From contig CAWGQF010000011.1 in the NCBI GenBank assembly GCA_963824775.1, positions 60,389 to 124,388 on the forward strand: a stretch of DNA of 64,000 bases. The letters are read 5' to 3'. Made by a program: the position numbers and the translations under genes. Below the pieces are notes generated by a model that was not told where the DNA came from, did not search any database, and saw only the letters and a program-made list of their open reading frames with translations. Positions 1-64,000 of this stretch are shown here, piece by piece. Positions within the stretch are counted from its first letter, which is position 1; every line of letters begins with the position of its first letter. The DNA comes from an uncultured Actinomycetes bacterium (GTDB taxonomy: Bacteria > Actinomycetota > Thermoleophilia > Gaiellales > Gaiellaceae).

Positions 1-1518
1 CGAGGATCGCTTACGACGAGGCGAGGGGCATCTTCTCCCCGACCGACCTCCCCGCGAACGTAAGCGCAGTCGGCTCGGTCAGGGGTACGTCGGCCGACGT
101 AGCCATCCCTCCGGCCGCGTTCAAAGCGAGCGGAGGGAAGAGCTTCGTCTGTCTCTGCGAGGACGTGACGACGAAGGACGTGAAGCGCGCCGTCGCCGAG
201 GGGTTCGACTCGATCGAGCTGGCCAAGCGCTACACGACCGCCACGATGGGCCCGTGCCAGGGCCGCCTCTGCCACCTGGCGACGATCCGGCTCTACGCGC
301 GCGAGAACGAGACCGATGAAGCGTCGATCGGGACGACGACGGCCAGGCCGCCGTGGGCGCCCGTCTCGCTCGGCCTGCTCGCGGGGCGCGGACACGAGCC
401 GGCGAAGCTGACGTCGATCCACCACCGCCACGAGGAGGCGGGAGCGACGATCATGTGGACGGGCGAGTGGCGGCGGCCGCACTCGTACGGCGACCCGGCG
501 GACGAGGTGCGCGCCGTCCACGAGGGACTTGGCGTCATCGACGTCTCCACGCTCGGCAAGCTGATCGTCTCGGGGCCGGACGCGGTCCCGTTCCTCGAGC
601 GGCTCTACCCGAACCGCTACGGCGACCTGGCCGTCGGGCGCGTCCGCTACGGCGTCCTCGGCACGGACGCCGGACGGATCATGGACGACGGCACGATCGC
701 CCGGCTCGCGGACGACCAGTTCTACGTCACGACCACGTCGACCGGCGCGGAGACGGTGGTCGAATGGTTCGAATGGTGGAACGCGGTCTGGGGCTTCGAC
801 GTCGAGATCGTGAACGTGACCGGCGCGCTTGCTGCGGTGAACATCGCCGGGCCTCGTGCGCGAGACCTCCTCGCGCGGCTCACCGACCTCGACGTCTCCA
901 ACGAGGCGTTCGGGTACCTCGACGCCAAGCGCGCTCCGGTCGCCGGCGTCCACTCGCTCCTCCTCCGGATCGGCTTCGTCGGCGAGCTCGGCTACGAGCT
1001 CCACTTCGCGAGCCCCTACGGCGAGTACGTCTGGGACACGATCCTCGAGGCCGGTGCCGAGCTCGGCGTCAGGCCGTTCGGGCTCGAGCCGCAGCGGGTG
1101 CTCCGCCTCGAGAAGATGCACGTCCTCGTCGGCCAGGACACCGATTCCGAGTCGAACGCCCTGGAGGCCGGGATGCCCTGGATCGTCAAGCTCGACAAGG
1201 ACGACTTCGTCGGGAAGTGGTCTCTGGAGGAGGTCAAGGAGCGCGGCTTCCGCGAGCAGCTGGTCGGCTTCGTGATGCAGGACGGTGTGGTTCCGGCCGA
1301 AGGAGGGCCAGGTCGTCGTCAACGGCCGGCCGGCGGGCCGGGTGACGAGCGCGCGGTGGAGCGACGAGCTCGGCAAGGCGATCGGACTCGCGTGGGTGCG
1401 GCCGGAGCTCGCCGAGGACGGAACCGCGCTCCTCGTGAAGGTCGGCCCGCGCCTCGCGTCCGCGGAGGTCCGGCTGCGACCGTTCTTCGACCCCGATGGT
1501 GAGCGGCTGCGCGCATGA
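1..1518 (+). CDS. soxA: Sarcosine oxidase alpha-subunit family protein, C-terminal folate-binding (GcvT-like) part. The 5' end is outside the window. One apparent +1 frame break near 1295-1307.
   Basis: The frame is open from base 3 (..GKSFVCLCEDVTTKDVKRAV..). ORF 165..1502 carries GcvT-type sequence (GVIDVSTLGKL, YELHFASPYGEYVWD). The expected C-terminus (RVTSARWSDELGKAIGLAWV) continues in ORF 1285..1518. Confidence 0.85.
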
Positions 1519-2044
1519 CCGCGCTCGAGTTCCTCTCCGTGCGCCCGGCGCCCGCGACGTCGTTCCGACCTGCGCCGCGCTCGCCGCTCGACCGCGCGCT
1601 CGCCGCCGGCGTCCGGGTCGGCCTCGATCTGACCGACCTCTCGCTCGTGCTCGCGAAGCTCGAGGTTCGAGGCGACCTCGCCGGAATCACAGCCGCGGAC
1701 GACCTGATCCGGATCACGCCCCGGCGCGGGCTCGTGCTCGCGCCGATCGCCGAGTGCGAGTCGCTCGAAACCGGGCTGGGTCAGCAGGGGGTCACCGTCG
1801 TCGACCTGACCGGAGCCCTGGCCGGGCTGCGCATCGAGGCGGCCGATGCCGCGACGCTCATGCGCCGCCTGACCGATCTCGACCTCGAAGCCCTGCCCGC
1901 CGTCGGTGCGGTCGCGCGCGTGCCCGCGCTCCTCCGCGGCGGCGGCGACTCGTTCGAGCTCTTCTGGCCGCAGGAGCTCGGCCACCACCTCGTCGAGGTC
2001 GATCGTCGACACGGCCGAAGGTTCGGGAAGCGGGCCTCCGGTGA
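1515..2044 (+). CDS. soxG: Sarcosine oxidase gamma-subunit family protein. The last codons appear to be in another frame (break near 2000).
   Basis: ATGA overlap with the soxA stop (1515-1518). Size and position between the alpha and beta genes fit the gamma subunit. The frame ending TGA 2042-2044 overlaps GTG 2041 (GTGA) of the next gene. Confidence 0.6.
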
Positions 2045-3259
2045 AGGACATCTTCCGCGAGCGGCGGATGTGGCGGCGCGCGCGGCGAGCTGAAGCCCCG
2101 CTACGACGTCGTCGTCATCGGCGGCGGCGTCGCACGGCCTCGCGACCGCGTACTACCTGGCGAAGAAGCACGGCGTGACGGACGTCGCCGTCCTCGAGCA
2201 GAGCTACATCGGCTCGGGAGCGGCCGGGCGCAACACGACCATCATCCGCGCGAACTACCGCACGCCCGAGGGCGTCGCGTTCTACAAGGCGAGCGTCAAG
2301 CTCTACGAGCGGCTCTCGATCGACCTCGACTTCAACCTGCTCTTCTCGCAGCAGGGCCACCTGACGCTCGCGCACTCCGACCGGGCGATGATCACGATGA
2401 CCGAGCGGGCCGAGGTGAACCAGCTCCTGGGCGTCGACAGCCGCGTGATCGGCCCGGAGGAGATCGCGGAGCTCTGCCCGCAGATGGACCTCTCGCGCGA
2501 CGTGACCTGGCCCGTCATGGGCGCGCTCTACCACCCGCCCGGCGGGATCATCCGCCACGACGCCGTCGTCTGGGGCTACGCGCGCGGCGCCGACCGGCGC
2601 GGCGTCGAGCTCCACCCGTACACGAAGGTCACCGGGATCGAGCGGGCGAACGGCCGCGTGACCGGCGTGCGGACGACCCGGGGCGACATCGCGTGCGACA
2701 CCGTCGTCAGCGCTACCGCGGGCTGGTCGACGCTCGTCGCCGACCTGGCGGGCGTTCCGCTTCCGATCACGACGCACATCCTCCAGGCGTTCGTGACGGA
2801 GCCGGTGAAGCCGTTCCTGGACGTGATCATCGTCTCGTCGCAGATGCACATCTACGTCTCGCAGACCGACCGCGGCGAGTTCCTGATCGGCGCCGAGATC
2901 GAGCCGTACACGACCTACTCGGGGACGAGCACGTTCCCGTTCCTCGAGACGTCGGCGCGGCACGTCCTCGAGCTCTTCCCGCAGCTCGAGCGGACGAAGG
3001 TGCTCCGCCAGTGGACGGGGCTCTGCGACCTGAGCCCCGACTACAGCCCGATCCTGGGCGAGACCGAGGTCGGGGGCTTCCTGATCTCGACCGGCTGGGG
3101 AACCTACGGCTTCAAGGCCGCGCCGATCGTCGGGCACGACGCTCGCCGAGCTCGTCGCGACCGGCAAGACGCCGGCGCTGATCGAGCCGTTTGCGCTCGA
3201 GCGCTTCCGCGCGCGACGCGCTCGTCTCCGAGCTCGCCGCGGCCGCCGTCTCACACTGA
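2041..3259 (+). pseudogene. soxB: Sarcosine oxidase beta-subunit family FAD oxidoreductase, disrupted as sequenced by four +1 frame breaks (about 2075, 2120, 3135, 3215).
   Basis: Consecutive pieces lie in successive frames: VKDIFRERRMW; KPRYDVVVIGGG; SHGLATAYYLAKKHGVTDVAVLE..GRNTTIIRANY..STGWGTYGFKAAPIVG (ORF 2175..3815); TLAELVATGKTPALIEPFALERF; then ..LVSELAAAAVSH stop at 3257-3259. Confidence 0.85.
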
Positions 3260-3479
3260 GCGCGCTCGGGGCGAGTCCTGGGCGCGGCTCGGCGCTCGCC
3301 CTGAGCCGGGTCTCCCAGTCGCGGTTCGTCGGTCCGGCAGTTCGGGCACGCCCGGAGCGTCGGTTCCGCTCGTCAGCTCGAGGTGCCCCCAGGCGGCCCT
3401 CGAGAGCAGGCCCTCGGCCTGCGTCCGTCCGCAGAGGCCGCAGTACAGGTTCAGGCGCGACACCGTGAGTGAGACGAAT

Positions 3480-3635
3480 TTACCCCAGGGCCCGATGAAC
3501 GGGCCGTCGACGTCCGGCGAGCAGCAGGATGACGACGATCACGACGCAGAGGAGCGAGAGCCCGAGCATGAAGGGCGTCACGCGCGGATCGGCCGTCTGC
3601 TTCGGCGGGAACTCGATTTGCCTCTCGCGAGCCAT
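3480..3635 (-). CDS. Small single-pass membrane protein (51 aa), function unknown.
   Basis: ATG 3635 is preceded by the strong SD GGGAGGAG. Sequence MARERQIEFPPKQTADPRVTPFMLGLSLLCVVIVVILLLAG.. has one hydrophobic helix. It lies downstream of amt in the same orientation. Confidence 0.55.
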   Translation of the reverse strand: MARERQIEFPPKQTADPRVTPFMLGLSLLCVVIVVILLLAGRRRPVHRALG

Positions 3636-3645
3636 GTCTCCTCCC

Positions 3646-3921
3646 TTACGTGCCTGGTTTCGGTCTCGGGCCTGCAAGCGGCGGCTGACTCGGGCCGGGC
3701 CCGGCGGGACTCCGCCCGGAAGCGGCAGGCCGCCGGCGCGCTCGAAGCAGAGCCGCCTGTGCGCTCAGCTTGCGGTTCTCGAGCATCACCCACCCCACGA
3801 TCGCCGCGACCATGAGGATGATCCCGAGCACGGTCAGGACGTAGGTGCCCGTGCCCGGGCCGAAGGTCCAGAACGTCGTGATCGTCTCGCTCCACTCGTC
3901 GTGTGGGAAGGTGTCGAACAC
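3646..3921 (-). CDS. Small membrane protein (91 aa as called), function unknown.
   Basis: It starts 10 nt after the amt stop. Sequence MFDTFPHDEWSETITTFWTFGPGTGTYVLTVLGIILMVAAIVGWVMLENRKL has one TM helix. The Pro/Arg-rich tail may be out of frame. Confidence 0.5.
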   Translation of the reverse strand: MFDTFPHDEWSETITTFWTFGPGTGTYVLTVLGIILMVAAIVGWVMLENRKLSAQAALLRARRRPAASGRSPAGPGPSQPPLAGPRPKPGT

Positions 3922-3931
3922 GGCGCCTCCT

Positions 3932-5376
3932 CTACCTCCGGATCCGTTCGCCGGGCCGGTGGCCGTTCGTCACGTCGGCGTAGCCCTCGAGGAGCACGGC
4001 GGCCGAGTCGACCGCCTCGCCGTCCGGGAGCACGATCGTCTCGGGCACGCGCTCGAACTCGGGGAAGAAGTCCTGCTGGAACTCGGCCATGTCGAGGCCC
4101 TCGAGCTCCACCTCGGGCGGAACGCGGAGCAGGTTGAGCTTCTTCAGCACCCAGCTCACGCCGTAGCCGGGCAGGAACGCGAGCGGGAGGAACGCCATGA
4201 TCCCGACGAGCTGGCCGCCCATGGACGACTCGATGTTGTTGATCCCCGTCGGGTAGCCGCCGGCGAAGATCCCGACCAGGAAGACGCCGTAGAAGCCGCA
4301 GACCCCGTGGACGGCCACCGCCCCCACCGCGTCGTCGATGCGGAGCTTCCGCTCGATCCAGGTACCCGAATAGACGGCCAGCATGCCGCCGGAGGCCGCG
4401 AGCAGGTAGGCGAGTGACGGGTGGTAGACGTCTGCGCCTGCCGAGACCGAGATCACGCCCGCGAGCCCGCCCGGACAGCGTCCAGAACGGATCGCCGTTG
4501 CTCGCGAACCAGCCGCCCGTGAACCCGCCCGCGAAGCCCACGGTGATCACGAACGCGATCGCGCCGAGCGTCGTCGGGGACAGGTAGATGTTGAGCCACC
4601 CGGGGAACGTCGTCGACTGGATGACCAGGCAGGCGGCGTAGAAGCCGTAGAAGCCGGTGAAGATAAGCATCAGCCCCATCAGGGTCAGATGGGTGTTGTG
4701 ACCTCTGAAGGTCCGTGCCCGGCCCTCGCGGTCGAACTTCCCTATCCGGGGGCCTAAGTTCAGGAGCACACCAAGGGTGAAGGCGCCCGCAACGCCGTGC
4801 ACCACCCCCGAGGCGATCGCGTCGTGGAAGCCGAAGCGGGTCGTGAGCCAGCCGCCGGAGCTCCAGCCCCAGGCCGCGTCGAGGATCCAGACGAACGAGC
4901 CGAGAACGGCGGCCAGGATCAGGAAGGCCGACAGGCGGACGCGCTCGATCAGCGCCCCGGACATGATCGAGGCCGTCGTCCAGGAGAAGAGGAGGAACGC
5001 GAGGAAAAAGACCGCGCTGACGTGATCCTGGAGGTTCGGGCCCATCGCGTCCGACCACGGCGCCGTCAGCCCCGCAGAATCCTGGCAGGGCCTCCGGGCT
5101 GTTGTGTCCGTCCTTCGGCCAGCCCTCCTGGAAGCAGCCGTACGTGTACCAGCCGAAGTAGTAGAAAGTCGGCGTCACGACGGCGATCGTGAGGATGTTC
5201 TTCATCGCCGTCGACATGACGTTCTTGCGTCGTGAGGCCCCGCCCTCGTACGCCATGAAGCCGACGTGGATCAGCCACATGATCACGACCGTGAAGAAGT
5301 AGAACTGCTCGGTCAGGATCTGCGAATCGAGCGAGACCTGATCCTCGACACCAGCCTGCGCCACGATCCAGTCCAT
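3932..5376 (-). CDS. amt: Ammonium (possibly methylammonium) transporter, Amt family. Two +1 frame breaks (about 5062 and 4472).
   Basis: Collinear ORFs 4453..5376, 3834..5045 and 3932..4456 carry consecutive Amt sequence: FMAYEGGASRRKNVMSTAMKN; FGFHDAIASGVVHGVAGAF; DDAVGAVAVHGVCGFYGVFLVGIFA. Confidence 0.9.
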
Positions 5377-5407
5377 CAGCCCGCCTCCTGCCGATCCCGC
5401 CGAACGC

Positions 5408-5764
5408 TCAAAGGCGGGCAGAACCTACGGAAAGCCCGGTGCGCGTCCCAGGTAGGAGCGTGCCACCTTTTCCGGAGTCCGCTGTGTTCGGTTTGAACAT
5501 CACGGGTTGCCGGGGTCGGACCTCGGTGACCTCACGGGTTCGTGCGTCCACGAGGACGACCGTGACGCGATCCGGGTTCCCGTCGGCGTCGAGCGTCGAG
5601 AGCGACACGGCCCAGTACGGACGGGACTGGAAGCCTCGGCGGACGAGCCGCACCTGCGTCGCCTCCGGCTCGTAGCTCACCTCGCCGCGTGCGATCTCGA
5701 CGGCGTCCTCCTTGGAGATCTCGGCGCCGGCGCCCGCGCAGCCGCGCGCCACGACGACCGCCAC
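5408..5764 (-). CDS. PepSY-like domain protein, probably a lipoprotein or membrane-anchored protein. The start is uncertain.
   Basis: ..ARGCAGAGAEISKEDAVEIARGEV..PYWAVSLSTLDADGNPDRVTVVLVDARTREVTEV resembles a PepSY fold. A hydrophobic stretch is in frame upstream but has no canonical start. Confidence 0.45.
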   Translation of the reverse strand: MAVVVARGCAGAGAEISKEDAVEIARGEVSYEPEATQVRLVRRGFQSRPYWAVSLSTLDADGNPDRVTVVLVDARTREVTEVRPRQPVMFKPNTADSGKGGTLLPGTRTGLSVGSARL

Positions 5765-5810
5765 AACGAGGATCGCGAGGATGATCGCGATCTTGCCGAG
5801 CGGCCTGTCC

Positions 5811-6062
5811 CTAAATGCGGGCTTGGTGTCGGCGGTGGACGACAGCGTAGACCCGCAGGATCAGGTAGCCGACGAAATGCGTGAGCAGGACGAGCAGGAG
5901 CCACCAGATCCACCAGATCCAGGTGGCACGGAGCTCGCGAAGCTCGACGACGGTCAGGTAGAGCGCGAGCGCGAGGGCGAGCAGGAGCGGGATCGGCGTC
6001 CAGCCCAGCAAGAGGAAGACGAGCACGGGCCCTATGGTCGAGCATCGCCTCCCGCCGTGCAA
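5811..6062 (-). CDS. Small two-helix, Trp-rich membrane protein, function unknown.
   Basis: ORF 5811..6062: ..VLVFLLLGWTPIPLLLALALALYLTVV..WIWWIWWLLLVLLTHFVGYLILRV. Same strand and operon context as amt. Confidence 0.4.
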   Translation of the reverse strand: MHGGRRCSTIGPVLVFLLLGWTPIPLLLALALALYLTVVELRELRATWIWWIWWLLLVLLTHFVGYLILRVYAVVHRRHQARI

Positions 6063-6080
6063 GCAGCCGGCCGAGCCGGC

Positions 6081-7451
6081 CTAGTTCCAGGGGTAGGGCG
6101 AGCGCGAGACGGCGTGCGTGACGCCGGCCTCGTACCGCGAGAGGCGAAACGGGTCGAGGCGGCTCTCGCCGCCGCCCACGATGTCGGCGGCGACGAGCTT
6201 GCCGAGGCCGATCATCTTGAACCCGTGGTTCGAGTCGAGGACCGCGTAGGCGTTGGGGCGGACGAAGTCGACGACCGGGTAGTTGTCGGGCGTGAACGCG
6301 CCGACGCCGCCGTGCGGGTCTGCGTGCCAGTCGCGTCCCTTGCCGCGGAAGCGCTCGTGCGCCCACGCGAGGCCCGCCGTGAAGTAGTCGGTGAACTCGT
6401 CGCCGACGACGTGCTCCGGGTTCGCGTGCCCGTACGGCTCGAGGTCGACCTCGGTGCCGAGCCGGATCGGCACGCCGCCGCCCTGCACGCCGTATCCCCG
6501 CCGGCCGATCTTGTAGTAGATGCCCCAGGGCCCGTCCTCGATCACGTGCCCGTCCCGGTCGGACGCGAGCGGCACGACGTGGTCGAGGTGGACGACCGGC
6601 GGCTCGCGGCCGGCTCGGTCGACGAAGTCGACGTCGTCCAGCCAGAAGTCGCCCTCCTGGAGCTTCCAGTAGGTCGCGATCGGCAGCAGCTCGTGGTCGC
6701 CGTTCGCTTCGACCCGAGGCGCGTCCCCGATCGGTGAGGTCGGCTTCTCCTTCTGCCGCACACGAACCTCCTCCGGCAGATCGAGCATCCGCCAGACGTG
6801 CCCGCTCCAGGGACCCGGCGCGGCGACGAAGAGCTCCGTGTCGACCGGGCCCGCGGTCGTCTCCACCGCTGCCACCTCGCCGTCCCGCAGGTCGATCCCG
6901 GTCACCTCGACGCCCTCGTAGATCCGGACGCCGAGCGAGCGCGCAAGCCGGGCCAGGTTCTCGACCGTGCGCCCGGTCTCCGCCCAGCCGCCCTGGTGCT
7001 CGTGGAGGACAGCCTCGATCCCATCGCCCGACCAGTCCGGAAAGATCGCGCGCATGTGCTCGCGGCACCGTTCCTCGCCGAGGACGACCTCGGAGCGGTA
7101 GCCGATGTCGGCCTGCCGCCGCTGGATCGCGACGCAGTCCTCGGCCTGCTGCTCGGGAACCGCGGCGATGTAGCCGACCGGGTGGTAGCCGAATCCCGCC
7201 GGGTCGGACTCGAAGAGCTCGACCGACACCCGGATGACCTCGGCCATCGGCGGCGAGAAGTAGAAGTTCCGGACGACGCCGCAGGCGATGCCGGAGGCGC
7301 CGGCGCCGATCCGGCTCTTCTCGACCACGATCACGTCCCGGCCGGAACCCTGCCCACGCTCGGTGAGCTCGAGGGCCAGGTGGTACGCCGTCGAAAGGCC
7401 GTGGACGCCGCCGCCGAGGACGATGTAATGGGAGGCGGACGGGAGCGCCAC
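6081..7451 (-). CDS. FAD-dependent oxidoreductase (DAO/glycine-oxidase superfamily), substrate unknown.
   Basis: Intact 456-aa ORF with N-terminal dinucleotide motif IVLGGGVHGLSTAYHLA. GTG 7451 lies 3 nt after the stop of the upstream small ORF. Confidence 0.85.
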   Translation of the reverse strand: MALPSASHYIVLGGGVHGLSTAYHLALELTERGQGSGRDVIVVEKSRIGAGASGIACGVVRNFYFSPPMAEVIRVSVELFESDPAGFGYHPVGYIAAVPEQQAEDCVAIQRRQADIGYRSEVVLGEERCREHMRAIFPDWSGDGIEAVLHEHQGGWAETGRTVENLARLARSLGVRIYEGVEVTGIDLRDGEVAAVETTAGPVDTELFVAAPGPWSGHVWRMLDLPEEVRVRQKEKPTSPIGDAPRVEANGDHELLPIATYWKLQEGDFWLDDVDFVDRAGREPPVVHLDHVVPLASDRDGHVIEDGPWGIYYKIGRRGYGVQGGGVPIRLGTEVDLEPYGHANPEHVVGDEFTDYFTAGLAWAHERFRGKGRDWHADPHGGVGAFTPDNYPVVDFVRPNAYAVLDSNHGFKMIGLGKLVAADIVGGGESRLDPFRLSRYEAGVTHAVSRSPYPWN

Positions 7452-7454
7452 GAG

Positions 7455-7739
7455 CTAGTGGCCCACCGGCGGCTCCCAGCCCGCCAGCACGGGAGGCCGC
7501 CAGTCCGTCCCGACCGTTCGCGAGCCCTCGATCCACGAGCCGAGCTCGGGCTGCGGGAACTTGCAGTGGGCCTCCTTGAGCTGGATGCCGTACGAGTTCC
7601 CGGACTGCAGGTGCGTGATCAGCACCTTGCGGGCAATCTCGTCCTCGCGCCCCGCAGGGATCGGGAAGTAGATCCGGAGGAACGAGTTCGAGTAGCGGTC
7701 GAAGACGGCCGGGACGCCCTCCTCCTCGAGCAGCGTCAC
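7455..7739 (-). CDS. Hypothetical small protein, 94 aa minimum. Its frame stays open up to 7883, so the true product may be about 140 aa.
   Basis: Non-low-complexity sequence: ..FDRYSNSFLRIYFPIPAGREDEIARKVLITHLQSGNSYGIQLKEAHCKFPQPELGSWIEG... It is tightly coupled to the downstream flavoprotein gene. I do not recognise a family. Confidence 0.5.
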   Translation of the reverse strand: MTLLEEEGVPAVFDRYSNSFLRIYFPIPAGREDEIARKVLITHLQSGNSYGIQLKEAHCKFPQPELGSWIEGSRTVGTDWRPPVLAGWEPPVGH

Positions 7740-7753
7740 GTCCTCGAGCCAGT

Positions 7754-9322
7754 TCAGATCCTCGCCCGGCGTTGCGGCGATGAGGTCGACGTCCTCGACG
7801 AGCGAGAGGTTCTCCTGGTAGGCGAAGCGCCGCCCCGAGAGCTCCTCGGCGTCGAGCTGGACGTGTCTTCTGCGGCTCCTCCATCACTCTCCTCGGCCGG
7901 GACCATCCCGGGCTCCGGCAGGTAGTCGACGGGGTACTCGAGGTGCTTCTCGAGGAGGCGCTTGATCTCGGCGAGCGCGTTCTCCTCGCTCACGCCCGGG
8001 ATGTAGCTCGTCCCGGCGAGCGGAACCTTCGCCATCGCCGCGGCCTCGACGGTGAGCGCGCAGAGATCCTCCGGCTCGAGCGAGTGGACGTTCGTCTTCC
8101 CGCACGCGCGCGCGAGCATCTGCACCTCGAGCGTGAGCGTGTGGAGGAAGTTGTAGGTCCGCTCGGCTGCCTCCTCGACCACGAGCCGCTTGCGGAGCTC
8201 CGGGTCCTGGGTCGTGATCCCGACCGGGCAGCGGCCCGTGTGGCAGTGGTAGCACCGACCCGCGGGAACCCCGACCGTCCCCTCGTAGTCGGTGACGCCG
8301 GGGATCTCCTTGTTGCAGTTGAGCGCCATGAGCGCGGCGTGCCCGATCGCCACGGCCTTCGCCCCGAGCGCGATGCACTTCGCGACGTCGCCGCCGTTCC
8401 GGATACCGCCCGCGACGACGAGGTCGATCTCGTCCACGAGCCCGACGTCCTCGAGTGCCCGGCGGGCCTCCGGGATCGCGGCCATGAGCGGGATCCCGGT
8501 CTCCTCGGCCGCCACGTGCGGGCCCGCGCCGGTTCCGCCCTCGGCGCCGTCGAGGTAGATGATGTCCGGCCCGCACTTGGCGGCCATGCGCACGTCGTCG
8601 TACACACGCGCGGCGCCCAGCTTGAGCTGGATGGGAATCTGGTAGTCGGTCGCCTCCCGCACCTCCTGCACCTTGAGCGAGAGGTCGTCGGGCCCGAGCC
8701 AGTCAGGATGCCGCGCAGGCGAGCGCTGGTCGATCCCCGCCGGGAGCGAGCGCATCTCCGCGACCTGCTCGGTCACCTTCTGGCCCATCAGGTGCCCGCC
8801 GAGCCCGACCTTGCACCCCTGCCCGATGAAGAACTCGCACGCGTCCGCCAGCATCAGGTGGTGCGGGTTGAACCCGTACCGGCTCTGGATGCACTGGTAG
8901 TACCACTTGGTCGAGAGATCGCGCTCGGGCGGGATCATCCCGCCCTCGCCCGAGCAGGTCGCCGTGCCCGCCATCGAGGCGCCCTTGGCGAGCGCCATCT
9001 TCGCCTCGAGCGAGAGCGCGCCGAAGCTCATGCCCGTGATGTAGATCGGGATGTCGAGCTCGATCGGCTTCGCCGCGAAGCGCGCGCCGAGGACGGTCTT
9101 CGTGTCGCATTTCTCGCGATAGCCCTCGATCACGAACCGGGTGAGCGTCCCGGGCAGGAACATGAGCTCGTCCCAGTGCGGGATCTTCTTGAACATCGAG
9201 AACCCGCGCATGCGGTAGCGCCCGAGCTCGGCCTTCATGTGGATGTCGTCGATGACCTCCGGCGTGAAGATCCGGCTCCGCCCGAGGACGGTGCGCTGCG
9301 ACGGTGCGGACTCGTCGGGCAC
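7754..9322 (-). CDS. mgsC: Glutamate-synthase FMN-domain protein (N-methylglutamate synthase subunit C type). The 3' end is uncertain because the last ~45 codons are low complexity.
   Basis: Motifs GMSFGALSLEAKMALAKGA, CSGEGGM, GCKVGLGGHL, YLDGAEGGTGAGP, VVAGGIRNGGDVAKCIALGA. GTG 9322 overlaps the stop of the upstream gene. Confidence 0.85.
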   Translation of the reverse strand: MPDESAPSQRTVLGRSRIFTPEVIDDIHMKAELGRYRMRGFSMFKKIPHWDELMFLPGTLTRFVIEGYREKCDTKTVLGARFAAKPIELDIPIYITGMSFGALSLEAKMALAKGASMAGTATCSGEGGMIPPERDLSTKWYYQCIQSRYGFNPHHLMLADACEFFIGQGCKVGLGGHLMGQKVTEQVAEMRSLPAGIDQRSPARHPDWLGPDDLSLKVQEVREATDYQIPIQLKLGAARVYDDVRMAAKCGPDIIYLDGAEGGTGAGPHVAAEETGIPLMAAIPEARRALEDVGLVDEIDLVVAGGIRNGGDVAKCIALGAKAVAIGHAALMALNCNKEIPGVTDYEGTVGVPAGRCYHCHTGRCPVGITTQDPELRKRLVVEEAAERTYNFLHTLTLEVQMLARACGKTNVHSLEPEDLCALTVEAAAMAKVPLAGTSYIPGVSEENALAEIKRLLEKHLEYPVDYLPEPGMVPAEESDGGAAEDTSSSTPRSSRGGASPTRRTSRSSRTSTSSPQRRARI

Positions 9323-10035
9323 TAGAGAACCAGCTTCCTCTCCGAGGGCTCGAGGCTGTCGTAGTTGTAGAGCTTGCGGCCGCAGACAAACTTCTGGAAC
9401 TCGGGCGGCGACCCCAGCTCGTAGATCCTGAACTTGCGCTCGACGAGCTCGGTGTCGGCGTCGGTCCACTCGCCCGGGACGCAGTCGATCCCGAGCGACT
9501 TCACCTTGCCCGCGACGTAGATCGTCCCGTCGTACATCGAGTCGCCGAGGCCTGGGCCGACGTCGCCGCAGATGATCTGGCGCCCCCGCTGCATCATGAA
9601 GCCCGTCATCGAGCCGGCGTCGCCGAGCGTGATGATGGTGCCGCCCTTCTGATCGATGCCGCTCCGGGCGCCGACCTGTCCCTTCACGACGACGTCACCG
9701 CCGCGCAGCGCGGCGCCGGTCAGCGAGCCGGCGTTCGACTCGATCACGACGACGCCGGACATCATGTTCTCGCAGGCCGACCACCCGACCCGGCCCGTGA
9801 CCGTGATCTCCGGGCCGTCGATGAGCCCGCAGCCGAAGTAGCCGAGGCTCCCCTCGAACCGGATCCGGCAGCGGGTCAGGATGCCGACCCCGAGCGAGTG
9901 CCGCGCCTTCGGGTTGCGCACGGTCACGTCCGTCACGCCCTGCTCGTACAGGAGCCAGCGCAGCTCGAGGTTGATCTTGCGCGTGGTCAGATCGGCCGCG
10001 TCGAAGACGGCGCTGGTTCCGTCGATCTCAGACAC
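9322..10035 (-). CDS. mgsB: GXGXG-motif protein (GltB C-terminal-domain like; N-methylglutamate synthase subunit B type).
   Basis: Intact 237-aa ORF with repeated G-x-G-x-G beta-helix segments (GSLGYFGCGLIDG, GRVGWSACENMMSG, NAGSLTGAALRGG, GARSGIDQKGG). Confidence 0.85.
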   Translation of the reverse strand: MSEIDGTSAVFDAADLTTRKINLELRWLLYEQGVTDVTVRNPKARHSLGVGILTRCRIRFEGSLGYFGCGLIDGPEITVTGRVGWSACENMMSGVVVIESNAGSLTGAALRGGDVVVKGQVGARSGIDQKGGTIITLGDAGSMTGFMMQRGRQIICGDVGPGLGDSMYDGTIYVAGKVKSLGIDCVPGEWTDADTELVERKFRIYELGSPPEFQKFVCGRKLYNYDSLEPSERKLVL

Positions 10036-10092
10036 GCGCGGGACGGTCGCGTCCGGCTCGGCCAGTCCGCGCGCGTCGTAGGTCGGCCGTGC

Positions 10093-11028
10093 TTACCGTT
10101 GCCACACGAGCACCTCGCCCTCGTAGGGATCCCAGGTCTCGATCTCGCGGTCGACGACGGCCCGGATCGCGATCTCCTCGGAGGCGAGGGCGACGAGGTC
10201 GTCCGACTCGTAGAGGACGAGCGGCTTCGCGGCCATGTGATCCTTGGCCACGCCCAGGGCCTCCGCGGTGACGCACATGTAGGTGAAGACGCCGTCGAGC
10301 TCCTCGAGGCTCGCGCGCATCGCGTCCTCGAGCGTGGCGCCGTCGCTCATCTTCTCGGCGAGGTAGACGGCGATGATCTCCGAGTCGCACTCGGACTGGA
10401 ACCGGTGTCCGGAGCGCTCGAGGCGCCGCTTCCACTGGAAGTAGTTCGTCAGCTGGCCGTTGTGCACGACGGCGACGTCGTAGAAGGGGTACGCCCAGTA
10501 CGGGTGGGCGCCGGAGATGTCGACGTCCGACTCGGTCGCCATCCGCGCGTGGCCGATCGCGTGCGTGCCCGAGAAGTCGCCCAGACCGTACTGCTCCGCG
10601 ACCGACTCGGCGTCGCCGAGGTCCTTGACGATCTCGAGCGAGTTGCCGAGCGAGAGCACCTCGCAGCCGGCGACGTCCTCGACGTAGTCGGCGAGCGCCT
10701 TCGCGTCGCCGTCGTACTCGAGCGTGACCCGGTACGCGTACTCGGTCTCCTCTTCCATCGCGGTCACCCGGGCACCGAGTGTGCGGAGCCGCGTCTCGAC
10801 CTCGCGCTGGTGCCGGCGCAGCCGGTCGGCGAAGTCGAAGTCGCGCGGGTCGTTGGCGTCCGCCAGCTTGTAGCGCATGACGACCTGGTTCGACGCCGGG
10901 CCGTAGAGGGCGTAGCCGGTCGAGTCGGGACCGCGGTGCTTCATCGACTGGAGCATCCGGGTCATGTCGCGCCCGACGGGGTGGGGCTCCGCCCCGTTCC
11001 GGTAGATGATTCCCGCGATCCCGCACAT
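10093..11028 (-). CDS. mgsA: Class-II glutamine amidotransferase (N-methylglutamate synthase subunit A type).
   Basis: The N-terminal MCGIAG nucleophile Cys follows the start directly. Intact 311-aa ORF. Confidence 0.85.
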   Translation of the reverse strand: MCGIAGIIYRNGAEPHPVGRDMTRMLQSMKHRGPDSTGYALYGPASNQVVMRYKLADANDPRDFDFADRLRRHQREVETRLRTLGARVTAMEEETEYAYRVTLEYDGDAKALADYVEDVAGCEVLSLGNSLEIVKDLGDAESVAEQYGLGDFSGTHAIGHARMATESDVDISGAHPYWAYPFYDVAVVHNGQLTNYFQWKRRLERSGHRFQSECDSEIIAVYLAEKMSDGATLEDAMRASLEELDGVFTYMCVTAEALGVAKDHMAAKPLVLYESDDLVALASEEIAIRAVVDREIETWDPYEGEVLVWQR

Positions 11029-11040
11029 AGCTAGGTGGTT

Positions 11041-12487
11041 CTAGGGGAGCACGTCGAGATACCGCTCGCGCTCCCAGTCGGTCACCGCCGCCAGGAAGCG
11101 CTGCCACTCGTCGCGCTTGTAGTGCATATACACGTCGTAGAGGCGGCCGGGGAGCGCGGACCGCACGACCTCGTCCTCCTCGAGCGCGTCGAGCGCCTCG
11201 CCGAGGTGGTCGGGCACCCGTGGGATCTCGGTCCCCTCGGCCAGCACGTCGTAGACGTTCCGCTGCTGCGGCGGGCCCGGGTCGAGCTTGCGCTTGACAC
11301 CGTCGAGCCCTGCGCGGAGGAGCGCCGCCTGCGTCAGGTACGGGTTGCAGGCGGAGTCGACGGCGCGGAACTCGAAGCGTCCCCCGCTCGCGACGCGGAC
11401 GAGCGTCGTCCGGTTCTGCCAGCCATAGTCCTTGTAGATCGGCGCCCAGAAGCCGAAGTCCCAGAAGCGCTTGTAGGAGTTCACGGTCGAGGCGGTGATC
11501 GCGCAGAGGGCGCGATAGTGGTCGAGGATCCCGCCCATGAACTGGAGCCCGAGCTTCGAGAGCTTGGCCGGACCGTCCTCGTCGTAGAAGACGTTCGTCC
11601 CTTCCTCGTCCACGAGCGTGAAGTGGTGGTGGGCGCCGTTCGCGGAGACGCCGGTGAACGGCTTCGGCATGAAGGTCGCGAGGACGTCGTGCTTGCGCGC
11701 CACGGCCGCGCAGATCTGCCGGTAGGTGGAGAGATTGTCCGCGGTGCGAACTGCGCGGTCGAAGAGGAAGTTGAGCTCGAGCTGCCCGGGCGAGTCCTCG
11801 TGGTCACCGTACGTGGGCGAGATCCCTAGCCGCTCGCCGTAGTCGATCACGTCGAGGATGATCGGCCGGAGCTCCTCGAACTGGTTGATGTGGTAGCACC
11901 ACGGCTTCGTCAGGCCCTCGGCCTCGTTCGGGTCGTCCGTGCGGTTCATCCACATCATCTCGGGCTCGATCCCGCAGAGGAACGTGTAGCCGAGCTCCTG
12001 CTCGACCTCGTTCGTCGCCCGCTTCAGGTTCTGGCGCGGGTCGGACTCGAGGAGCGCCGCCGCTCTCCGTGTCGTAGCAGTCGCAGTAGACACGCGCGAC
12101 CCGTTCGTCCCACGGGAGCTGCGCGAACGTGTCGAGGTCGGCGATCGCGGCGAGCTCCGACTCCTCCGGTCCGAATCCGATGTAGCGGTCCCGGCTGTCG
12201 ACGAAGAGGTCGGCGGTCGCGCCGTAGACGAGCTGGTAGCCGTTCTCGGCCACGCGCTCCCACTGCGTGGCGGCGACGCCCTTCCCGTTCACGTGCCCGG
12301 AGACGGACACCTGCTGGAAGAAGATGTACTTGATCCCGCGCTCGTTGATCAGCTTGCGGATCTCCTGGATCTTCTGCCGGCGGCCGGGGTCGTTCCTGGC
12401 CTCGTCGAGCATGGGGAAGGGGTCGGGGATGCCGCCCTTGGCGAGGACGGTCTGCACCTCGGTGGGACGCCGTTCGACGACAGCCAT
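11041..12487 (-). CDS. gmaS: Glutamine synthetase family protein, by context gamma-glutamylmethylamide synthetase. One +1 frame break near 12060.
   Basis: ORFs 11804..12565 (from ATG 12487) and 11041..12093 are collinear. GS catalytic-domain sequence is present: GDHEDSPGQLELNF, NGAHHHF, NSYKRF. It is the first gene of the mgsABC operon. Confidence 0.8.
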
Positions 12488-12563
12488 GCACGCGCTCCTT
12501 TCGCTTTCGTCCAGCCTAAACGCTCGGCGCACGTTTCCACCCTGAGCGCCGTACGATGCGGGC

Positions 12564-12950
12564 ATGACCCGCTACCTGCACACGATGTACCGGATCACGG
12601 ATCCCGAGAAGAGCCGCGAGTTCTACGAGGCGCTCGGGTTCGAGTTCCGCCGCGACCTGCCGATCGAGCGCGACGGCCGGCTCGAGGCGACCAACTACTT
12701 CTTCGGGATCCCCGGCCAGGAGGAGGAGCTCGAGCTCACGTTCAACCACGACGGCCGCAGGTACGACCTGGGCACGGGCTACGGCCACGTCGCGCTCGCG
12801 GTCGACGACCTCGACGGGACGCTGGCGCGCCTGAAGGAGCAGGGCATCGAGCCGGAGCGCGAGCCGTATCGCGTGCGCGAAGGCGGCTCCCGGCTCTGCT
12901 TCGTCAACGACCCGGACGGCTACCGGGTTGAGCTGATCGAGTCGGCTTAG
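12564..12950 (+). CDS. gloA: Lactoylglutathione lyase / glyoxalase I (VOC family).
   Basis: Intact 128 aa: HTMYRITDPEKSREFY, GYGHVALAVDDLD, CFVNDPDGYRVELIESA stop. Confidence 0.85.
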   Translation: MTRYLHTMYRITDPEKSREFYEALGFEFRRDLPIERDGRLEATNYFFGIPGQEEELELTFNHDGRRYDLGTGYGHVALAVDDLDGTLARLKEQGIEPEREPYRVREGGSRLCFVNDPDGYRVELIESA

Positions 12951-13048
12951 TCGGCGGCGACATTGCGAGGAGTTGTGCTCCCTGTCACGTCGCGAATAGC
13001 ATCGCCGGCTCAGCCACTGCCGCCCGTCCAGTCCAGAGGAGGCCCCGA

Positions 13049-13429
13049 ATGCTGAGAGAATTCCGCGATTTTCTCTTACGAGGCAACATCATCGAACTCG
13101 CCGTCGCGTTCGTCCTCGGGGTGGCTTTCGGGGCACTCATCACCTCATTCGTCGACAACCTCTTGATGCCCGTCATCGCGATGATCATCGGGAAGCCAGA
13201 CTTCCGCGAGCTGACCTTCACGATCAACGACGCCGTCTTCCGTTACGGCGCCTTCCTCACCGACCTGCTCGCATTCGTTGCAGTCGCTGCTGCCGTCTTC
13301 TTCTTCGTAGTCAAGCCGGTGAACGCCCTGACGAACCGAATTCGGTCACCGGTCGAGGAGGGCCTGCCAGACGATGAGCGCCGCCACCAGGAGCTCCTTG
13401 CTGCACTCGGCCAGATTCGCGCGTCATAG
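13049..13429 (+). CDS. mscL: Large-conductance mechanosensitive channel.
   Basis: Textbook MscL N-terminus MLREFRDFLLRGNIIELAVAFVLGVAFG plus a second TM helix. G+C is visibly lower; a hand count of the first 120 nt gives about 54%. Confidence 0.9.
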   Translation: MLREFRDFLLRGNIIELAVAFVLGVAFGALITSFVDNLLMPVIAMIIGKPDFRELTFTINDAVFRYGAFLTDLLAFVAVAAAVFFFVVKPVNALTNRIRSPVEEGLPDDERRHQELLAALGQIRAS

Positions 13430-13477
13430 AGTGCGTTCGGCCGGATGCGAAGACGAAGTCAGTCGACCGTCAGCGCC

Positions 13478-13513
13478 CTGGACGGCTATCGCGCGGAGCT
13501 GATCGAGCCGTGA
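13478..13513 (+). repeat. VOC-gene 3'-end remnant, copy 2 (..LDGYRAELIEP stop).
   Basis: Core 13481-13507 GACGGCTATCGCGCGGAGCTGATCGAG matches the gloA end (12915-12941) at 23 of 27 positions and keeps the reading frame and a stop. Confidence 0.8.
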
Positions 13514-13530
13514 GTCGACTTGCGACCCTA

Positions 13531-13575
13531 CGGTTCGTAGACGGCTACCGGGTTGAGCTCATCGAGCGCGAGTGA
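13531..13575 (+). repeat. VOC-gene 3'-end remnant, copy 3 (..RFVDGYRVELIERE stop).
   Basis: Core 13540-13566 GACGGCTACCGGGTTGAGCTCATCGAG differs from the gloA end at 1 of 27 positions. Confidence 0.85.
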
Positions 13576-13594
13576 ATCAGCTCCCGCCGCGACG

Positions 13595-14038
13595 ATGAGC
13601 TCGGCGTCCGAGCCGCTTGACGGCGCGATCGTTGCGCGCGTTCGTGCGAGCTTCGCCCGTCAAGGAGCGATGGCGACTCTCTGCGCCGAACTTGCCCAAG
13701 TCGCCACCGGGCGTGTCGCCATCGCGCTGCCGATCGAGCCGCGCCTCTCCCAGCAGGACGGCTTCCTCCACGCAGGTGTCGTCGTGGCCGCGCTCGACAG
13801 CGCCTGCGGCTACGCGGCGTTGACGCTGATGCCGGACGACGCGGAGGTCTTGACCGTCGAGCTCAAGACCAACCTCCTCGCGCCGGCCGGCGGCGACAGC
13901 CTCGTCGCCGAAGGCGAGGTCGTCCGTGCCGGCCGCACGCTGACCGTCTGCCGCGGCGAGGCGTTCGCGGAGGAGGGCGACGACCGCGTCCACGTCGCAA
14001 CGATGCTGGCGACGATGGTCCGCCGGCGCACAGGATGA
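13595..14038 (+). CDS. PaaI/hotdog-fold thioesterase.
   Basis: ..PRLSQQDGFLHAGVVVAALDSACGYAALTL..VVRAGRTLTVCRGEAF.. is a typical PaaI-type hotdog sequence. ATG 13595 is the first ATG inside ORF 13553..14038. Confidence 0.8.
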   Translation: MSSASEPLDGAIVARVRASFARQGAMATLCAELAQVATGRVAIALPIEPRLSQQDGFLHAGVVVAALDSACGYAALTLMPDDAEVLTVELKTNLLAPAGGDSLVAEGEVVRAGRTLTVCRGEAFAEEGDDRVHVATMLATMVRRRTG

Positions 14039-14045
14039 ACCGCGA

Positions 14046-14107
14046 GTGAATCAGCTTGTCGTCGTACGATTCCCAGACGGCTATCGCGTCAGCTCATCGA
14101 GAAGTAG
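14046..14107 (+). repeat. VOC-gene 3'-end remnant, copy 4 (VNQLVVVRFPDGYRV.LIEK stop, with a 1-nt gap).
   Basis: Core 14076-14101 GACGGCTATCGCGTCAGCTCATCGAG is the 27-mer minus one base. A further 30 nt upstream still reads as a VOC beta-strand. Confidence 0.8.
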
Positions 14108-14293
14108 CCCGCGGCTCGCGGGCCGTTCCACGACGTGTCCGATCAGCGGAGATTCTTGCCCCTTGAAGTCGGCTCCGGCGAACGTTCCGCGAACCGTCCT
14201 CGCAGGACGGGGCGCATGCTGCCGCGCTTGACGGGTGGGGATCTGACCCACTGTCGCGCCCCGCCCGGGCGACGTCAAGCGCTCCCGCGCTTC

Positions 14294-14315
14294 GTCAAGG
14301 CGAGGTCGCCTTGAC
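14294..14315 (+). promoter_or_regulatory. Perfect 9-bp stem / 4-nt loop hairpin (GTCAAGGCG-AGGT-CGCCTTGAC) upstream of the amidohydrolase gene.
   Basis: Read directly from the sequence. A second inverted pair, GCGCTTGAC (14224-14232) / GTCAAGCGC (14274-14282), lies just upstream. Confidence 0.3.
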
Positions 14316-14429
14316 ACCACGGGGGTCAGGCGAAAGGATCGTCAGACCGTCTGACGACGCCGCGGCGGAGTGACTGCGCCGTTGAGCGAGGCGCGGCCTC
14401 CCGTGCAATCGCCGGAAAGGAAGGCCAGC

Positions 14430-16187
14430 ATGAGCGCCGAGGATCCCCGCGCTGGTGGGGCAGAGTCGACCGACGAGGCGATCGAAGAAGGGATTTCCCG
14501 TAGAAGGTTCATTCTCGGGGGCGCCGCCGCAGGCGCGGCCCTCGGCCTGGGGGGCCCGGGCGGAGTTGCCGCAGCGCGGGGATCCGATCGGCCGGCGACT
14601 CCGCGCGTACATCCGTCGGACGACGAGCTCGTCCTCTACAACGGCAAGGTCAGGACGATGGACGACGAAGACAGCGTCGTCTCGGGCGTCGCGATTCGCG
14701 GAGGGCGGTTCGTCGAGGTTGGCAAGTTCGGTCGCCGGGGCCGCAACGCAGTAGACCTCAAGGGGCGCACCGTCATCCCTGGCCTGATTGAGAGCTGCGA
14801 CCACATCGTCAGCTTCGGCAACTACCGGCCCGGCTACCACACGGTGCTTGAGAACGCGACCTCGATCGCGGAGATCCAGGCCATCCTGGCTGCGCGCCGC
14901 GCGGATGTCCCTCCGGGTGAGTGGATCACCTCGCTCGGTGCCTGGACGGCAGAAACGATGTTCGCCGAGCACCGACTGCCGAACCGAGCGGAGCTCGACG
15001 CGGCCGTGCCGGACCGTCCGGTGCTCCTCTACCAGACGACCGTTGGGCCGGCTTCGGTGAACAGCCTCGGCAAGGCGTACTTCGAGTCAGCCTCGATTCC
15101 GGTCGTGGTCGGCGCCGACGGCATGATCGCCTCGGGCATCCAGTCGACGACTGCCCTCTATCTTCTGCGTCAGACCCAGACGCTGGAGCAGCGGCGGCGA
15201 TCCACGCAGGAAGCATGGGGGTATTGCGCCAGCGTCGGGCTGACCTCTCATATAGACCAGCAAGGGATCGCAAGCCCGCCGAGCCCGCAATACGCGCTCG
15301 GCAGCGCGGTTCTCACGGAGCCGAGCCTCAACCGCAACCAAACGCTCTTTCACTTCGACCACTTCCGCCACTACGACACGTGGTGGGGGCTCCACCGAGA
15401 GGGCAAGACGACCGTGCGAATGCAGGCCGACTTCGTCATCGACACCCTCGAGGTTCTCAACGAACGCATCAAGAACCAGCTCCCCTTCTTCGGCGACGAC
15501 ATGCTGTCGACGCACGCGGTCCACTTCCAGCCCGCCGGGGGCACCACCAATCCGATCTGGCTCGAGGGCTACCGGCTCATGGCCCGGTTTGGCTGGCGAG
15601 GCAGGTCGGGCGCCGGGACAGTGGCCCTGATGGAGAGCGCGATCAGCGGCTTCGAGCAGATCAGCACCGAGTTCGACATCACCGACCTCCGCTGGACGCT
15701 CCACCGCATGGCCGGAACCACGCATGCACAGCTCGACCGGCTGAAGGCACTCGGCGGCACCGTGAACGTCGTTTCCAGGTCGTATCCCCTGCGGGCGGCG
15801 CAGGCCCCGACAGCGCCGTTTCGGACCGTGGTCGACAACGGCATCCATGCCGGCATCCACATGGACGGAGGCCACATCGCGACGCTCAACCCGTGGATCA
15901 CGATTTACTTCGCCGTGACGGGTCGCAATGCGCTCGGCGAGCTGGTCAACCCCGGCCAGCAAATCACGCGCCAGGAGGCGCTTCGTCTCTTCACCCGCGG
16001 AAACGCCTACCAGATGAGAATGGAGGACAAGCTCGGCTCGATCGAGATCGGCAAGCTCGCCGACCTCGTCGTCCTCGACAAGGACTACCTAGCCGTGAGC
16101 GACGAGAACCTCAAGAGGATCCGCTCCGTTCTCACCATCGTGGACGGGAAGGTCATCCACGACTCCGGAGCTCTCAAGGTTCGCTAG
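14430..16187 (+). CDS. Tat-exported amidohydrolase-family (YtcJ-like) metal-dependent hydrolase.
   Basis: Twin-arginine signal SRRRFILGGAAAGAALG. An SD-like GGAAAGGAAGG precedes ATG 14430. PGLIESCDH and HMDGGH occupy the usual metal-ligand positions. Intact about 585 aa. Confidence 0.7.
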   Translation: MSAEDPRAGGAESTDEAIEEGISRRRFILGGAAAGAALGLGGPGGVAAARGSDRPATPRVHPSDDELVLYNGKVRTMDDEDSVVSGVAIRGGRFVEVGKFGRRGRNAVDLKGRTVIPGLIESCDHIVSFGNYRPGYHTVLENATSIAEIQAILAARRADVPPGEWITSLGAWTAETMFAEHRLPNRAELDAAVPDRPVLLYQTTVGPASVNSLGKAYFESASIPVVVGADGMIASGIQSTTALYLLRQTQTLEQRRRSTQEAWGYCASVGLTSHIDQQGIASPPSPQYALGSAVLTEPSLNRNQTLFHFDHFRHYDTWWGLHREGKTTVRMQADFVIDTLEVLNERIKNQLPFFGDDMLSTHAVHFQPAGGTTNPIWLEGYRLMARFGWRGRSGAGTVALMESAISGFEQISTEFDITDLRWTLHRMAGTTHAQLDRLKALGGTVNVVSRSYPLRAAQAPTAPFRTVVDNGIHAGIHMDGGHIATLNPWITIYFAVTGRNALGELVNPGQQITRQEALRLFTRGNAYQMRMEDKLGSIEIGKLADLVVLDKDYLAVSDENLKRIRSVLTIVDGKVIHDSGALKVR

Positions 16188-16501
16188 CACGGAGGTACAT
16201 CGACCAGCCGGAGCGAGACGAAGCATCTGGGGTACGGCGAGGGCGCTCCCAAGCTGACCCGCTCCGTGACGCAGTCGCAGGCTTCCCCCGCCCAACCACG
16301 GTGATCCGCGAGTCACCGGACGGAATCGAGCCCAGGCGACGCTGCACGCGCTTGCGGTGAGAGAGGACTGGGCGCCCCGACGCGAGGCCCGTGGCACGGA
16401 ACCGCGGTGGTGCTTGCCTAGGCCGAGTGCGACCGCACGTGGGAGGGGATCTGGCCGCGATCGGCAGGTGCAGGCCCCGCCGGTGTCAGCGTGTCTGGTT
16501 G

Positions 16502-16527
16502 CGAGTCGGGGCGGGCCCCGCGACTCG
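16502..16527 (+). terminator. Terminator-like GC-rich hairpin followed by a T-rich run (..ACATTTTCGTGTT).
   Basis: CGAGTCGGGG-loop-CCCCGCGACTCG gives 7+3 bp with one bulge. It lies about 310 nt after the amidohydrolase stop and directly abuts VOC remnant copy 5. Confidence 0.3.
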
Positions 16528-16580
16528 ACATTTTCGTGTTCCCAGACGGCTATCGGGTTGAGCTCATCGAGCGGGCCTAG
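16521..16580 (+). repeat. VOC-gene 3'-end remnant, copy 5 (RLDIFVFPDGYRVELIERA stop).
   Basis: Core 16545-16571 GACGGCTATCGGGTTGAGCTCATCGAG differs from the gloA end at 2 of 27 positions, both at codon third positions. Upstream codons parallel gloA ..RLCFVNDP... Confidence 0.85.
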
Positions 16581-16619
16581 CCGCCCTCGGCTCGTCCGGC
16601 GCGGCGGCGTCGATCGCCG

Positions 16620-17283
16620 ATGACGTCGGGGCCGCCGCTCTACGGCCCGCAGCAATCGCGCTTCGCGCGCTATCTCGAGTGGCGCGAGCTTCGCTCCCCG
16701 GATCCGGTGGCGCGTGAGCTCCGACGGCGGTTGATCGCGGGGCTGCGCGGGCAAGTGCTCGAGCTCGGCTGCGGGGACGGGCGCGCGTTCGAGTCCTACC
16801 GGCCGGGCGTGACTCGGGTGCTGGCAGTCGAGCCCGACCCCACGGCGCGGGCGGCTGCCGAGGAGCGTGTGCGTGCCGCCGCGGTTCCGATCGAGGTCGT
16901 GGACGGCGACGCATCGACGCTACCGGCGGAGGACGGAGCCTTCGACGCAGCGGTCGTGGTGTGGGTTCTCTGCAGCGTGCCCGACCTGGCCGCGGCGCTC
17001 GCGGAGCTACGTCGTGTGCTCGCGCCCGGCGGCGAGCTCCCGCTTCTACGAGCACGTCCGGTCCGAGCGAGCTGCGTTTCGTGGGGTTCAGCGCGCCGTC
17101 GACGGTGTGTTCTGGACGCGGGCGCTCGGCGGCTGTCGCACGACGAGGGACACCTTGGGCGCGATCGTCGGGGCGGGGTTCGAGATCGACGCGCTCGAAC
17201 GGGGGTTCCACTCGTCCTCCGTGCTCACCATCACGTCGGCGCCGTACGTACTGGGAATCGCCCGCCGTCCGGGCACACAGTGA
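16620..17283 (+). CDS. Class I SAM-dependent methyltransferase. One +1 frame break near 17040.
   Basis: SAM motif I VLELGCGDGR and ..LAPGGEL. The C-terminal part (RFYEHVRSE..FEIDALERGF) continues in ORF 16867..17283. Confidence 0.8.
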
Positions 17284-17556
17284 GGGCAGGTCGGCGTCGT
17301 CGAGCGAAGTCGAGCGCTAGGCGCGGCGGAGCGACGCGCGGAAGTTCGGCTGCCGGCGGCCGGCGACGGAGGCACGCGCTGCCGCATCGGCGCGCCGCTG
17401 CATCCTGACGAGCGGCTCCACGAGGCCCAACCTGGCTGCGATGCGGTAGCGAATCATTGGCAGTGGTTTCGGCGGGGAGGTCGAGTCCGTTCTCCCCCCG
17501 TTCGGCTATTTCGAACCATCTCGCCGGACAACTTCCTGCCTCGCGATACTTCCAGT

Positions 17557-18102
17557 GTGTACGCGAGCGCCGACGAGCTGCAGGGAGGCCTGGACGAGAT
17601 CTTGCTCTCACCTCCGACCGAAGGAACCGTCGAGTTGATCGTCCGACGGCCCACTGAGGACGAGCGCGAAGTCCTCCAGGAAGGCGAGCTCGATCTGGTC
17701 GAGGGGCTGGTCGGCGACTCGTGGCGGGTGCGTGGAAGTCGGCAGACGGACGACGGCTCGGCGCATCCCGGCATGCAGGTGACGCTGATGAACGCTCGTG
17801 TAATCGCGCTCATCGCCAGGGAGCGCGACCGGTGGCCACTTGCCGGCGACCAGCTCTACGTCGACCTCGACCTGCGTAGCGAGAACCTGCCTCCGGGCAC
17901 GCGCCTCGCGCTCGGGTCGGCCGTGCTCGAGGTGAGCGAGGAACCCCATACCGGCTGCGCGAAGTTCAGCTGCCGTTTCGGCTCGCAGGCCCTCCGGTTC
18001 GTGAACTCACCGGTTGGTCGCAGCCTGCGGCTGCGCGGACTGAACGCTCGGGTCGTGGAGTCGGGGACCGTACGCCGAGGGGACGCCGTCCAGAAGCTTT
18101 GA
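17557..18102 (+). CDS. MOSC domain-containing protein.
   Basis: Intact 181 aa: ..GDQLYVDLDLRSENLPPGTRLALGSAVLEVSEEPHTGCAKF.. is typical of a MOSC beta-barrel with the conserved Cys. Confidence 0.8.
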   Translation: MYASADELQGGLDEILLSPPTEGTVELIVRRPTEDEREVLQEGELDLVEGLVGDSWRVRGSRQTDDGSAHPGMQVTLMNARVIALIARERDRWPLAGDQLYVDLDLRSENLPPGTRLALGSAVLEVSEEPHTGCAKFSCRFGSQALRFVNSPVGRSLRLRGLNARVVESGTVRRGDAVQKL

Positions 18103-18198
18103 GCGCGCCGGCGTTCGACACACATTCGTGACGAAGTCGCGCCACTCTCGACACGGCTCGTCACAAACTCGTGCGCTTTTCCTCTCTACGGTGCTTCC

Positions 18199-18507
18199 AT
18201 GGCACGAACGGCGACCACCGCGTGGGGAATGACCACGATCGTCGAGGAGGTCACGCTCCCGCAACGGGCCGGTGACAGGCGATTCACGTCGCTCGTTCAG
18301 CTGCTCGAGGACGGAGGGGGAAAGCAGTACGTCCGCTTCGCCTATGCGACCGAAGGCACGGCCCGCCGAGGGCCGGTCACGCTCCGCCGGGAGGACCTGA
18401 AGCGACTCGCCTCGGCGCTCGCGCACAACTCCGGGCTCGCTTCAGCACTGGCGCTCGAGTCGGCGGCGCCACCGCGAGGGGGTGGTCGGCGGGCGAGCGC
18501 GAAGTGA
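18199..18507 (+). CDS. Hypothetical protein.
   Basis: 102-aa ORF with non-repetitive composition (..EEVTLPQRAGDRRFTSLVQLLEDGGGKQYVRFAYATEG..). I do not recognise a family. Confidence 0.4.
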   Translation: MARTATTAWGMTTIVEEVTLPQRAGDRRFTSLVQLLEDGGGKQYVRFAYATEGTARRGPVTLRREDLKRLASALAHNSGLASALALESAAPPRGGGRRASAK

Positions 18508-18614
18508 CAACTGAGGCTGACGCAATGAGGGTCGTGAAGGGCCAGCAAGCCCGGGCCGGAAGCTTGATCGCGAAGACAGGGACAGCTGCAGGGCCGCCTA
18601 CGGGAGGATCGACG

Positions 18615-19315
18615 CTACGCGACCGCGAGAACACGACGCCGGGCCGCGTCCAAGAGCGAGGCGAGGATCAGGGCCCCGTCGCCGGAGCCGAGAAGCGGGT
18701 CGACGGCGTGCTCGGGATGCGGCATGAGCCCCATCACGGTTCCTGTCTCGTTGAGGACGCCCGCGACGTCGCCGACGGATCCGTTCGGGTTCTCGTCGAC
18801 GTCGTAGCGGAGCACGACCTGCCCCGCTTCCTCCAGCTCGGCGACGAGCTCGGGGGCGCGAACCAGCAGCCGTCGCCGTGCTTCACCGGGATCACGAGAC
18901 GCGCGCCGGGGTCGCACCGGCTCGTGAAGGGCGTGTCCGTCCGCTCGACGCGAAGCGTGACATCCCGGCAGACGAACGCGAGGGACGCGTTTGGCCGCAA
19001 GACGCCAGGCAGCAGTCCGGCCTCGCAGAGGATCTGGAATCCGTTGCAGATCCCGAGGACGAGCCCTCCCTCTGCGGCGAACCGGGTCACGGCGTCCATG
19101 GCGGGCGCGAAGCGGGCGATCGCGCCGGCGCGCAGGTAGTCGCCGTACGAGAAGCCTCCGGGGAGGACGATCGCATCGAGCCTCGGGAGTTCTTCGTCCG
19201 CGTGCCAAACCGACACGGCGTCGGCGCCTAGAGCCGTGAGCGCCCAGAGTGCATCCCGGTCGTCGTTCGAGCCCGGGAAGACGAGCACGCCGACGCGCGG
19301 CCGGACCTCGGTCAC
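18615..19315 (-). CDS. purQ: Phosphoribosylformylglycinamidine synthase subunit PurQ. One frame break at the G5 run 18852-18856.
   Basis: [21 protein letters not shown] (nucleophile Cys) and MPHPEH. ORFs 18734..19381 and 18615..19208 are collinear. The GTG start overlaps the purS stop (GTGA). Confidence 0.9.
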
Positions 19316-19560
19316 GCGGGCTCTCCGCGCAGATCGATCTCGTAGCTCTCGATCAGAGGGTTCGTCAGGAGCTGCTCGCACATTCGCTCGACAGCGGCGC
19401 GCACTTCGGTCTCGTCGGTCGCGTCGACGTCCAGGTCGATCACCCGCCCGATGCGGGCGCCCTCTACCGGGAAGCCGAGCTGCCTCAGCGAGCTCTGAAC
19501 CGCCTCGCCCTGTGGGTCGAGGATGCCGGTCTTGGGGCGGACGAGGACGGTCGCCTTCAC
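19312..19560 (-). CDS. purS: Phosphoribosylformylglycinamidine synthase subunit PurS.
   Basis: 82 aa: [30 protein letters not shown]... GTGA overlaps at both ends. Confidence 0.85.
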
Positions 19561-20420
19561 CCGAGCACCACGGCGGGATCGTCGAGGTACCGGTCGAACG
19601 GGATCTCGGTCAGCCGCTCGAACGCCTCCACATAGCGGGCTCGCGTCCCGAGCACGACCTCCTCGGGAAGCTCGGGCCCCGGCGCCGTCTTGTCCCAGCC
19701 GAGGGTCTCGCAGTAGTCCCGCACGTACTGCTTGTCGAAGGACGTCTGCGACCGCCCCGGCTCGTACTCGTCCGCGGGCCAGAAGCGAGAGGAGTCGGGA
19801 GTCAGCGCCTCGTCGCCGAGAACCAGGCGCCCGTCGCCGTCGAGCCCGAGCTCGAACTTCGTGTCGGCGAGGATGATCCCGCGGTCGCCGCGTGCGTCGG
19901 CGGCGAAACGGTAGAGCGCGATCGACATGCGCTCGACCTCGGCGAGCAGGTCGTCGCCGACCAGCCTCGCTGCCTCGTCCCGGTCGATGTTCTCGTCGTG
20001 GCCCTCTTGCGCCTTGGTTGCGGGCGTGAAGATCGGCTCGGGAAGCCGCTCGCTGTCCTGCATCCCCTCGGGCAGCGCGTGGCCGGAGGTCGTGCCGGTC
20101 GCGCGGTAGTCCTTCCAGCCCGACCCGGCGAGGTAGCCGCGCACCACGCACTCGATCGGAAGCATCCGTAGCCGGCGGACCTCGGTCGAGCGGCCGTCGG
20201 CGCGCAGGCCGAGGACGTGATTCGGCACGATCTCGGCCGTTCGCGCGAACCAGAACGCCGAAAGGCCGGTGAGCACGCGCCCCTTGTCCGGGATCTCGGT
20301 GGGGAGGACGACGTCAAACGTCGAGATCCGGTCGCTGGCGACGAGCAGCAGCCGGTCGGCGTCTAGCTCGAAGATCTCTCTCACCTTTCCGCTCGTGACG
20401 TAGGTCGCTGCTTCAGGCAA
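19557..20420 (-). CDS. purC: Phosphoribosylaminoimidazole-succinocarboxamide (SAICAR) synthase.
   Basis: [29 protein letters not shown] 20420 overlaps the purB stop. Confidence 0.9.
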
Positions 20421-21739
20421 CCGCTTCCTCCTTCGCTCGAGTGACTGTCCGCAGGCGTTCGAAGAGCAGGTCGACGTACCGGAGCGCGTCCACGAGGTCG
20501 AACGCGTCCGCGATCCCATCGGCGCCAATCCGTTCCGCGATCTCCCGATCCGCCTCGACCAGAGTGCGAAAGTCGCGCTCCTCGTCCCAGGCCCGCAGGG
20601 CGTTCCGCTGCACTAAGCGGTACGCCTCGTCCCGCACGAGGCCCGACGCGACGAGCGCGAGCAGCACGCGCTGACTGAAGACGAGCCCGTGCGACGCGTC
20701 AAGGTTCCGCCGCATCCGCTCGCCGTCGACGACCAGTCCGTCGACGAGCCAGGCGAAGCGGTCGAGCATGTAGTCGAGGGCGAGAAACGAGTCGGGGACG
20801 ACCACACGCTCCGCGCTCGAGTGCGAGATGTCGCGCTCGTGCCAGAGCGCGACGTTCTCGAGCCCGACCGTCGCCGCTGCCCGAACCACGCGCGCGAGGC
20901 CGCAGAGACGCTCGGACACGATCGGGTTCCGCTTGTGCGGCATCGCGGATGAGCCCTTCTGGCCGCGCCGGAACGGCTCCTGAACCTCGCGCACCTCGGT
21001 GCGGGCGAGGTGCCGAATCTCGGTGGCGAACCGCTCGAGTGACGCCGCGCACAGCGCGAGCGCCGAGAGGAGCTCCGCGTGACGGTCGCGCGGCACAACC
21101 TGGGTTGCGACCTGCTCCGGAAGCGAGCCCGAGCCGCTCGCACGCGACTCGCTCGACCTCGGGATCGCCGCCGCCGTACGTCCCGACGGCGCCTGCGAGC
21201 TTCCCGACGCGCATGCCCTCGAGCGCGCGCTCCAGCCGTGCCCGATCGCGTGCGAGCTCGAACGCCCAGCCGGCGAGCTTCGCGCCGAACGTGGTCGGCT
21301 CGGCGTGAACGCCGTGCGTTCGCCCGACACAGACCGTCTCGCGATGCTCCTCCGCCCGGCGCGCGACAACCTCGAGCGAGCGTTCGAGGCCCGCGAGGAG
21401 GAGTGCGCCGGCGTCGCGCACCTGCAAGGCCAGAGCCGTGTCGAGGACGTCCGACGACGTGAGCCCGTAGTGGAGCCAACGTCCCTCGTCACCGAGACCC
21501 TCGGCGACCGCGTCCACGAACGCCGCCAGGTCGTGCTGGGTCCGCTCCTCGATCTCAGCCACGCGCTCGGGCGTCGGCGGCACCGCGCGCACGCGAATCT
21601 CGGCGACGGCTTCGGGCGAGACGACGCCCACCTCTGCCCAGCCGTCGAGCGCGGCGAGCTCCACCTCGAGCCAGCGCGCCAGCCTTCCTTCATCCGACCA
21701 GATCGCATTCATGGCCGGACGGGAGTAGCGCGCGATCAC
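20413..21739 (-). CDS. purB: Adenylosuccinate lyase. One +1 frame break near 21120.
   Basis: N-terminal MIARYSRPAMNAIWSDE in ORF 20699..21739. C-terminal part with SSAMPHKRNP in ORF 20413..21708. Confidence 0.9.
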
Positions 21740-21905
21740 GCGCTCGATTCTAGAGGGGCCCCCGGCCCCCGACGGTCGACGGCTGCCCCGGACGCTTAGC
21801 GGATTCCGAACGTTGGTCCGGCCGATTCTTCACCCGCCCCAGGTGCGTCCTTCTCCAGCACCGCCGTAGCGTCACGGCAGCTGGATCACGACCGAAAGGA
21901 GCAAG

Positions 21906-22352
21906 ATGAGGATGTGGACGAAGTGGGTCCTGGTTGTTTTCGGGCTGCTGGGTCTCGGCGTCGGTGTCGCCTTCGCCGCGACGTCCGGATCCGACGAAGG
22001 ACGAACCGGGACGACGGCGACAGTCGGTACCTCGACGAGTGGTGTGACGACGACCGGGGATGTGAGTGGCCCCTGCGACGAGCCCGAGCACACGGCCGAC
22101 CCGCGTTGCACCGGCGCGGCCGGTGCCGACGATCGGCGTGGCCGCGGCAACGATGACCGCGAGCCGGGCGAGGACGTGCGCGGCCCCTGCGACGAGCCCG
22201 AGCACGCGGCCGACCCGCGCTGCACCGGAGTGGGCGGGGACGGGGACCGCCGTGGCCCCTCGAACGACTCGGGTCAGTCCGGACCCGGCCGCGGAGGCGA
22301 CGAAGACAACTCGGGCCGCGACGGATCAGGCGGCGGCTCCGGCCGAGGCTAG
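21906..22352 (+). CDS. Secreted Gly/Asp-rich protein with two copies of a GPCDEPEH-x-ADPRCTG motif.
   Basis: Signal-peptide-like MRMWTKWVLVVFGLLGLGVGVAFAA. The 47-nt direct repeats at 22068-22114 and 22182-22228 differ at 2 positions. Confidence 0.6.
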   Translation: MRMWTKWVLVVFGLLGLGVGVAFAATSGSDEGRTGTTATVGTSTSGVTTTGDVSGPCDEPEHTADPRCTGAAGADDRRGRGNDDREPGEDVRGPCDEPEHAADPRCTGVGGDGDRRGPSNDSGQSGPGRGGDEDNSGRDGSGGGSGRG

Positions 22353-22402
22353 CCGGCCGAGAAGCGGAGCCCTGCCGACCGCTGCGCTCGAGTTGCCGGT
22401 GG

Positions 22403-22603
22403 CTACAGGACTGCGAGGAAGAGCACGAACCAGAAGACCATGAGGGCCACGCCGATCCAGCCGAGGATGACCCCGGCCGACGCGAGGCCCTCACCTCCGA
22501 GCGCGGGATCGCTCTGGATCTCGCGGCGAGCGCTCGACCCGAGGACGATCGCCAGCACCGCGGCGATGACTGGGATCGCGAAGATGCCTACGATCCCGAG
22601 CAC
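22403..22603 (-). CDS. DUF4190-like small membrane protein. The N-terminus probably extends to about 22686 after a frame break.
   Basis: Two hydrophobic helices flank ..SSARREIQSDPALGGEGLA... The in-frame upstream sequence ..PPYEAGDQPARPARTSGKAIASLVLG lacks a start, and a nearby ATG is in another frame. Confidence 0.5.
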   Translation of the reverse strand: MLGIVGIFAIPVIAAVLAIVLGSSARREIQSDPALGGEGLASAGVILGWIGVALMVFWFVLFLAVL

Positions 22604-22688
22604 GAGTGATGCGATCGCCTTGCCGCTCGTCCGCGCCGGGCGAGCAGGCTGGTCGCCGGCCTCATACGGCGGGCATGGGTTCCATGAG

Positions 22689-23225
22689 TCAGCCGTCCAC
22701 CTGTGGTCGGATTGGAGCGTCCGGGTACCCTCCGCCCTGGCCGAGGATCTTCGCGGCGAGGATGGCCGCGTTCTTCGCGCCGTCGAGCGAGACGCAGGCG
22801 ACGGGCACGCCGGGCGGCATCTGCACGATCGACAGGATGGCGTCGAGCCCGCCCGCCGCCGTCTTCGAGCTGGTGAGCGGGACGCCGATCACCGGGAGGT
22901 CAGTGTAAGCGGCCACGGCGCCGGGGAGCGCGGCCGACATCCCGGCCGCGGCGATCACGACGCGCACGCCCCGCAACGCGGCGGTGGACGCGTACTCGGC
23001 CACGCCGCGGGGGTTGCGGTGGGCCGAGAGGACACGTAGCTCGTTGGAGATTCCTCGCTCGGCGAGCTCGTCGACGGCGGGCTGCATCCGCTCGAGGTCA
23101 GAGTCCGAGCCGATCAGGATTCCGACCAGCGGCCCCCGCTCGTATTCCTCGACGATCGGCATCGGGCTCGCGGCCGGGTCTGTTTCGAGCTCCGGATGCT
23201 CCATCTGCGACTCAGGATGCGGCAT
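22689..23225 (-). CDS. purE: 5-(carboxyamino)imidazole ribonucleotide mutase.
   Basis: VGILIGSDSDL, AAGMSAALPGAVAA, VPVACVSLDG. ATG 23225 overlaps the purD 3' end. Confidence 0.9.
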   Translation of the reverse strand: MPHPESQMEHPELETDPAASPMPIVEEYERGPLVGILIGSDSDLERMQPAVDELAERGISNELRVLSAHRNPRGVAEYASTAALRGVRVVIAAAGMSAALPGAVAAYTDLPVIGVPLTSSKTAAGGLDAILSIVQMPPGVPVACVSLDGAKNAAILAAKILGQGGGYPDAPIRPQVDG

Positions 23226-24432
23226 GAACCGCCTCGGCCGCCACGTCGCGGCGAAAATGGACTCCTTCGAGCTCGACGGCCTCGACAGCGTGGTACGCGC
23301 GATCGCGAGCGTCCGAGACAGTGTCGGCGAGCGCGGTGACGGCGAGAACGCGACCGCCCGCGCTAATGAGGCGGCCGTCCCGCAGCGCCGTGCCGGCGTG
23401 GAAGACGAGAGCTCCGCGTCGCTCGGCTTCGTCGACTCCCGTGATCGCGCCGCCCGTGACCGGCGCATCGGGGTAGCCCTCACTGGCAAGGACGACCGTC
23501 ACCGCCGCCTGCTCCGACGCAGCGAGCTCCACGTCGCCGAGATCGCCGGCCGCGGCGCGTGTGACGGCTTCGCCGAGATCTCCGTCGAGCCGCGGCAGGA
23601 CCGCCTGCGTCTCGGGATCGCCGAAGCGACAGTTGAACTCGAGCACGCGCGGCCCGTCGTCCGTGAGCATGAGCCCCGCGTAGAGCAGGCCGATGAACGG
23701 CGCGCCGCGCCGGGCAAGCTCCGCGAGCACCGGCTCGTGCACGCGCTCGACGAGCTCGGCCGCGTCGTCGTCGGAGAGATATGCGACGGGCGAGTAGGCG
23801 CCCATGCCCCCGGTGTTCGGCCCTTCGTCACCGTCGCTCAGGCGCTTCGCGTCCCGCGCTGCGGGGAGCGGCACCGCGCGCGCGCCGTCGCTCAGCGCGA
23901 ACACGGAGGCCTCGCGCCCTTCCAACAGCTCCTCGACGAGCACCGAATCGCCGAGCGCCTCGGCCCGCACCCAGGCGTCGTCGGCTTCCGGCTGCGTCCG
24001 GCAGACGAAGACGCCCTTTCCCGCCGCGAGCCCGTCGGCCTTGACGACACACGGCGCGCGCGCCTCATCGAGCGTTGCGGCGAACGGGACGCCTGCGGAC
24101 GCCATGATCTCCTTCGCGAACGACTTCGAGCCCTCGATCCTGGCGGCGGCGGCCACAGGTCCGAACACCGACACTCCGCTCTGGCGGAGCGAGTCGGCTA
24201 CGCCGGCAACGAGCGGAGCCTCGGGCCCGACCACGACGAGGTCGATCTCGTTGGCGAGGCAGAGCGAGAGGAGTCCCTCGGCGTCCTCCGACCGGACCGG
24301 GTGGCAGCGCGCGAGATCCGCGATGCCGGGGTTCCCGGGTGCGGCGTGCAGCTCGCCGACGGCCTCGGACTGCGCGAGCTTCCAGGCCAGCGCATGCTCT
24401 CGCCCGCCCGAGCCCACGAGGAGGACCTTCAT
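23212..24432 (-). CDS. purD: Phosphoribosylamine-glycine ligase.
   Basis: MKVLLVGSGGREHALAWKL.., ..VVKADGLAAGKGV.., ..EFNCRFGDPE... Intact. Confidence 0.95.
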   Translation of the reverse strand: MKVLLVGSGGREHALAWKLAQSEAVGELHAAPGNPGIADLARCHPVRSEDAEGLLSLCLANEIDLVVVGPEAPLVAGVADSLRQSGVSVFGPVAAAARIEGSKSFAKEIMASAGVPFAATLDEARAPCVVKADGLAAGKGVFVCRTQPEADDAWVRAEALGDSVLVEELLEGREASVFALSDGARAVPLPAARDAKRLSDGDEGPNTGGMGAYSPVAYLSDDDAAELVERVHEPVLAELARRGAPFIGLLYAGLMLTDDGPRVLEFNCRFGDPETQAVLPRLDGDLGEAVTRAAAGDLGDVELAASEQAAVTVVLASEGYPDAPVTGGAITGVDEAERRGALVFHAGTALRDGRLISAGGRVLAVTALADTVSDARDRAYHAVEAVELEGVHFRRDVAAEAVHAAS

Positions 24433-24570
24433 CGCGCGCGAGTCTAGACGCTGAGGCGGCGGATTCCGCCGGGCTTCCCGAGGTTCGGCGGGCGGCCTTC
24501 CGGGAAGGTTGCCTGCATGACAAGTCAGCGCGACTTGCGAAATACGAGTCGGAGCGGCGAGAGTGCAGGC

Positions 24571-24891
24571 ATGCGCGAGCCGGGGCTCGACCGTCACGAG
24601 TGGGAGACGGAGTGGGAGCAGCTCCAGGAGCCGCTGGAGGACTCCCCGCTTCAGACGCTTCCCGAGCTCGGCGATCTGGTCGAGCAGATGCTGAAAGCGG
24701 GTGGCTACCCGGTGGACGGCGTCGCCGACGACGGGCGGAGCAACTCCGATCTGGGGATTTCCTTTCGCTCGGCTCGCGAGGTGACGCTGCGCGTGGAGCG
24801 TGGGGACGACGTCGATCTCGGCGATGTGGCCGACGCGATCCACGCCTACCGCGAGATCTACGAACAGCTGATCGATCAGCCCCGAAACTAG
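24571..24891 (+). CDS. Hypothetical acidic protein.
   Basis: MREPGLDRHEWETEWEQLQEPLEDSP... The ATG lies inside ORF 24517..24891. I cannot name a family. Confidence 0.45.
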   Translation: MREPGLDRHEWETEWEQLQEPLEDSPLQTLPELGDLVEQMLKAGGYPVDGVADDGRSNSDLGISFRSAREVTLRVERGDDVDLGDVADAIHAYREIYEQLIDQPRN

Positions 24892-24899
24892 CTAGTGCA

Positions 24900-25337
24900 T
24901 TAGGCCGTTCGCTCGAGCTCGTTCCGCAGGCGCTCGAGGTCGCTCGCGATCCCGCGCCGCACCGCACGTGAAAGCAGCGGGCCGGCGAGACGGTAGAAGC
25001 CGGACGCGTCACCGCCGGCTCGGATCCGCATGGTCGTGCCGCCCTCCGCGTCCTCCCACTCGTACGTGACCGCCATCGAGAACGGCCCTTCCACGGAGCG
25101 CATCGCCAGGCACCGTCCGGGCTCGCGCTCCGTCACCTCGTTTACGTAGGTGAGCGCCGGCCGAGGAAGCTCGCCGTCCTGGCGACGCGCGCGCCGACCC
25201 CGAACGGCTCCTCCGTGACGAGGTGGGCCTCCGAGACTGCGCCGATCCAGGTCGGATCGTTTCTCCAGTCGGACGCGTAGCCTGCGACCTCCTCCCGGTG
25301 GACGGCGGACGAGCGTCTCGACGGCCACATCGGTCAC
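24900..25337 (-). CDS. SRPBCC (polyketide cyclase/START-like) family protein. Two frame breaks (about 25295 and 25155).
   Basis: Pieces VTDVAVETLVRRPP / EEVAGYASDWRNDPTWIGAVSEAHLVTEEPFGVGARV (ORF 25142..25330) / TYVNEVTEREPGRCLAMRSVEGPFSMAVTYEWEDAEGGTTM. Confidence 0.65.
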   Translation of the reverse strand: MTDVAVETLVRRPPGGGRRLRVRLEKRSDLDRRSLGGPPRHGGAVRGRRARRQDGELPRPALTYVNEVTEREPGRCLAMRSVEGPFSMAVTYEWEDAEGGTTMRIRAGGDASGFYRLAGPLLSRAVRRGIASDLERLRNELERTA

Positions 25338-25353
25338 AGCATGCGCGCCGGTT

Positions 25354-25845
25354 TCAGCGCGGCGCGAGCTCGAGCAGCTGGCGCACGTCGAGCGGCGCCG
25401 TGTACATCCCGACGCGCTCGCCCTCGGTCGGCTCCGGCCACTCCTCGCGCGGTCGATCCCAGTAGAGCTCGACCCCATTGCCGTCCGGGTCGCGTAGGTA
25501 GAGCGCCTCGCTGACGCCGTGATCCGATGCGCCGTCGAGACGGATGCCCGCCTCGAGGACCCGGCGCAGGGCGTCGCCAAGCGCTGCGCGGGTTGGATAG
25601 AGGATCGCGACGTGGAAGAGGCCAGTTGTCCCGGGCGGCGGGGGGGAGCCGTCGCGGCTCTCCCAGGTATTGAGGCCGATGTGATGGTGGTAGCCGCCGG
25701 CCGAGACGAAGGCTGCCTGGTCCCCGAACCGCTGCTGGAGCTCGAAGCCGAGGACGCCCGACCAGAACGCGAGCGACCGTTCGATGTCTGCGACCTTGAG
25801 GTGGACGTGGCCGATGCGAACACCGGGATCGATCGGCTCACTCAT
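25354..25845 (-). CDS. VOC family protein (glyoxalase/extradiol-dioxygenase fold).
   Basis: Intact 163 aa: IGHVHLKVADIERSLAFWSGVLGF.., ..YHHHIGLNTW.., ..EALYLRDPDGNGVELY. Confidence 0.85.
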   Translation of the reverse strand: MSEPIDPGVRIGHVHLKVADIERSLAFWSGVLGFELQQRFGDQAAFVSAGGYHHHIGLNTWESRDGSPPPPGTTGLFHVAILYPTRAALGDALRRVLEAGIRLDGASDHGVSEALYLRDPDGNGVELYWDRPREEWPEPTEGERVGMYTAPLDVRQLLELAPR

Positions 25846-26061
25846 CCGGCCGACGATACCGCGAGGGCTCGAGCCGCCGCGGCGCCCCCGGCTGAGACGG
25901 GCATGTCGCCAAGCCGCGGGACCCCCACCCTAGGGAGGGGACGGCCTTTCCCGCCTCCCACCGGAAGCGTATCGCCGGGAAGCGCACACGTCTGTGACGG
26001 AACGGATCGATTCCCGCACGGGGTGTGCCGAGTCCCGCACCTGGGCGCTTTCGGTGCGAGC

Positions 26062-26883
26062 TCAGCGCGCGGTCTCGAGCTCCCCGGCGACAGCGCCCAT
26101 CCGCGCGAACTGTGCTCCGGCCTCGCCGACGTGGCGGATGAGCGTGTCGAGCATCGCAATCCGGCCGCCTCGGCCGATCACCTGCGGGTGCATGGTGAAG
26201 GTGAGAACACCGCCGTCCACGTTCGCGTCCATCCAGTCGAACTCGGCGCGCCAGATCTCCAGCACCTCGCCCGGGGTGCTGCCGCCGCGGCGGTACGGCT
26301 CGAAGTTGAACTGGAAGTACACCCAGTCGTCGAGCTCGAACGAGAGCGGCAGCTCCCAGAATCGCGCCTCTCGCCCGCGCTCGAGTGGCACTCCGCGCGC
26401 GACCCGATCGCCGATCCTCGGACGGAACGGCCGGTAGTCGTCGGCCATGAGGCTCGAGTCGTAGAGGAAGCCGCGCTCCTCGACGAGCTCGAGCGTCGAC
26501 TCGGAGAGGTCGGCCGACGGCGAGCGGAATCCGACGGGCGTCACCCCGATGCCCTCGAGTACGCGCCAGGCGCGCTCCATGTCGTCGCGCTCCTCCTCCC
26601 TCGTCTGCCCGCTCGGATCGACGTGCGCGTACGAGTGGTGTGCGACCTCGTGGCCGGCGGCGAGGATCCGCTCGGTCTCACGCGGAAACGACTCGACCGT
26701 GTGCCCGGGCACGAAGAACGTCGCGGCCAGGCCGTGCGAGGCGAGCAGATCGAGCACGCGCGGCACGCCGACGCGCGCTCCGTACTCGCCGCGGCCGAGC
26801 ATCGCCGGCGTCGTCCGGTCGTACGCGAGCCACACGGAGAGCGCGTCGAAGTCGAACGTCAGGCAGACGGTGCTGTTGGGCAC
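26062..26883 (-). CDS. Polysaccharide deacetylase family protein (PuuE/NodB-like).
   Basis: Intact 273 aa: LTFDFDA, FFVPGHT, GHEVAHHSYAH. Confidence 0.85.
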   Translation of the reverse strand: MPNSTVCLTFDFDALSVWLAYDRTTPAMLGRGEYGARVGVPRVLDLLASHGLAATFFVPGHTVESFPRETERILAAGHEVAHHSYAHVDPSGQTREEERDDMERAWRVLEGIGVTPVGFRSPSADLSESTLELVEERGFLYDSSLMADDYRPFRPRIGDRVARGVPLERGREARFWELPLSFELDDWVYFQFNFEPYRRGGSTPGEVLEIWRAEFDWMDANVDGGVLTFTMHPQVIGRGGRIAMLDTLIRHVGEAGAQFARMGAVAGELETAR

Positions 26884-26915
26884 GCACCCCGGATGCTAAG
26901 CCGTACGATCGGCCC

Positions 26916-28340
26916 GTGACCGGCCCGACCGTCCTGCCGGCCCTTCCGCCGTGGTGGCTCGACGAGGCTCTCGCGAGCGAGGGATCGCACGAGCCGGCGC
27001 CGCCGCTGGAGGGCGACGCGCGTGTGGACGTCGCAATCGTGGGCGGCGGGTACACCGGGCTCTGGACGGCGCTCGCGGTTCGCGAGCTCGAGCCCTCCGC
27101 GAGGGTCGCGGTCATCGAGGCGGAGATCGTGGGCTGGGGGCCGAGCGGGCGAAACGGCGGCTTCCTCAACGGCTACTGGACGCATCTCTCCCGGCTCAGA
27201 CCGGTCTTCGGCGATACGGACTCGCTCGCGATCGGGCGGGCGGCCGCGCAGGTGCTCCCTGCGGTGCGCGCCTTTGCGGAGGCGCGCGGAGAGGACATCT
27301 GGCTGCGGCAGGGCGGGTACCTGAAGGTGTCCGCGGCGCCGGCCCAGGACGCCGTGATCGAGAAGGCGGTTCGCACGGCCGAGGAGCTCGGCGTCCCCGA
27401 GGAGGCCGTGCCGCTCTCGGAGCAGGAAGTACGAGAGCGCTGTCGGTCGCCGCGGTTCCGCCGAGGCGTCCTCTTTCGCGACGGGGCGACGGTTCAGCCG
27501 GCGCGGCTCGCGCGCGCTCTGAGGCGCGCGGTTCTCGCCGAAGGTGTCGCGTTGCACGAGCGGACGCGCGTCACGGCGCTTCGGAGCGGCCGGCCGCACG
27601 TGCTCGAGACTCCAAGCGGCCGGGTCCTCGCCGACGAGGTCGTCGTTGCCTCGAACGCCGCCATGACCGGCTGGCGACCGCTCGCACGGCACCTCACGAA
27701 CTTCGGCAGCTACGTCGTTCTGACCGAGCCGGCGCCGGAGCTCCTCGAGGACCTGGGCTGGACGCGCGGCGAGGCGATCACGGACGGGCGCATGTTCATC
27801 CACTACTTCCGCACGACGGCCGACGGCCGGGTGCTCATGGGAAGCGGCTCGGGGCCGATCGGACTCGGAGGTCGGCTCGACGACGGTCGGTTCACCGGCG
27901 ACGCCGAAACCGCCGCCCGGGCCGAGCGCGGCCTCCGGCGGCTGCTACCCGCTCTCGCACGGGCACGGGTCGAGCGGGCCTGGGGCGGGCCGATCGACGT
28001 TTCCGCCGATCACTTTCCGTTCTTCGGGACGCTGCCGGGGACTGGTGTCCACTACGGGGTCGGGTACTCCGGGCACGGAGTCGGGCCGAGCTGGCTCGGA
28101 GGGCGAACGCTTGCGTCGCTCGCCCTCGGCCTCGAGGACGAGTGGAGCCGGTCGCCGCTCGTTCGGACGCCTCGCGCGTGGCTCCCGCCGGAGCCCGTCA
28201 AGCGGCTCGGCGGCGCGGCCGTCCGCGCGGCGATCCTCGCGGCGGAGGCGGCGGAGGAGGACGGCCGGCGAGCATCGGCGGCTGTGCGCGCGGCTGCGGC
28301 GGTCCCGCGCCTCCTGCGGATGCCTCTCGGAACCCGGTAG
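26916..28340 (+). CDS. FAD-dependent oxidoreductase (gamma-glutamylputrescine-oxidase-like DAO family).
   Basis: VAIVGGGYTGLWTAL dinucleotide motif. GTG 26916 lies inside ORF 26640..28340. Divergent from the deacetylase gene. Confidence 0.85.
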   Translation: MTGPTVLPALPPWWLDEALASEGSHEPAPPLEGDARVDVAIVGGGYTGLWTALAVRELEPSARVAVIEAEIVGWGPSGRNGGFLNGYWTHLSRLRPVFGDTDSLAIGRAAAQVLPAVRAFAEARGEDIWLRQGGYLKVSAAPAQDAVIEKAVRTAEELGVPEEAVPLSEQEVRERCRSPRFRRGVLFRDGATVQPARLARALRRAVLAEGVALHERTRVTALRSGRPHVLETPSGRVLADEVVVASNAAMTGWRPLARHLTNFGSYVVLTEPAPELLEDLGWTRGEAITDGRMFIHYFRTTADGRVLMGSGSGPIGLGGRLDDGRFTGDAETAARAERGLRRLLPALARARVERAWGGPIDVSADHFPFFGTLPGTGVHYGVGYSGHGVGPSWLGGRTLASLALGLEDEWSRSPLVRTPRAWLPPEPVKRLGGAAVRAAILAAEAAEEDGRRASAAVRAAAAVPRLLRMPLGTR

Positions 28341-28487
28341 CAGGAGTCGCGCGGGGTCGGATCGCCGTGACTACTGTCACGCATTGCGCAGCTCTCCGAG
28401 CTCTGGCTTGGTTGTTGCGCAGCGGGATGGTACGCTCGCAGCAGAAACCGACGCTCCTGGTGACTGCGCGACTCGCAATCAGCAACC

Positions 28488-29054
28488 TTGGATCCCTCGG
28501 TGGATAGGGGTGTCGAGCGCGGCGCGGTCGAGAGGCCGCAGTCGATCGACCGGCTCGACCGGGAGATCATCGAGGCGCTGCAGGAGAACGGCCGCGAGTC
28601 GTTCCGGCGGATCGCGGCGCAACTCGGCGTCTCCGAGGCCACGATCCGGAACCGGTTCGGACGACTCCGCCGCGGGAACGTCCTCCAGGTCACGGGGGTG
28701 ACGAATCCGCTCGGCCTCGGGTTCGACGCGCAGGCGATGATCGGGATCAAGACGAATGGCCCCGTGAACGCGGTCGCCGACGCGGTGTCCGGTTGGCGCG
28801 AGGCGAGCTACGTCGTCATCACCGCCGGGCAGTACGACCTCCTCGTGGAGCTCGTCTGCATCGACCGGCACCACCTGCTCGAGGTCGTGAACCGCATCCG
28901 GGCGCTCGACACCGTCGTCTCGACGGAGAGCTTCATCTACCTCGAGCTGTGGAAGCAGCTCTACAGCTGGGGCACTCGGCCGGACGGCGAGGCTGTCCCG
29001 AAGGAGAAGGCGAGCAACGGCAGATCCGGTACACGACCGCGGAAGGCGAAATGA
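28488..29054 (+). CDS. Lrp/AsnC family transcriptional regulator.
   Basis: HTH LDREIIEALQENGRESFRRIAAQLGVSEATIRNRF followed by a RAM-like C-terminal domain. Confidence 0.9.
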   Translation: MDPSVDRGVERGAVERPQSIDRLDREIIEALQENGRESFRRIAAQLGVSEATIRNRFGRLRRGNVLQVTGVTNPLGLGFDAQAMIGIKTNGPVNAVADAVSGWREASYVVITAGQYDLLVELVCIDRHHLLEVVNRIRALDTVVSTESFIYLELWKQLYSWGTRPDGEAVPKEKASNGRSGTRPRKAK

Positions 29055-30494
29055 GCGTGACGACTTCGCGACTCCAGAACTACGTCGGCGGCGAGTGGGT
29101 CGACGCGGTGGAGGGCGGCGTGCAGGAGGTCCTGAACCCCGCCACCGGCGAGACGATCGCGGAGGTACCCCGCGGCTCCGAAGCCGACGTGGATCGAGCC
29201 GTCGCAGGCCGCGAAGCGTGCGTACGCGGAGTGGCGCGAGGCGACCCCGGCCGAGCGCGCGGAGGCTCTCCTCAAGCTTGCGGACGCGCTCGAGGAACAC
29301 GAGGAGGAGCTCGCAGCGACCGAGATCGCGAACGTGGGCAAGCCGCAGTCGGTCATGGCGGACGAGGTGCCGGCCTCGGCTGACAACCTGCGCTTCTTCG
29401 CGGGCGCCGCGCGCTGCCTCGAGGGACGTCCGGCCGGCGAGTACATGCGGGGCTACACGTCGATGGTCCGGCGCGAGCCCGTCGGCGTCGTCGGGCAGAT
29501 CGCGCCCTGGAACTACCCGCTCATGATGGCGGTCTGGAAGATCGGCCCCGCGCTCGCGGCCGGGAACACGATCGTCCTGAAGCCGTCCGAGCAGACGCCG
29601 CTGACCGCGCTCATGCTCGCGGGCTACGCGGGTGAGATCCTCCCGGCCGGCGTCCTGAACGTGATCACGGGTGACGGAGAGCCCGTCGGCGCCGGCATCG
29701 TGCGCCACCGTGACGTGCGCATGGTCTCGCTCACGGGCGACGTCGCCACAGGCATGGAGGTCGCCCGCGCCGCGGCAGAGACGCTCAAGCGCGTGCATCT
29801 CGAGCTCGGTGGGAAGGCGCCCGTGGTCGTTTTCGACGATGCGGACCCGGCCGCGGTCGCGGAAGGGATCAAGGTCGCCGGCTTCTGGAACTCCGGCCAG
29901 GACTGCACCGCAGCCTCGCGCATCGTCGCGGGCCCGAGGATCTACGACCGGCTGCTCGAGGAGCTCGTCCCGGCGGTCGAGTCGCTCAAGGTCGGCGACC
30001 CGGCCGAGGGGGAGGACGTCGAGATGGGTCCCGTGATCTCGAAGTCGCAGCAGGAGCGCGTGTTCGGCTTCCTCGAGCGCGCGGCCGAGGGAAAGGCCCG
30101 CGTGCTCACGGGCGGCGACGGGAACGGCGACCGCGGCTTCTTCGTCAGGCCGACGGTCGTCGTCGACGTCGACCAGGAGGACGAGATCGTGAAACGCGAG
30201 GTCTTCGGACCGGTCGTGACCGTGCAGCGCTTCGAGGACGACGACCAGGCGATCGCGTGGGCGAACGACGTTGACTACGGCCTCTCCGCCTCGGTCTGGA
30301 CGCGCGACATCGGCCGCGCCCTGAACGCGGCGCGCAACCTCGAGTTCGGGGCGGTCTGGATCAACGACCACATTCCGATCGTCTCCGAGATGCCCCACGG
30401 GGGGTACAAGCAGTCCGGCTACGGGAAGGACCTCTCCATCTACGCCGTCGAGGAGTACACCCAGCTCAAGCACGTGATGGCGAAGATCGATTGA
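29051..30494 (+). CDS. Aldehyde dehydrogenase (aminobutyraldehyde-dehydrogenase-like). One +1 frame break near 29207.
   Basis: ATG 29051 overlaps the Lrp stop. [26 protein letters not shown] (catalytic Cys). ORFs 28793..29383 and 29334..30494 are collinear. Confidence 0.9.
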
Positions 30495-31978
30495 CGGAGA
30501 CCCGCCTCCTCATCGGCGGCGAGCAGGTCGAGGGCGCGGGCGAGTCGCTCCCGGTCGAGAACCCCTACACCCAGGAGAACTTCGCCTCTGTCGGCCTCCC
30601 GACGCCCGAGCAGGTCGATGCGGCGATCGCGGCGGCGCGCGAGGCGGCGGCGGGCTGGGCGAGCACGCCGGCGATCGACCGGGCCGAGCTGCTCCACGAG
30701 TCGGCGGCGAAGATCCGCGCCCGGACGGAGGAGGTCGCGGCGACGCTGACGCGCGAGGGCGGGAAGCCGCTCGTCGAGAACTCGGACGAGATCGGCTGGA
30801 CCGCCGCGGTGTTCGACTACTACGCGGAGATGGGCCGGAACTTCGCGGGGCGGGTAATCCCGTCCATCGAGTCGACCCAGCTCTCGCTCGTCCTCAAGGA
30901 GCCGATGGGCGTCGTCGCGTGCATCGTCCCCTGGAACTATCCGCTCCTCCTCCTCGCCTGGAAGCTCGCGCCCGCCCTCGCCGCCGGGAACGCCGTCGTC
31001 TGCAAGCCGTCCGAGCTGACGCCGCTCTCGACGCTCGCGCTCGCCCCGTGCTTCGATCACCTGCCGCCCGGCGTCGTGAACATCCTCGCGGGTGCCGGCG
31101 ACGTGGGCGAGGTGATCGTTCGCGACGAGCGGATCGACTGCGTCGCCTTCACGGGCTCGGTCGAGACGGGGAAGGCGATCGCGAAAATCTGCGCCGAACG
31201 CGTCGCCCGTCTGAACCTCGAGCTCGGCGGCAAGGACCCGTTCATCGTCTGCGCCGACGTCGCGGAGCAGATCAAGGTCGCGGCGAAGGGAGGCGCCTGG
31301 GCCGCGTTCCTGAACGCGGGGCAGGTCTGCACCTCGGCGGAGCGCTTCTACGTCGAGCGCCCGGTCTACGAGGACTTCCTCGCTGCCTTCGTCGAGGAAA
31401 CGGAGTCGCTCCGGCTCGGCGATCCGCTCGATCCGGAGACCGACATCGGCCCGCTCGTCTCGGCGCGCCAGCGCGACCGTGTCGCCGCTCAGGTCGAGGC
31501 CGCCGTCGCGGCGGGCGCCGAGCTCGTCACGGGTGGGAACGGGGCGGGCCGCCCGACGGGGTACTTCTTCGCGCCGGCCGTCGTCACCGGCGCGCCGGCC
31601 GAGACCGATCTCCTCCGCGAGGAGACATTCGGACCGGTCGCGCCGATTGTCCCGGTCGACTCGCTCGACGAGGCGATTGCGCTTGCGAACTCGACCCGCT
31701 TCGGCCTCGGCTGCAACGTCTACACGAAGGATCTCGACGCCATCGTCCGGTGCATGCGCGAGATTCGCGCGGGCACCGTGTGGTTCAACGACCCGCTCAC
31801 GGACAACGACGCGGGCCCGTTCGGGGGGATGAAGCAGTCCGGCCTCGGCCGGGAGCTCGGTGAGGAGGGCCTCGAGGCCTTCCAGGAGACGAAGCACGTC
31901 CACCTCGAGACGCGGATCGCGCCGAAGGACTGGTGGTACCCCTACGGCGGCGGCGCCGCGCAGGCGAAAGGAGCGTAA
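30491..31978 (+). CDS. Aldehyde dehydrogenase family protein.
   Basis: Intact 495 aa: [26 protein letters not shown]. The TTG start overlaps the preceding stop. Confidence 0.9.
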
Positions 31979-31980
31979 GC

Positions 31981-33522
31981 GTGACCACGGTTACTGCGGA
32001 ACCGACGACGAAGCCGCCCGAGGAACCGGGGCTGAAGGCGAACGCGATCGGGTTCCTCGACTCGCTCGTGATCGGCCTGGCCTCGACGGCGCCGGCGTAC
32101 ACGCTCGCCGCGATCATCGGCTCGATCGTCGTGATCGTCGGCGTGCAGGCGCCTGCTGCACTCCTCCTCTCGTTCGTCCCGATGTTCCTGATCGCGGGCG
32201 CGTTCTTCTACATGAACCGCGCCGATCCGGACGCAGGCACTACCTTCTCCTGGGTCACGCGAACGCTTCGGGCCGTGGATCGGCTGGATCGGCGGCTGGG
32301 CGGTCTGCGTCACCGGGATCCTCGTCATCGGCTCGCTCGCGGACGTCGGCGCCCGCTACACGTACCTGCTCTTCGGCTGGGACTCGGCCGCCGCCTCCAA
32401 GGGCGCGGTCACGGCGCTCGCCATCGCGATCATCGTCGTCATGACCGTCATCTGCATCCTGGGGACGGAGCTCTCGGCGCGGATCCAGAACGTGATGATC
32501 ATCGCGCAGGTCGGCGCGCTCCTTCTCTTCGCTGTCGTCGCCCTGTGGAAGGTGTGGGGCGGCGACGCCCCTGCCGGCTCGATCGAGCCCGAGGCTTCCT
32601 GGTTCAACCCGTTCAACATCGAGGGAGGCGACGTCCTCGTGAGCGTCCTGCTCCTCGGGGTCTTCGCCTACTGGGGGTGGGAGTCGTCGGTCAACCTCTG
32701 CGAGGAGACGTCGAACAGCCGGCGCGCCCCCGGCCTTGCGGCCCTGACGAGCACCGTCGTCCTGGTCGTCACCTACGTCTCGGTGGCGATGGCCGTCGTG
32801 GCCTTCGCGGGCCTCGAGCGGGCGGCAGAGTTCGACGACGACGACGCGATCCTCGGGACGCTCTCGCTGCGACGTGCTCGGGTCGCCCTGGGACAAGCTC
32901 GTCATCCTCGCGATCGTGACTTCGGCCGTCGCCTCGACGCAGACGACGATCATCCCCGCGTCGCGGACGACCCTCTCGATGTCGCGCTCGGGCGCGTACC
33001 CGTCCATCCTCTCGCGGATCCATCCGCGCTACCGGACCCCGCACGTCGCGACCGCCGTGGTCGCCTTCCTCGCGATCCTCTGGTACCTCCCGGCGAACCT
33101 CATCTCGGAGAACTTCCTCTTCGACTCGCTCTCGGCGCTCGCGCTCATGATCGCCTTCTACTACGCGCTCAGCGGGTTCGCGTGTCTCGTGTACTACCGG
33201 CGAGAGCTCACGAAGTCCGTCTGGAACTTCGTCGTCATCGGGGTCGGGCCGTTCGTCGGCGGGATCGCCCTCGCCTGGCTCTTCTTCGAGGCGACGCGGC
33301 AGCTCTCGAGCCTGGACGAGTCGTACAGCGGCCAGAAGCTCCTCGGCTTCGCGCCGCCTCTCACGATCGGCTACGGCTTCCTCATCCTCGGTGTCGTCCT
33401 GCTCGTCACCTGGCGGATCGTGGCCGGGAGGAACCGGTTCTTCTCACGGCGACGCGTTCGAGGCCGTGCCGCCTGAGATCGCGGCCGGCCAGGTCAAGGT
33501 CGCCGAGACGGAAGGGTTATGA
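31981..33522 (+). pseudogene. APC-family amino acid/polyamine permease, disrupted as sequenced by three +1 frame breaks (about 32265, 32868, 33454).
   Basis: Collinear hydrophobic pieces lie in ORFs 31933..32919, 32441..33865 and 32874..33476. A last frame ends TGA 33520-33522, overlapping the next ATG (ATGA). Confidence 0.85.
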
Positions 33523-34965
33523 ACCCGTCCGTGAGCGGTCGGCTCTCCCCCGAGGAGCTCCAGCGTGCGGCGCACGAGCACCTCTGGCTCCACTTCACGC
33601 GCATGGGCGGGCTCCGCGACCAGGAGATCCCCGTCATCGTCCGCGGCGAGGGCTGCTACCTCGAGGACGCGAACGGAAAGCGCTACCTCGACGCGCTGGC
33701 CGGGCTCTTCGCGGTCCAGATCGGCTACTCGTTCGGCGAGGAGATGGGCGAGCGCGGCAGCGGCGCAGATGCGCGAGCTCCCCTTCTACACGAACTGGAG
33801 CTACGCGCATCCGCGCGCCATCGAGCTCGCCGCCGAGATCGCCTCACTTGCGCCGGGCGACCTGAACCGCGTCTTCTTCGTCTCGGGCGGCTCGGAGGCG
33901 ATCGAGTCGGCCTGGAAGCTGGCCCGCCAGTACCACGCCGCCCGCGGCGAGCGGCGCTGGAAGGCGGTCGCGCGGCGCGTCGCCTACCACGGGACGACGA
34001 TGGGCGCGCTCTCGATCAACGGGGTCGCGGCCTTGCGGGCACCGTTCGAGCCGCTCGTTCCCGACGTCGTCCACGTGCGCAACACGAGCCGCTACCACCG
34101 GCCGCCCGCCGAGACCGAGGAGGCGTTCACCGCGTTCCTGCTCGAGGACCTCGAGGAGGCGATCGAGCAGGCGGGCCCGGAGACGGTCGCGCTCGTCGTC
34201 ATGGAGCCGGTGCAGAACTCCGGCGGTGCGCTCACGCCCCCCGAGGGCTACTTCCGCGGCGTCCGCGAGATCTGCGACCGGTACGGGATCCTCCTCTGCG
34301 CCGACGAGGTCATCACCGCGTGGGGGCGACTCGGCGCCTGGTTCGCGAGCGAGCGCTACGACATCCGGCCCGACATCGTCACATCGGCGAAGGGGCTCTC
34401 GTCCGCGTACGCGGCGATCGGCGCCGTCGTCGTTCGCGACGCCGTCATGGAGCCGTTCCTCGACGAGACGGCCATGTTCATGCACGGGATGACCTTCGGA
34501 GGCCATCCGGTGCAGGCCGCGGTCGCGCTCAAGAACATCGAGATCATGCGGCGGGAGCGAATCGTCGAGCATGTCGCCGACCAGGCGGACGCATTCCGCT
34601 CGACGCTTGCACAGCTCCTCGACCTCCCGATCGCGGGCGATCTCCGCGGAACGGGGTTCTTCTACGCGCTCGAGCTCGTGAAGGACAAGGAGACCCGCGA
34701 GACGTTCAGCGACGACGAGTGCGAGCGGCTCCTGCGCGGGTTCCTGTCCCCGCGGCTCTTCGAGCGCGGACTGATCTGCCGCGCCGACGACCGTGGCGAT
34801 CCTGTCGTTCAGATCTCACCACCGCTCGTTGCCGGGCAGGCAGAGTTCGACGAGCTGACGGGCATCCTCGGCGACGTGCTCGACGAGGCGTGGAAGCGCC
34901 TCGACGAAACGGCTGGGCAGAGCTCGGTCGGCGCACCCGAAGCACCGGTCGCACCGTCCGCGTAG
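33519..34965 (+). CDS. Class-III (omega) aminotransferase. One +1 frame break near 33755.
   Basis: VFFVSGGSEAIESAWKLA, CADEVITAWGRLG, IVTSAKGLSS (PLP Lys). ORFs 33519..35006 and 33565..34965 are collinear. Confidence 0.9.
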
Positions 34966-35057
34966 GAACGGTCTCGGTACCTGACAGCGGGCATCAGGTC
35001 CTGTAGGTTCGCCGCGCCAACTGTTGTGGATGAGGCGAAATAAGGGAGGGAGTTCTG

Positions 35058-36200
35058 GTGCTCAACCGCGGAATCGTTCGGCTAGGCCTGCTCCTCGTGG
35101 TCGCGCTCCTCGTCGGAGCAGGGTGCGACATCGGCAGCGACGACGACGACAGCAGCGGGACCGGCGGAACGGGCGGCGACGCGGCCGCCCAGACAGGAAC
35201 GGGCGAGGAGACCGAGGGCGATGCCGAGGGCGGGGTTCTTCAACAGGTTCAGGATCGCGGGCGGCTCGTCTGCGGCGTGAACGACGCAGTCCCGGGGTTT
35301 GGCACCGCGACCGCCGGCGGTGAGTACGAGGGCTTCGACATCGACTTCTGCCGGGTGATCGCCGCGGCCGTGCTCGGCGACGCCGAGGCGGTCGACTTCG
35401 TCCCGCTCACAGCGGAGCAGCGCTTCACGGCGCTCCAGTCCGGCGAGATCGACGTTCTGAGCCGGAACACCACCTACACGTCGTCGCGCGACGGCTCCGA
35501 GGGCGCGCGCTTCCTGCACACGACGTACTACGACGGCCAGGGGATGATGGTGAACGCGGACAGCGAGTTCCAGGCGATCGAGGATCTCGGCGGCGCGACG
35601 ATCTGCGTCCTCTCGGGAACGACGACGGAGCTGAACCTCGAGACGACCTTCCAGTCGCGGGGCATCCAGTACACGCCGCTCACGTTCGAGGAGGCCGAGC
35701 CGTTGCAGGCGGCCTTCACGGAGGGCCGCTGCGACGCCTGGACGTCGGACCTCTCGCAGCTTGCGGGCATCCGCTCGGCGTGGCCCGACAATCAGGGCGG
35801 TCCGGAGGCGCTCCGGATCTTCGACGAGATCATCTCGAAGGAGCCGCTAGGCCCGGCGGTTCGCGACGGTGACGACGAGTGGGCGGACGCGGTCAACTGG
35901 GCGATCTTCGCGACCATCCAGGCCGAGGAGTTCGAGCTCACGCAGGACAACGTCGCGGAAGCCGGGACCTCGGACAATCCCGACATCCAGCGGTTCCTCG
36001 GACAGCCGGTCGAGGGCGAGCCGTTCGACTCCGGCCTCGGCCTCGAAGCCGACTTCGCGGTGAACGTGATCGAGCAGGTCGGGAACTACGGCGAGATCTT
36101 CGACCGCAACATCGGCGCCGGCTCGCCGCTCGAGCTGGAGCGGGGGCTCAACGCGCTCTGGACGGACGACGGCCTGCAGTACGCGCCGCCGTACCGCTAG
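35058..36200 (+). CDS. aapJ: Amino-acid ABC transporter substrate-binding lipoprotein (general L-amino-acid AapJ type).
   Basis: Lipobox LLVGAGC. Intact 380 aa. First gene of a 4-gene ABC operon. Confidence 0.85.
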   Translation: MLNRGIVRLGLLLVVALLVGAGCDIGSDDDDSSGTGGTGGDAAAQTGTGEETEGDAEGGVLQQVQDRGRLVCGVNDAVPGFGTATAGGEYEGFDIDFCRVIAAAVLGDAEAVDFVPLTAEQRFTALQSGEIDVLSRNTTYTSSRDGSEGARFLHTTYYDGQGMMVNADSEFQAIEDLGGATICVLSGTTTELNLETTFQSRGIQYTPLTFEEAEPLQAAFTEGRCDAWTSDLSQLAGIRSAWPDNQGGPEALRIFDEIISKEPLGPAVRDGDDEWADAVNWAIFATIQAEEFELTQDNVAEAGTSDNPDIQRFLGQPVEGEPFDSGLGLEADFAVNVIEQVGNYGEIFDRNIGAGSPLELERGLNALWTDDGLQYAPPYR

Positions 36201-36251
36201 ACGGATCTGCGGGGCGGCGGCTCGGCCGCCGCCCCGCACCCACTCGGACCG

Positions 36252-37424
36252 ATGAGCGTCGCCCCGCACACGCTGCCCTCGCGACCGCCGGTCTGGCGGA
36301 ACGTCCGAGTGCTGCGCTGGGCGTTCCAGGTGGTGTTCCTCGTCGGCGTGGTGCTCTTCCTCCTCTACCTGTGGGACAACCTAGTCACGAACTTCGACCG
36401 CCTGGGAATCCGGAGCGACTTCGAGTTCCTCGACCAGCCGGCCGGGTTCGCCATCCCCGACTCGGACTTCAGATCCTCCCAGTCGATCCTCGATGCGCTG
36501 ATCCAGGGCGCGAAGAACACGGCGATCGTCGCGTTCGTCGGGATCGTCCTTTCGACCATCCTCGGCGTCCTGATCGGCGTCGCCCGGCTCTCGACGAACT
36601 GGCTCGTTCGCCGGGCCGCGGCGCTCTACGTCGAGACGTTCCGCAACATCCCCGTCCTCGTCATCATTACGTTCTGGTACCTGGGCGTCGTCCTGCGCCT
36701 GCCGCCGCTCGGCGACGCGACCGCCCTCGCGGGGTTCTCGGTCTCGAACCGCGGAATCGTCGTTCCGTGGTTCGAGCGCACGGGCGGGATCGCGGTTTTC
36801 GGCGTCCTCGGACTCGTCTTCCTCGCCGTTGCCCTCACGGTCGCGGTCTGGCGGTCGCGCCGCTTCGACGCGACCGGCGAGCCGCACCACCGGCTCCTCT
36901 GGGGCGGTGGGATCCTGCTTGGCGGCCTGGCGATCGCATTCGTCGCGGGAGGGACGCCGTTCGAGCTCTCCGTCCCCGAGGCCGGGCAGTTCGGGACGAC
37001 CGGTGGCTTCCGCCTGAGCCCCGAGTACGCGGCGCTCCTGATTGCGCTCACGCTCTACACGGCGAGCCACATCGCCGAGATCGTGCGCGGCAGCATCCTG
37101 GCCGTACCGCGCGGACAGGGCGAGGCGTCGAACGCACTCGGGCTCTCGGGGTTCCAGCGCCTCCGGCAGGTGATCCTGCCGCAGGCGTTCCGAATCTCGG
37201 TTCCGCCGATGGCGAACCAGTACCTCAACCTGACGAAGAACTCGTCGCTCGGAATCGCGATCGGCTACTACGAGCTGACGCGCATCACGCGGATCTCGAT
37301 CGGTCAGGCGGCTCCCGCGCCGCAGGCGATCTTCGTGCTCATGCTCTTCTACCTTGCCTTCTCGCTCTTCATCGCCCTGGTCACGAACCTGGTCAACCGC
37401 CGCCTGGAGATCAAGGGCCGATGA
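36252..37424 (+). CDS. aapQ: Amino-acid ABC transporter permease (AapQ type).
   Basis: Intact 390-aa polytopic protein. IAEIVRGSILAVPRGQGEASNALGLS is the EAA-type loop. Confidence 0.85.
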   Translation: MSVAPHTLPSRPPVWRNVRVLRWAFQVVFLVGVVLFLLYLWDNLVTNFDRLGIRSDFEFLDQPAGFAIPDSDFRSSQSILDALIQGAKNTAIVAFVGIVLSTILGVLIGVARLSTNWLVRRAAALYVETFRNIPVLVIITFWYLGVVLRLPPLGDATALAGFSVSNRGIVVPWFERTGGIAVFGVLGLVFLAVALTVAVWRSRRFDATGEPHHRLLWGGGILLGGLAIAFVAGGTPFELSVPEAGQFGTTGGFRLSPEYAALLIALTLYTASHIAEIVRGSILAVPRGQGEASNALGLSGFQRLRQVILPQAFRISVPPMANQYLNLTKNSSLGIAIGYYELTRITRISIGQAAPAPQAIFVLMLFYLAFSLFIALVTNLVNRRLEIKGR

Positions 37425-38689
37425 CCGTCGCGCGCCCGCTGACCGAGGAGCCGCTGCCCGTCCCCGAGCAGGAAGGGCCGCCCATTCGGCGCGTCGGGTT
37501 CCGCCGCTGGGCGAAGGAGAGCCTCTTCAGCTCGCGCCTGAACGGAGTCCTGACGATCCTCTTCGGGCTCTTCCTCGCCTGGGTGCTCTACCGCGTCGCG
37601 AAGTTCGTGTTCGTCGATGCGGACTGGGAGATCGTCGAGGTGAACCTGCGGAACTTCATGATCTTCGGGTTCCCGCAGGACGAGACCTGGCGCGTGTGGG
37701 CGGCGCTCTATCTGCTCGCCGCCTCGGCCGGGTTCGGGGCCGGCGCAGCCGCTACGCGGCGGGCGCTCGAGGTCGAGGAGGGACGCGCGCCGTCCGAGGG
37801 CGGCCAGACGCTCCTGCTGCGGCGCGTCGCGCCGCTGCTCGCGCTGGCGGCCGTGCTGCTCGCGTTCGCGAGCTCGCTGACGGCGACGGTGCTCGTCGTC
37901 GGCGTCGCGGTCGTCGCAGTCGGATTCCGTTTCCTCGGGCGGCGCATGCCGCCGACTCGAGGGCGGCTCGCCGCCGGTCTCGTCCTCGTCGGGATTCTCG
38001 CGGCGTATGCGGTGATCGCCTACTTCGGCGGGGTGGCGCCGTCGGCCTGGGGCGGGCTCCTCCTCACGATGTTCCTCGCCGTCGCCGGAATACTCCTCTC
38101 CTTCCCGCTCGGTGTCCTCCTCGCCCTTGGCCGGCGCTCGAAGCTTCCGGCAATACGGCTCGTCTGCGTCGTCTACATCGAGCTGATTCGCGGGGTTCCC
38201 CTGATCGCGATCCTCTTCATGGCTGTCTTCGCGCTGCGCTTCTTCCTCCCGGCGGATGCCGAGCCGCCGAGCACGGTGACGCGAGCCCTCGTCGGCCTCA
38301 TCCTCTTCACGGCCGCCTACGTGGCGGAGGTCGTGCGGGGCGGGCTGCAGGGCGTGCCGCAGGGCCAGATCGAGGCGGCGCAGGCGATCGGTCTCTCGCC
38401 CCTGAAGACGACGCGCCTCATCGTCCTCCCGCAGGCTCTCCGTAACGTGATCCCAGGTCTCGTCGGCCAGTTCATCAGCCTCTTCAAGGACACGTCGCTC
38501 GTTGCGGTCGTGGGTCTCACCGAGCTCTTCGCCGTCGCCGAGATCGCGACGAAGCAGCCGGACTTCGTCGGCCAGGGCCTCATCGTGGAGACTCTCGTCT
38601 TCGTGTCGTTCGTCTACTGGGCCGGCGCATACTGGATGTCCCGCGAGAGCCAGCGGCTCGAGCAGCGCCTGGGCGTCGGTGTGCGATGA
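37421..38689 (+). CDS. aapM: Amino-acid ABC transporter permease (AapM type).
   Basis: ATG 37421 (ATGA overlap) inside ORF 35879..38689. [26 protein letters not shown] is the EAA-type loop. Confidence 0.85.
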
Positions 38690-39468
38690 GCGAGACGACC
38701 GCGCTCACCTCGGCGGCGACCGTCCCGGGCGGGACCGGCGAGCCGATGATCGTGATGGAGGGCGTCTCCAAGTGGTTCGCCGACTTCCAGGCGCTCCGGG
38801 ACGTCGACCTAGTCGTCGGACGCCAGGAGGTCGTTGTCGTCTGCGGCCCGTCGGGGTCGGGGAAGTCGACGCTCATCCGCTGCGTGAACCGCCTCGAGGA
38901 GCACGACAAGGGCCGGATCGTGGTCGACGGAATCGAGCTCACGAACGACCTCCGCAACATCGGGGAGGTCAGGCGCGAGGTCGGCATGGTGTTCCAGCAG
39001 TTCAACCTCTTCCCGCACCTGACCGTCCTCGAGAACGTGACGCTCGCCCCGCGCCACGTGCGGCGCCGGCCGAAGAAGCAGGCAGAAGCGAAGGCCCGCG
39101 AGCTGCTGGAGCGCGTCCAGATTCCCGAGCAGGCCGGCAAGTACCCGGGCCAGCTCTCGGGCGGCCAGCAGCAGCGCGCTGCGATCGCACGAGCCCTCGC
39201 GATGGAGCCGAAGATCATGCTCTTCGACGAGCCGACCTCGGCGCTCGACCCGGAGATGATCAAGGAGGTCCTCGACGCGATGGAGGAGCTCGCCGAGTCG
39301 GGCATGACCATGGTCGTCGTCACGCACGAGATGGGCTTCGCCCGCGCCGTCGCCGACCGCATGGTGTTCATGGCCGACGCGGAGATCGTCGAGGCGGGGA
39401 CGCCCGAGCACTTCTTCGAGAACCCGCAGGAGGAACGCACCAAGCAGTTCCTCTCGCAGATTCTCTAG
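38686..39468 (+). CDS. aapP: Amino-acid ABC transporter ATP-binding protein.
   Basis: [27 protein letters not shown]. Intact 260 aa. Confidence 0.95.
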
Positions 39469-39472
39469 GCGT

Positions 39473-41609
39473 CTACAGAAGCTCGGCGATCCGTGCCGCC
39501 GCGCGGGTGGCCCCGTCGGCCTCGACGGGGAGGTAGTCCACCTCGCGGCCGATCTCCTCGGCGACGGCCTCGGCGATCGCGCCAGGTGACGACGACTCGA
39601 AGTCCATGCGCCGCCCCGCCCGGTAGCGGTCGAGCCGGTGACGCACGTGGAAGTTCTGCTCGAAGTGGTGGCGGAGCGGGAAGTAGAGGAAGGGGCGGCG
39701 GTTGGCGGTCAGCTCCATCGCGGTCGTCAGGCCTCCCTGCACGACGGCCAGGTCGCAGGCGGCGAGGTGCCGGTACAGGTTGTGCACGTAGGCGTGCACC
39801 TCGAGGCCCGGGGCAGCCGGGAGCGAGGCCGGGTCGATCCGCGGCCCTGCGACGACGATCATGCGGAGCGTAGGGGACGAGCTCCTTGGCGGCTGGAAAC
39901 GCAGCGATCACCCGCCGGAGCAGGTGTCCGCCGACGCCGGATCCGCCGACCGTCACGATGCAGACCGACTCCTCCGGCGCGTACCCGAGCTCGGCCCTGA
40001 GTCGCTCGCGGTCGGCGAACGCGGCGGCGTCGAAGCCCGAGACGTAGCCGGCGAAGTCGAAGTGGCGCTCGGTCCAGTCGCGGATCAGCGGCAGCTCCGG
40101 CCCGAAGCCGTCGGGGACGACGTCGTCGGGGTTGCCGACGAAGATCGCACGGTCGCGGACGCGGGGGAAGCGCGCGATGTGCTCGATCATCTCGGCGTTG
40201 TAGTCGGCGGTCAGGAAGGCCTCGTGCTCGCCGCCGTCCGCCATCGGCAGCCACCCGACGAAGTCCGTCAGCCAGACGTACGCGGCACCCTTCTTCTCCG
40301 GGTTCTCGTGGAGGTAGTAGTCGAGCTCCCAGGCCTCGTCCCCGATCCAGAGGTCGTACTGCTCCTCGCGGACGAGGTCGTCGAAGACCATGAAGTTCGC
40401 GAGCAGGATCTCGTCCATCCGCCGCCACGCCTGGAAGCAGTGGAGATCGTGCTCGGCCGACTCGGACTCGATGTGGTGCGACTCGTTCGCGAGGTCGTCG
40501 CTCGCGGGGTGGATGCGCTCGTCCTCGCCCCTGAGGACATTCGTGACCGGATGCTGGGCGAGCCAGTCGATCTCGACGCCGGGAACGAGCTCGCGCAACT
40601 CCCTGGCGATCGCCACGTCACGCTGCGCGTGCCCGAGCCCGATCGGCGAGGAGATGTAGAGAACCCGCTTGCGTCGCGCCTTGCCGCGCGTCCAGCGCGC
40701 CGGCGGTGGAGCCGGCGCCAGAAAGTCGCGGAGGACGCGGTTCGTCTGAACGGGATCGCGGATGTGCGGGGCATGACCGGAGCCCTCGAAGACGACGAGA
40801 CGGGAGTCCGGCACCGCCTCGCTCACCTCCGCGCCGGCCGAGAGCGGGATGATCCGGTCCTCGTCGCCGTGCAGGACGAGCGTCGGGCAGTGGATCTCCG
40901 CGAGGAGCCGGCGCATCGCCGAGCGGTCGTACTCCCGCGCGCCCTGGACGAGGATCTCGCCGGTCGTCTCGAGCCCCCAGCCGCAGCAGTCCTCGATCGG
41001 CTTCGTCGAATGCGGCTCGCTGAAGATCTGGCCGAAGAAGAACGCGAGGAAGTCTTCGTACTCGGACAGCCAGTACGGGGCGCTGTACTTCTCCCAGCCG
41101 GCGTAGCTCTCCCGCTCCGTCCAGAAGTCGTCTTTCAAGGACTTCGACGCGAGAATCGCCGGGGCGATGAGCGCCAGTCGCTCGACGCGTTCCGGATGGA
41201 GCGCGGCCAGCATCGCGGCCGGGTTGCATCCCTGGGAGAAGCTCCCGACGGCGGTCCGGTCGAGCCCGGTTGCGTCGAGGACGGCCAGCGCGTCCAGGAA
41301 GTGGTCGTCCAGTGTGTAGCCCGTGGCCGGGCTGTCGCTGCGCCCGTTTCCGCGTGGGTCGAACGTGACGACGCGCAGGTGGCGGGCGAGGTACGGCACC
41401 TGCATCTTCCAGGACCGGGAGTGGATGATGTTCCAGGTCGGGACCAGGAGGAGCGAGTGGTCGCCCGAGCCGTACGACTCGTAGAAGAGCCGGACGCCGT
41501 CCCGGTCGACGAATCCCTCGGCGTCGGGGTAGCGGGCCCGCGTCTGCTCCCGCGGGCCAAGCGTCAGCGCGTCCGCGACGGCCGTTGCTCCTCCTTCCCT
41601 TCGAGCCAT
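39473..41609 (-). CDS. Fusion protein: N-terminal alpha/beta hydrolase plus C-terminal GT-B glycosyltransferase (GT1/GT28-like). One +1 frame break near 39870.
   Basis: ATG 41609. The hydrolase part reads ..LLLVPTWNIIHS..GSFSQGCNP..LHGDEDRIIP..GSGHAPH. The GT part reads VLYISSPIGLGHAQRD.. and continues in ORF 39473..39862 (..VVQGGLTTAMEL..). Confidence 0.75.
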
Positions 41610-42184
41610 TCGTCGAGCCACGCGAGAAGCTCGAGGTGTCCGGCCTTCACGCCCTGGGCGCGCTCGAGGATGACGCCCTCGTTGAAGGTCATCACCAGCG
41701 ACACGAGCGCATCGAGGGGCATCGGGATGCCGTAGGCGCGGCGCGGCTCGTCGAAGGCCGACGTGAGGACAGCGCGCCACTCCGCGTTCACGGCGGCGAC
41801 ACGCTCGCGCAGCTCGCGCCGATTCCAGGCGAGCGCCTGGAGCTCGAGCCAGATCTTCTGGTAGGCGACGTCGGCGCCGACGAGATACCTCATCGCCTGC
41901 CGCCACTTCTCGATGAACGGCACGTCCGCCTCGTACATCGCGTGCTGGCGCGCGACGAGCCTTGCGGTGAACCGCTCGAGCACGCGGATGAGGAGATTCT
42001 CGATCGACCCGAAGTAGTAGTGCACGAGCCCGTGGTTGACCCCGGCCTCCTCGGCGAGCCGGCGGGTGGTCACACCGGCGTATCCGATCTCCACGAGCAG
42101 CCGCTCGGCGGCGTCGAGCAGTGTCTCCTCGGCCGTGGAACGGGCGAGTGGCGGTGACTCGATCTGCTCAGGCTCCTTGGACAA
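41564..42184 (-). CDS. TetR/AcrR family transcriptional regulator.
   Basis: HTH GYAGVTTRRLAEEAGVNHGLVHYYF. Intact 206 aa. Confidence 0.9.
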   Translation of the reverse strand: MSKEPEQIESPPLARSTAEETLLDAAERLLVEIGYAGVTTRRLAEEAGVNHGLVHYYFGSIENLLIRVLERFTARLVARQHAMYEADVPFIEKWRQAMRYLVGADVAYQKIWLELQALAWNRRELRERVAAVNAEWRAVLTSAFDEPRRAYGIPMPLDALVSLVMTFNEGVILERAQGVKAGHLELLAWLDEWLEGKEEQRPSRTR

Positions 42185-42264
42185 CTGACCTAAACACTTG
42201 ACTAAGACCGAGTCGCCGTCAAGGTCGCGACGGCTTCCCCACCCAGTTTGGGGAGAATGTCGGA

Positions 42265-42720
42265 ATGCGGGTCTCGGCCAAGGTCGACTACGCGCTTCGC
42301 GCGGCGGCGGAGCTCGCCTCCGCCGGCGACGGGCCGGTGAAGGGCGAGCGGATCGCTCAGGCGCAAGGGATCCCCCTCAAGTTCCTCGAGAACATCCTGC
42401 TCGAGCTGCGCCACCACGGTCTCGTTCAGAGCCAGCGCGGGGCCGAGGGCGGCTACTGGCTGGCGCGCCCCGCCGAAGAGATCAACCTCGCCGAGGTGAT
42501 CAGGGCGACCGAGGGGCCCCTCGCGAACGTGCGCGGCGTGCGGCCCGAGGCCGTCGACTACTCCGGCGCCGCGGAGCCGCTGCAGGAGGTCTGGGTCGCC
42601 GTGCGGGCGAACCTTCGGGCAGTCCTCGAGTCCGTAACGCTCGCCGATCTCGCGAGCGGGGAGCTCCCCGCCGAGGTGCGCGGGCTTACGACGGATCCGG
42701 AGGCGTGGCAGCCACACTGA
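42265..42720 (+). CDS. Rrf2 family transcriptional regulator.
   Basis: [47 protein letters not shown]. Intact 151 aa. Confidence 0.9.
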
Positions 42721-43688
42721 CGGCGCTGCCGTCCGGATTGAACACGGTCTCCCGGCTGGTCCGAACGAACACGATCTGGCCCTCGCGGAGCTCGAGCTCC
42801 TCGGCCTCGTCGCGCGTCACCTGCGCGGAAACGGGATGTCCGTCGTGGAGGTCGAGCTCGACGCGAACCTCGAAGCCGAGGTGCACCACGCGCTTCACCA
42901 TCGCCTCGCGTGTGACGCCGTTCGGCTCGAGCCGGAGCGTCGAGGTCGTGCGGCCGGATGAGCGCCTCGCCCATCCTCGTGACCGGCCCGACGAAGCTCA
43001 TGACGAACTCGTTGGCCGGGTGCTCGTAGAGGTCGCGCGGCCGGCCGATCTGCTCGATCCGTCCCTCGTTCATGAGCGCGATCCGGTCGGCGACCTCCAT
43101 CGCCTCCTCCTGGTCGTGCGTCACGAGAACGGTCGTCACGTGCACCTCTTCGTGCAGCCGGCGGAGCCACGCGCGGAGCTCCTTGCGCACGCGCGCATCG
43201 AGCGCGCCGAACGGCTCGTCGAGAAGAAGGACGCGCGGCTCGACCGCGAGCGCCCGGGCGAGCGCCATGCGCTGCCGCTGGCCGCCGGAGAGCTGCGACG
43301 GGTACCGGCCGGCGAGGCCGTCGAGCTGGACGAGGGAGAGCAGCTCGTCCACCTTTGCGGCGATCTCCTTCCGCGGCCTCCGGCGCACCTTCAGGCCGAA
43401 CGCGACGTTGTCGCGCACGGTCATGTGCTTGAAGGCGGCGTAGTGCTGGAAGACGAAGCCCACGCCGCGCTTCTGCGGCGGCAGGGAGGTCGCGTCCTGA
43501 CCGGAGATCAGCACGTCGCCCTCGTCCGGCTGCTCGAGGCCGGCGATCACCCGGAGGAGCGTCGACTTGCCGCTCCCGCTCGGGCCGAGGAGCGCGGTCA
43601 GCGAGCCGGACGGAATCGCGAGCGAGACGGCGTCCAGGGCGACGAAGTCACCGAACTGCTTCGTCACGCGGCGAACGGCGATCGCCAT
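42686..43688 (-). CDS. cysA: Sulfate/thiosulfate ABC transporter ATP-binding protein. One +1 frame break near 42938.
   Basis: [28 protein letters not shown]. The C-terminal regulatory domain continues in ORF 42686..42901. Confidence 0.9.
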
Positions 43689-44640
43689 GCGGGATCTCCT
43701 TCCGGAACAGGTTCATGAGCAGCAGGGTAAGCAGAGCGAGACAGGCGAGGACGACCGAAGCAGCGTACGCGCCGGCCAGGTCGAACGCCTGGAAGCGCTC
43801 CTCGACGTGCAGCGTGAGCGTCTCCGTGCGGCCGACGATCTTGCCCGAGACGACCGCGACGGCGCCGTACTCGCCGAGCGCGCGTGCGGTCGTGAGGACG
43901 ACGCCGTAGGTCACGCCCCAGCGGATCGCCGGGAGCGTCACCCGCCAGAACGTGGCGAACGGCGAGGCGCCGAGCGTCGCGGCAGCCTCCTCCTGCTCCG
44001 TCCCGATCTCGCGCAGGACCGGGGCCACCTCGCGGACGACGAATGGGAGCGAGACGAAGATGGTCGCGAGCACCATCCCCGGGAGGGAGAAGATGACGCG
44101 GATTCCCTGCTCGGCCAGCCAGCCGCCGATCCAGCCCTCGCGGCCGTAGACGAGGATGAGCGACAGGCCCACGACGACGGGGGAGAGCGCGAAGGGGAGG
44201 TCGACGAGCGCGCTCACGACCGCTTTCCCGCGGAATCGGTGGCGCACGAGCACGAGCGCGCAGACCACGCCGAAAACGGTGTTGAGGGGGACGGCGATCA
44301 GCGCGATCACGATCGTGAGCCAGAGGGCGTGGAGCGCCTGCGGCGTCGTGACCGCGTCCCACACCGCGCCGAGACCGTTCTCGAATGTCTTCCAGAAGAC
44401 GTATCCGACGGGGAGCGCGAGCAGCGCCGTCAGGTACCCGAGCGCGGCGACGCGGAGGCCGAGCCGAGATGGCTGACGCCACGTCGACGCACGCCTGGCT
44501 GGCGGCTCAGACACGGCGCCGGGCCGCCGGCTCCCCCTTGTCCAGGCTGCCTGCCTGGCCTGCGGGCGATCCGGCACCCCGGCTTGGTCTGAGCCGTCCC
44601 CAGACGCACGTCGACGTGGCATCAACCATCTAGCGATCAT
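43648..44640 (-). CDS. cysW: Sulfate ABC transporter permease CysW.
   Basis: Polytopic ORF with ..[21 protein letters not shown].. (EAA loop). The ATG overlaps the cysT stop. Confidence 0.85.
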
Positions 44641-45469
44641 GGCGTGACCCCCAACGGCGGAGCGCGTCGAGCCCGAGGAGCGCGACGAACGAGAGCGCGA
44701 GGAGCACGACCGAGACCGCCGCGGCCGCCGTCGTGTTGTCGCTCTCGATCTGCGAGAAGACGTGGACGGACGCGACCTCGGTCTCGAACGGGATGTTCCC
44801 GGAGATGAGGACGACCGAGCCGAACTCGCCGACCGCGCGTGCGAAGGCGAGCGCGATCCCGGAGAGGATCGCCGGCATCAGGTTCGGCAGGACAACGCGG
44901 CGGAAGATCGTGAAGTCGCGCGCACCGAGCGACGCGGCCGCCTCCTCCATCTCCCTGTCGAGCTCGTGCAGGACGGGTTGCACGGAGCGGACGACGAACG
45001 GCAGCGTGACGAAGAGGAGCGCGAGCACGATCGCTCCCTTCGTGAACGCGACGTTGTGCTCCGGGGAGGTGAACGGCCCGCGCGGCCCGTAGAGCGCGAG
45101 CAGCGTCAGCCCGGCCACGATCGTCGGGAGCGCGAAGGGCAGGTCGATGAGCGAGTTCACGACGCTCTTGCCGCGGAACGAGTCCCGCACGAGCACCCAG
45201 GCGATCAGCGTCCCCATGACGGCGTTCACGGCCACCACGACGAGCGAGGCACCGAACGTCAGCTTGAGCGCGGAGATCGCAGCGGGGCTGGAGACCGCGC
45301 GCCAGAACGCGTCGACGCCGCCGTCGGTCGAGCGCCAGACGACGGCGGCGAGCGGGATGAGGACGATCAGGCTGAGGTAGCCGACGACGAAGCCGCGCTC
45401 GATGAGAGCGCCGCCGGGCACGTAAGGCCGAGAGGGCGTACGAAGCGCCGCGGTCCTAGTCTGACTCAA
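44630..45469 (-). CDS. cysT: Sulfate ABC transporter permease CysT.
   Basis: Intact 279 aa with ..EEAAASLGARDFTIFRRVVLP... Confidence 0.9.
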   Translation of the reverse strand: MSQTRTAALRTPSRPYVPGGALIERGFVVGYLSLIVLIPLAAVVWRSTDGGVDAFWRAVSSPAAISALKLTFGASLVVVAVNAVMGTLIAWVLVRDSFRGKSVVNSLIDLPFALPTIVAGLTLLALYGPRGPFTSPEHNVAFTKGAIVLALLFVTLPFVVRSVQPVLHELDREMEEAAASLGARDFTIFRRVVLPNLMPAILSGIALAFARAVGEFGSVVLISGNIPFETEVASVHVFSQIESDNTTAAAAVSVVLLALSFVALLGLDALRRWGSRHDR

Positions 45470-46475
45470 CCGACACTCCCAAGCCTCGCTCGATGTCGGC
45501 CATGACGCTCTTCTCGCGGTCGAAGAAGTCCTTCATCACCGCGTCCCAGCCGCCGAGATCGTCGATCGTGAAGAGGTTCGGGGGCGTCGGGTAGTCGGAG
45601 GCTGCGAGCACCTCCCGATCGACCGGACGGTATCCCTTCTCCGCGAAGACCTGCTGCGCCTCCGGCTCGCGGAGGAAGTCGACGAACGCCTGCGCGAGCT
45701 CCGGGTTTCCGCTCTCGGTCACGACCGCGACGGGGTTCTCGATCAGGATCGTCTCGTCGGGCACGACGTAATCGATCTCCTCGCCCTTCTGCTGGGCTGT
45801 GATCGCCTCGTTCTCGTACCCGAGGAGCACGTCGCCCTTCCCGCTCGTGAACGTCTGCAGCGACTCCCGGGCACTCTTGTCCTGGACGACAACGTGCTCG
45901 TAGAGCTCACGAAGGTAGTCGACCGCCTCGTCCTCGGACTTGCCCTGCTCGAGCTGCGCACCGTATGCGGCCATCACGTTCCACCGCGCACCGCCCGACG
46001 TGAAGGGGTTCGGGTTGACGACCTCGACGCCCTCGCGCAGGAGGTCGTCCCAGCCGGTGATGCCCTCGGGGTTTCCCTTGCGCACGATGAGGGCGACGAC
46101 CGAGTTGGTGACCATCCCCTTCTGCGGGTCGTCCGCCCAGTCCTCGCCGACGAGGTCGGCCTCGACGAGACGGGTGATGTCGGGCGCGAGAGAGAACGCG
46201 ACCACGTCGGCCGGGAGCCCCTGCTCGACGGCGCGGCTCTGCTCGCCGGAGCTTCCGTAGGACTGGTCGATCGTGACCCCGCCCCCGCCCTGCGCCTCGC
46301 CGAACATCGGGATGATCTCCTCGTAGGCCTCGCGCGGCGTCGAGTACGCGACGAGCGTGAGGCTCCCTTCGCCACCGGCCGATGCTTCCGTGCCGGTTCC
46401 GCCGCACCCGGCGGCTGCGATCACGAGGACGGCGGCGGCGAGCGCCGGAAGGATGATCTTCAATGGCTGTGGCAA
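45456..46475 (-). CDS. Sulfate-binding lipoprotein (Sbp/CysP type).
   Basis: Lipobox VIAAAGC. ..NPNPFTSGGARWN.. is typical of sulfate-binding proteins. TTG start follows the SD GGGGAGAGAG. Confidence 0.9.
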   Translation of the reverse strand: MPQPLKIILPALAAAVLVIAAAGCGGTGTEASAGGEGSLTLVAYSTPREAYEEIIPMFGEAQGGGGVTIDQSYGSSGEQSRAVEQGLPADVVAFSLAPDITRLVEADLVGEDWADDPQKGMVTNSVVALIVRKGNPEGITGWDDLLREGVEVVNPNPFTSGGARWNVMAAYGAQLEQGKSEDEAVDYLRELYEHVVVQDKSARESLQTFTSGKGDVLLGYENEAITAQQKGEEIDYVVPDETILIENPVAVVTESGNPELAQAFVDFLREPEAQQVFAEKGYRPVDREVLAASDYPTPPNLFTIDDLGGWDAVMKDFFDREKSVMADIERGLGVSVESD

Positions 46476-46479
46476 GCGG

Positions 46480-46515
46480 CTCTCTCCCCTTTGTCTACTA
46501 ACTTGGTGGAGAGAG
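46480..46515 (-). promoter_or_regulatory. Possible SD-sequestering hairpin in the leader of the sulfate-binding-protein gene.
   Basis: In the mRNA, CUCUCUCC (46515-46508) can pair with GGAGAGAG of the SD (46487-46480), leaving a 20-nt loop. Confidence 0.3.
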
Positions 46516-46618
46516 ATTCCTAGCCGAGCCGGACGGCGCGCGTCAAATCGGAACCGCCACCGGCCGGAGTTCTAAGCTCCCGCCATGCCGAGGCGGCGGA
46601 GGACGCAGGGGCTCGAGC

Positions 46619-48494
46619 GTGTCCTCGGAACGCCCGGCGCTCTTCTCGACCGCGTACGGGAACGTCGGCTCCTCGATCTACTACGCGCTCGGCGTCACGG
46701 CCGTCTTCGCGCTCGGGCTGACGCCGCTCGTCTTCGTCATCGCCGGAGTCATCTTCGCCGCCACGGCCGCGACCTACGCCGAGGGGACCGTGCGCTACCC
46801 CGAGGCCGGCGGCTCGTCGAGCTTCGCGCGCCACGCGTTCAACGAGGTCGTCGTCGTTCGTGGCGGCCTGGGCGCAGATGCTGAACTACGTCATCACGAT
46901 CGCCATCTCGGCGTTCTTCGTCCCGCACTACCTCTCGATCTTCTGGGAGCCGCTCCGGAGAACCCGTGGGACATCGTCGGCGGCTCGGCGTGATCGTCGT
47001 CCTCGTCGTCGCTGAACGTCGTCGGGATCCGCGAGGCGGCGCGCCTCAACATCGCTGCTCGCCGTGATCGACTTCGCGACCCAGGTCCTCCTCGTCCTGC
47101 TCGGGCTTCGTGCTCGTCTTCAGCCCGAGCATCCTCCCGGAGAACGTGCACTGGGGACGTCGCGCCGACGCTGGGGCAACTTCCTGCTCGCGATCCCGGT
47201 CGCGATGATCGCGTACACGGGAATCGAGACCGTCTCGAACCTCGCCGAGGAGGCGCGCGACCCGTCGCGCGAACATCCCGCGCTCGATCCGGCTCGTCGC
47301 GATCGCGGTCTTCGCCATCTACTTCACCCTGCCGGCCGTCGCGCTCTCGGCCCTGCCGGTCGAGCTCGTGGGCGGCGAGTACCAGACGTTGCTCGGCGCT
47401 GCCGCCGGAGGAGGGCGGCTTCGCGAACGACCCGGTGCTGGGCGTCGTCGAGAACCTCGGGCTCTCGGGCGCGCTTCTCGACGGGTCTGGAGATCTACGT
47501 CGGCATCCTCGCGGCGACGATCCTCTTCATCGCGACGAACGCGGGCGTGATCGGCGCGTCGCGGATCACGTACTCGATGGCGTCGTACCGCCAGATTCCG
47601 GACGTGTTCCGGCGCCTGCATCCCACGCTTCCGGACGCCCTGGATCTCGCTCCTCGTCTTCGCCGGGCTTCATCTCGATCCTCGCGCTCCTCCCCGGCGC
47701 AGACGAACTTCCTCGGGACGATGTACTCGTTCGGCGCGATGCTCTCGTTCACGGTCGCGCACGCGTCGGTGATCCGCGCTTCGGTGCGGCGTCCCGACGA
47801 GGAGCTCGTGTTCCGCGCCCGGCCGAACCTGCGCCTGCGCGGGATCGACTGGCCTCTCTTCGCGATCTCGGGGGCGGCGACGGCGAGCTCGCGCTGGCTC
47901 GTGGTCGTCGTCCAGAACGCCGCAGACGCGGTGGGTCGGCCTCGCCTGGCTCGCGGTCGGCTTCGCCGGCTACGCGGTCTACCGCCGCCGGTTCGTGCAT
48001 GTCGCCGCTGCGCAGACTGTGCGCGCGCCGCAGATCGTCCTCGCGGGCGCGCTCGCGATCGAGTACCGCACCATCGTCGTCCCGGTCGTTCGCTCGGCCG
48101 AGACGGAGGAGGCGCTCGTCGCCGCGGCGCGCCTCGCCGCGGAGCGCGGCGCGACGATCGCGCTCGTGCACGTGCTCGAGGTGCCGATGTCGCTCCAGCT
48201 CGCGACCGAGCTCCCCGAGGAGGAGGCCGAGGCGGACGAGCTGCTCGACGGCGCGCAGGCGATCGTCGAGAGCTACGGCGTCCGGGCGTTCGTGCGGCTC
48301 GTGCGAAGGCGAGGCGCGCAGGTCCCGCGCATCGTGGCCGAGGCGACGAGCAGGAACGCCGAGCTGATCGTCGTCGGCGCCGCCCGCCGGGCGCTGCCCG
48401 GCCGCGGGCCCGGTCTTCGGCAAGACCGTCGACTACATCCTGAAGGCAGAGCCCGGTGCGCGTGCTCGTGACGGCCGGGAAGCTGGCCGCATGA
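46619..48494 (+). pseudogene. APC-family permease fused to a C-terminal universal-stress-protein (USP) domain. About 17 frame breaks as sequenced.
   Basis: Recognisable pieces alternate between frames: GSSIYYALG.., SFVAAWAQMLNYVI.., VIDFATQVLLVLLG, NFLLAIPVAMIAYTGIETVSNLAEEARDP, LEIYVGILAATILFIATNAGVIGASR, USP ..TIVVPVVRSAETEEAL..AELIVVGA... The final TGA 48492-48494 overlaps the next ATG. Confidence 0.8.
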
Positions 48495-48665
48495 ACCTCC
48501 TCGGCGGCCGCACGGCGCTCGTCCTCTCGTCGATCCTCGTCGTGCTCGGGCTCGTCGTTCTCGTCGAGACCGCAGTCGTCGGCGGCGGCACTCGGCTACC
48601 TCCTCGGCGCGCTGCTCGTCCTCGCGGGCGGGCTCCGCCTCTACCTGGCGAGGCGCGTGTGGCTA
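48491..48665 (+). CDS. Possible small two-helix membrane protein. The 3' end is uncertain because of a frame break near 48590.
   Basis: ATGA overlap with the upstream stop. MNLLGGRTALVLSSILVVLGLVVLVETAVVGGG is followed in the next frame by LGYLLGALLVLAGGLRLYLARR. Confidence 0.35.
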
Positions 48666-50530
48666 AGAAGCGTCCCGTCCTCGCCCGCGTCCTCGGCGCC
48701 CGCTCGATCGGAGCGGTGGCCTACGGCGAGATCGGCTCGTCGCTCTTCGTCGCGCTCGGGATCGTCGCCTTGTACGCAGGCGCGCTCCTGCCGTGGGTGC
48801 TCCTCGCGGTCGGGATCCTGTTCTTCTGCGTCGCGCTCTCGTACGCGGAGGGTGTCGCCGCGATCCCGGAGACGGGCGGCGGCGCGATGCTCGCGCGGCG
48901 CGCCTTCAACGACCCGATCGGCTTCCTGACCGGCTGGGTCCTCCTGCTCGACTACGTCGTCGTGATCGCGCTCGCGGCGCTCTTCGTGCCGCACTACGCG
49001 GGCGCGGCCTTCGGCTGGGACGCGATCGACGAACGAGCCGTGGGACGGGATCGTCGGCATCGGCGTGATCGCGGCCGTCGCCGTCGTGCGTCTCGTCCGC
49101 CGGTCGGCCATGTACCGCGTCGTGCTCGCCGTCGCGGCGCTGTCGCTTCGTGACACAGCTCGTCCTCGTCGTCCTCGGCCTCGTGTTCGTCTTCGATCCG
49201 GGCGATCTCGGCGGCACGCGACCGGGCTTCGAGGATGTCGCGTTCGCGCTCGCCCTCGCGACGCTCGCCTACACGGGGCTCGAGACGGTCGCGAACTACG
49301 CGTCCGAGACGCGCGAGCCGGGGCGCTCCCTTCCGCGTAGCCTCTTCGGCGCCCTTGCGGCCGTGGTCGCGGTCGCGTTCCTGCTCGGGCCTGGTCGGCG
49401 TCTCGGTGCCGGAACTGGGAGGAAGCGAGCTCGGCGCGCCGCTCGTCGGCGTGGCCGAGGCGCTGGACGGCGAGCTCCCCGCGGCCCTCGTCGACGTTCT
49501 GTCGGTCGCCGTGTCGCTGAGCGCGGTCGTCGTGCTCCTGGCCGCGATCACGACCTCGATCTCGGGAGTCGGCCGCCTGACGCTCTCGCTTGGCCGCCAC
49601 GCGATGCTGCCTCGTGCGTTCGCCCGCCTCAGCCCGCGCACCCTCGATCGCGCCGGCCGCGATCGTCGGCGCGGCCGGGACGGCGTGCGGGCTCCTCGTG
49701 ATCGCGGAGCTCGCCGAGACGGAGGTGCGGTTCCTCGCGAGCCTCTACAGCTTCGGCGTCCTGCTCGCGTTCGTCGCGGCGCAGGTCGCGGTGCTGCGGC
49801 TGCGGCGGACGGAGCCCGACCTGGAGCGCCCCTTCCGCGTGCCCGCGCAACGTTCGGATCGGCGGAGTCGAGCTTCCGCTGCCGGCGCTCGTCGGCGTGC
49901 CGCTCACGTTGCTGCTCTGGGTCGCCGCGTTCGCCACGCACGACGCCGCCCGGATCGGCGGCCCGCTCTGGGTCGCAGCGGGGGCCGTCCTCTACGTGCT
50001 CGTTCGCCGCTCGCGCCAGGAACGGCTGCTCGAGCATGTGAAGCCGGCGGTGGCGGATCTCGTGCCGGAGCCGGAGGGCGTGTACGAGAACATCCTCGTT
50101 CCGCTCAAGCTCGGCCTGATCGGCGAGGAGGTGCTCGCGACCGCGCTTCGCCTCGCGGAGGAACGACGGTCGCACGTCCGCGTGCTGCACGTGATCCGCG
50201 TCCCGCTCGACCTCGCGCTCGACGCCGACCTGCCCGACGAGGAGCGGCGGGCGCAGGAGTCCCTCGACGAGATCCACGAGCTGGCGACCGAGCACGGCGT
50301 CGAGCTCGACGCGAAGATCGTCCGCTCGCGCGCGCTCGGCGCGGCGATCGTCGACGAGGCCGACTCGCAGGGCGCCGACCTCATCGTCCTCGGATCGGCG
50401 CCGCGCTGGCGCCGGCAGTCACGGTTCTTCAGCCCGACGGTGGACTACGTGCTGCGAAAGGCGTCGTGCGAGGTCATGGTGGTGACCTATCCCCAGGGCG
50501 TTCTCGACGAGAGTACAGTGGAGCGCATGA
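48659..50530 (+). pseudogene. Second APC-family permease::USP fusion (paralog of 46619..48494). About 6 frame breaks as sequenced.
   Basis: GTG 48659. Pieces lie in ORFs 48491.., 49065.., 49150.., 49235.., 49590.., 49897.. (GEIGSSLFVALG.., TLAYTGLETVANYASETREPG, USP ..ILVPLKLGLIGEEVL..ADLIVLGS..). TGA 50528-50530 overlaps the trkA ATG. Confidence 0.8.
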
Positions 50531-50937
50531 AGGCGCTGATCGTCGGCTGCGGCCGGGTCGGCTCGGCGCTCGCCCGGACGCTCAACGAGGCGGGCTGGGC
50601 GGTCTCCGTCGTCGACGAGACGGAGGAAGCGCTCGGCCGGCTCGGAGAGGCGTGGCCCGGTGAGTTCCACCTCGGGCACGGCATGGACACGGCCGTCCTC
50701 GAGCAGGCTGGGATCGAAGACGCGGACACGGTCATCGTCGCAACGGACGGCGACAACACGAACATCGTCGTTGCCCAGGTGGCGAAGAACCGCTACGGCG
50801 TCGAGTCGGTCGGCGTGCGCATCCTCGACCCAGCCCGGGCCGACTTCTACTCGGACCGCGGGCTGCACGTCGTCTCCCCGACGCGTGACGCGATCCAGTC
50901 GCTCGCGGCGTGGGCGACGAGGGACGGGCGCGGCTGA
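50527..50937 (+). CDS. trkA: TrkA-N (RCK, NAD-binding) domain protein.
   Basis: MKALIVGCGRVGSALARTL Rossmann start. 136 aa. Confidence 0.85.
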   Translation: MKALIVGCGRVGSALARTLNEAGWAVSVVDETEEALGRLGEAWPGEFHLGHGMDTAVLEQAGIEDADTVIVATDGDNTNIVVAQVAKNRYGVESVGVRILDPARADFYSDRGLHVVSPTRDAIQSLAAWATRDGRG

Positions 50938-51610
50938 TGTTCTGCGTCGTCGTGGGGGGTGGGAAGGTCGGCTCGAACGTGACCCGGACGCTGCTCGGTC
51001 TGCGGCCACGAGGTGGTCGTCGTGGAGCAGGACCGCGCGCGCTACGCCCGTCTCGACGAGGAGTTCGAGCACGCCGCCGTCCTCGGCGACGGGACCGAGC
51101 TCTTCGTCCTCGACCAGGCTGGGCTGCGCCGTCCGCCGGACGCGGTCGTCGCCGTCACGGGCGACGACGAGGACAACCTCGTCATCTGCCAGCTCGCCGC
51201 GCGAGCGCTACGGCGTGGGAAACGTGATCGCGCGGGTGAACGACCCGCGGAACCAGCAGCTCTTCGACCTCCTGGAGATCTCCCCGACCGTGTCGGCGAC
51301 CTCGATGGTGCTCGCCCTCATCCAGCACGAGGTGCCGGAGCACGAGCTCGTCCACCTGCTCGAGCTCCGCAAGGAGCACCTCGAGATCGTCGAGGTGGAG
51401 ATCGCAGCGGGCGCGAGCGCGGCCGGCAAGCGGATCGAGGAGCTTCGCCTCCCCGCAACTGCGCGGCTCATCTCGGTCATGCGGAACGGGAAGGCCGAGA
51501 TCGCCGTCGGCTCCACCGAGCTCCATCCCGGCGACCAGGTCCTCGCGGTCCTGGAGCCCGGCGGCGAGGAGGAGCTCCGCCGCCAGCTGCTCGCCGCCAA
51601 GTCGTCCTAG
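50937..51610 (+). CDS. trkA: TrkA family protein (RCK N- and C-domains). Two +1 frame breaks (about 51000 and 51200).
   Basis: MFCVVVGGGKVGSNV.. / ..HEVVVVEQDRARYARLDEEF..VTGDDEDNLVICQLA / ..RYGVGNVIARVNDPRNQ..VEVEIAAGASAAGKRIEELRLP... Confidence 0.8.
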
Positions 51611-52200
51611 AGCCCTGCGGCGAGCGCCCGTTCGACGGCTGCTTCAGCGGCCGCGACATGCTCGTGTGCTCGCACGACCCTGTCGTCACCCTCCTTCGTC
51701 CCGAGGTTGATGGCGACGAGGTTCGCCGTCGCCCGCGCGGCCGCGGCCGCGAGCACCGCTCCTGTCACCGCGTCGCCTCGCAGATTGGGGTTCCCGTTCT
51801 CCGCGGCGAGCGCGCCGAGGCTCGCAACCTCCGACGCGTCACGCGCGATCTCGAGGGGGATCGCCGCGGCACGCGAGAGCGCGTTGCCGATCGCGGTGTT
51901 CCTGACGTCCGGCTCGAGGCTCCTGGGGAGGCGGAGCGCGGTAAGAACATCCTCGTACGCCGCTCCGTCCGCGGGCGCGAGGGGTGCGAGGCGGCGTCGC
52001 AGCTCGTCGGCCCGGTCGACGACGTCGGCCGCATCGGGCCAGATCTCGGTGGAGAAGCGTGCCGCCATCGCGACGAGGCCCGCGCCCATGGCCGCGACGA
52101 GCGCGGCGGTCGAGCCGCCGCCGGGAGCGGGCTTCTCAGAGGCGATCGCGTCGAGGAGCTCGTCCACGCGCTGTGCGAGGAAGGTCTCCACGGTCGCCAT
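51607..52200 (-). CDS. Cyclodeaminase/cyclohydrolase family protein (FTCD C-terminal domain; methenyl-THF cyclohydrolase-like).
   Basis: Intact 197-aa all-helical protein. ..PAPGGGSTAALVAAMGAGLVAMAA.. is the hallmark of this family. Confidence 0.8.
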   Translation of the reverse strand: MATVETFLAQRVDELLDAIASEKPAPGGGSTAALVAAMGAGLVAMAARFSTEIWPDAADVVDRADELRRRLAPLAPADGAAYEDVLTALRLPRSLEPDVRNTAIGNALSRAAAIPLEIARDASEVASLGALAAENGNPNLRGDAVTGAVLAAAAARATANLVAINLGTKEGDDRVVRAHEHVAAAEAAVERALAAGL

Positions 52201-52213
52201 ACGGCGATTGTGA

Positions 52214-53881
52214 CTAGAACAGCCCGACGGTGTTGCCGTTCTCGTCGATGTCGATCGAGAACGCGGCCGGCTTGACGCCGTAGCCAGGCATGGTCTGCAT
52301 GTCGCCGAGCAGCGGGACGAGCCAGCCGGCGCCCGTGTACTGGCGAATGTCCCGCACCGTCACCGCGAAGCCGGTCGGCGCGTTCAGGAGCCCGGGGTCG
52401 TGGGAGATCGAGAGGTGCGTCTTCGCCATGCAAATGGGGAGCTTGTCGAAACCAACCTCGTTGAACTGCGCGATCTTCTGGCGGGCGGCCGGCAGGTACA
52501 CGACGTCGTCCGCGCCGTAGACGCGCTTGCAGATCGCGTCGATCTTCTCCTCGATGGACGCATCGAGCTCGTAGAGCGGTCGGAAGTCCGACGGCGCGTC
52601 GGCCGCGGCGACGACGGCTTCCGCAAGGGCCGTCGCCCCCTCGCCGCCGCGCTCGAACGCCTCGTTCACCTCCGCGGCCATCGCGCCGCCCTCCAGCGCG
52701 AGCCGCCCGAGCGTCTCGATCTCCTCGTCGGTGTCTCCCGGGAACCGGTTCACGGCCACGACCGCGTTCAGGCCGAACTCCTTCACGATCCCGAGGTGGC
52801 GCTGCATGTTCGCGGCGCCGCGCTCGATCGCCTCGGCCCCGCCCTCGGGATCCCCGCCGTGGTGCTTGAGCGCGCGGGCCGTTGCCACGAGCACGACCGC
52901 GCTCGGGCGCAGGTCGCCGACCCGGCAAACGATGTCGAAGAACTTCTCCATCCCCATGTCTGCGCCGAAGCCGGACTCGGTCACCGCGTAGTCGCCGAGC
53001 TTGAGCGCGCTGCGGGTGGCGACGAGCGAGTTGTTCCCGTGGGCGATGTTGGCGAAGGGCCCGCAGTGGAGGAAGGCCGGCTGGCCCTCCAGCGTCTGGA
53101 CGAGATTCGGCTTGATCGCGTCCTTCAGGAGCACCGCCATCGCGCCTGCGGCCTTGAGCTGCTCGGCGGTGACAGGCTCGCCCTCGTACGTGTAGCCGAC
53201 CGTGATCGCCCCCAGCCGCTCGCGCAGGTCGAAGAGGTCGCGGGCCACCGCGACGATGGCCATCACCTCGGAGGCCGCCGTGATGTCGAACCCGGTCTCG
53301 CGCACGTAGCCGTTCGTGCGGCCGCCGAGGCCGACGACGACTTGCCGCAGGGCGCGGTCGTTGATGTCGACGCAGCGCCGCCAGCTCACCGACAGCGGGT
53401 CGATCCCGAGCGCGTTCTTGTGGAGGAGGTGTGCCTCCAGGAGCGCCGCCAGCAGGTTGTTCGCGGCGCCGATCGCGTGGATGTCGCCCGTGAAGTGGAG
53501 GTTCATGTCCTCCATCGGGACGACCTGCGCGTAGCCTCCGCCCGCCGCGCCGCCCTTTATCCCGAAGACCGGCCCGACCGAGGCCTCGCGCAGGCAGAGG
53601 ACGGGGCTCTTGCCGATCGCGCCGAGGCCCTGCGTCAAGGAGACGGACGTGGTCGTCTTCCCCTCACCCGCCTTCGTGGGCGTGATCGCCGTGACGTCGA
53701 TCAGTTTTCCGTCCGGGCGGCCGGCGAGGCGGTCGAGGACGGAGAGGGAGACCTTCGCCTTGAACCGACCGTAGAGGTCGAACTCCTCCTCGCCGAGGCC
53801 GAGCTCGGCGGCGATCTCCGCGATCGGCCGAAGCTCCGCCTCCTGGGCGATCTCGAGGCTCGAAGGCATCTGGGTCGCCAT
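52214..53881 (-). CDS. fhs: Formate-tetrahydrofolate ligase.
   Basis: ..ITPTKAGEGKTTTSVSL.., ..FANIAHGNNS.., ..PICMAKTHLSISHD... Intact. ATG 53881 (MATQMPSSLEIAQ). Confidence 0.95.
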   Translation of the reverse strand: MATQMPSSLEIAQEAELRPIAEIAAELGLGEEEFDLYGRFKAKVSLSVLDRLAGRPDGKLIDVTAITPTKAGEGKTTTSVSLTQGLGAIGKSPVLCLREASVGPVFGIKGGAAGGGYAQVVPMEDMNLHFTGDIHAIGAANNLLAALLEAHLLHKNALGIDPLSVSWRRCVDINDRALRQVVVGLGGRTNGYVRETGFDITAASEVMAIVAVARDLFDLRERLGAITVGYTYEGEPVTAEQLKAAGAMAVLLKDAIKPNLVQTLEGQPAFLHCGPFANIAHGNNSLVATRSALKLGDYAVTESGFGADMGMEKFFDIVCRVGDLRPSAVVLVATARALKHHGGDPEGGAEAIERGAANMQRHLGIVKEFGLNAVVAVNRFPGDTDEEIETLGRLALEGGAMAAEVNEAFERGGEGATALAEAVVAAADAPSDFRPLYELDASIEEKIDAICKRVYGADDVVYLPAARQKIAQFNEVGFDKLPICMAKTHLSISHDPGLLNAPTGFAVTVRDIRQYTGAGWLVPLLGDMQTMPGYGVKPAAFSIDIDENGNTVGLF

Positions 53882-53987
53882 CGCTCGCGCGACGATATCG
53901 CCTCGTGATGGTTGTTCGGTGATGGGGTGCCGTCGGGCCACCAGCCGGAGGTGCCGGAATCACCGAAAAGCCATCTAGAATCGGCCG

Positions 53988-55115
53988 GTGGGCGAGGCGC
54001 TTCAGGGCGTGCGCGCGGCCGTATTCGACGGTCCGCGAGCGGTCTCGATCGAGGAGCTCTCGCTCGAGGCGCCGCGTCGAGAGGAGGTGCTCGTCCGGCT
54101 CGGGGCGAGCGGCGTCTGCCACTCGGACCTACACGTCGTGGACGGTGAGTGGCCGCGGCCGACGCCCGTCGTGATGGGACACGAGGGCGCGGGTGTCGTC
54201 GAGGCGGTCGGCGAGGGGGTCCGCGACGTCGCGCCGGGCGACCACGTCGTCCTCTCGTGGTTCTACTCGTGTCGCCGCTGCCGCCACTGCGTGGAGGGAC
54301 GCGCGTGGGCCTGTACCGGGACGCAGGCGGGACGATGCGTGCTGGACGACGGGACGACGCGGTTTCGGCGCCCGTCCGGGGAGGACGTCTACACGTATCT
54401 GGCGGTCGGATCGATGGCCGAGCGATCGGTGGTGCCCGAGGCGGCCGCGATCCCCGTTCCACGAGAGCTGCCGCTCGATGTGGCGGCGCTCATCGGTTGC
54501 GCAGTGACGACGGGCGTGGGTGCGGTCGTGAACACGGCGCGGGTTCCGGCCGGCTCATCGGTCGTCGTGCTCGGCTGCGGCGGCGTCGGGCTCTCGGTCG
54601 TCATGGGCGCGGCGCTCGCGGGTGCGAGCCCGATCGTCGCCGTCGACCTCTCGGGCGAGAAGCTGACCCTCGCGCGCGAGGTGGGCGCGACGCACGCCGT
54701 CCGCGGCGACGGCGACGTCGACGGTGAGGTCGTAGCGCTCACGGACGGCGGCGCCGACTACGCCTTCGAGGCGATCGGGCTCGTCCCGACCGTCGAGCTC
54801 GTGCCGACGCTCCTCCGCTCGGGCGGTGTGGGCGTCCTCGTCGGGCTGACCGCGGCCGGCGTCCGCGCCTCGTTCGACGTCTACTCGTTCGTGGACGCGG
54901 GAAAGACCCTCGTCGGCTCGATCTACGGCGGCGCGGTCCCCGCGGTGGACTTCCCGCGCCTCGCCCGGCTCTACCTGGACGGCAGGCTCCCGCTGGACAG
55001 GCTCGTGTCGCACCGGATCGGCCTCGACGACGTGGACGGGGCCTTCGCCGCCATGCGCCGCGGCGAGCGGGCCCGCTCGGTGGTGGTGTTCGAGGACGGG
55101 GGCGGTCGCCGCTAG
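53988..55115 (+). CDS. Zn-dependent alcohol dehydrogenase (class-III / thiol-dependent formaldehyde-dehydrogenase-like).
   Basis: GVCHSDLH, GHEGAGVVEAVG, CRRCRHC structural-Zn Cys cluster, VLGCGGVGLS. Intact 375 aa. Confidence 0.9.
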   Translation: MGEALQGVRAAVFDGPRAVSIEELSLEAPRREEVLVRLGASGVCHSDLHVVDGEWPRPTPVVMGHEGAGVVEAVGEGVRDVAPGDHVVLSWFYSCRRCRHCVEGRAWACTGTQAGRCVLDDGTTRFRRPSGEDVYTYLAVGSMAERSVVPEAAAIPVPRELPLDVAALIGCAVTTGVGAVVNTARVPAGSSVVVLGCGGVGLSVVMGAALAGASPIVAVDLSGEKLTLAREVGATHAVRGDGDVDGEVVALTDGGADYAFEAIGLVPTVELVPTLLRSGGVGVLVGLTAAGVRASFDVYSFVDAGKTLVGSIYGGAVPAVDFPRLARLYLDGRLPLDRLVSHRIGLDDVDGAFAAMRRGERARSVVVFEDGGGRR

Positions 55116-55167
55116 GTTACTCGCGCGCGCGTCTGATTTCGGGTCCCGACCCGCCCCCTGCTCGGCT
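55116..55167 (+). repeat. Left copy of a perfect 52-bp inverted repeat (GTTACTCGCGCGCGCGTCTGATTTCGGGTCCCGACCCGCCCCCTGCTCGGCT).
   Basis: It is the exact reverse complement of 59093-59144 and starts on the base after the adh stop codon. Confidence 0.95.
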
Positions 55168-55230
55168 CCAGCCTATCGCCCGAAACGCCACGCGTGGCGC
55201 ACCAAAGCGTGCCGAATTTGTGCCGAGTCA

Positions 55231-57967
55231 TCACCGGGCGGCAGGGCGAAGCGCGGGCCGCGCCGGCTCGATGCGGATCGCGCAGACCTTGTACTCGGGG
55301 ATCCCGATCAGCGAGTCGGTCACGTCGTTCGTGAGCAGGTTCACGCGTTGCTCGGCGAAGTGCAGCGCCATCCAGACGAGCCCGGGATAGACGCGGTCGC
55401 CGATCGCGGCCCGCGCCTCGATCTGGCCGCGCCGCGAGACGAGCCGCACCCAGTCGCCCTGCTCGACGCCGATCGCCGACGCGTCCTCGGGCGACATCTC
55501 GACGAACGGATCCTCCTGCTTGTCGGTGACGCCGTCCTCGCGCATGGTCATCGTCGCCGAGTTGTAGTGGTAGAGCGTGCGCCCGGTCGAGAGGACGAGC
55601 GGGTACTCGGAGTCAGGCTCCTCGATCGGCGGCTGGTACTCCACCGGGAAGAACTTGCCGCGCCCGCTGGCCCGTGCCGGCCTGGGCGCGTGGAGGTACG
55701 CCGTGCCCGGATCGTCGCGGTCGACGCACGGCCACTGAAGCCCGACCTCGTCGAGGCGGTCGTAGCGGATGCCCGACCATAGCGGCGCAAGGTCGGCGAA
55801 CTCGTCCCAGACCTGCTCGGCGCCCGAGTACTCCGGCCACTCGGCGCCCATCTCCTTGGCGAGGTCGAGCACGATCCGCAGGTCCTCGCGCGCGTTACCG
55901 GGGAGGGGCACCGCGCGACGCACGCGGTTCACGCGCCGCTCCGTGTTCGTGAACGTCCCCTCCTTCTCCGCGAAGCTCGAGGCCGGCAGGACGACGTCGG
56001 CGAACTCTCGCGCGGACTCGTTCAGGAAGATGTCCTGCGAGACGAGGAAGTCGAGCCCTGCGAGGCCGTGCTCGACGTGCTTCGCGTTCGGCTCCGTGTG
56101 AGCCGGGTTCTCACCGATGAGGTAGAAGGCGCGGATCCGCCCGTCCTGCATCCCCGAGATCATCTGGTCGAGCCTGTAGCCGGGGGTCTCGGGCACCTCG
56201 ACTCCCCAGCGCGCTGCGAACCTTGCGCGGATCTCGGGGTCGTCCGCCGGCTGGTAGCCGGGGAGGTAAGCCGGGTTGGCGCCCGCGTCATTCAACCCCT
56301 GGACGTTGTTCTGCCCGCGCAAGGCGTTCAGCCCGGTCGACTCGTAGCCGAGGTGGCCCGTCATGAGGACGAGGTTCGAGAGCGACCAGATGTTGTCGAC
56401 CGCACAGGCGTGCTCGGTGATTCCGAGGGTGTAGAAGATCCCCGCGTGCCGCTCGGCGGCGTAGTTGCGGGCCGTCCAGCGGATGTCCTCGGCCGAGACC
56501 CCGGTAGCCCGTTCGGCCTCCTCGGGCGTGTAGCGGGAGACGACCTCGCGGACGGCGTCGAAGTCCTCCGTGTGCTCGCGGATGAACTCGTCGTCCTGGA
56601 GGCCCTCTTCGAGGATCGTGTGCATCATCGCGTTCAGGAGCCACACGTCCGTCCCGGGCCGGAGCTGGAGGTGGCGTTTGGCGAGCTTCGTCAGCCAGAT
56701 CTTCCGGGGATCGGCGACGACGAGCGTCGCGCCCTTCCGCACCGCCTTCTTCATGCGGAGGGCAAGCACCGGGTGCGCCTCGGTCGTATTCGACCCGATC
56801 ACCAGGAGGAAGCGCGCGTTCTCGATCTCCGGGATCGAGTTGGTGCTGGCTCCTCTGCCTAACGACCTGACCAGGCCGTAGAGGGTCGGAGCGTGTCAGG
56901 TGGCTTCGCAGGAGTGGACGGAGTTCGTCCCGATCGCCGTCCGCGCGAGCTTTTGGATGAGGAAGTTCTCCTCCATCGTCAGCCGCGCCGATGCGAGCAT
57001 CCCGATCGTCTGCGGGCCGTGCTCCTCCTTCACACGGTTGAGCCCGTCGGCGGCGACCCGCAGTGCGTGCTCCCACGTCGTCGGGTGGAGCTCGCCGTCC
57101 TCGCCGCGGACGAGCGGGTCGGTGAGCCGATCCGGGTGATGGACGAAGTTGAACGCGAATCGTCCCTTGACGCAGAGGTTGCCTTCGTTCGAGCAGGTAG
57201 GTCGGGTCGGATGTCACCTTGACGATGCGCTTCGTCTCCGGATCGACATTCAGGTCGACCTGGCAGCCGACGCCGCAGTACGTGCACGTCGTCTTGACCT
57301 TCTCGAGCCCGCGCTCGGGCCGCTCCGTGCCCTCCTCGAACTTCTCGTAGATGGCGCCGGTCGGGCAGGCGGAGAGGCAGCCGCCACAGAGCTCGCACTC
57401 CGTGTCGAGCCAGGAATGGCCGTGCGTGGGGACGATGCGCGCGTGCGGCCCACGCCCCTCGAGCGAGAGCGCCGAGCACTGCATGACCTCTTGCGTGTAG
57501 CGGACGCAGCGCGCACACAGGATGCATGCGTCCGGGTCGTAGCCCATGAAACGGTTGCGGTCGTCGTACGGCTCGCGCCTCGAGTCGGGAAGGAGGAACG
57601 GCGCCTCCGCGTCGATCTCCTCCGCCATGTCGACGAGCTCGTTCGGCCGGCCACCCGGATCCGGGTTCACGTGCTCGGCGAGGAGCATCTCCGTCAGCGT
57701 CTTCCGGAACTGCGGGACGTCCGAGTTCGTCGAGACGACGAGGCCCTCGGCGACGCGCGTCGCGCAGGCCGGAAGCGGACGCGGCGAGCCCTCGACGCCG
57801 ACGACGCACATGCGGCAGCCGCCATACGGGTCGAGCTTGTCGTCGTGGCAGAGCGTGGGGATGAAGACGCCGTGACGGGCGGCCGCATGGACGAGAAGCT
57901 CGCCTTCGGGGGCGGCGACGGTCTTCCCGTCGAGCGTGAACTCGACGACCCTGGCCATAGCACTCAT
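55231..57967 (-). CDS. fdhA: Formate dehydrogenase alpha subunit (NuoG-like Fe-S N-terminus plus molybdopterin domain). It has an in-frame TGA (56898-56896) at the Sec/Cys Mo-ligand position and one +1 frame break near 57190.
   Basis: MSAMARVVEFTLDGK..CHDDKLDPYGGCRMCVV..CILCARCVRYT..CGGCLSACPTGA..TTCTYCGVGC (ORF 56288..58300). Then NEGNLCVKGRFAFNF..NSVHSCEAT-TGA-HAPTLYGLVRSLGRGASTNS.. continues into ORF 55231..56802 in the same frame. Confidence 0.9.
56852..56898 (-). other. UGA codon plus candidate SECIS-like hairpin 11 nt downstream.
   Basis: mRNA: UGA CACGCUCCGAC CCUCU-ACG-GCCU-GGUCAGGUCGUU-AGGC-AGAGG. This gives 5+4 bp with a 3-nt bulge and a 12-nt loop containing AGGUC. It was folded by eye only. 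Confidence 0.4.
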
Positions 57968-58021
57968 CGTAACGCGCCACACCCCTGGTCGACTCACGCC
58001 GAGCGGTCTTAGACTTGTGGT

Positions 58022-58367
58022 GTGTCGACGCCCGAGAGCGAGCGTGCGCAGGTGGGGCAGGAGTTCGAGGCCGCCTTCGCTGCGCGGAAGGAACTCGGCG
58101 CCGAGCTCGAGCCTCAGGTGGTCGACTCCTTCATCGACCGCATCGACCGCAAGATCCAGGCGAGGGTGGATGCGCGGTTGAAACGCGCCGACGTCGACAA
58201 GAACGAATCGAAGGAACGCGATCGGGGTCACACTCGGGTCGCTCGGGATCGGCATTCCGCTCACGGGTGCCGCGGGAGGAACGACGGGCCTCGGCGGCAT
58301 TCTCGTCGTCTGGATCGGGATCGTACTCGTGAACTTCGCGTACGCCTTCGGACGCTCGCGTCGCTAG
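58022..58367 (+). CDS. Hypothetical protein with a C-terminal membrane anchor. One +1 frame break at the G4 run near 58225.
   Basis: MSTPESERAQVGQEFEAAFAARKELGAELEPQVVDSFIDRIDRKIQARVD.. is followed in the next frame by GVTLGSLGIGIPLTGAAGGTTGLGGILVVWIGIVLVNFAYAF. Confidence 0.5.
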
Positions 58368-58377
58368 TCTCGCCGCA

Positions 58378-59022
58378 GTGAGCGAGCCTGGCTACAGGGC
58401 CATGCACATCTCGGAGCTCGAGTCCGTGCCGGTGGGGGACAGCCTCGTCTGGCGCCCCGTGCGTCGGACGTTCGGCATCGAGGCGTTCGGCGTGAACGCC
58501 TACACCGCCGAGAACCCCGGCGACGAGATCGTCGAGGAGCACGATGAGAAGGGCTCCGGTGCGGGCGGCCACCAGGAGCTGTACGTCGTAATCGCCGGCC
58601 ACGCAACGTTCACGGTCGACGGCGACGAGATCGACGCCCCGGCGGGCACGCTCGTCTTCCTCCGGGATCCCACGGTGCGCCGGGGCGCGCACGCGAGGGA
58701 GCCGGGCTCGACGGTGCTCGCCGTCGGGGGTGAGCCGGGCGTCCCGTACCGGGTGTCTCCGTGGGAGTACTTCTTTGCCGCGATCCCGTACACGAAGACA
58801 GGTGAGTGGGAGCGCGCGGCCGACACCGTCGCGGAGGGACTCGAGCGCTACCCCGACAATCCGAGCGTCCTCTACAACCTCGGCTGCTTCGAGGCGCAGG
58901 CAGGCCGGCGTGAGGGTGCGCTCGAGCATGTCCGGCGCGCCCTCGAGCTCGACCCCAAGGTTCGCGAGTGGGCGAAGGACGACCCGGATCTCGACTCGAT
59001 CCGCGGCGAGCTCGATCTCTGA
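58378..59022 (+). CDS. Cupin-domain protein with a TPR-like C-terminal extension.
   Basis: Intact 214 aa: ..EEHDEKGSGAGGHQELYVVIAGHATFTVDGDEIDAPAGTLVF.. (cupin), then ..ERYPDNPSVLYNLGCFEAQAGRREGALEHVRRALELDP.. (TPR-like). Confidence 0.7.
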   Translation: MSEPGYRAMHISELESVPVGDSLVWRPVRRTFGIEAFGVNAYTAENPGDEIVEEHDEKGSGAGGHQELYVVIAGHATFTVDGDEIDAPAGTLVFLRDPTVRRGAHAREPGSTVLAVGGEPGVPYRVSPWEYFFAAIPYTKTGEWERAADTVAEGLERYPDNPSVLYNLGCFEAQAGRREGALEHVRRALELDPKVREWAKDDPDLDSIRGELDL

Positions 59023-59092
59023 TCCGGCACAGAGTCGCGCGCAAATCGGCACGTTTTGCGCGCCACAGGTGCGGAATTTGGAACTAGGATGA

Positions 59093-59144
59093 AGCCGAGC
59101 AGGGGGCGGGTCGGGACCCGAAATCAGACGCGCGCGCGAGTAAC
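59093..59144 (-). repeat. Right copy of the perfect 52-bp inverted repeat.
   Basis: Exact reverse complement of 55116-55167. It lies 33 nt downstream of the stop (59178-59180) of the minus-strand NuoE/F-like gene. Confidence 0.95.
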
Positions 59145-59177
59145 TGGTCCAGGCTTGTCCAGGCGCCTCGGCGGGGT

Positions 59178-60785
59178 TCAGGCGGCCTCGGAGGGGTCTC
59201 CGAGCGGCTCGAAGAGGTCGGGCCAGTGGCGGAAGGCGTTCCGCATCGGGAACGGCGCTCCCTGGCCGAGCCCGCAGATCGACGTGGCGACCATCGCGTC
59301 GAGCCACTCCTCGACCTGCCATCGAGGCATCGCGACGCGGCCGGCCTCGAGCTCCTCGAGGAGGTGGTGCATCCCGCGGTTCCCGATCCGGCACGGGGTG
59401 CACTTCTGGCACGACTCCTCGGCGAAGAACCGCATCGTCTCGGCGAGCAGGCGGAGTGGGGAGTAGCGCCTCGGGAAGACCTGGACACCGGCAGACCCCA
59501 CGCCGGCCCCCCACTCGCGTAGCCCCTCGCGCGTGAGCGGGACGTCGAGCGCGGCCGGCGGGAGGATCCCGCTCGCCGCGCCGCCGGGCACGACCGCGCC
59601 GATCTCGTCCGTCGCGCCGCCCCCGTGCTCGTCGACGAGCTCCCGCAGCGTCGTGCCGTTCGGCGCCTCGTAGCATCCGGGCTTCGCGACCGCGCCCGAG
59701 AGCGACCAGAGGCGGACGCCCTTCGCACCGCGCGTCCCGAGCGCCGCCCACGCCTCCCCGCCCATCCGCAGGATCGCAGGGACGTGGGCGAGCGTCTCGA
59801 CGTTGTTGATGAGCGTCGGCCGGCCGAGGTAGCCGACCTGGCTCGGGAAGGGAGGCTTGAGCCGCGGCATGCCGCGGCGTCCCTCCATCGACTCGAGCAT
59901 GGCGGTCTCCTCGCCGCAGATGTACGCGCCCGCGCCCACGACGAGCTCGATGGAGCCCGTCCAGGAGCCCCGCCGCCTGCAGCTCGGCGATCGCTCCCGT
60001 CAGGCGCTGCCGCGCGGTCGCGTACTCCTCGCGCAGGTAGATCGAGCCCCTCGGTCGCCTCCGCGAACTGCATGGCGACGAGCATCCCCTCGAGCATGAG
60101 ATGCGGCCGACGCTCCATGACGTACCGATCCTTGATCGTGCCCGGCTCGCCCTCGTCCGCGTTCACGATGACGTAGCGCGGGGCCGGCTCCCGCGCGACG
60201 GCCTCCCACTTGACCCCGGTCGGGAAGCCGGCGCCGCCGAGGCCGGCGAGGCCGGAGGCCTTGAGCTCCGCGACGATCTCGTCGTGTGAAGGCAACGAGC
60301 GGAGGACGGCGAGGCCCCCGCGGGCCTCGTAGTCGGCCAGCGTCGCGTCGGCCCGGGCGAGATCGACGGAGGGTCCCTCGTTCGTCCGGTGCACAACCTC
60401 GGGCTCGACGGCGTCACCGCGCATCAGCACGGGCGCGAGGTCGCAATGACCGAGACACTCGACGCCGAGAACGGGCCGCCCGTCCGGCGCGTGCTCCTGC
60501 TCGCGCGCGAGGAAGTCCGCAGCCCCCATGCAGTCGCAGACCGGCCCGATGCAGACCCGGACGGCGTCCGTCTGCACCTGGAGGAACGAGTAGAACGAGA
60601 CGACCTCGTGCACCTCCCCGCGGCGGATGTTCATGCGGTCGGCAACAGCGTCGGAGAGCTCGGATGTGATCGGTCCGACCTCCCGGCGGACGCGGCCGAG
60701 GTTGTCGAGGAGGCGTGTCCTCTCGGTCGGCAGCTCCTCGAGGAGCGCGGTGAGCTTGAGGACGTCGATGCCGCGATTCTTGCAC
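59178..60785 (-). pseudogene. NuoE-like::NuoF-like fusion (NAD-linked formate dehydrogenase diaphorase, FdsG/FdsB type), disrupted as sequenced by three +1 frame breaks (about 60770, 60045, 59950).
   Basis: NuoE part ..EVHEVVSFYSFLQ..VCIGPVCDCMG..CLGHCDLAPV. NuoF part GLGGAGFPTGVKW, VNADEGEPGTIKDR, ICGEETAMLESMEG, ESCQKCTPCR. Pieces lie in ORFs 60414..60785, 59084..61867 and 59178..59939. Confidence 0.85.
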
Positions 60786-60814
60786 CCGGGACGCGCGACA
60801 GGGACGATGCGGAC

Positions 60815-61951
60815 GTGCGCGACGAGCTGACCGACCTCGCGAGCCGGCTGGTCGCGATCGACTCCGTGAACCCGGATCTGATTCCCGGCGGCGCCGGAGA
60901 GGGGGAGATCTCGCAGTTCGTCGCCGAGTGGCTGGAGCAGGCCGGGCTCGATGTGAGCCGCGACGAGGTCGCTCCCGGCCGCTGGAACGTCGTGGGGACC
61001 GCCCGTGGCACGGGCGGAGGGCGCACGCTCCTCCTGAACGGCCACCTCGACACCGTCGGCACGGGCGGGATGGAGAGCCCGCACGAGCCGCGGGCCGCGG
61101 ACGGCCGGTTGTACGGCCGCGGCGCCTACGACATGAAGACGTCGATCGCCGCGATCATGCTCGCCGGCGCCCGCGCCAAGGAGCTCGGGCTCCGCGGCGA
61201 CGTCGTCGTCACCGCGGTGGCGGACGAGGAGGTGGCGAGCATCGGGTCGGCCGCCGTCGCGGAGGCGGTTCGCGCCGACGCGGCGATCGTCGCGGAGCCG
61301 ACCGAGGAGCGCGTGGCGATCGCGCATCGCGGGTTTGTCTGGCTCACGATCGAATCGCATGGGGTCGCCGCGCACGGCTCCCGGCCGGAGCTCGGCGTCG
61401 ACGCGATCGCGAAGATGGGGCGCGTTCTCGTCGGCCTCGAGGAGCTCGACCGCTCGCTGCGCGCGGAGCCCTCGCACGAGCTTCTGCGGAGCGGCTCGCT
61501 GCACGCCTCGCTCGTCGAGGGAGGGCAGGAGCTGTCGAGCTACCCCGAGCGGTGCGTGCTCAGGATGGAGCGACGCACGATCCCCGGGGAGACGCCGGAC
61601 GAGGTGGAGGCGGAGGTTCGGTCGCTGCTCGAGCGGGCGGGCGCAGGCGACGACTCGTTCCGGGCCGACGTTCGTGTGGACTTCTCGCGCGCGCCGTTCG
61701 AGACGCCTGCCGGCGACCAGCTGATCGCAACCGTGAAGAAGCACGCCGGCGCGGTCCTGGGATCCGAGCCAGAGACCGTGGGAGTCCCGTTCTGGACGGA
61801 CGCCGCGATCTTCATGGAGGCGGGGATCCCGACCGTCGTCTTCGGCCCGTGCGGGGAAGGCGCGCACGCAGTCGTTGAATGGGTCGACCTGGCGAGCGCC
61901 GCCCGCTGCGCCGAGATCTACGTCGCCGTAGCGGCGGACGTCTGCGCCTGA
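60815..61951 (+). CDS. M20 family metallopeptidase (ArgE/DapE-like deacylase).
   Basis: GTG 60815 inside ORF 60389..61951. ..LLLNGHLDTV.., ..GRGAYDMKTS.., ..VADEEVAS.., ..GEGAHAVVEWV... Confidence 0.85.
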   Translation: MRDELTDLASRLVAIDSVNPDLIPGGAGEGEISQFVAEWLEQAGLDVSRDEVAPGRWNVVGTARGTGGGRTLLLNGHLDTVGTGGMESPHEPRAADGRLYGRGAYDMKTSIAAIMLAGARAKELGLRGDVVVTAVADEEVASIGSAAVAEAVRADAAIVAEPTEERVAIAHRGFVWLTIESHGVAAHGSRPELGVDAIAKMGRVLVGLEELDRSLRAEPSHELLRSGSLHASLVEGGQELSSYPERCVLRMERRTIPGETPDEVEAEVRSLLERAGAGDDSFRADVRVDFSRAPFETPAGDQLIATVKKHAGAVLGSEPETVGVPFWTDAAIFMEAGIPTVVFGPCGEGAHAVVEWVDLASAARCAEIYVAVAADVCA

Positions 61952-61971
61952 CCCTCACCTACCCTTAGAGG

Positions 61972-62754
61972 ATGGCCCTCCCGCCCGCCCACACCGCCGG
62001 CCGCATCGACGTCCTCCGGCTGCCCGAAGGGCGCACCGAGCCCGACGAGCTTGCGGCGGAGGAGCCGCTCGAGATCCGCGTGAACGGCATCCCGGTGGCC
62101 GTGACGATGCGGACGCCGGGCCACGACGAGGAGCTCGCGCTCGGCTTTCTCGTCTCCGAAGGGCTCACGCCGGTCGCGGCCGCTCCGCCCGCCGACCTGG
62201 CCGCCAACACCGTCGACGTCGAGGTTCCCGGCTTCGATCCGGAGGCTCTGCGGCGAAGCTTCTACACCACGTCGTCTTGCGGCGTTTGTGGGAAGGGGGC
62301 GCTCGACGCCGTCGCGGTGGAGGCGCCCCGCGTGGAGGGCAAGCTGACCGTGCCGGCCTCGCTCGTCGCCGAGCTGCCGGACCGGCTCCGCCTCGCGCAG
62401 GCGGCCTTCGCCGCCACGGGCGGGCTGCATGCGACCGGGCTCTTCGACGAGGCCGGTGAGCTCCTCTGCGCGCGCGAGGACGTCGGCCGGCACAACGCGA
62501 TGGACAAGGTGGTCGGCTGGTCGCTCGGTGAGGGTCTTCTGCCGCTCGACGGGCGGATCCTCTGCGTGAGCGGCCGGCTCTCCTTCGAGCTCGTGCAGAA
62601 GGCTGCGGTCGCCGGATGCCCGCTCATGGTCGCGGTCGGTGCGCCGTCCACACTCGCCGTCGATCTCGCCCGGGATCGTGGGATCACCCTCTGCGGCTTC
62701 GTCCGCGACGGCCGCGTGAACGTCTACACGGAGCCGTGGCGCGTCGAGGCGTGA
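61972..62754 (+). CDS. fdhD: Formate dehydrogenase accessory sulfurtransferase FdhD.
   Basis: ..TSSCGVCGKGAL.. and ..EDVGRHNAMDKVVG... Intact 260 aa. Confidence 0.9.
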   Translation: MALPPAHTAGRIDVLRLPEGRTEPDELAAEEPLEIRVNGIPVAVTMRTPGHDEELALGFLVSEGLTPVAAAPPADLAANTVDVEVPGFDPEALRRSFYTTSSCGVCGKGALDAVAVEAPRVEGKLTVPASLVAELPDRLRLAQAAFAATGGLHATGLFDEAGELLCAREDVGRHNAMDKVVGWSLGEGLLPLDGRILCVSGRLSFELVQKAAVAGCPLMVAVGAPSTLAVDLARDRGITLCGFVRDGRVNVYTEPWRVEA

Positions 62755-63281
62755 CCGGCGTCCTCCTCGTCGGGGGTGCGAGCCGGCGCTTCGGCTCCCC
62801 GAAGGCGCTGGCGCGGCTCGAGGGCGAGACGCTCGCCCAGCGCGCCCACCGGACGCTTGCCGAGGCGTTCGGCGAGGTGCTGGTGCTCGGCAAGGTGGCC
62901 GACGCGCTCTCGCTTCCGTTCCCGGTCGTCGACGACGGGTCCGAGCTGCGCGCTCCGATCGTCGGCGTGGCTGCGGCACTCCGGCTCGCACCGACCGCGA
63001 CCGTCGTCGTTCTCCCGACCGACGTGCCCTTCGCGTCGTCGCCCTTCCTCCTGGAGCTCGCCGCCGCGTCACACGACGTCGACGTCGCGCATCACGAGAC
63101 CGGGCCACTCCCCGGCGCGTACCGGCGGACGGCGCTTCCCGTGCTGGAGCGGCGCATCGCCGCCGGAGAGCTCGGGCTCCGCGGCGCGCTCGCCGAGCTG
63201 CGCACGACCGTCGTCGCGTGGAACTCTGACGAGCTCCGCAACGTAAACACGGTGGAGGAGCTCGAAGAGGTGCGCGGATGA
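62751..63281 (+). CDS. mobA: Molybdenum cofactor guanylyltransferase.
   Basis: GTG 62751 overlaps the fdhD stop. VTGVLLVGGASRRFGSPKAL.. and ..VLPTDVPF... Confidence 0.85.
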   Translation: MTGVLLVGGASRRFGSPKALARLEGETLAQRAHRTLAEAFGEVLVLGKVADALSLPFPVVDDGSELRAPIVGVAAALRLAPTATVVVLPTDVPFASSPFLLELAAASHDVDVAHHETGPLPGAYRRTALPVLERRIAAGELGLRGALAELRTTVVAWNSDELRNVNTVEELEEVRG

Positions 63282-64000
63282 AGCTCGTCGCAGTTACGGC
63301 ACTGATCGTGCTCGCAGCGGCCGCGCCGGCCGCTGCCAAGGGCCCGATCGAGCTCCGCGTCTGCGGCGCGTCCGAGTGTGCAACCTTCAAGGCTCCGTTT
63401 GCAGGGATGGCCGATGCGCCGCAGAGCGAGCACGCGAGGCTGGTCACGAGCGTGGCCAACCTCGAGCGGAACTTCGACTTCACGGGGCCGCCGCCTCTCG
63501 CCTCGTACTACGCCCTGACGCTCTCGTCCGACTTCTACGACTGGTCCGACATCGCCTACGTGCCGGAGCACCAGGTGGCGAGGGTCGGGAGCAACTGGGT
63601 CAATCTCAGCGGCGGGCTCGCCGATGCGCTTACGGAGGCGATCGGCGGGCTGGAACCGAAGGCCGCTCCCGAGATCCGGCGCGCGGTCGTGAACGGCCAG
63701 GAGAGCCGCGACCCCGAGGCGTACGCCCTCGCCTTCGGGGAGCTTCCGCCCGCGCAGGCGCCGCCGCCGGGCACGCCGAAGTCGGTCATCCGGCTCGAGA
63801 CGGCGGAGCCGACCCCGTGGACCGACGGCCGGCCGCTCGAGTACTACCCGAGCACGGACACGATCAGCCGCGAGGGCGAGTGGGTGCGGGCGTCCGAGGT
63901 CGTCTCGACGAGGATCGAAGACGACCTCGAGGCCGTGAAGGGCGATGCGGGCGGACGCACCTGGCCCGGGTATCTCACCGGTGCCGCGCTCGTGCTCGCC
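63278..64000 (+). CDS. Secreted hypothetical protein. The 3' end is outside the window.
   Basis: ATGA overlap with the mobA stop. Signal peptide MKLVAVTALIVLAAAAPAAAKG. The frame is open to the last base of the window. Confidence 0.5.
   Translation, partial: MKLVAVTALIVLAAAAPAAAKGPIELRVCGASECATFKAPFAGMADAPQSEHARLVTSVANLERNFDFTGPPPLASYYALTLSSDFYDWSDIAYVPEHQVARVGSNWVNLSGGLADALTEAIGGLEPKAAPEIRRAVVNGQESRDPEAYALAFGELPPAQAPPPGTPKSVIRLETAEPTPWTDGRPLEYYPSTDTISREGEWVRASEVVSTRIEDDLEAVKGDAGGRTWPGYLTGAALVLA

Follow-up and report, generated by a model that had tools for sequence, protein, structure and literature searches.

Copies of a glyoxalase gene end in a tandem gene array and their probable origin at a large serine recombinase attachment site

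Genes and gene-end copies downstream of gloA

The window (the whole 64-kb stretch of DNA that was analysed) comes from a soil actinobacterium and carries the glyoxalase I gene gloA, followed by an array of single genes bounded by copies of the gloA 3' end (Table 1). The 27-nt gloA end was present five times, always on the + strand: the pattern GACGGCTAYCGSGYKGAGCTSATCGAG was matched in full at 12915, 13481, 13540 and 16545, and the fifth copy (14076–14101) read GACGGCTATCGCGT-CAGCTCATCGAG, with a single base absent. None of 100 dinucleotide-preserving shuffles matched GACGGCTAYCGSGYKGAGCTSATCGAG, so that no chance copies are expected. Between copies 1, 3 and 5 the only differences were the third-position codon changes TAC/TAT and CTG/CTC; every copy had a separate stop context. 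All this agrees with the first-pass annotation of the sequence, which had also listed the enclosed genes as mscL, a PaaI thioesterase and an amidohydrolase; Pfam matches bore out the three genes but not the Tat signal claimed for the amidohydrolase, where the twin-arginine motif was weak and the Pfam TAT_signal match stayed under the cut-off. GC3 was 0.78 in mscL versus 0.96 in gloA.

Table 1. Features of the gloA locus (window coordinates)
Feature	Position	Strand	Remarks
gloA, glyoxalase I/VOC family	12564–12950	+	128 aa, intact frame; target gene; Pfam Glyoxalase 7e-20
Junction 1 (copy 1)	12915–12950	+	GA 12915–12916 in Asp118 codon (putative crossover); tail GACGGCTACCGGGTTGAGCTGATCGAGTCGGCTTAG = present gene end
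Cargo 1: mscL	13049–13429	+	126 aa; Pfam MscL 5e-31
Copy 2, degenerate tail	13481–13513	+	..LDGYRAELIEP stop; inside mscL unit
Arm ('P arm') before copy 3	13510–13539	+	heptamer GTCGACT 13514–13520, -26 to -20 from GA
Copy 3, tail with own stop	13540–13575	+	..DGYRVELIERE stop; pattern match
16-nt direct repeat CGCGAGTGAATCAGCT, copy 1 of 2	13567–13582	+	read from sequence
Cargo 2: PaaI/4HBT-type thioesterase	13595–14038	+	Pfam 4HBT 8e-15; start codon uncertain, ORF from 13553
Second CGCGAGTGAATCAGCT copy (14041–14056) and arm before copy 4	14041–14075	+	heptamer ATCAGCT 14050–14056, -26 to -20
Copy 4, one base short	14076–14107	+	GACGGCTATCGCGT-CAGCTCATCGAGAAGTAG; then hairpin GCCCGCGGCTCGCGGGC 14107–14123
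Cargo 3: amidohydrolase (Amidohydro_3)	14430–16187	+	Pfam 5e-49 on 14370–16187; ATG 14430 after GGAAAGGAAGG
Arm before copy 5	16519–16544	+	GCGACTCGACATTTTCGTGTTCCCA; AACTCGAC(G/A)-N14 type
Copy 5, probable ancestral gloA tail	16545–16580	+	3.6 kb displaced downstream, native neighbour still attached
SAM methyltransferase	16620–17283	+	native downstream neighbour of gloA in sub-lineage; right edge of repeat-bounded array
Conserved hypothetical gene	18199–18507	+	then purQ/purS/purC, minus strand; conserved right anchor of hotspot, 42 loci

Across the 24 nt starting at the GA of the Asp118 codon, copy 3 was 96% identical to copy 1, and across the preceding 24 nt 29%. The stretch between copies 2 and 3, which had been dismissed as 32 nt of nothing, is a conserved arm that was homologous to 14047–14075 before copy 4 and to the arms before remnants elsewhere (L096 and L104; L numbers denote loci of relatives). 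Copy 5 and its junction with the methyltransferase gene matched the undisturbed gloA-methyltransferase junction of L019; it is probably the ancestral gloA end with its native neighbour retained. The methyltransferase gene was frameshifted near 17040, and since two neighbouring window genes carry frameshifts, the base missing from copy 4 may reflect either real decay or an assembly indel.

These frameshifts near the array, and the origin of the related loci (and probably of the window) in metagenome assemblies, would also fit chimeric joining of strain variants at the shared 27-mer of a metagenome-assembled genome. Such an artefact is exceedingly improbable, because the same architecture was found in independent assemblies from different projects and methods (MFD, SMAG, JGI, ENA, Logan), the copies and their arms differ among themselves and so cannot stem from the collapse or expansion of a single sequence, and the k-mers of the k141-labelled assemblies exceed the 27-nt repeat in length.

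The interval and its break point in related genomes

For comparison, 80 related Gaiellaceae/Thermoleophilia genomes were used, in which gloA orthologues were 71–88% identical. Synteny of the type gloA ... hyp-purQ-purC was conserved at 42 loci; there the interval that separates gloA from the following conserved gene was hypervariable, with lengths from 147 nt to 8.9 kb. The junctions of 17 species fell at one and the same nucleotide position, within the Asp118 codon at its GA (DPD|GYRVELIE). Over the 24 nt preceding the GA, 18 tail remnants from 10 genomes shared an identity of 0.40 with their own gloA, rising to 0.81 beyond the GA; by single position the values were 0.44 at -1 and 1.00 at both +1 and +2. 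All these remnants began at one nucleotide, a sharp boundary that favours the first-pass proposal. Six further species had gloA cut at the Asp118 GA and continued into a conserved arm, GAY-RGnTAGCTTCnnACATTGAGTT.

Presence and absence of inserts could be read directly: an empty site (L033, gloA-tail-GST) aligned exactly with two occupied sites (L018 and L036, gloA-new tail-insert-arm|old tail-GST). Homology between the mscL unit and the unit of L104, L106 and L096 began at the GA; the neighbours on either side differed, and L104 had a degenerate or partly deleted counterpart of copy 2. In this other population, mscL homologues of ~90% identity followed dapB and were flanked by tail remnants. 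Within 10 kb of gloA, none of the 80 relatives had a PaaI thioesterase homologue, nor was an amidohydrolase homologue seen near gloA among them. Cargo elsewhere included the rifampicin-resistance gene arr (L047). Taken with copy 5, the relatives' junctions support the earlier proposal of serial site-specific insertion at the gloA 3' end, with each new end displacing the old one.

The first-pass annotation had itself named the in-place decay of tandem VOC paralogues as a case that would refute insertion; the remnants would then be residues of full gloA/VOC genes after deletions, with no role for an insertion mechanism. Two tandem gloA copies do occur in five relatives (L019, L022, L039, L073, L080), and weak gloA-like coding (SRLxxxxFx) lies upstream of the core in window copies 3–5. 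However, in four of the five (all except L039) the upstream gloA was truncated precisely at the GA and ran into a palindromic, recombinase-type arm; in L039 homology also stopped at the Asp118 codon, though no recognisable arm followed. Random decay is not expected to truncate 18 remnants at one nucleotide, the genes enclosed by the remnants vary between species and show no relation to VOC proteins, and clean empty and occupied pairs exist. Decay is therefore largely refuted and retains a very small probability.

Large serine recombinases at the junctions and a proposed mechanism

In L040, a gene for a large serine recombinase (LSR) lay with gloA on one side and an arm|tail remnant on the other; its 496-aa product combines the domains Resolvase, Recombinase and Zn_ribbon_recom. 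This layout was repeated in L081, L086 (partial), L107 and L108, giving gloA-type tails at five LSR loci; L110 had an LSR with other tails, and in L068 a fragment of an LSR lay close to gloA. By sequence, the closest relatives with a solved structure were 9dxh, 9iu2 and 3bvp (E 1e-8 to 6e-10). The gloA copy beside the LSR of L040 seemed to be part of a larger element with HTH_17 and D5_N primase genes, so full elements would be bigger than the single-gene units and built differently. Instead of virion genes, LSR elements carried HTH_17 together with a primase of the D5_N or Prim-Pol type; no phage genes were present in them, and no relatives were found in a viral contig collection. Tail remnants of a second VOC gene, cut likewise at GAC GGC, also hosted the gloA-site LSR family.

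Around the GA, the arms on the LSR side and the arm that follows truncated gloA copies formed inverted repeats, with 13.3 of 24 matches against 6.3 +/- 1.2 (maximum 9.6) in column-shuffled controls. The gloA site's own dyad symmetry was weak (10.9 of 25 matches, equalled by 17% of other gene positions), a point against an LSR. An arm of the type AACTCGAC(G/A)-N14|GA adjoined the LSR in L108 and L110 and also occurred at LSR-less units in L032 (three times) and before window copy 5. The commonest LSR-side arm was TCAAYGT-N12-A|GA; most arms of LSR-less units, window copies 2–4 included, were unlike it, which counts against an LSR, and the heptamer statistics were defined after the data had been seen.

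With a probability of roughly two-thirds, the gloA 3' end is an LSR attachment site at which recombinase-less units accreted in tandem, each restoring the gene end. The directly observed basis of this reading consists of the repeats, the common break point, the empty and occupied sites and the LSR genes at relatives' junctions, together with the LSR arm inverted repeats about the GA and the arm types common to LSR-linked and LSR-less units. On such sequence comparisons, an LSR would produce the gloA-end junctions and the GA dinucleotide would be the crossover. An LSR family common in soil Thermoleophilia would have its chromosomal attachment site inside the gloA 3' end and exchange strands at the Asp118 GA, in the GAC GGC that encodes Asp-Gly within the conserved gene end DPDGYRVELIE. 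To the right of the GA, incoming DNA would bring its own gloA-like tail, so that gloA would stay intact and a usable site would be regenerated at the gene end; its other end, the 'P arm', would be joined to the previous tail. Repeated insertion would have stacked three recombinase-less foreign units (mscL, PaaI thioesterase, amidohydrolase), the presumably youngest one adjacent to gloA, and shifted the original tail (copy 5) 3.6 kb downstream, beside the native methyltransferase gene. The window units are probably non-autonomous relics, and any present-day movement would require an LSR encoded elsewhere.

Further observations count against an LSR. Inserts free of remnants occurred in some relatives (L006, L007, L054), and the 16-nt repeat, perfect on both sides of the PaaI gene, suggests entry at the tail/arm junction and not at the GA. 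LSRs normally recombine attP with attB only, and a site composed of a P-type arm and a gloA tail may not fit this.

Homologous exchange with tail-bearing DNA of other strains was weighed as a process that would need no dedicated recombinase, either by a RecA-type single (Campbell-type) crossover or by a double crossover in the gloA and purQ flanks, the tails being shared homology. Tail DNA is highly conserved among gloA orthologues, the repeat of L041 extends over ~85 nt and beyond the stop codon, conserved flanks on either side would permit whole-array swaps, and loss of an LSR between two tails by homologous recombination could yield L019-like structures. But exchange of this kind predicts variable left ends, whereas the 18 remnants and the truncated gloA of six species all break at the GA; left of the GA stand conserved arm families unrelated to cargo, 27 nt of homology is very short for RecA, and LSR genes sit exactly at such junctions, with arms symmetric around the GA. 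We regard homologous exchange as unlikely.

As the first-pass annotation had stated, there was no recombinase in the window: no LSR, primase or Xis-like gene was detectable anywhere in the 64 kb, so nothing ties a recombinase to the array inside the source genome, and a heuristic test for the tyrosine-recombinase box motif was negative in the window and at the 80 loci. A cassette platform served by another recombinase encoded elsewhere, either integron-like (a tyrosine recombinase with folded sites) or Xer/dif-like, would fit this lack of an adjacent recombinase, the co-orientation of all three window genes and the integron-array-like size of the units, which are often single-gene (~0.35–2.8 kb) with a ~60-nt end module; LSR elements would then be cargo favouring the same spot. 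Such a platform is quite improbable, given the negative motif test, arm-plus-tail modules that folded no better than shuffles on either strand (z -0.5 to +0.8), mixed gene orientation in relatives (L032, L023) and the repeated occurrence of no recombinase other than the LSR at such junctions.

Comparison with known systems

A literature search found no paper describing a glyoxalase end used as an insertion site, in line with the first-pass annotation, which knew of no such system. New here are a probable recombinase, the LSR that relatives carry at the site, and the recognition of SCCmec and the Dehalococcoides ssrA islands as the closest systems.

Phage and prophage large serine integrases (SPbeta SprA/YokA, TP901-1, Bxb1-type) share the three-domain architecture of the gloA-site LSR, and their att arms are likewise imperfect inverted repeats around a central dinucleotide; gloA-site elements differ in lacking phage genes and carrying HTH_17 with a D5_N or Prim-Pol primase. 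Integron arrays resemble the gloA array in their small, mostly single-gene, promoter-poor serial units with a ~60-nt end module and accessory cargo; arr is a gene type also known as an integron cassette. They differ in that the gloA array has no IntI, attI or folded attC, shows mixed orientation in relatives and repeats a housekeeping gene end as its module.

In the accretion of cis-mobilisable elements (CIMEs) beside ICEs and IMEs of streptococci, site-specific integration adjacent to a resident element regenerates a usable att site and leads to tandem att-flanked recombinase-less units. The concept is the same as for the gloA array, but those systems mostly use tyrosine recombinases, lie at tRNA or other gene ends and have far larger units.

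SCCmec and other SCC elements of staphylococci, at rlmH (orfX), employ the large serine recombinases CcrAB/CcrC. As in the gloA array, attB lies in a conserved gene's last codons and the gene end is restored, and tandem composite islands separated by direct repeats include recombinase-less pseudo-SCC units (in part as summarised in PMC3146451). SCC differs in recombinase clade, host phylum, target gene and unit size (20–60 kb); no two-recombinase pair was seen in the gloA system.

The Dehalococcoides ssrA islands offer a precedent for the LSR reading, since tandem islands bounded by a gene 3' end are driven there by the serine recombinase DsiB, and some of them have no recombinase (McMurdie et al. 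2011, PMC3146451). In common with the proposed gloA system, a serine recombinase (CcrB-like there) targets a single-copy housekeeping gene at its 3' end, each tandem island is bounded by a short direct repeat of that end, and the region varies between strains; a conserved non-target motif just upstream of each repeat is the equivalent of the P arm, and islands devoid of the integration module have been interpreted as cis-mobilisable units gained by accretion (PMC3146451). The Dehalococcoides target is tmRNA, an RNA gene, with a 20 bp repeat, whereas here a protein-coding end needs in-frame restoration, and those islands measure kb to tens of kb, with a six-gene integration module and two serine recombinases (PMC3146451). 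The gloA system, by contrast, has a single LSR and units down to 0.35–2.8 kb and one gene, and some of its elements carry a whole spare target gene.

Gene-end repeats and cassettes in the window

Throughout, GA denotes the first two bases of the Asp118 codon of gloA, tail the gloA end from GA onward, remnant an extra copy of a tail and arm the sequence directly to the left of GA at a remnant; related loci in other genomes or contigs are designated by L numbers. A first-pass annotation had listed five copies of the 27-nt gloA 3' end on the same strand of the window, and this listing was borne out: four full matches were recovered by pattern search, none was recovered from 100 dinucleotide-preserving shuffles of the window, and the fifth copy is one base short (copies 1–5 in the table). 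Among copies 1, 3 and 5, the sole differences are at the third positions of two codons. The genes read by eye at and between the copies were confirmed with Pfam as gloA, mscL, a 4HBT/PaaI thioesterase and an Amidohydro_3 protein. As in an accretion island, the copies delimit serial units, with direct repeats of the gloA 3' end at the borders of each, and gloA is intact. No tRNA genes and no Rfam families were found in the window, which sets the gloA-end site apart from tRNA and tmRNA sites.

A methyltransferase gene lies 39 nt beyond copy 5; in L019, the same methyltransferase gene lies 18 nt beyond intact gloA, and the linker sequences are similar. The resemblance of the two junctions identifies copy 5 as the ancestral gloA end, pushed 3.6 kb away. 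The N-terminal 140 aa and the C-terminal 80 aa of the methyltransferase match an L007 protein, each in a different frame, and a glutamine-synthetase-like gene is likewise frameshifted (table); the two genes are either pseudogenes or carry indel errors typical of long-read assemblies. Since two neighbouring genes are affected, the base missing from copy 4 may also be an assembly indel.

Features of the gloA region of the window and of selected related loci (window positions unless a locus is named)
Feature	Position	Strand	Remark
Glutamine-synthetase-like gene	11041-12565	-	split into two overlapping frames near 12093
Copy 1 of 27-nt gloA 3' end	starts at 12915	+
Copy 2	starts at 13481	+
Copy 3	starts at 13540	+
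16-nt direct repeat CGCGAGTGAATCAGCT	13567-13582, 14041-14056		perfect; flanks PaaI segment
Copy 4	14076-14101	+	one base short
Hairpin GCCCGCGGCTCGCGGGC	14107-14123		perfect 7-bp stem; directly after tail 4
Second hairpin	16503-16526		G+C-rich; overlaps copy 5 arm
Copy 5	starts at 16545	+
Methyltransferase	16620-17283	+	frame change near 17040
HTH_17 (Xis-like) protein, D5_N primase-helicase, small ORF	L040 7036-9548		upstream of gloA beside the recombinase
Large serine recombinase, 496 aa	L040 10457-11947	-	Resolvase 1.5e-28, Recombinase 5.7e-14, Zn_ribbon_recom 4e-10
Arr rifampicin ADP-ribosyltransferase	L047 6338-6814		Pfam Arr-ms, 5e-40

The 16-nt repeat around the PaaI segment consists of the end of tail 3 and the start of an arm, and when the segment is removed together with one repeat copy, a tail-arm-tail doublet resembling copies 2–3 is left, which suggests that entry at the tail/arm junction may occur as well. 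The two hairpins could be terminators or binding sites; a promoter and terminator scan of 12500-16700 was uninformative. GC3 is 0.78-0.89 in the cassette genes versus 0.94-0.96 in gloA and the upstream genes, and as purQ and a conserved hypothetical gene (hyp) are also low (about 0.80-0.81), composition lends the cassettes weak support only.

The hotspot after gloA and its break point

Relatives were collected by a gloA protein scan with one genome per species, which yielded 80 loci (71-88% identity), all from metagenome-assembled genomes of Gaiellaceae or other Thermoleophilia and Actinomycetota. The order gloA, hyp, purQ-purS-purC was found in the same orientation in 42 loci (window counted), and the distance from the gloA stop to hyp ranged from 147 nt (L056) and 159 nt (L013) to 8.9 kb (L044, L079 and L032), with 5.2 kb in the window. 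The gloA-purQ interval, singled out earlier as the place to look for variable content, is thus of variable length, and the remnants within it begin at GA. Between one and three extra copies of the species' own gloA end lie downstream of gloA in 11 of the 80 species, with 2-3 remnants each in L023, L032 and L079; homologues of the PaaI thioesterase and the amidohydrolase near gloA were found in none of the 80 loci. In the empty site of L033, the gloA tail is directly followed by a GST gene; in the occupied L018 and L036, an insert (0.9 kb or 1.75 kb) and an arm separate gloA and its new tail from the old tail, after which the same GST gene follows. The remnant of L040 lies ~130 nt ahead of hyp, a spacing close to the gap of empty loci. 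Units are thus present or absent among relatives, with empty sites and with the displaced gene end next to its native neighbour, as in accretion; with the L019 comparison, this upholds the proposal of serial insertion at the gloA 3' end with displacement of the old end. Inserts lacking a remnant occur in L006, L007 and L054. An assembly artefact is excluded, the architecture recurring in independent assemblies from several projects.

Other features of the loci were recorded as well. In L023 and L038, the hyp-purQ-purC block is inverted and lies on the other side of gloA relative to the window and most relatives, which may reflect an inversion that had one of its ends within the hotspot. Cyclase genes (adenylate/guanylate cyclase-STAND/TPR, 640-1170 aa) are recurrent cargo at gloA junctions (L023, L068, L073, L080, L095/L096/L104 and L107). 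In L047, a unit of 530 bp bordered by gloA and a tail remnant has arr as its sole gene, so that a resistance gene here takes the form of a cassette.

The mscL unit was found in two contexts. In a soil population (L095-L106; the contigs sharing one MscL protein represent one population with a fixed arrangement), MscL is ~90% identical to that of the window and the order is dapB-mscL-cyclase ... hyp-purQ. In the alignment of the two (A1), the left limit of homology with the window is precisely the GA belonging to a degenerate tail left of mscL, and from there the homology continues over mscL, a degenerate version of copy 2 and the arm into a tail matching copy 3, where it ends; the neighbours differ on both sides, with gloA versus dapB on the left and PaaI versus the cyclase on the right (window versus population). 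From these limits, the 32 nt between copies 2 and 3, which had been set down as nothing, are the arm of the mscL unit, shared with this population, and copy 2 is a relic lying inside the same unit; the interval stands, its emptiness does not.

For determination of the break point, 18 remnants from 10 genomes (window counted) were each compared with their own gloA. Identity was 0.40 over the 24 nt upstream of GA and 0.81 from GA onward, and by position it was 0.44 at -1 but 1.00 at both +1 and +2. GA is invariant in all 18 remnants and the homology switches there, as would be predicted for hybrid junctions sharing the central dinucleotide of a large serine recombinase (LSR) site; GG replaced GA in 2 of 31 tabulated junctions (L096 and the second L104 site). 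In six further species, gloA homology ends at the same codon (L019, L022, L045, L065, L073 twice, and L080), and the truncated gloA copies run into a conserved arm, GAY-RGnTAGCTTCnnACATTGAGTT. Tandem gloA copies are present in L019, L022, L039, L073 and L080; in all of these except L039, the upstream copy breaks off precisely at Asp118 and runs into the palindromic arm, whereas in L039 it ends at the same codon with no arm after it. The two copies belong to different clades in L073 and L039 (MTRYLHTM... versus MA(T/S)FLHTM...). In-place decay of tandem paralogues, the alternative set against insertion at the outset, is contradicted by the single-nucleotide break point and the unrelated cargo.

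A candidate large serine recombinase and its putative site arms

No LSR, primase or Xis-like gene was found in the 64-kb window, relaxed thresholds included (a relaxed tblastn search for relics returned noise), and a tyrosine-recombinase motif was absent from the window and the 80 loci by a heuristic regular expression rather than a profile search; the earlier remark that no recombinase is visible in the window stands. A three-domain LSR was found in relatives. The gene in L040 (table) lies between gloA and an arm-tail remnant, and an LSR gene fragment lies near gloA in L068. Further cases were obtained by metagenome and protein-database searches with the L040 LSR: the layout gloA-LSR-arm-tail recurs in L081 and L107, the contig of L086 stops inside the remnant beside the LSR, L108 carries LSR-arm-gloA tail inside the hyp-purQ hotspot, and in L110 the LSR has tails on both flanks. 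Units with an LSR at the gloA site (L040, L081, L086, L107 and L108) and units without one (window, L018, L023, L032, L036, L041, L047 and L079) thus occupy the same site, as in accretion islands. The Resolvase, Recombinase and Zn_ribbon_recom domains were recorded for at least 120 homologues, and the motif YIRVSRR is visible with the expected catalytic serine. At a cut-off of E<=1e-60 the family comprises 760 clusters; among solved structures, serine integrases of phages and prophages come closest to it, and no relatives were found in viral contigs.

The LSR-side arms (CATCAAYGT-N12-A, directly followed by GA) and those that follow truncated gloA copies are mutual inverted repeats centred on GA, matching at 13.3/24 positions where column shuffling gave 6.3 +/- 1.2. 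LSR attachment sites span about 40-50 bp, with imperfect inverted repeats on either side of a central dinucleotide; the P and P' arms of the elements have this make-up, and their symmetry, centred on the independently found break point, has the shape expected of a putative LSR attP. The symmetry of the chromosomal gloA site is weak and not significant (10.9/25, with 17% of positions as good) and was therefore not relied on. A second arm type, AACTCGAC(G/A)-N14 followed by GA, adjoins the LSR in L108 and L110, is found beside LSR-less units in L032 (three times) and precedes copy 5 of the window. The heptamer RTCRRCT, a motif defined post hoc, occurs at -26 at window copies 3 and 4, L096, two L032 arms and the L110 arm. 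Some arms have the arm heptamer at -26, others at -21; this 5-bp offset, which we take to resemble the half-site geometry of LSR attP and attB, serves as a lead only, as the motifs were defined after the data had been viewed. Most arms of LSR-less units are unlike the commonest LSR arm. A permissive regular-expression search for arm motifs was dropped because it was swamped by TCGACG-type background in G+C-rich DNA.

The same LSR family was also found head-to-head with a gene for a two-domain VOC protein of ~250 aa (L084, L087 and L090-L092; also L085 and L108/L109); in L084, L087 and L090-92, the end of this gene is followed by an LSR-type arm and the remnant GACGGCAACAACATCGAG of another copy's tail. 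With the same arm and a tail remnant at a second VOC gene, the family seems to target GAC GGC in the conserved DPDG motif of VOC proteins. A complete gloA lies between HTH_17, primase or small-ORF genes and the LSR in L040 (table), in L107 (8062-8706) and in the contig of protein P0126, the last two with the line-up Prim-Pol primase, small ORF, gloA, LSR; L082, L083 and L087 have the same small ORF and an AAA_25 or primase gene after the LSR. Judged from this gene order, the gloA beside the LSR is probably a spare target copy carried by the element, and the truncated copy followed by the palindromic arm would be the host gloA. The left end of such an element was not found within the available contig sequence. 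A conserved non-coding stretch of ~120 nt (cagaaacacgaaaagccgggcgcgcaagcaa ... ctacacgcccggc) lies ~20-140 nt past the LSR stop in L082-L085 and L087.

In the mechanism proposed, an LSR would integrate DNA at GA inside the gloA end, and units whose right-hand arm is a gloA-like tail would restore the gene and regenerate the end site, permitting serial insertion. The window would then read, from left to right, gloA body, tail 1-mscL-(relic tail 2)-arm, tail 3-PaaI-arm, tail 4-amidohydrolase-arm and tail 5 (original)-methyltransferase, with the youngest unit at the left. The recombinase-less units of the window may be mobilised in trans, may have arrived en bloc by homologous exchange at conserved flanks, or may be fixed relics. 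Purely homologous exchange may well move whole arrays and may delete an LSR lying between two tails, but it leaves the fixed break point and the conserved arms unexplained. LSRs normally recombine attP with attB only, and the simple form of LSR integration is weakened by this pairing rule, by the differing arms, by the 16-nt PaaI repeat and by the remnant-less inserts. A bolder form of LSR integration, to which we give about one chance in four, is that the ~60-nt arm-plus-gloA-tail modules are working sites of a serine-recombinase gene-cassette system, in which single genes are captured, stacked at a housekeeping-gene end and reshuffled in trans by this LSR family of 760 clusters; if so, it would be a functional integron analogue in soil Actinomycetota, with mscL, thioesterase, amidohydrolase, arr, two-component systems and toxins as cargo.

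Relation to known systems

Gaiellaceae and related Thermoleophilia are abundant in soil and almost uncultured, and to our knowledge their mobile DNA is essentially undescribed; literature searches turned up neither a glyoxalase-end integration site nor LSR elements described from Gaiellales. GA of Asp118 in gloA provides a defined, easily searched integration hotspot, and soil metagenomes are rich in the candidate LSR family. The junctions give the inferred sequences of both site arms, so that the system would be open to direct testing and might yield new site-specific integrases. The rifampicin ADP-ribosyltransferase in one related unit indicates that the site can hold resistance genes.

An integron-like or Xer-like system has no recombinase to support it. 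Integron arrays are headed by attI and an adjacent gene for the tyrosine recombinase IntI, whereas the genes upstream of gloA are metabolic and the heuristic regular expression matched no tyrosine-recombinase motif in the window or the 80 loci; single-stranded integron attC sites form imperfect hairpins, whereas the arm-plus-tail modules showed no more folding than shuffled sequences on both strands (z about 0, ranging between -0.46 and +0.84). Xer-dependent elements (IMEX, pdif modules) use dif-like sites of 28 bp, in which a 6-8-bp spacer separates XerC and XerD arms; the G+C-rich gloA tail is presumably unlike dif sites, judged by eye.

The ssrA islands of Dehalococcoides combine a serine recombinase at a gene 3' end with tandem units and repeats, some units being recombinase-less (PMC3146451). 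These islands and SCCmec at rlmH are like the gloA array in having a serine recombinase, a housekeeping-gene 3' end and repeat-bounded tandem units, recombinase-less ones among them. SCC elements proper use CcrA/CcrB or CcrC and rlmH, whereas the gloA array has a single candidate LSR of another clade; with a different recombinase clade and target and no second recombinase, the array works like SCC and is not a member of the ssrA-island or SCCmec families. Three things are new: the use of a VOC-superfamily gene as target, at its protein-coding end and in frame; the host group (Gaiellaceae/Thermoleophilia); and the very small single-gene units with a ~60-nt end module, alongside autonomous elements that seem to hold a spare target copy. 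Such units are small for serine-recombinase islands and raise the question of cassette-style gene capture outside integrons.

Follow-up and report, generated by a model that had tools for sequence, protein, structure and literature searches.

The TGA at codon 354 of fdhA in this Gaiellaceae soil actinobacterium is very probably a selenocysteine (Sec) codon, placed at the metal ligand of a predicted formate dehydrogenase (FDH) and followed by an RNA hairpin. This reading is carried by the position of the codon, its conservation among relatives, a frame that is translated right after the TGA, constraint at the level of nucleotides, and the fit of the hairpin to the model of bacterial SECIS elements. 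We analyzed a 64-kb stretch of DNA (hereafter, the window) and compared its fdhA with those of 80 species-representative genomes of Gaiellaceae and Gaiellales (76-90% protein identity), and with L001, a contig from an independent assembly. The gene and the codon are located as follows.

55231..57958, minus strand: fdhA, fdsA-type formate dehydrogenase alpha subunit (TIGR01591, Pfam and structure-database matches)
56896..56898, minus strand: UGA codon 354, probable Sec codon at the Mo-ligand position, U-H-A-P (alignment and conservation)

The gene has 908 codons, given read-through of the TGA and the removal of one extra base, and its 3' end is TGA TGA. The stitched protein matches the NCBIfam profile TIGR01591 (Fdh-alpha) from 1 to 672 of 672, with 766.2 bits for a cut-off of 666.25. 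Pfam identifies N-terminal 2Fe-2S and 4Fe-4S domains resembling those of NuoG (Fer2_4 and Fer4_Nqo3), and then Molybdop_Fe4S4, Molybdopterin and Molydop_binding. The closest solved relatives are the FdsA chains 9wxb_B and 6tg9_A (E ~1e-200, residues 5-900), and the arginine motif LRGQNNVQG is retained, aligning identically with both. By homology, the gene product is the catalytic alpha subunit of an FdsA-type Mo- or W-bis-MGD formate dehydrogenase. Several genes in the vicinity are related to this function.

59178..60700, minus strand: NuoE/NuoF fusion (FdsB/FdsG-like) diaphorase, predicted NAD(P)-side partner (Pfam)
62080..62754, plus strand: fdhD, sulfurtransferase/maturation factor for FDH (Pfam FdhD-NarQ, 220 bits, full length)
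62751..63281, plus strand: mobA-like NTP transferase, molybdopterin guanine dinucleotide synthesis (Pfam NTP_transf_3, 88 bits)
52214..53941, minus strand: formate-tetrahydrofolate ligase, a formate-metabolism neighbour (Pfam FTHFS, 809 bits, 2-556 of 556)

The domain order and the active-site block C/U-H-x-P-T are those of the FdsABG enzymes (R. capsulatus 6tg9 and Cupriavidus-type 9wxb), which also have a NuoE/F-like diaphorase gene and fdhD adjacent. They differ in their Mo ligand, which is Cys386 and would be Sec in the Gaiellaceae FdhA, and in that NuoE and NuoF are fused here in one gene, whose intact orthologue in one relative (L018) encodes 500 aa. With a NuoG-like Fe-S N-terminus on the alpha subunit and a NuoE/F gene alongside, the enzyme is probably of the FdsABG type, and linkage to NAD is predicted. 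Since fdhD, mobA and the NuoE/F gene are adjacent, the FDH locus seems to be kept for use.

An earlier reading of the window, made without database searches (the sequence-only reading), had placed a TGA on the minus strand at 56898-56896, 32 codons upstream of the first codon (GTG) of ORF 55231..56802 and in the same frame, and had proposed that it is a probable selenocysteine codon at the Sec/Cys Mo-ligand column. The location was confirmed, together with its context, ..TAIGTNSVHSCEAT-TGA-HAPTLYGLVRSLGRGASTNSIPEIEN.., and the proposal is supported by the column, by the conservation of the TGA and by the constrained hairpin. The same reading described the upstream frame as FDH-like and open. 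It is indeed FDH-like (NEGNLCVKGRFAFNFVHHPDRL), but a stop around position 57214 limits its open stretch to 105 codons.

The alignments agree on the column. The TGA aligns without gaps with Cys386 of R. capsulatus FdsA (6tg9_A; CEAT-U-HAPT vs CARV-C-HSPT) and also with TGA140 of E. coli fdhF, which the RefSeq annotation gives as selenocysteine-containing. The residues that follow, H355-A-P, match UHxP, the motif of FdhA selenoproteins (PMC13188914). A Cys is found at this column in 6tg9_A, in 9wxb_B and in the full-length homologues P0091 and P0112 (52% identity), i.e., the in-frame TGA is paired with Cys in the Cys-type homologues. The similarity with E. coli FdhF (Sec140) extends over 675 residues with 39% identity, and a His follows the ligand in both. 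Unlike the Gaiellaceae protein, FdhF lacks the extra NuoG-like N-terminal Fe-S domain (around 215 residues), and its partner is hydrogenase 3, whereas the Gaiellaceae partner is predicted to be of the NuoE/F type.

The codon is TGA in all 80 related species and in L001, a signal far beyond chance. We looked for TGC or TGT in close relatives, which had been named beforehand as evidence against selenocysteine, and found none: Cys appears at the column only in homologues at around 52% identity. The upstream 353 codons are in frame and stop-free in 72 of the 75 loci with sufficient sequence (median identity 80%). Of the 80 relatives, 79 have a downstream open frame of 545-557 codons, and in the remaining one (L070) it runs to 789. 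One might still take the gene for a Cys-type FDH whose TGA comes from a nonsense mutation or from an error in base calling, as the nearest full-length database homologues have Cys at the column and this assembly does contain errors. The recurrence of TGA in 80 species and an independent contig, with frames intact on both sides, leaves this explanation a vanishingly small probability.

A second explanation is that the gene is truly split, in which case a 353-aa iron-sulfur protein would end at the TGA and a restart would produce a protein of around 512-543 aa, with nothing inserted at position 354. This is the reading used by every public annotation. All 118 close database homologues are C-terminal fragments of 507-550 aa starting past the codon-354 column, as expected from gene callers, which take a Sec codon for a stop; the prediction that ORF callers would split the gene at this point is thus borne out. 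In the public protein collection, the fragments are named "molybdopterin-dependent oxidoreductase" or "YjgC". Yet the annotated starts vary among relatives, and neither product would contain the Mo ligand or the catalytic His. Furthermore, codons +1 to +11 after the TGA have no start codon and nevertheless evolve as coding sequence. The variation in codons +1 to +5 is almost entirely synonymous, which, with the lack of a start codon there, indicates that the frame is translated straight past the TGA. A split gene would also leave a conserved GGUC hairpin without a role, and we consider it highly improbable.

The RNA element downstream of the probable Sec codon consists of two nested features.

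56862..56879, minus strand: apical hairpin of the probable SECIS (minimum-energy and centroid folds, invariance)
56849..56895 (nt 4-50 after the U of the UGA), minus strand: wider constrained zone, with the lower part of the probable SECIS (third-position codon skew)

The apical hairpin is made of a 5' arm ACGGCCU (56879-56873), a loop GGUC (56872-56869) and a 3' arm AGGUCGU (56868-56862). Its stem of 7 bp is uninterrupted and the loop begins 23 nt after the UGA. The fold energy is -9.6 kcal/mol over 24 nt (z = -3.3, 0 of 200 shuffles equally good) and -21.7 kcal/mol over 61 nt. This upper stem is the predicted fold by both minimum energy and centroid, and its seven pairs are present in 80/80 sequences. 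There is no covariation because the paired positions are invariant; the support for the hairpin comes from invariance and codon bias rather than from covariation. The pairing of the lower stem is ambiguous, being either 15-19/43-47 (CCUCU/AGAGG) or 7-11/46-50 together with 15-17/39-41. The hairpin drawn in the sequence-only reading (CCUCU..GCCU / AGGC-AGAGG) can form in the window, with -10.1 kcal/mol. It is not the best-supported pairing, as its loop has 12 nt and one of its pairs is broken in 22 of the 80 relatives.

The model of bacterial SECIS elements includes a loop of 3-9 nt, an upper stem of 4-16 bp, a G in the first two loop positions, a spacing of 16-37 nt and a minimum free energy <= -7.5 kcal/mol (PMC13188914). 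The Gaiellaceae hairpin lies within all these bounds (4-nt GGUC loop, 7-bp stem, 23-nt spacing, <= -9.6 kcal/mol), and at the level of the model its agreement with the bacterial consensus (bSECISearch) is complete. Its sequence is unusually frozen, as 20 nt never vary throughout a clade of family rank. Rfam gave no match at the gathering score in the window, and a permissive scan of 56600-57300 resulted only in chance-level matches (E >= 0.4).

The 20 invariant nt, TACGGCCTGGTCAGGTCGTT (56880-56861), start 18 nt past the T of the TGA, enclose the hairpin and are the longest invariant run of the gene. In a plain sliding-window analysis of synonymous diversity, two-fold codons subject to GC bias act as a confounder. 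Hence, we limited the synonymous test to 4-/6-fold codons and to invariant runs. Among the 231 columns with conserved 4-/6-fold degenerate residues, just five lack synonymous variation, and they follow one another as codons +7 to +11. Within the hairpin, AGG, TTA and AGA, all rare codons, are fixed. In the wider zone, third codon positions lean to otherwise rare codons: GCT is used in 71/80 sequences (2.7% gene-wide), GGA in 54/80 (6.5%), CTT in 30/80 (2.5%) and ACT in 28/80 (1.2%), whereas ACG, which makes up 55% gene-wide, is found in 0/80. AGG occurs in 80/80 and AGA in 78/80, and a single column holds all 33 TTA codons of the alignment. The SECIS-type hairpin is thus under selection at the nucleotide level. 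The residues that it encodes, Y, V-R and R, differ from those of Cys-type homologues. Because the hairpin is written in the protein's own codons, both these residues and the unusual codons are fixed.

These elements suggest the following mechanism. When the ribosome is at UGA354, the mRNA just downstream would fold into the 7-bp hairpin with its GGUC loop. As the analogy with E. coli fdhF suggests, the elongation factor SelB, carrying Sec-tRNA(Sec), would bind the hairpin and deliver selenocysteine in competition with release factor 2. Translation would proceed into H-A-P-T-L-Y-G-L-V-R-S-L-G-R-G, and the metal ligand at residue 354 would be selenocysteine instead of cysteine.

The E. coli fdhF SECIS is likewise a hairpin in coding sequence and has an identical GGUC apical tetraloop, at +22 to +25. 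In E. coli, G23 and U24 of this loop are contacts of SelB, which also needs U17, a bulged U in the 5' strand of the upper stem (PMC8659212). The Gaiellaceae loop differs in starting at +27 instead of +22, and the 7-bp stem has no bulged U17, the nearest unpaired U being nt 19, below the stem.

We searched for the selenocysteine machinery in the window and in 1.39 Mb of sequence flanking 81 related loci. ARAGORN found no tRNA-Sec in either (the window has no tRNA gene at all), and tblastn found no selA, selB or selD with E. coli SelA, SelB and SelD, whose sequences were verified against PDB 8uzw, 5lzb and 3u0o. These searches confirm the earlier statement that sel genes are absent from the window. 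Further along the source contig, just DnaB and ribosomal-protein genes are reached. In single-selenoprotein organisms, sel genes often adjoin fdhA (PMC5029168), and in other Actinobacteria, the Sec-type fdhA of mycobacteria is found with selA-D (bioRxiv 10.64898/2026.03.03.709296). Here, none of the 80 relatives has sel genes within 10 kb of the gene. If the codon is decoded as proposed, selA, selB, selC and selD would be located elsewhere in the genome. Our search of the literature on selenocysteine in Gaiellales or Thermoleophilia found nothing relevant.

The machinery was not located in the window or in the flanks of the 81 loci, which would fit a SelB-independent read-through or a lineage in which UGA is reassigned to Trp, Gly or Cys. 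Against this stands the common use of TGA as a terminator. It is the usual stop in the lineage, and most of the genes examined end in it, as does fdhA itself in 53 of the 80 relatives; in the window, it terminates fdhD, mobA, the M20 peptidase gene and the TPR gene as well as fdhA. Apart from an ordinary gene boundary, the TGA of fdhA is the sole one in the window that is in frame with coding-like flanks on both sides. We also scanned the window and the 80 loci for other selenoprotein genes, using an in-frame TGA, coding flanks and a G-loop hairpin, and only fdhA recurs. As this TGA is, in addition, coupled to a hairpin fitting the SelB-type SECIS model, reassignment or SelB-independent read-through is extremely unlikely.

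One may also imagine that all Gaiellaceae read the UGA of fdhA without the canonical machinery, with a divergent or missing SelB or SelA, or with insertion of Cys or a different residue at a SECIS-like hairpin. We regard this as very unlikely. A single observation lies behind it: across 80 genomes, no sel gene or tRNA-Sec was seen within 10 kb of fdhA. It is much more likely that a dominant, largely aerobic soil lineage is selenium-dependent for an FdsA-type, probably NAD-linked FDH. The Sec trait is similarly frequent in the aerobic and anaerobic organisms that have been surveyed (PMC5029168).

The extra base removed from the stitched gene lies upstream of the TGA.

57192..57192, minus strand: extra T, minus-strand CTGC[T]CG, frame shift between codons 254 and 257 (L001 and relatives)

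Owing to this base, codons 1-254 (MARVV.., from 57958) are in a different frame from the remainder of the gene. The frameshift is absent from the account given in the sequence-only reading. L001 lacks the extra T, and an ORF of 353 aa runs there as far as the TGA; its fdhA is 99.8% identical to ours, with five mismatches and the indel at 57192 as the sole differences. All 72 relatives with sequence at the site have 6 nt and never 7. Since it is absent from L001 and from all relatives, the insertion most likely reflects an error in the assembly consensus. A metagenome scan for either allele of the site gave no match. A programmed +1 frameshift at 57192 was considered and rejected, because the 7-nt version is found neither in the relatives nor in L001.

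The NuoE/F gene is also broken in this assembly, where it is split into three frames by an extra C at 60044 and a 2-nt gap at 59954, neither of which is in L001. Its first part (60700-60044) matches Pfam 2Fe-2S_thioredx and the N-terminal part of Complex1_51K; the last one (59999-59178) matches the C-terminal part of Complex1_51K, SLBB and NADH_4Fe-4S. In four relatives (L018, L022, L033 and L044), open frames of 974 codons could be taken for a fusion of an upstream gene with fdhA. We rejected this fusion, as the upstream part is the NuoE/F gene read off-frame.

If the frameshift at 57192 and both of those in the NuoE/F gene were real, the enzyme of this strain would be dead. The TGA would then be an ancestral Sec codon in a copy that was recently inactivated. 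In favor of such a pseudogene, all three frame-breaking indels of the 52-64 kb stretch fall in the two genes of the FDH module, while FTHFS, ADH, the M20 peptidase gene, fdhD and mobA keep intact frames. However, no indel is shared with L001, which carries different 1-nt indels of its own, including nine in FTHFS. Indels are numerous relative to mismatches, as in the consensus noise of long reads, and the mismatches are clustered beside the indels. Moreover, the 555 codons past the TGA are stop-free and the product of the 512-aa C-terminal ORF is the same as that of L001. Recent inactivation is thus unlikely.

Sec-type FdhA is the commonest kind of bacterial selenoprotein, and the most widespread, with 822 organisms (PMC5029168). 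The Gaiellaceae case is therefore real but ordinary, and leaves the knowledge of selenocysteine decoding itself unchanged. It does show cleanly how an RNA signal can be frozen in coding sequence, where 20 invariant nt force rare codons. With the catalytic subunit mis-annotated across Gaiellaceae, metabolic reconstructions will also underestimate formate oxidation and overlook a need for selenium. Provided that the codon is read as Sec, selenium would be required for formate metabolism in an entire family of actinobacteria that are abundant in soil and groundwater, which may bear on cultivation. In the formate growth tests of Gaiella occulta, the trace-element solution was listed without selenium (PMC6741124).

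The formate dehydrogenase alpha gene (fdhA) lies on the minus strand, from an ATG at 57958 (MARVVEFTLDG...) to a TGA TGA at 55233-55228, and its product has 908 residues after one TGA is read through and one extra base is taken out. With NCBIfam TIGR01591 'formate dehydrogenase subunit alpha' (cut-off 666), the stitched protein reaches 766 bits; its Pfam domains are Fer2_4, Fer4_Nqo3, Molybdop_Fe4S4, Molybdopterin, and Molydop_binding in this order. Among solved structures, it is closest to 9wxb_B and 6tg9_A, both NAD-dependent FdsA subunits (E ~1e-200, residues 5-900). The TGA (56898-56896) is codon 354 of the gene and is found where the sequence-only reading had placed it, 32 codons before the GTG of ORF 55231..56802, in exactly the context quoted there (..SVHSCEAT-TGA-HAPTLYGLVRSLGRGASTNSIPEIEN..). 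The same reading assigned this codon to the Mo-ligand position, and two alignments agree. Query residues 293-394 match residues 325-426 of 6tg9_A (Rhodobacter capsulatus FdsA) in an ungapped block, so that codon 354 falls on Cys386 (CEAT-U-HAPT vs CARV-C-HSPT), the Mo ligand of that enzyme. Codon 354 is also aligned with codon 140 of E. coli fdhF (local alignment, 39% identity, 675 residues), the sole in-frame TGA of a gene annotated as 'selenocysteine-containing' in the RefSeq genome. The motif at codon 354, U-H-A-P, fits U-H-x-P, which a 2026 review gives as the motif of FdhA selenoproteins (PMC13188914). The enzyme is most plausibly a formate dehydrogenase of the FdsA/FdsB type with Mo- or W-bis-MGD and Sec354 as metal ligand, and is probably NAD(P)-linked. 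The following genes are found near fdhA:

62080-62754, fdhD
62751-63281, mobA-like gene
60700..59178, minus strand, NuoE/NuoF-fusion diaphorase-like gene (NuoE/F gene)
52214-53941, formate-tetrahydrofolate ligase (FTHFS)

The NuoE/F gene directly adjoins fdhA on the same strand in several relatives (loci L018, L022, L033, and L044 were compared). Between the two, the window's lineage has a 114-aa ORF and a TPR-repeat gene (57990-59022, plus strand), on the opposite strand.

A genome scan with one genome per species gave 80 related loci at 76-90% identity, from metagenome-assembled genomes of Gaiellaceae, Gaiellales, Thermoleophilia, and Actinomycetota. All 80 have TGA at the codon 354 column and none has TGC or TGT, which the sequence-only reading would have taken as a sign of a nonsense mutation or base error. 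Of the 75 loci that reach far enough 5' of the TGA, 72 keep its 353 preceding codons open and in frame, with a median identity of 80% to the window; the exceptions are two loci with a 352-codon N-terminus and one (L042) with a frameshift. On the 3' side, the frame is open for 545-557 codons in 79 of the 80 relatives and goes on to 789 in L070. Changes in codons +1 to +5 (H A P T L) are almost all synonymous and there is no start codon among them; the frame is therefore translated directly after the TGA. The same TGA is present in ENA ERZ25039469 contig_212251 (L001, also L082), a near-identical contig from another data set. With TGA in all these records and open frames on both sides, a nonsense mutation or base error is excluded. 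We also rejected a reassignment of TGA in the Gaiellaceae lineage, as TGA stops fdhA itself in 53 of the 80 relatives; in the window, fdhA, fdhD, mobA, an M20 peptidase gene, and the TPR gene end in TGA.

The sequence-only reading expected gene callers to split fdhA at this codon, and public annotations do so. In a search of about 5.8 billion proteins, 118 of the best 120 matches (P0001-P0120) are close homologues (78-100% identity) that begin after the Sec column; all have 507-550 aa, align with no more than the C-terminal 56-60% of the query, and are named 'molybdopterin-dependent oxidoreductase' or 'YjgC'. The first full-length matches among those listed are just 52% identical and have Cys at the ligand column (AAT-C-HAPT in P0112). 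In the annotation of L001, the N-terminal 353-aa piece is a gene of its own. Hence, the split fdhA is a systematic mis-annotation across Gaiellaceae genomes.

We folded the 61 nt from the UGA (numbered from its U). Both the minimum-energy and the centroid fold have a 7-bp stem, ACGGCCU/AGGUCGU (nt 20-26/31-37, window 56879-56873/56868-56862), closed by a GGUC tetraloop (nt 27-30, window 56872-56869). Taken by itself (24 nt), the hairpin folds at -9.6 kcal/mol (z = -3.3), a value reached by none of 200 shuffles. All seven pairs are present in the window and the 80 relatives, which leaves no covariation to count in this stem; hence, we tested for constraint at the nucleotide level over that on the protein. 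The longest invariant run of the aligned gene is the 20-nt TACGGCCTGGTCAGGTCGTT, which begins 18 nt downstream of the T of TGA; the runner-up has 11 nt. Synonymous diversity averages 0.41 across the 231 columns in which a 4- or 6-fold degenerate residue is conserved, and it is zero in just five, the consecutive codons +7 to +11 (GGC CTG GTC AGG TCG). The only columns of the whole gene dominated by AGG, AGA, and TTA are +10, +14, and +12, respectively; the alignment has 33 TTA codons, every one of them in column +12.

Rare codons are also favored on both sides of this core. Nt 9 is U in 71 of the 80 relatives (GCT makes up 2.7% of Ala codons gene-wide) and nt 48 gives GGA in 54 of 80 (6.5% gene-wide). 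At nt 15 there is only C or U: ACT reaches 35% (1.2% of Thr codons gene-wide), and ACG, the commonest Thr codon of the gene (55%), never occurs at this codon (+4). At nt 18, CTT reaches 37%, against 2.5% gene-wide. Since this bias reaches beyond the invariant core, the constrained zone would span about nt 4-50 after the UGA (window 56849-56895, minus strand), a size close to the roughly 40 nt of the E. coli element (PMC8659212). The skew outside the core suggests a lower stem, for which two pairings fit, neither with a compensatory change: 15-19/43-47, favored by the restriction of nt 15 and nt 18 to pyrimidines, and the minimum-energy alternative, 7-11/46-50 with 15-17/39-41. The first of these is the lower part (CCUCU/AGAGG) of the hairpin drawn in the sequence-only reading. 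The upper part of that drawing, GCCU/AGGC, fares less well: it competes with the invariant 7-bp stem, has a 12-nt loop, beyond the size in the consensus model, and loses one pair in 22 of the 80 relatives.

The published consensus of the bacterial SECIS, the RNA hairpin for Sec insertion, calls for a stem of 4-16 bp capped by an apical loop of 3-9 nt, G in the first two loop positions, a distance of 16-37 nt between UGA and loop, and a minimum free energy <= -7.5 kcal/mol (PMC13188914, Fig. 2 legend). The fdhA hairpin fits it on all four points, with a spacing of 23 nt. For comparison, we used the sequence of the E. coli fdhF SECIS, which matches 5421 records, 5412 of them at 99% identity or more (5420 of 5426 E. 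coli genomes). Folded here, it likewise has a GGUC loop, at nt 22-25. Its reported SelB determinants are loop G23 and U24 and the bulged U17 (PMC8659212); the Gaiellaceae element keeps the loop G-U but has no bulged U within its stem, and is thus not a copy of the E. coli type. Rfam gave no family match at the hairpin site or in the window.

The case for Sec354 follows from conservation, Cys/Sec pairing, and the SECIS, on which selenoproteome surveys rely (PMC13188914). SelB with Sec-tRNA(Sec) would bind the GGUC hairpin and thereby recode UGA354. Searches by tblastn with E. coli SelA, SelB, and SelD (queries with full-length matches to PDB 8uzw, 5lzb, and 3u0o) found no selA, selB, or selD at E <=1e-3 in the window, as the sequence-only reading had claimed, or in 81 loci. 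There are no tRNA genes in the window, and the 1.39 Mb around fdhA in the 81 loci hold one, a tRNA-Arg. Since neither the window nor these flanks carry them, the sel genes are not linked to fdhA in Gaiellaceae, in contrast to many organisms with FdhA as their only selenoprotein (PMC5029168). FdhA is the most widespread bacterial selenoprotein, with 822 organisms in one survey, where the Sec trait was about equally frequent in aerobic and anaerobic organisms (PMC5029168). We found no paper reporting Sec in Gaiellales. A Sec-type fdhA in Gaiellaceae is not surprising; it is of use for annotation and possibly for cultivation.

The sequence-only reading missed that codons 1-254 of fdhA are out of frame with the rest, due to an extra T at 57192 (minus strand, CTGC[T]CG). 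L001 has 6 nt (CTGCCG, Leu-Pro) between ..DPTY and NEGNLC.., as do all 72 relatives with sequence there, against 7 in the window (CTGCTCG); the T lies inside the Molybdop_Fe4S4 domain, between its third and fourth Cys. The NuoE/F gene is spread over three frames by a C inserted at 60044 and a 2-nt gap at 59954; in L018 (7440-8942), its orthologue is unbroken, a 500-aa ORF with the domains 2Fe-2S_thioredx, Complex1_51K, SLBB, and NADH_4Fe-4S. These are all three frame-breaking indels of the window's 52-64 kb stretch, and their confinement to the two FDH-module genes would fit a module that is really decaying in this strain. We find such decay improbable: L001 shares none of these indels but has its own, of which the NuoE/F gene carries two (~60324 and ~59460 in window coordinates), FTHFS nine, and ADH one. 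In fdhA, L001 differs from the window (99.8% identity) by five mismatches and the 57192 indel only. Over window 45389-64000, the two are 98% identical along 11.9 kb, with many 1-nt indels, and 89.9% identical along the next 6.7 kb, with 221 gap openings. In both assemblies, the contig names and an indel count that is high relative to mismatches suggest long-read consensus noise, so that any frameshift in either record calls for caution. L042 (CAVVIB010000023.1) has its frame break ~27 codons upstream of the TGA and is the sole relative broken just 5' of the Sec codon; as another long-read genome, it probably has a consensus error of this kind. Elsewhere in the window, a 411-codon frame (49702-50937, plus strand) joins a universal stress protein domain and TrkA_N, which are separate short genes in the annotation of L001; it may be a real fusion or an indel artefact.
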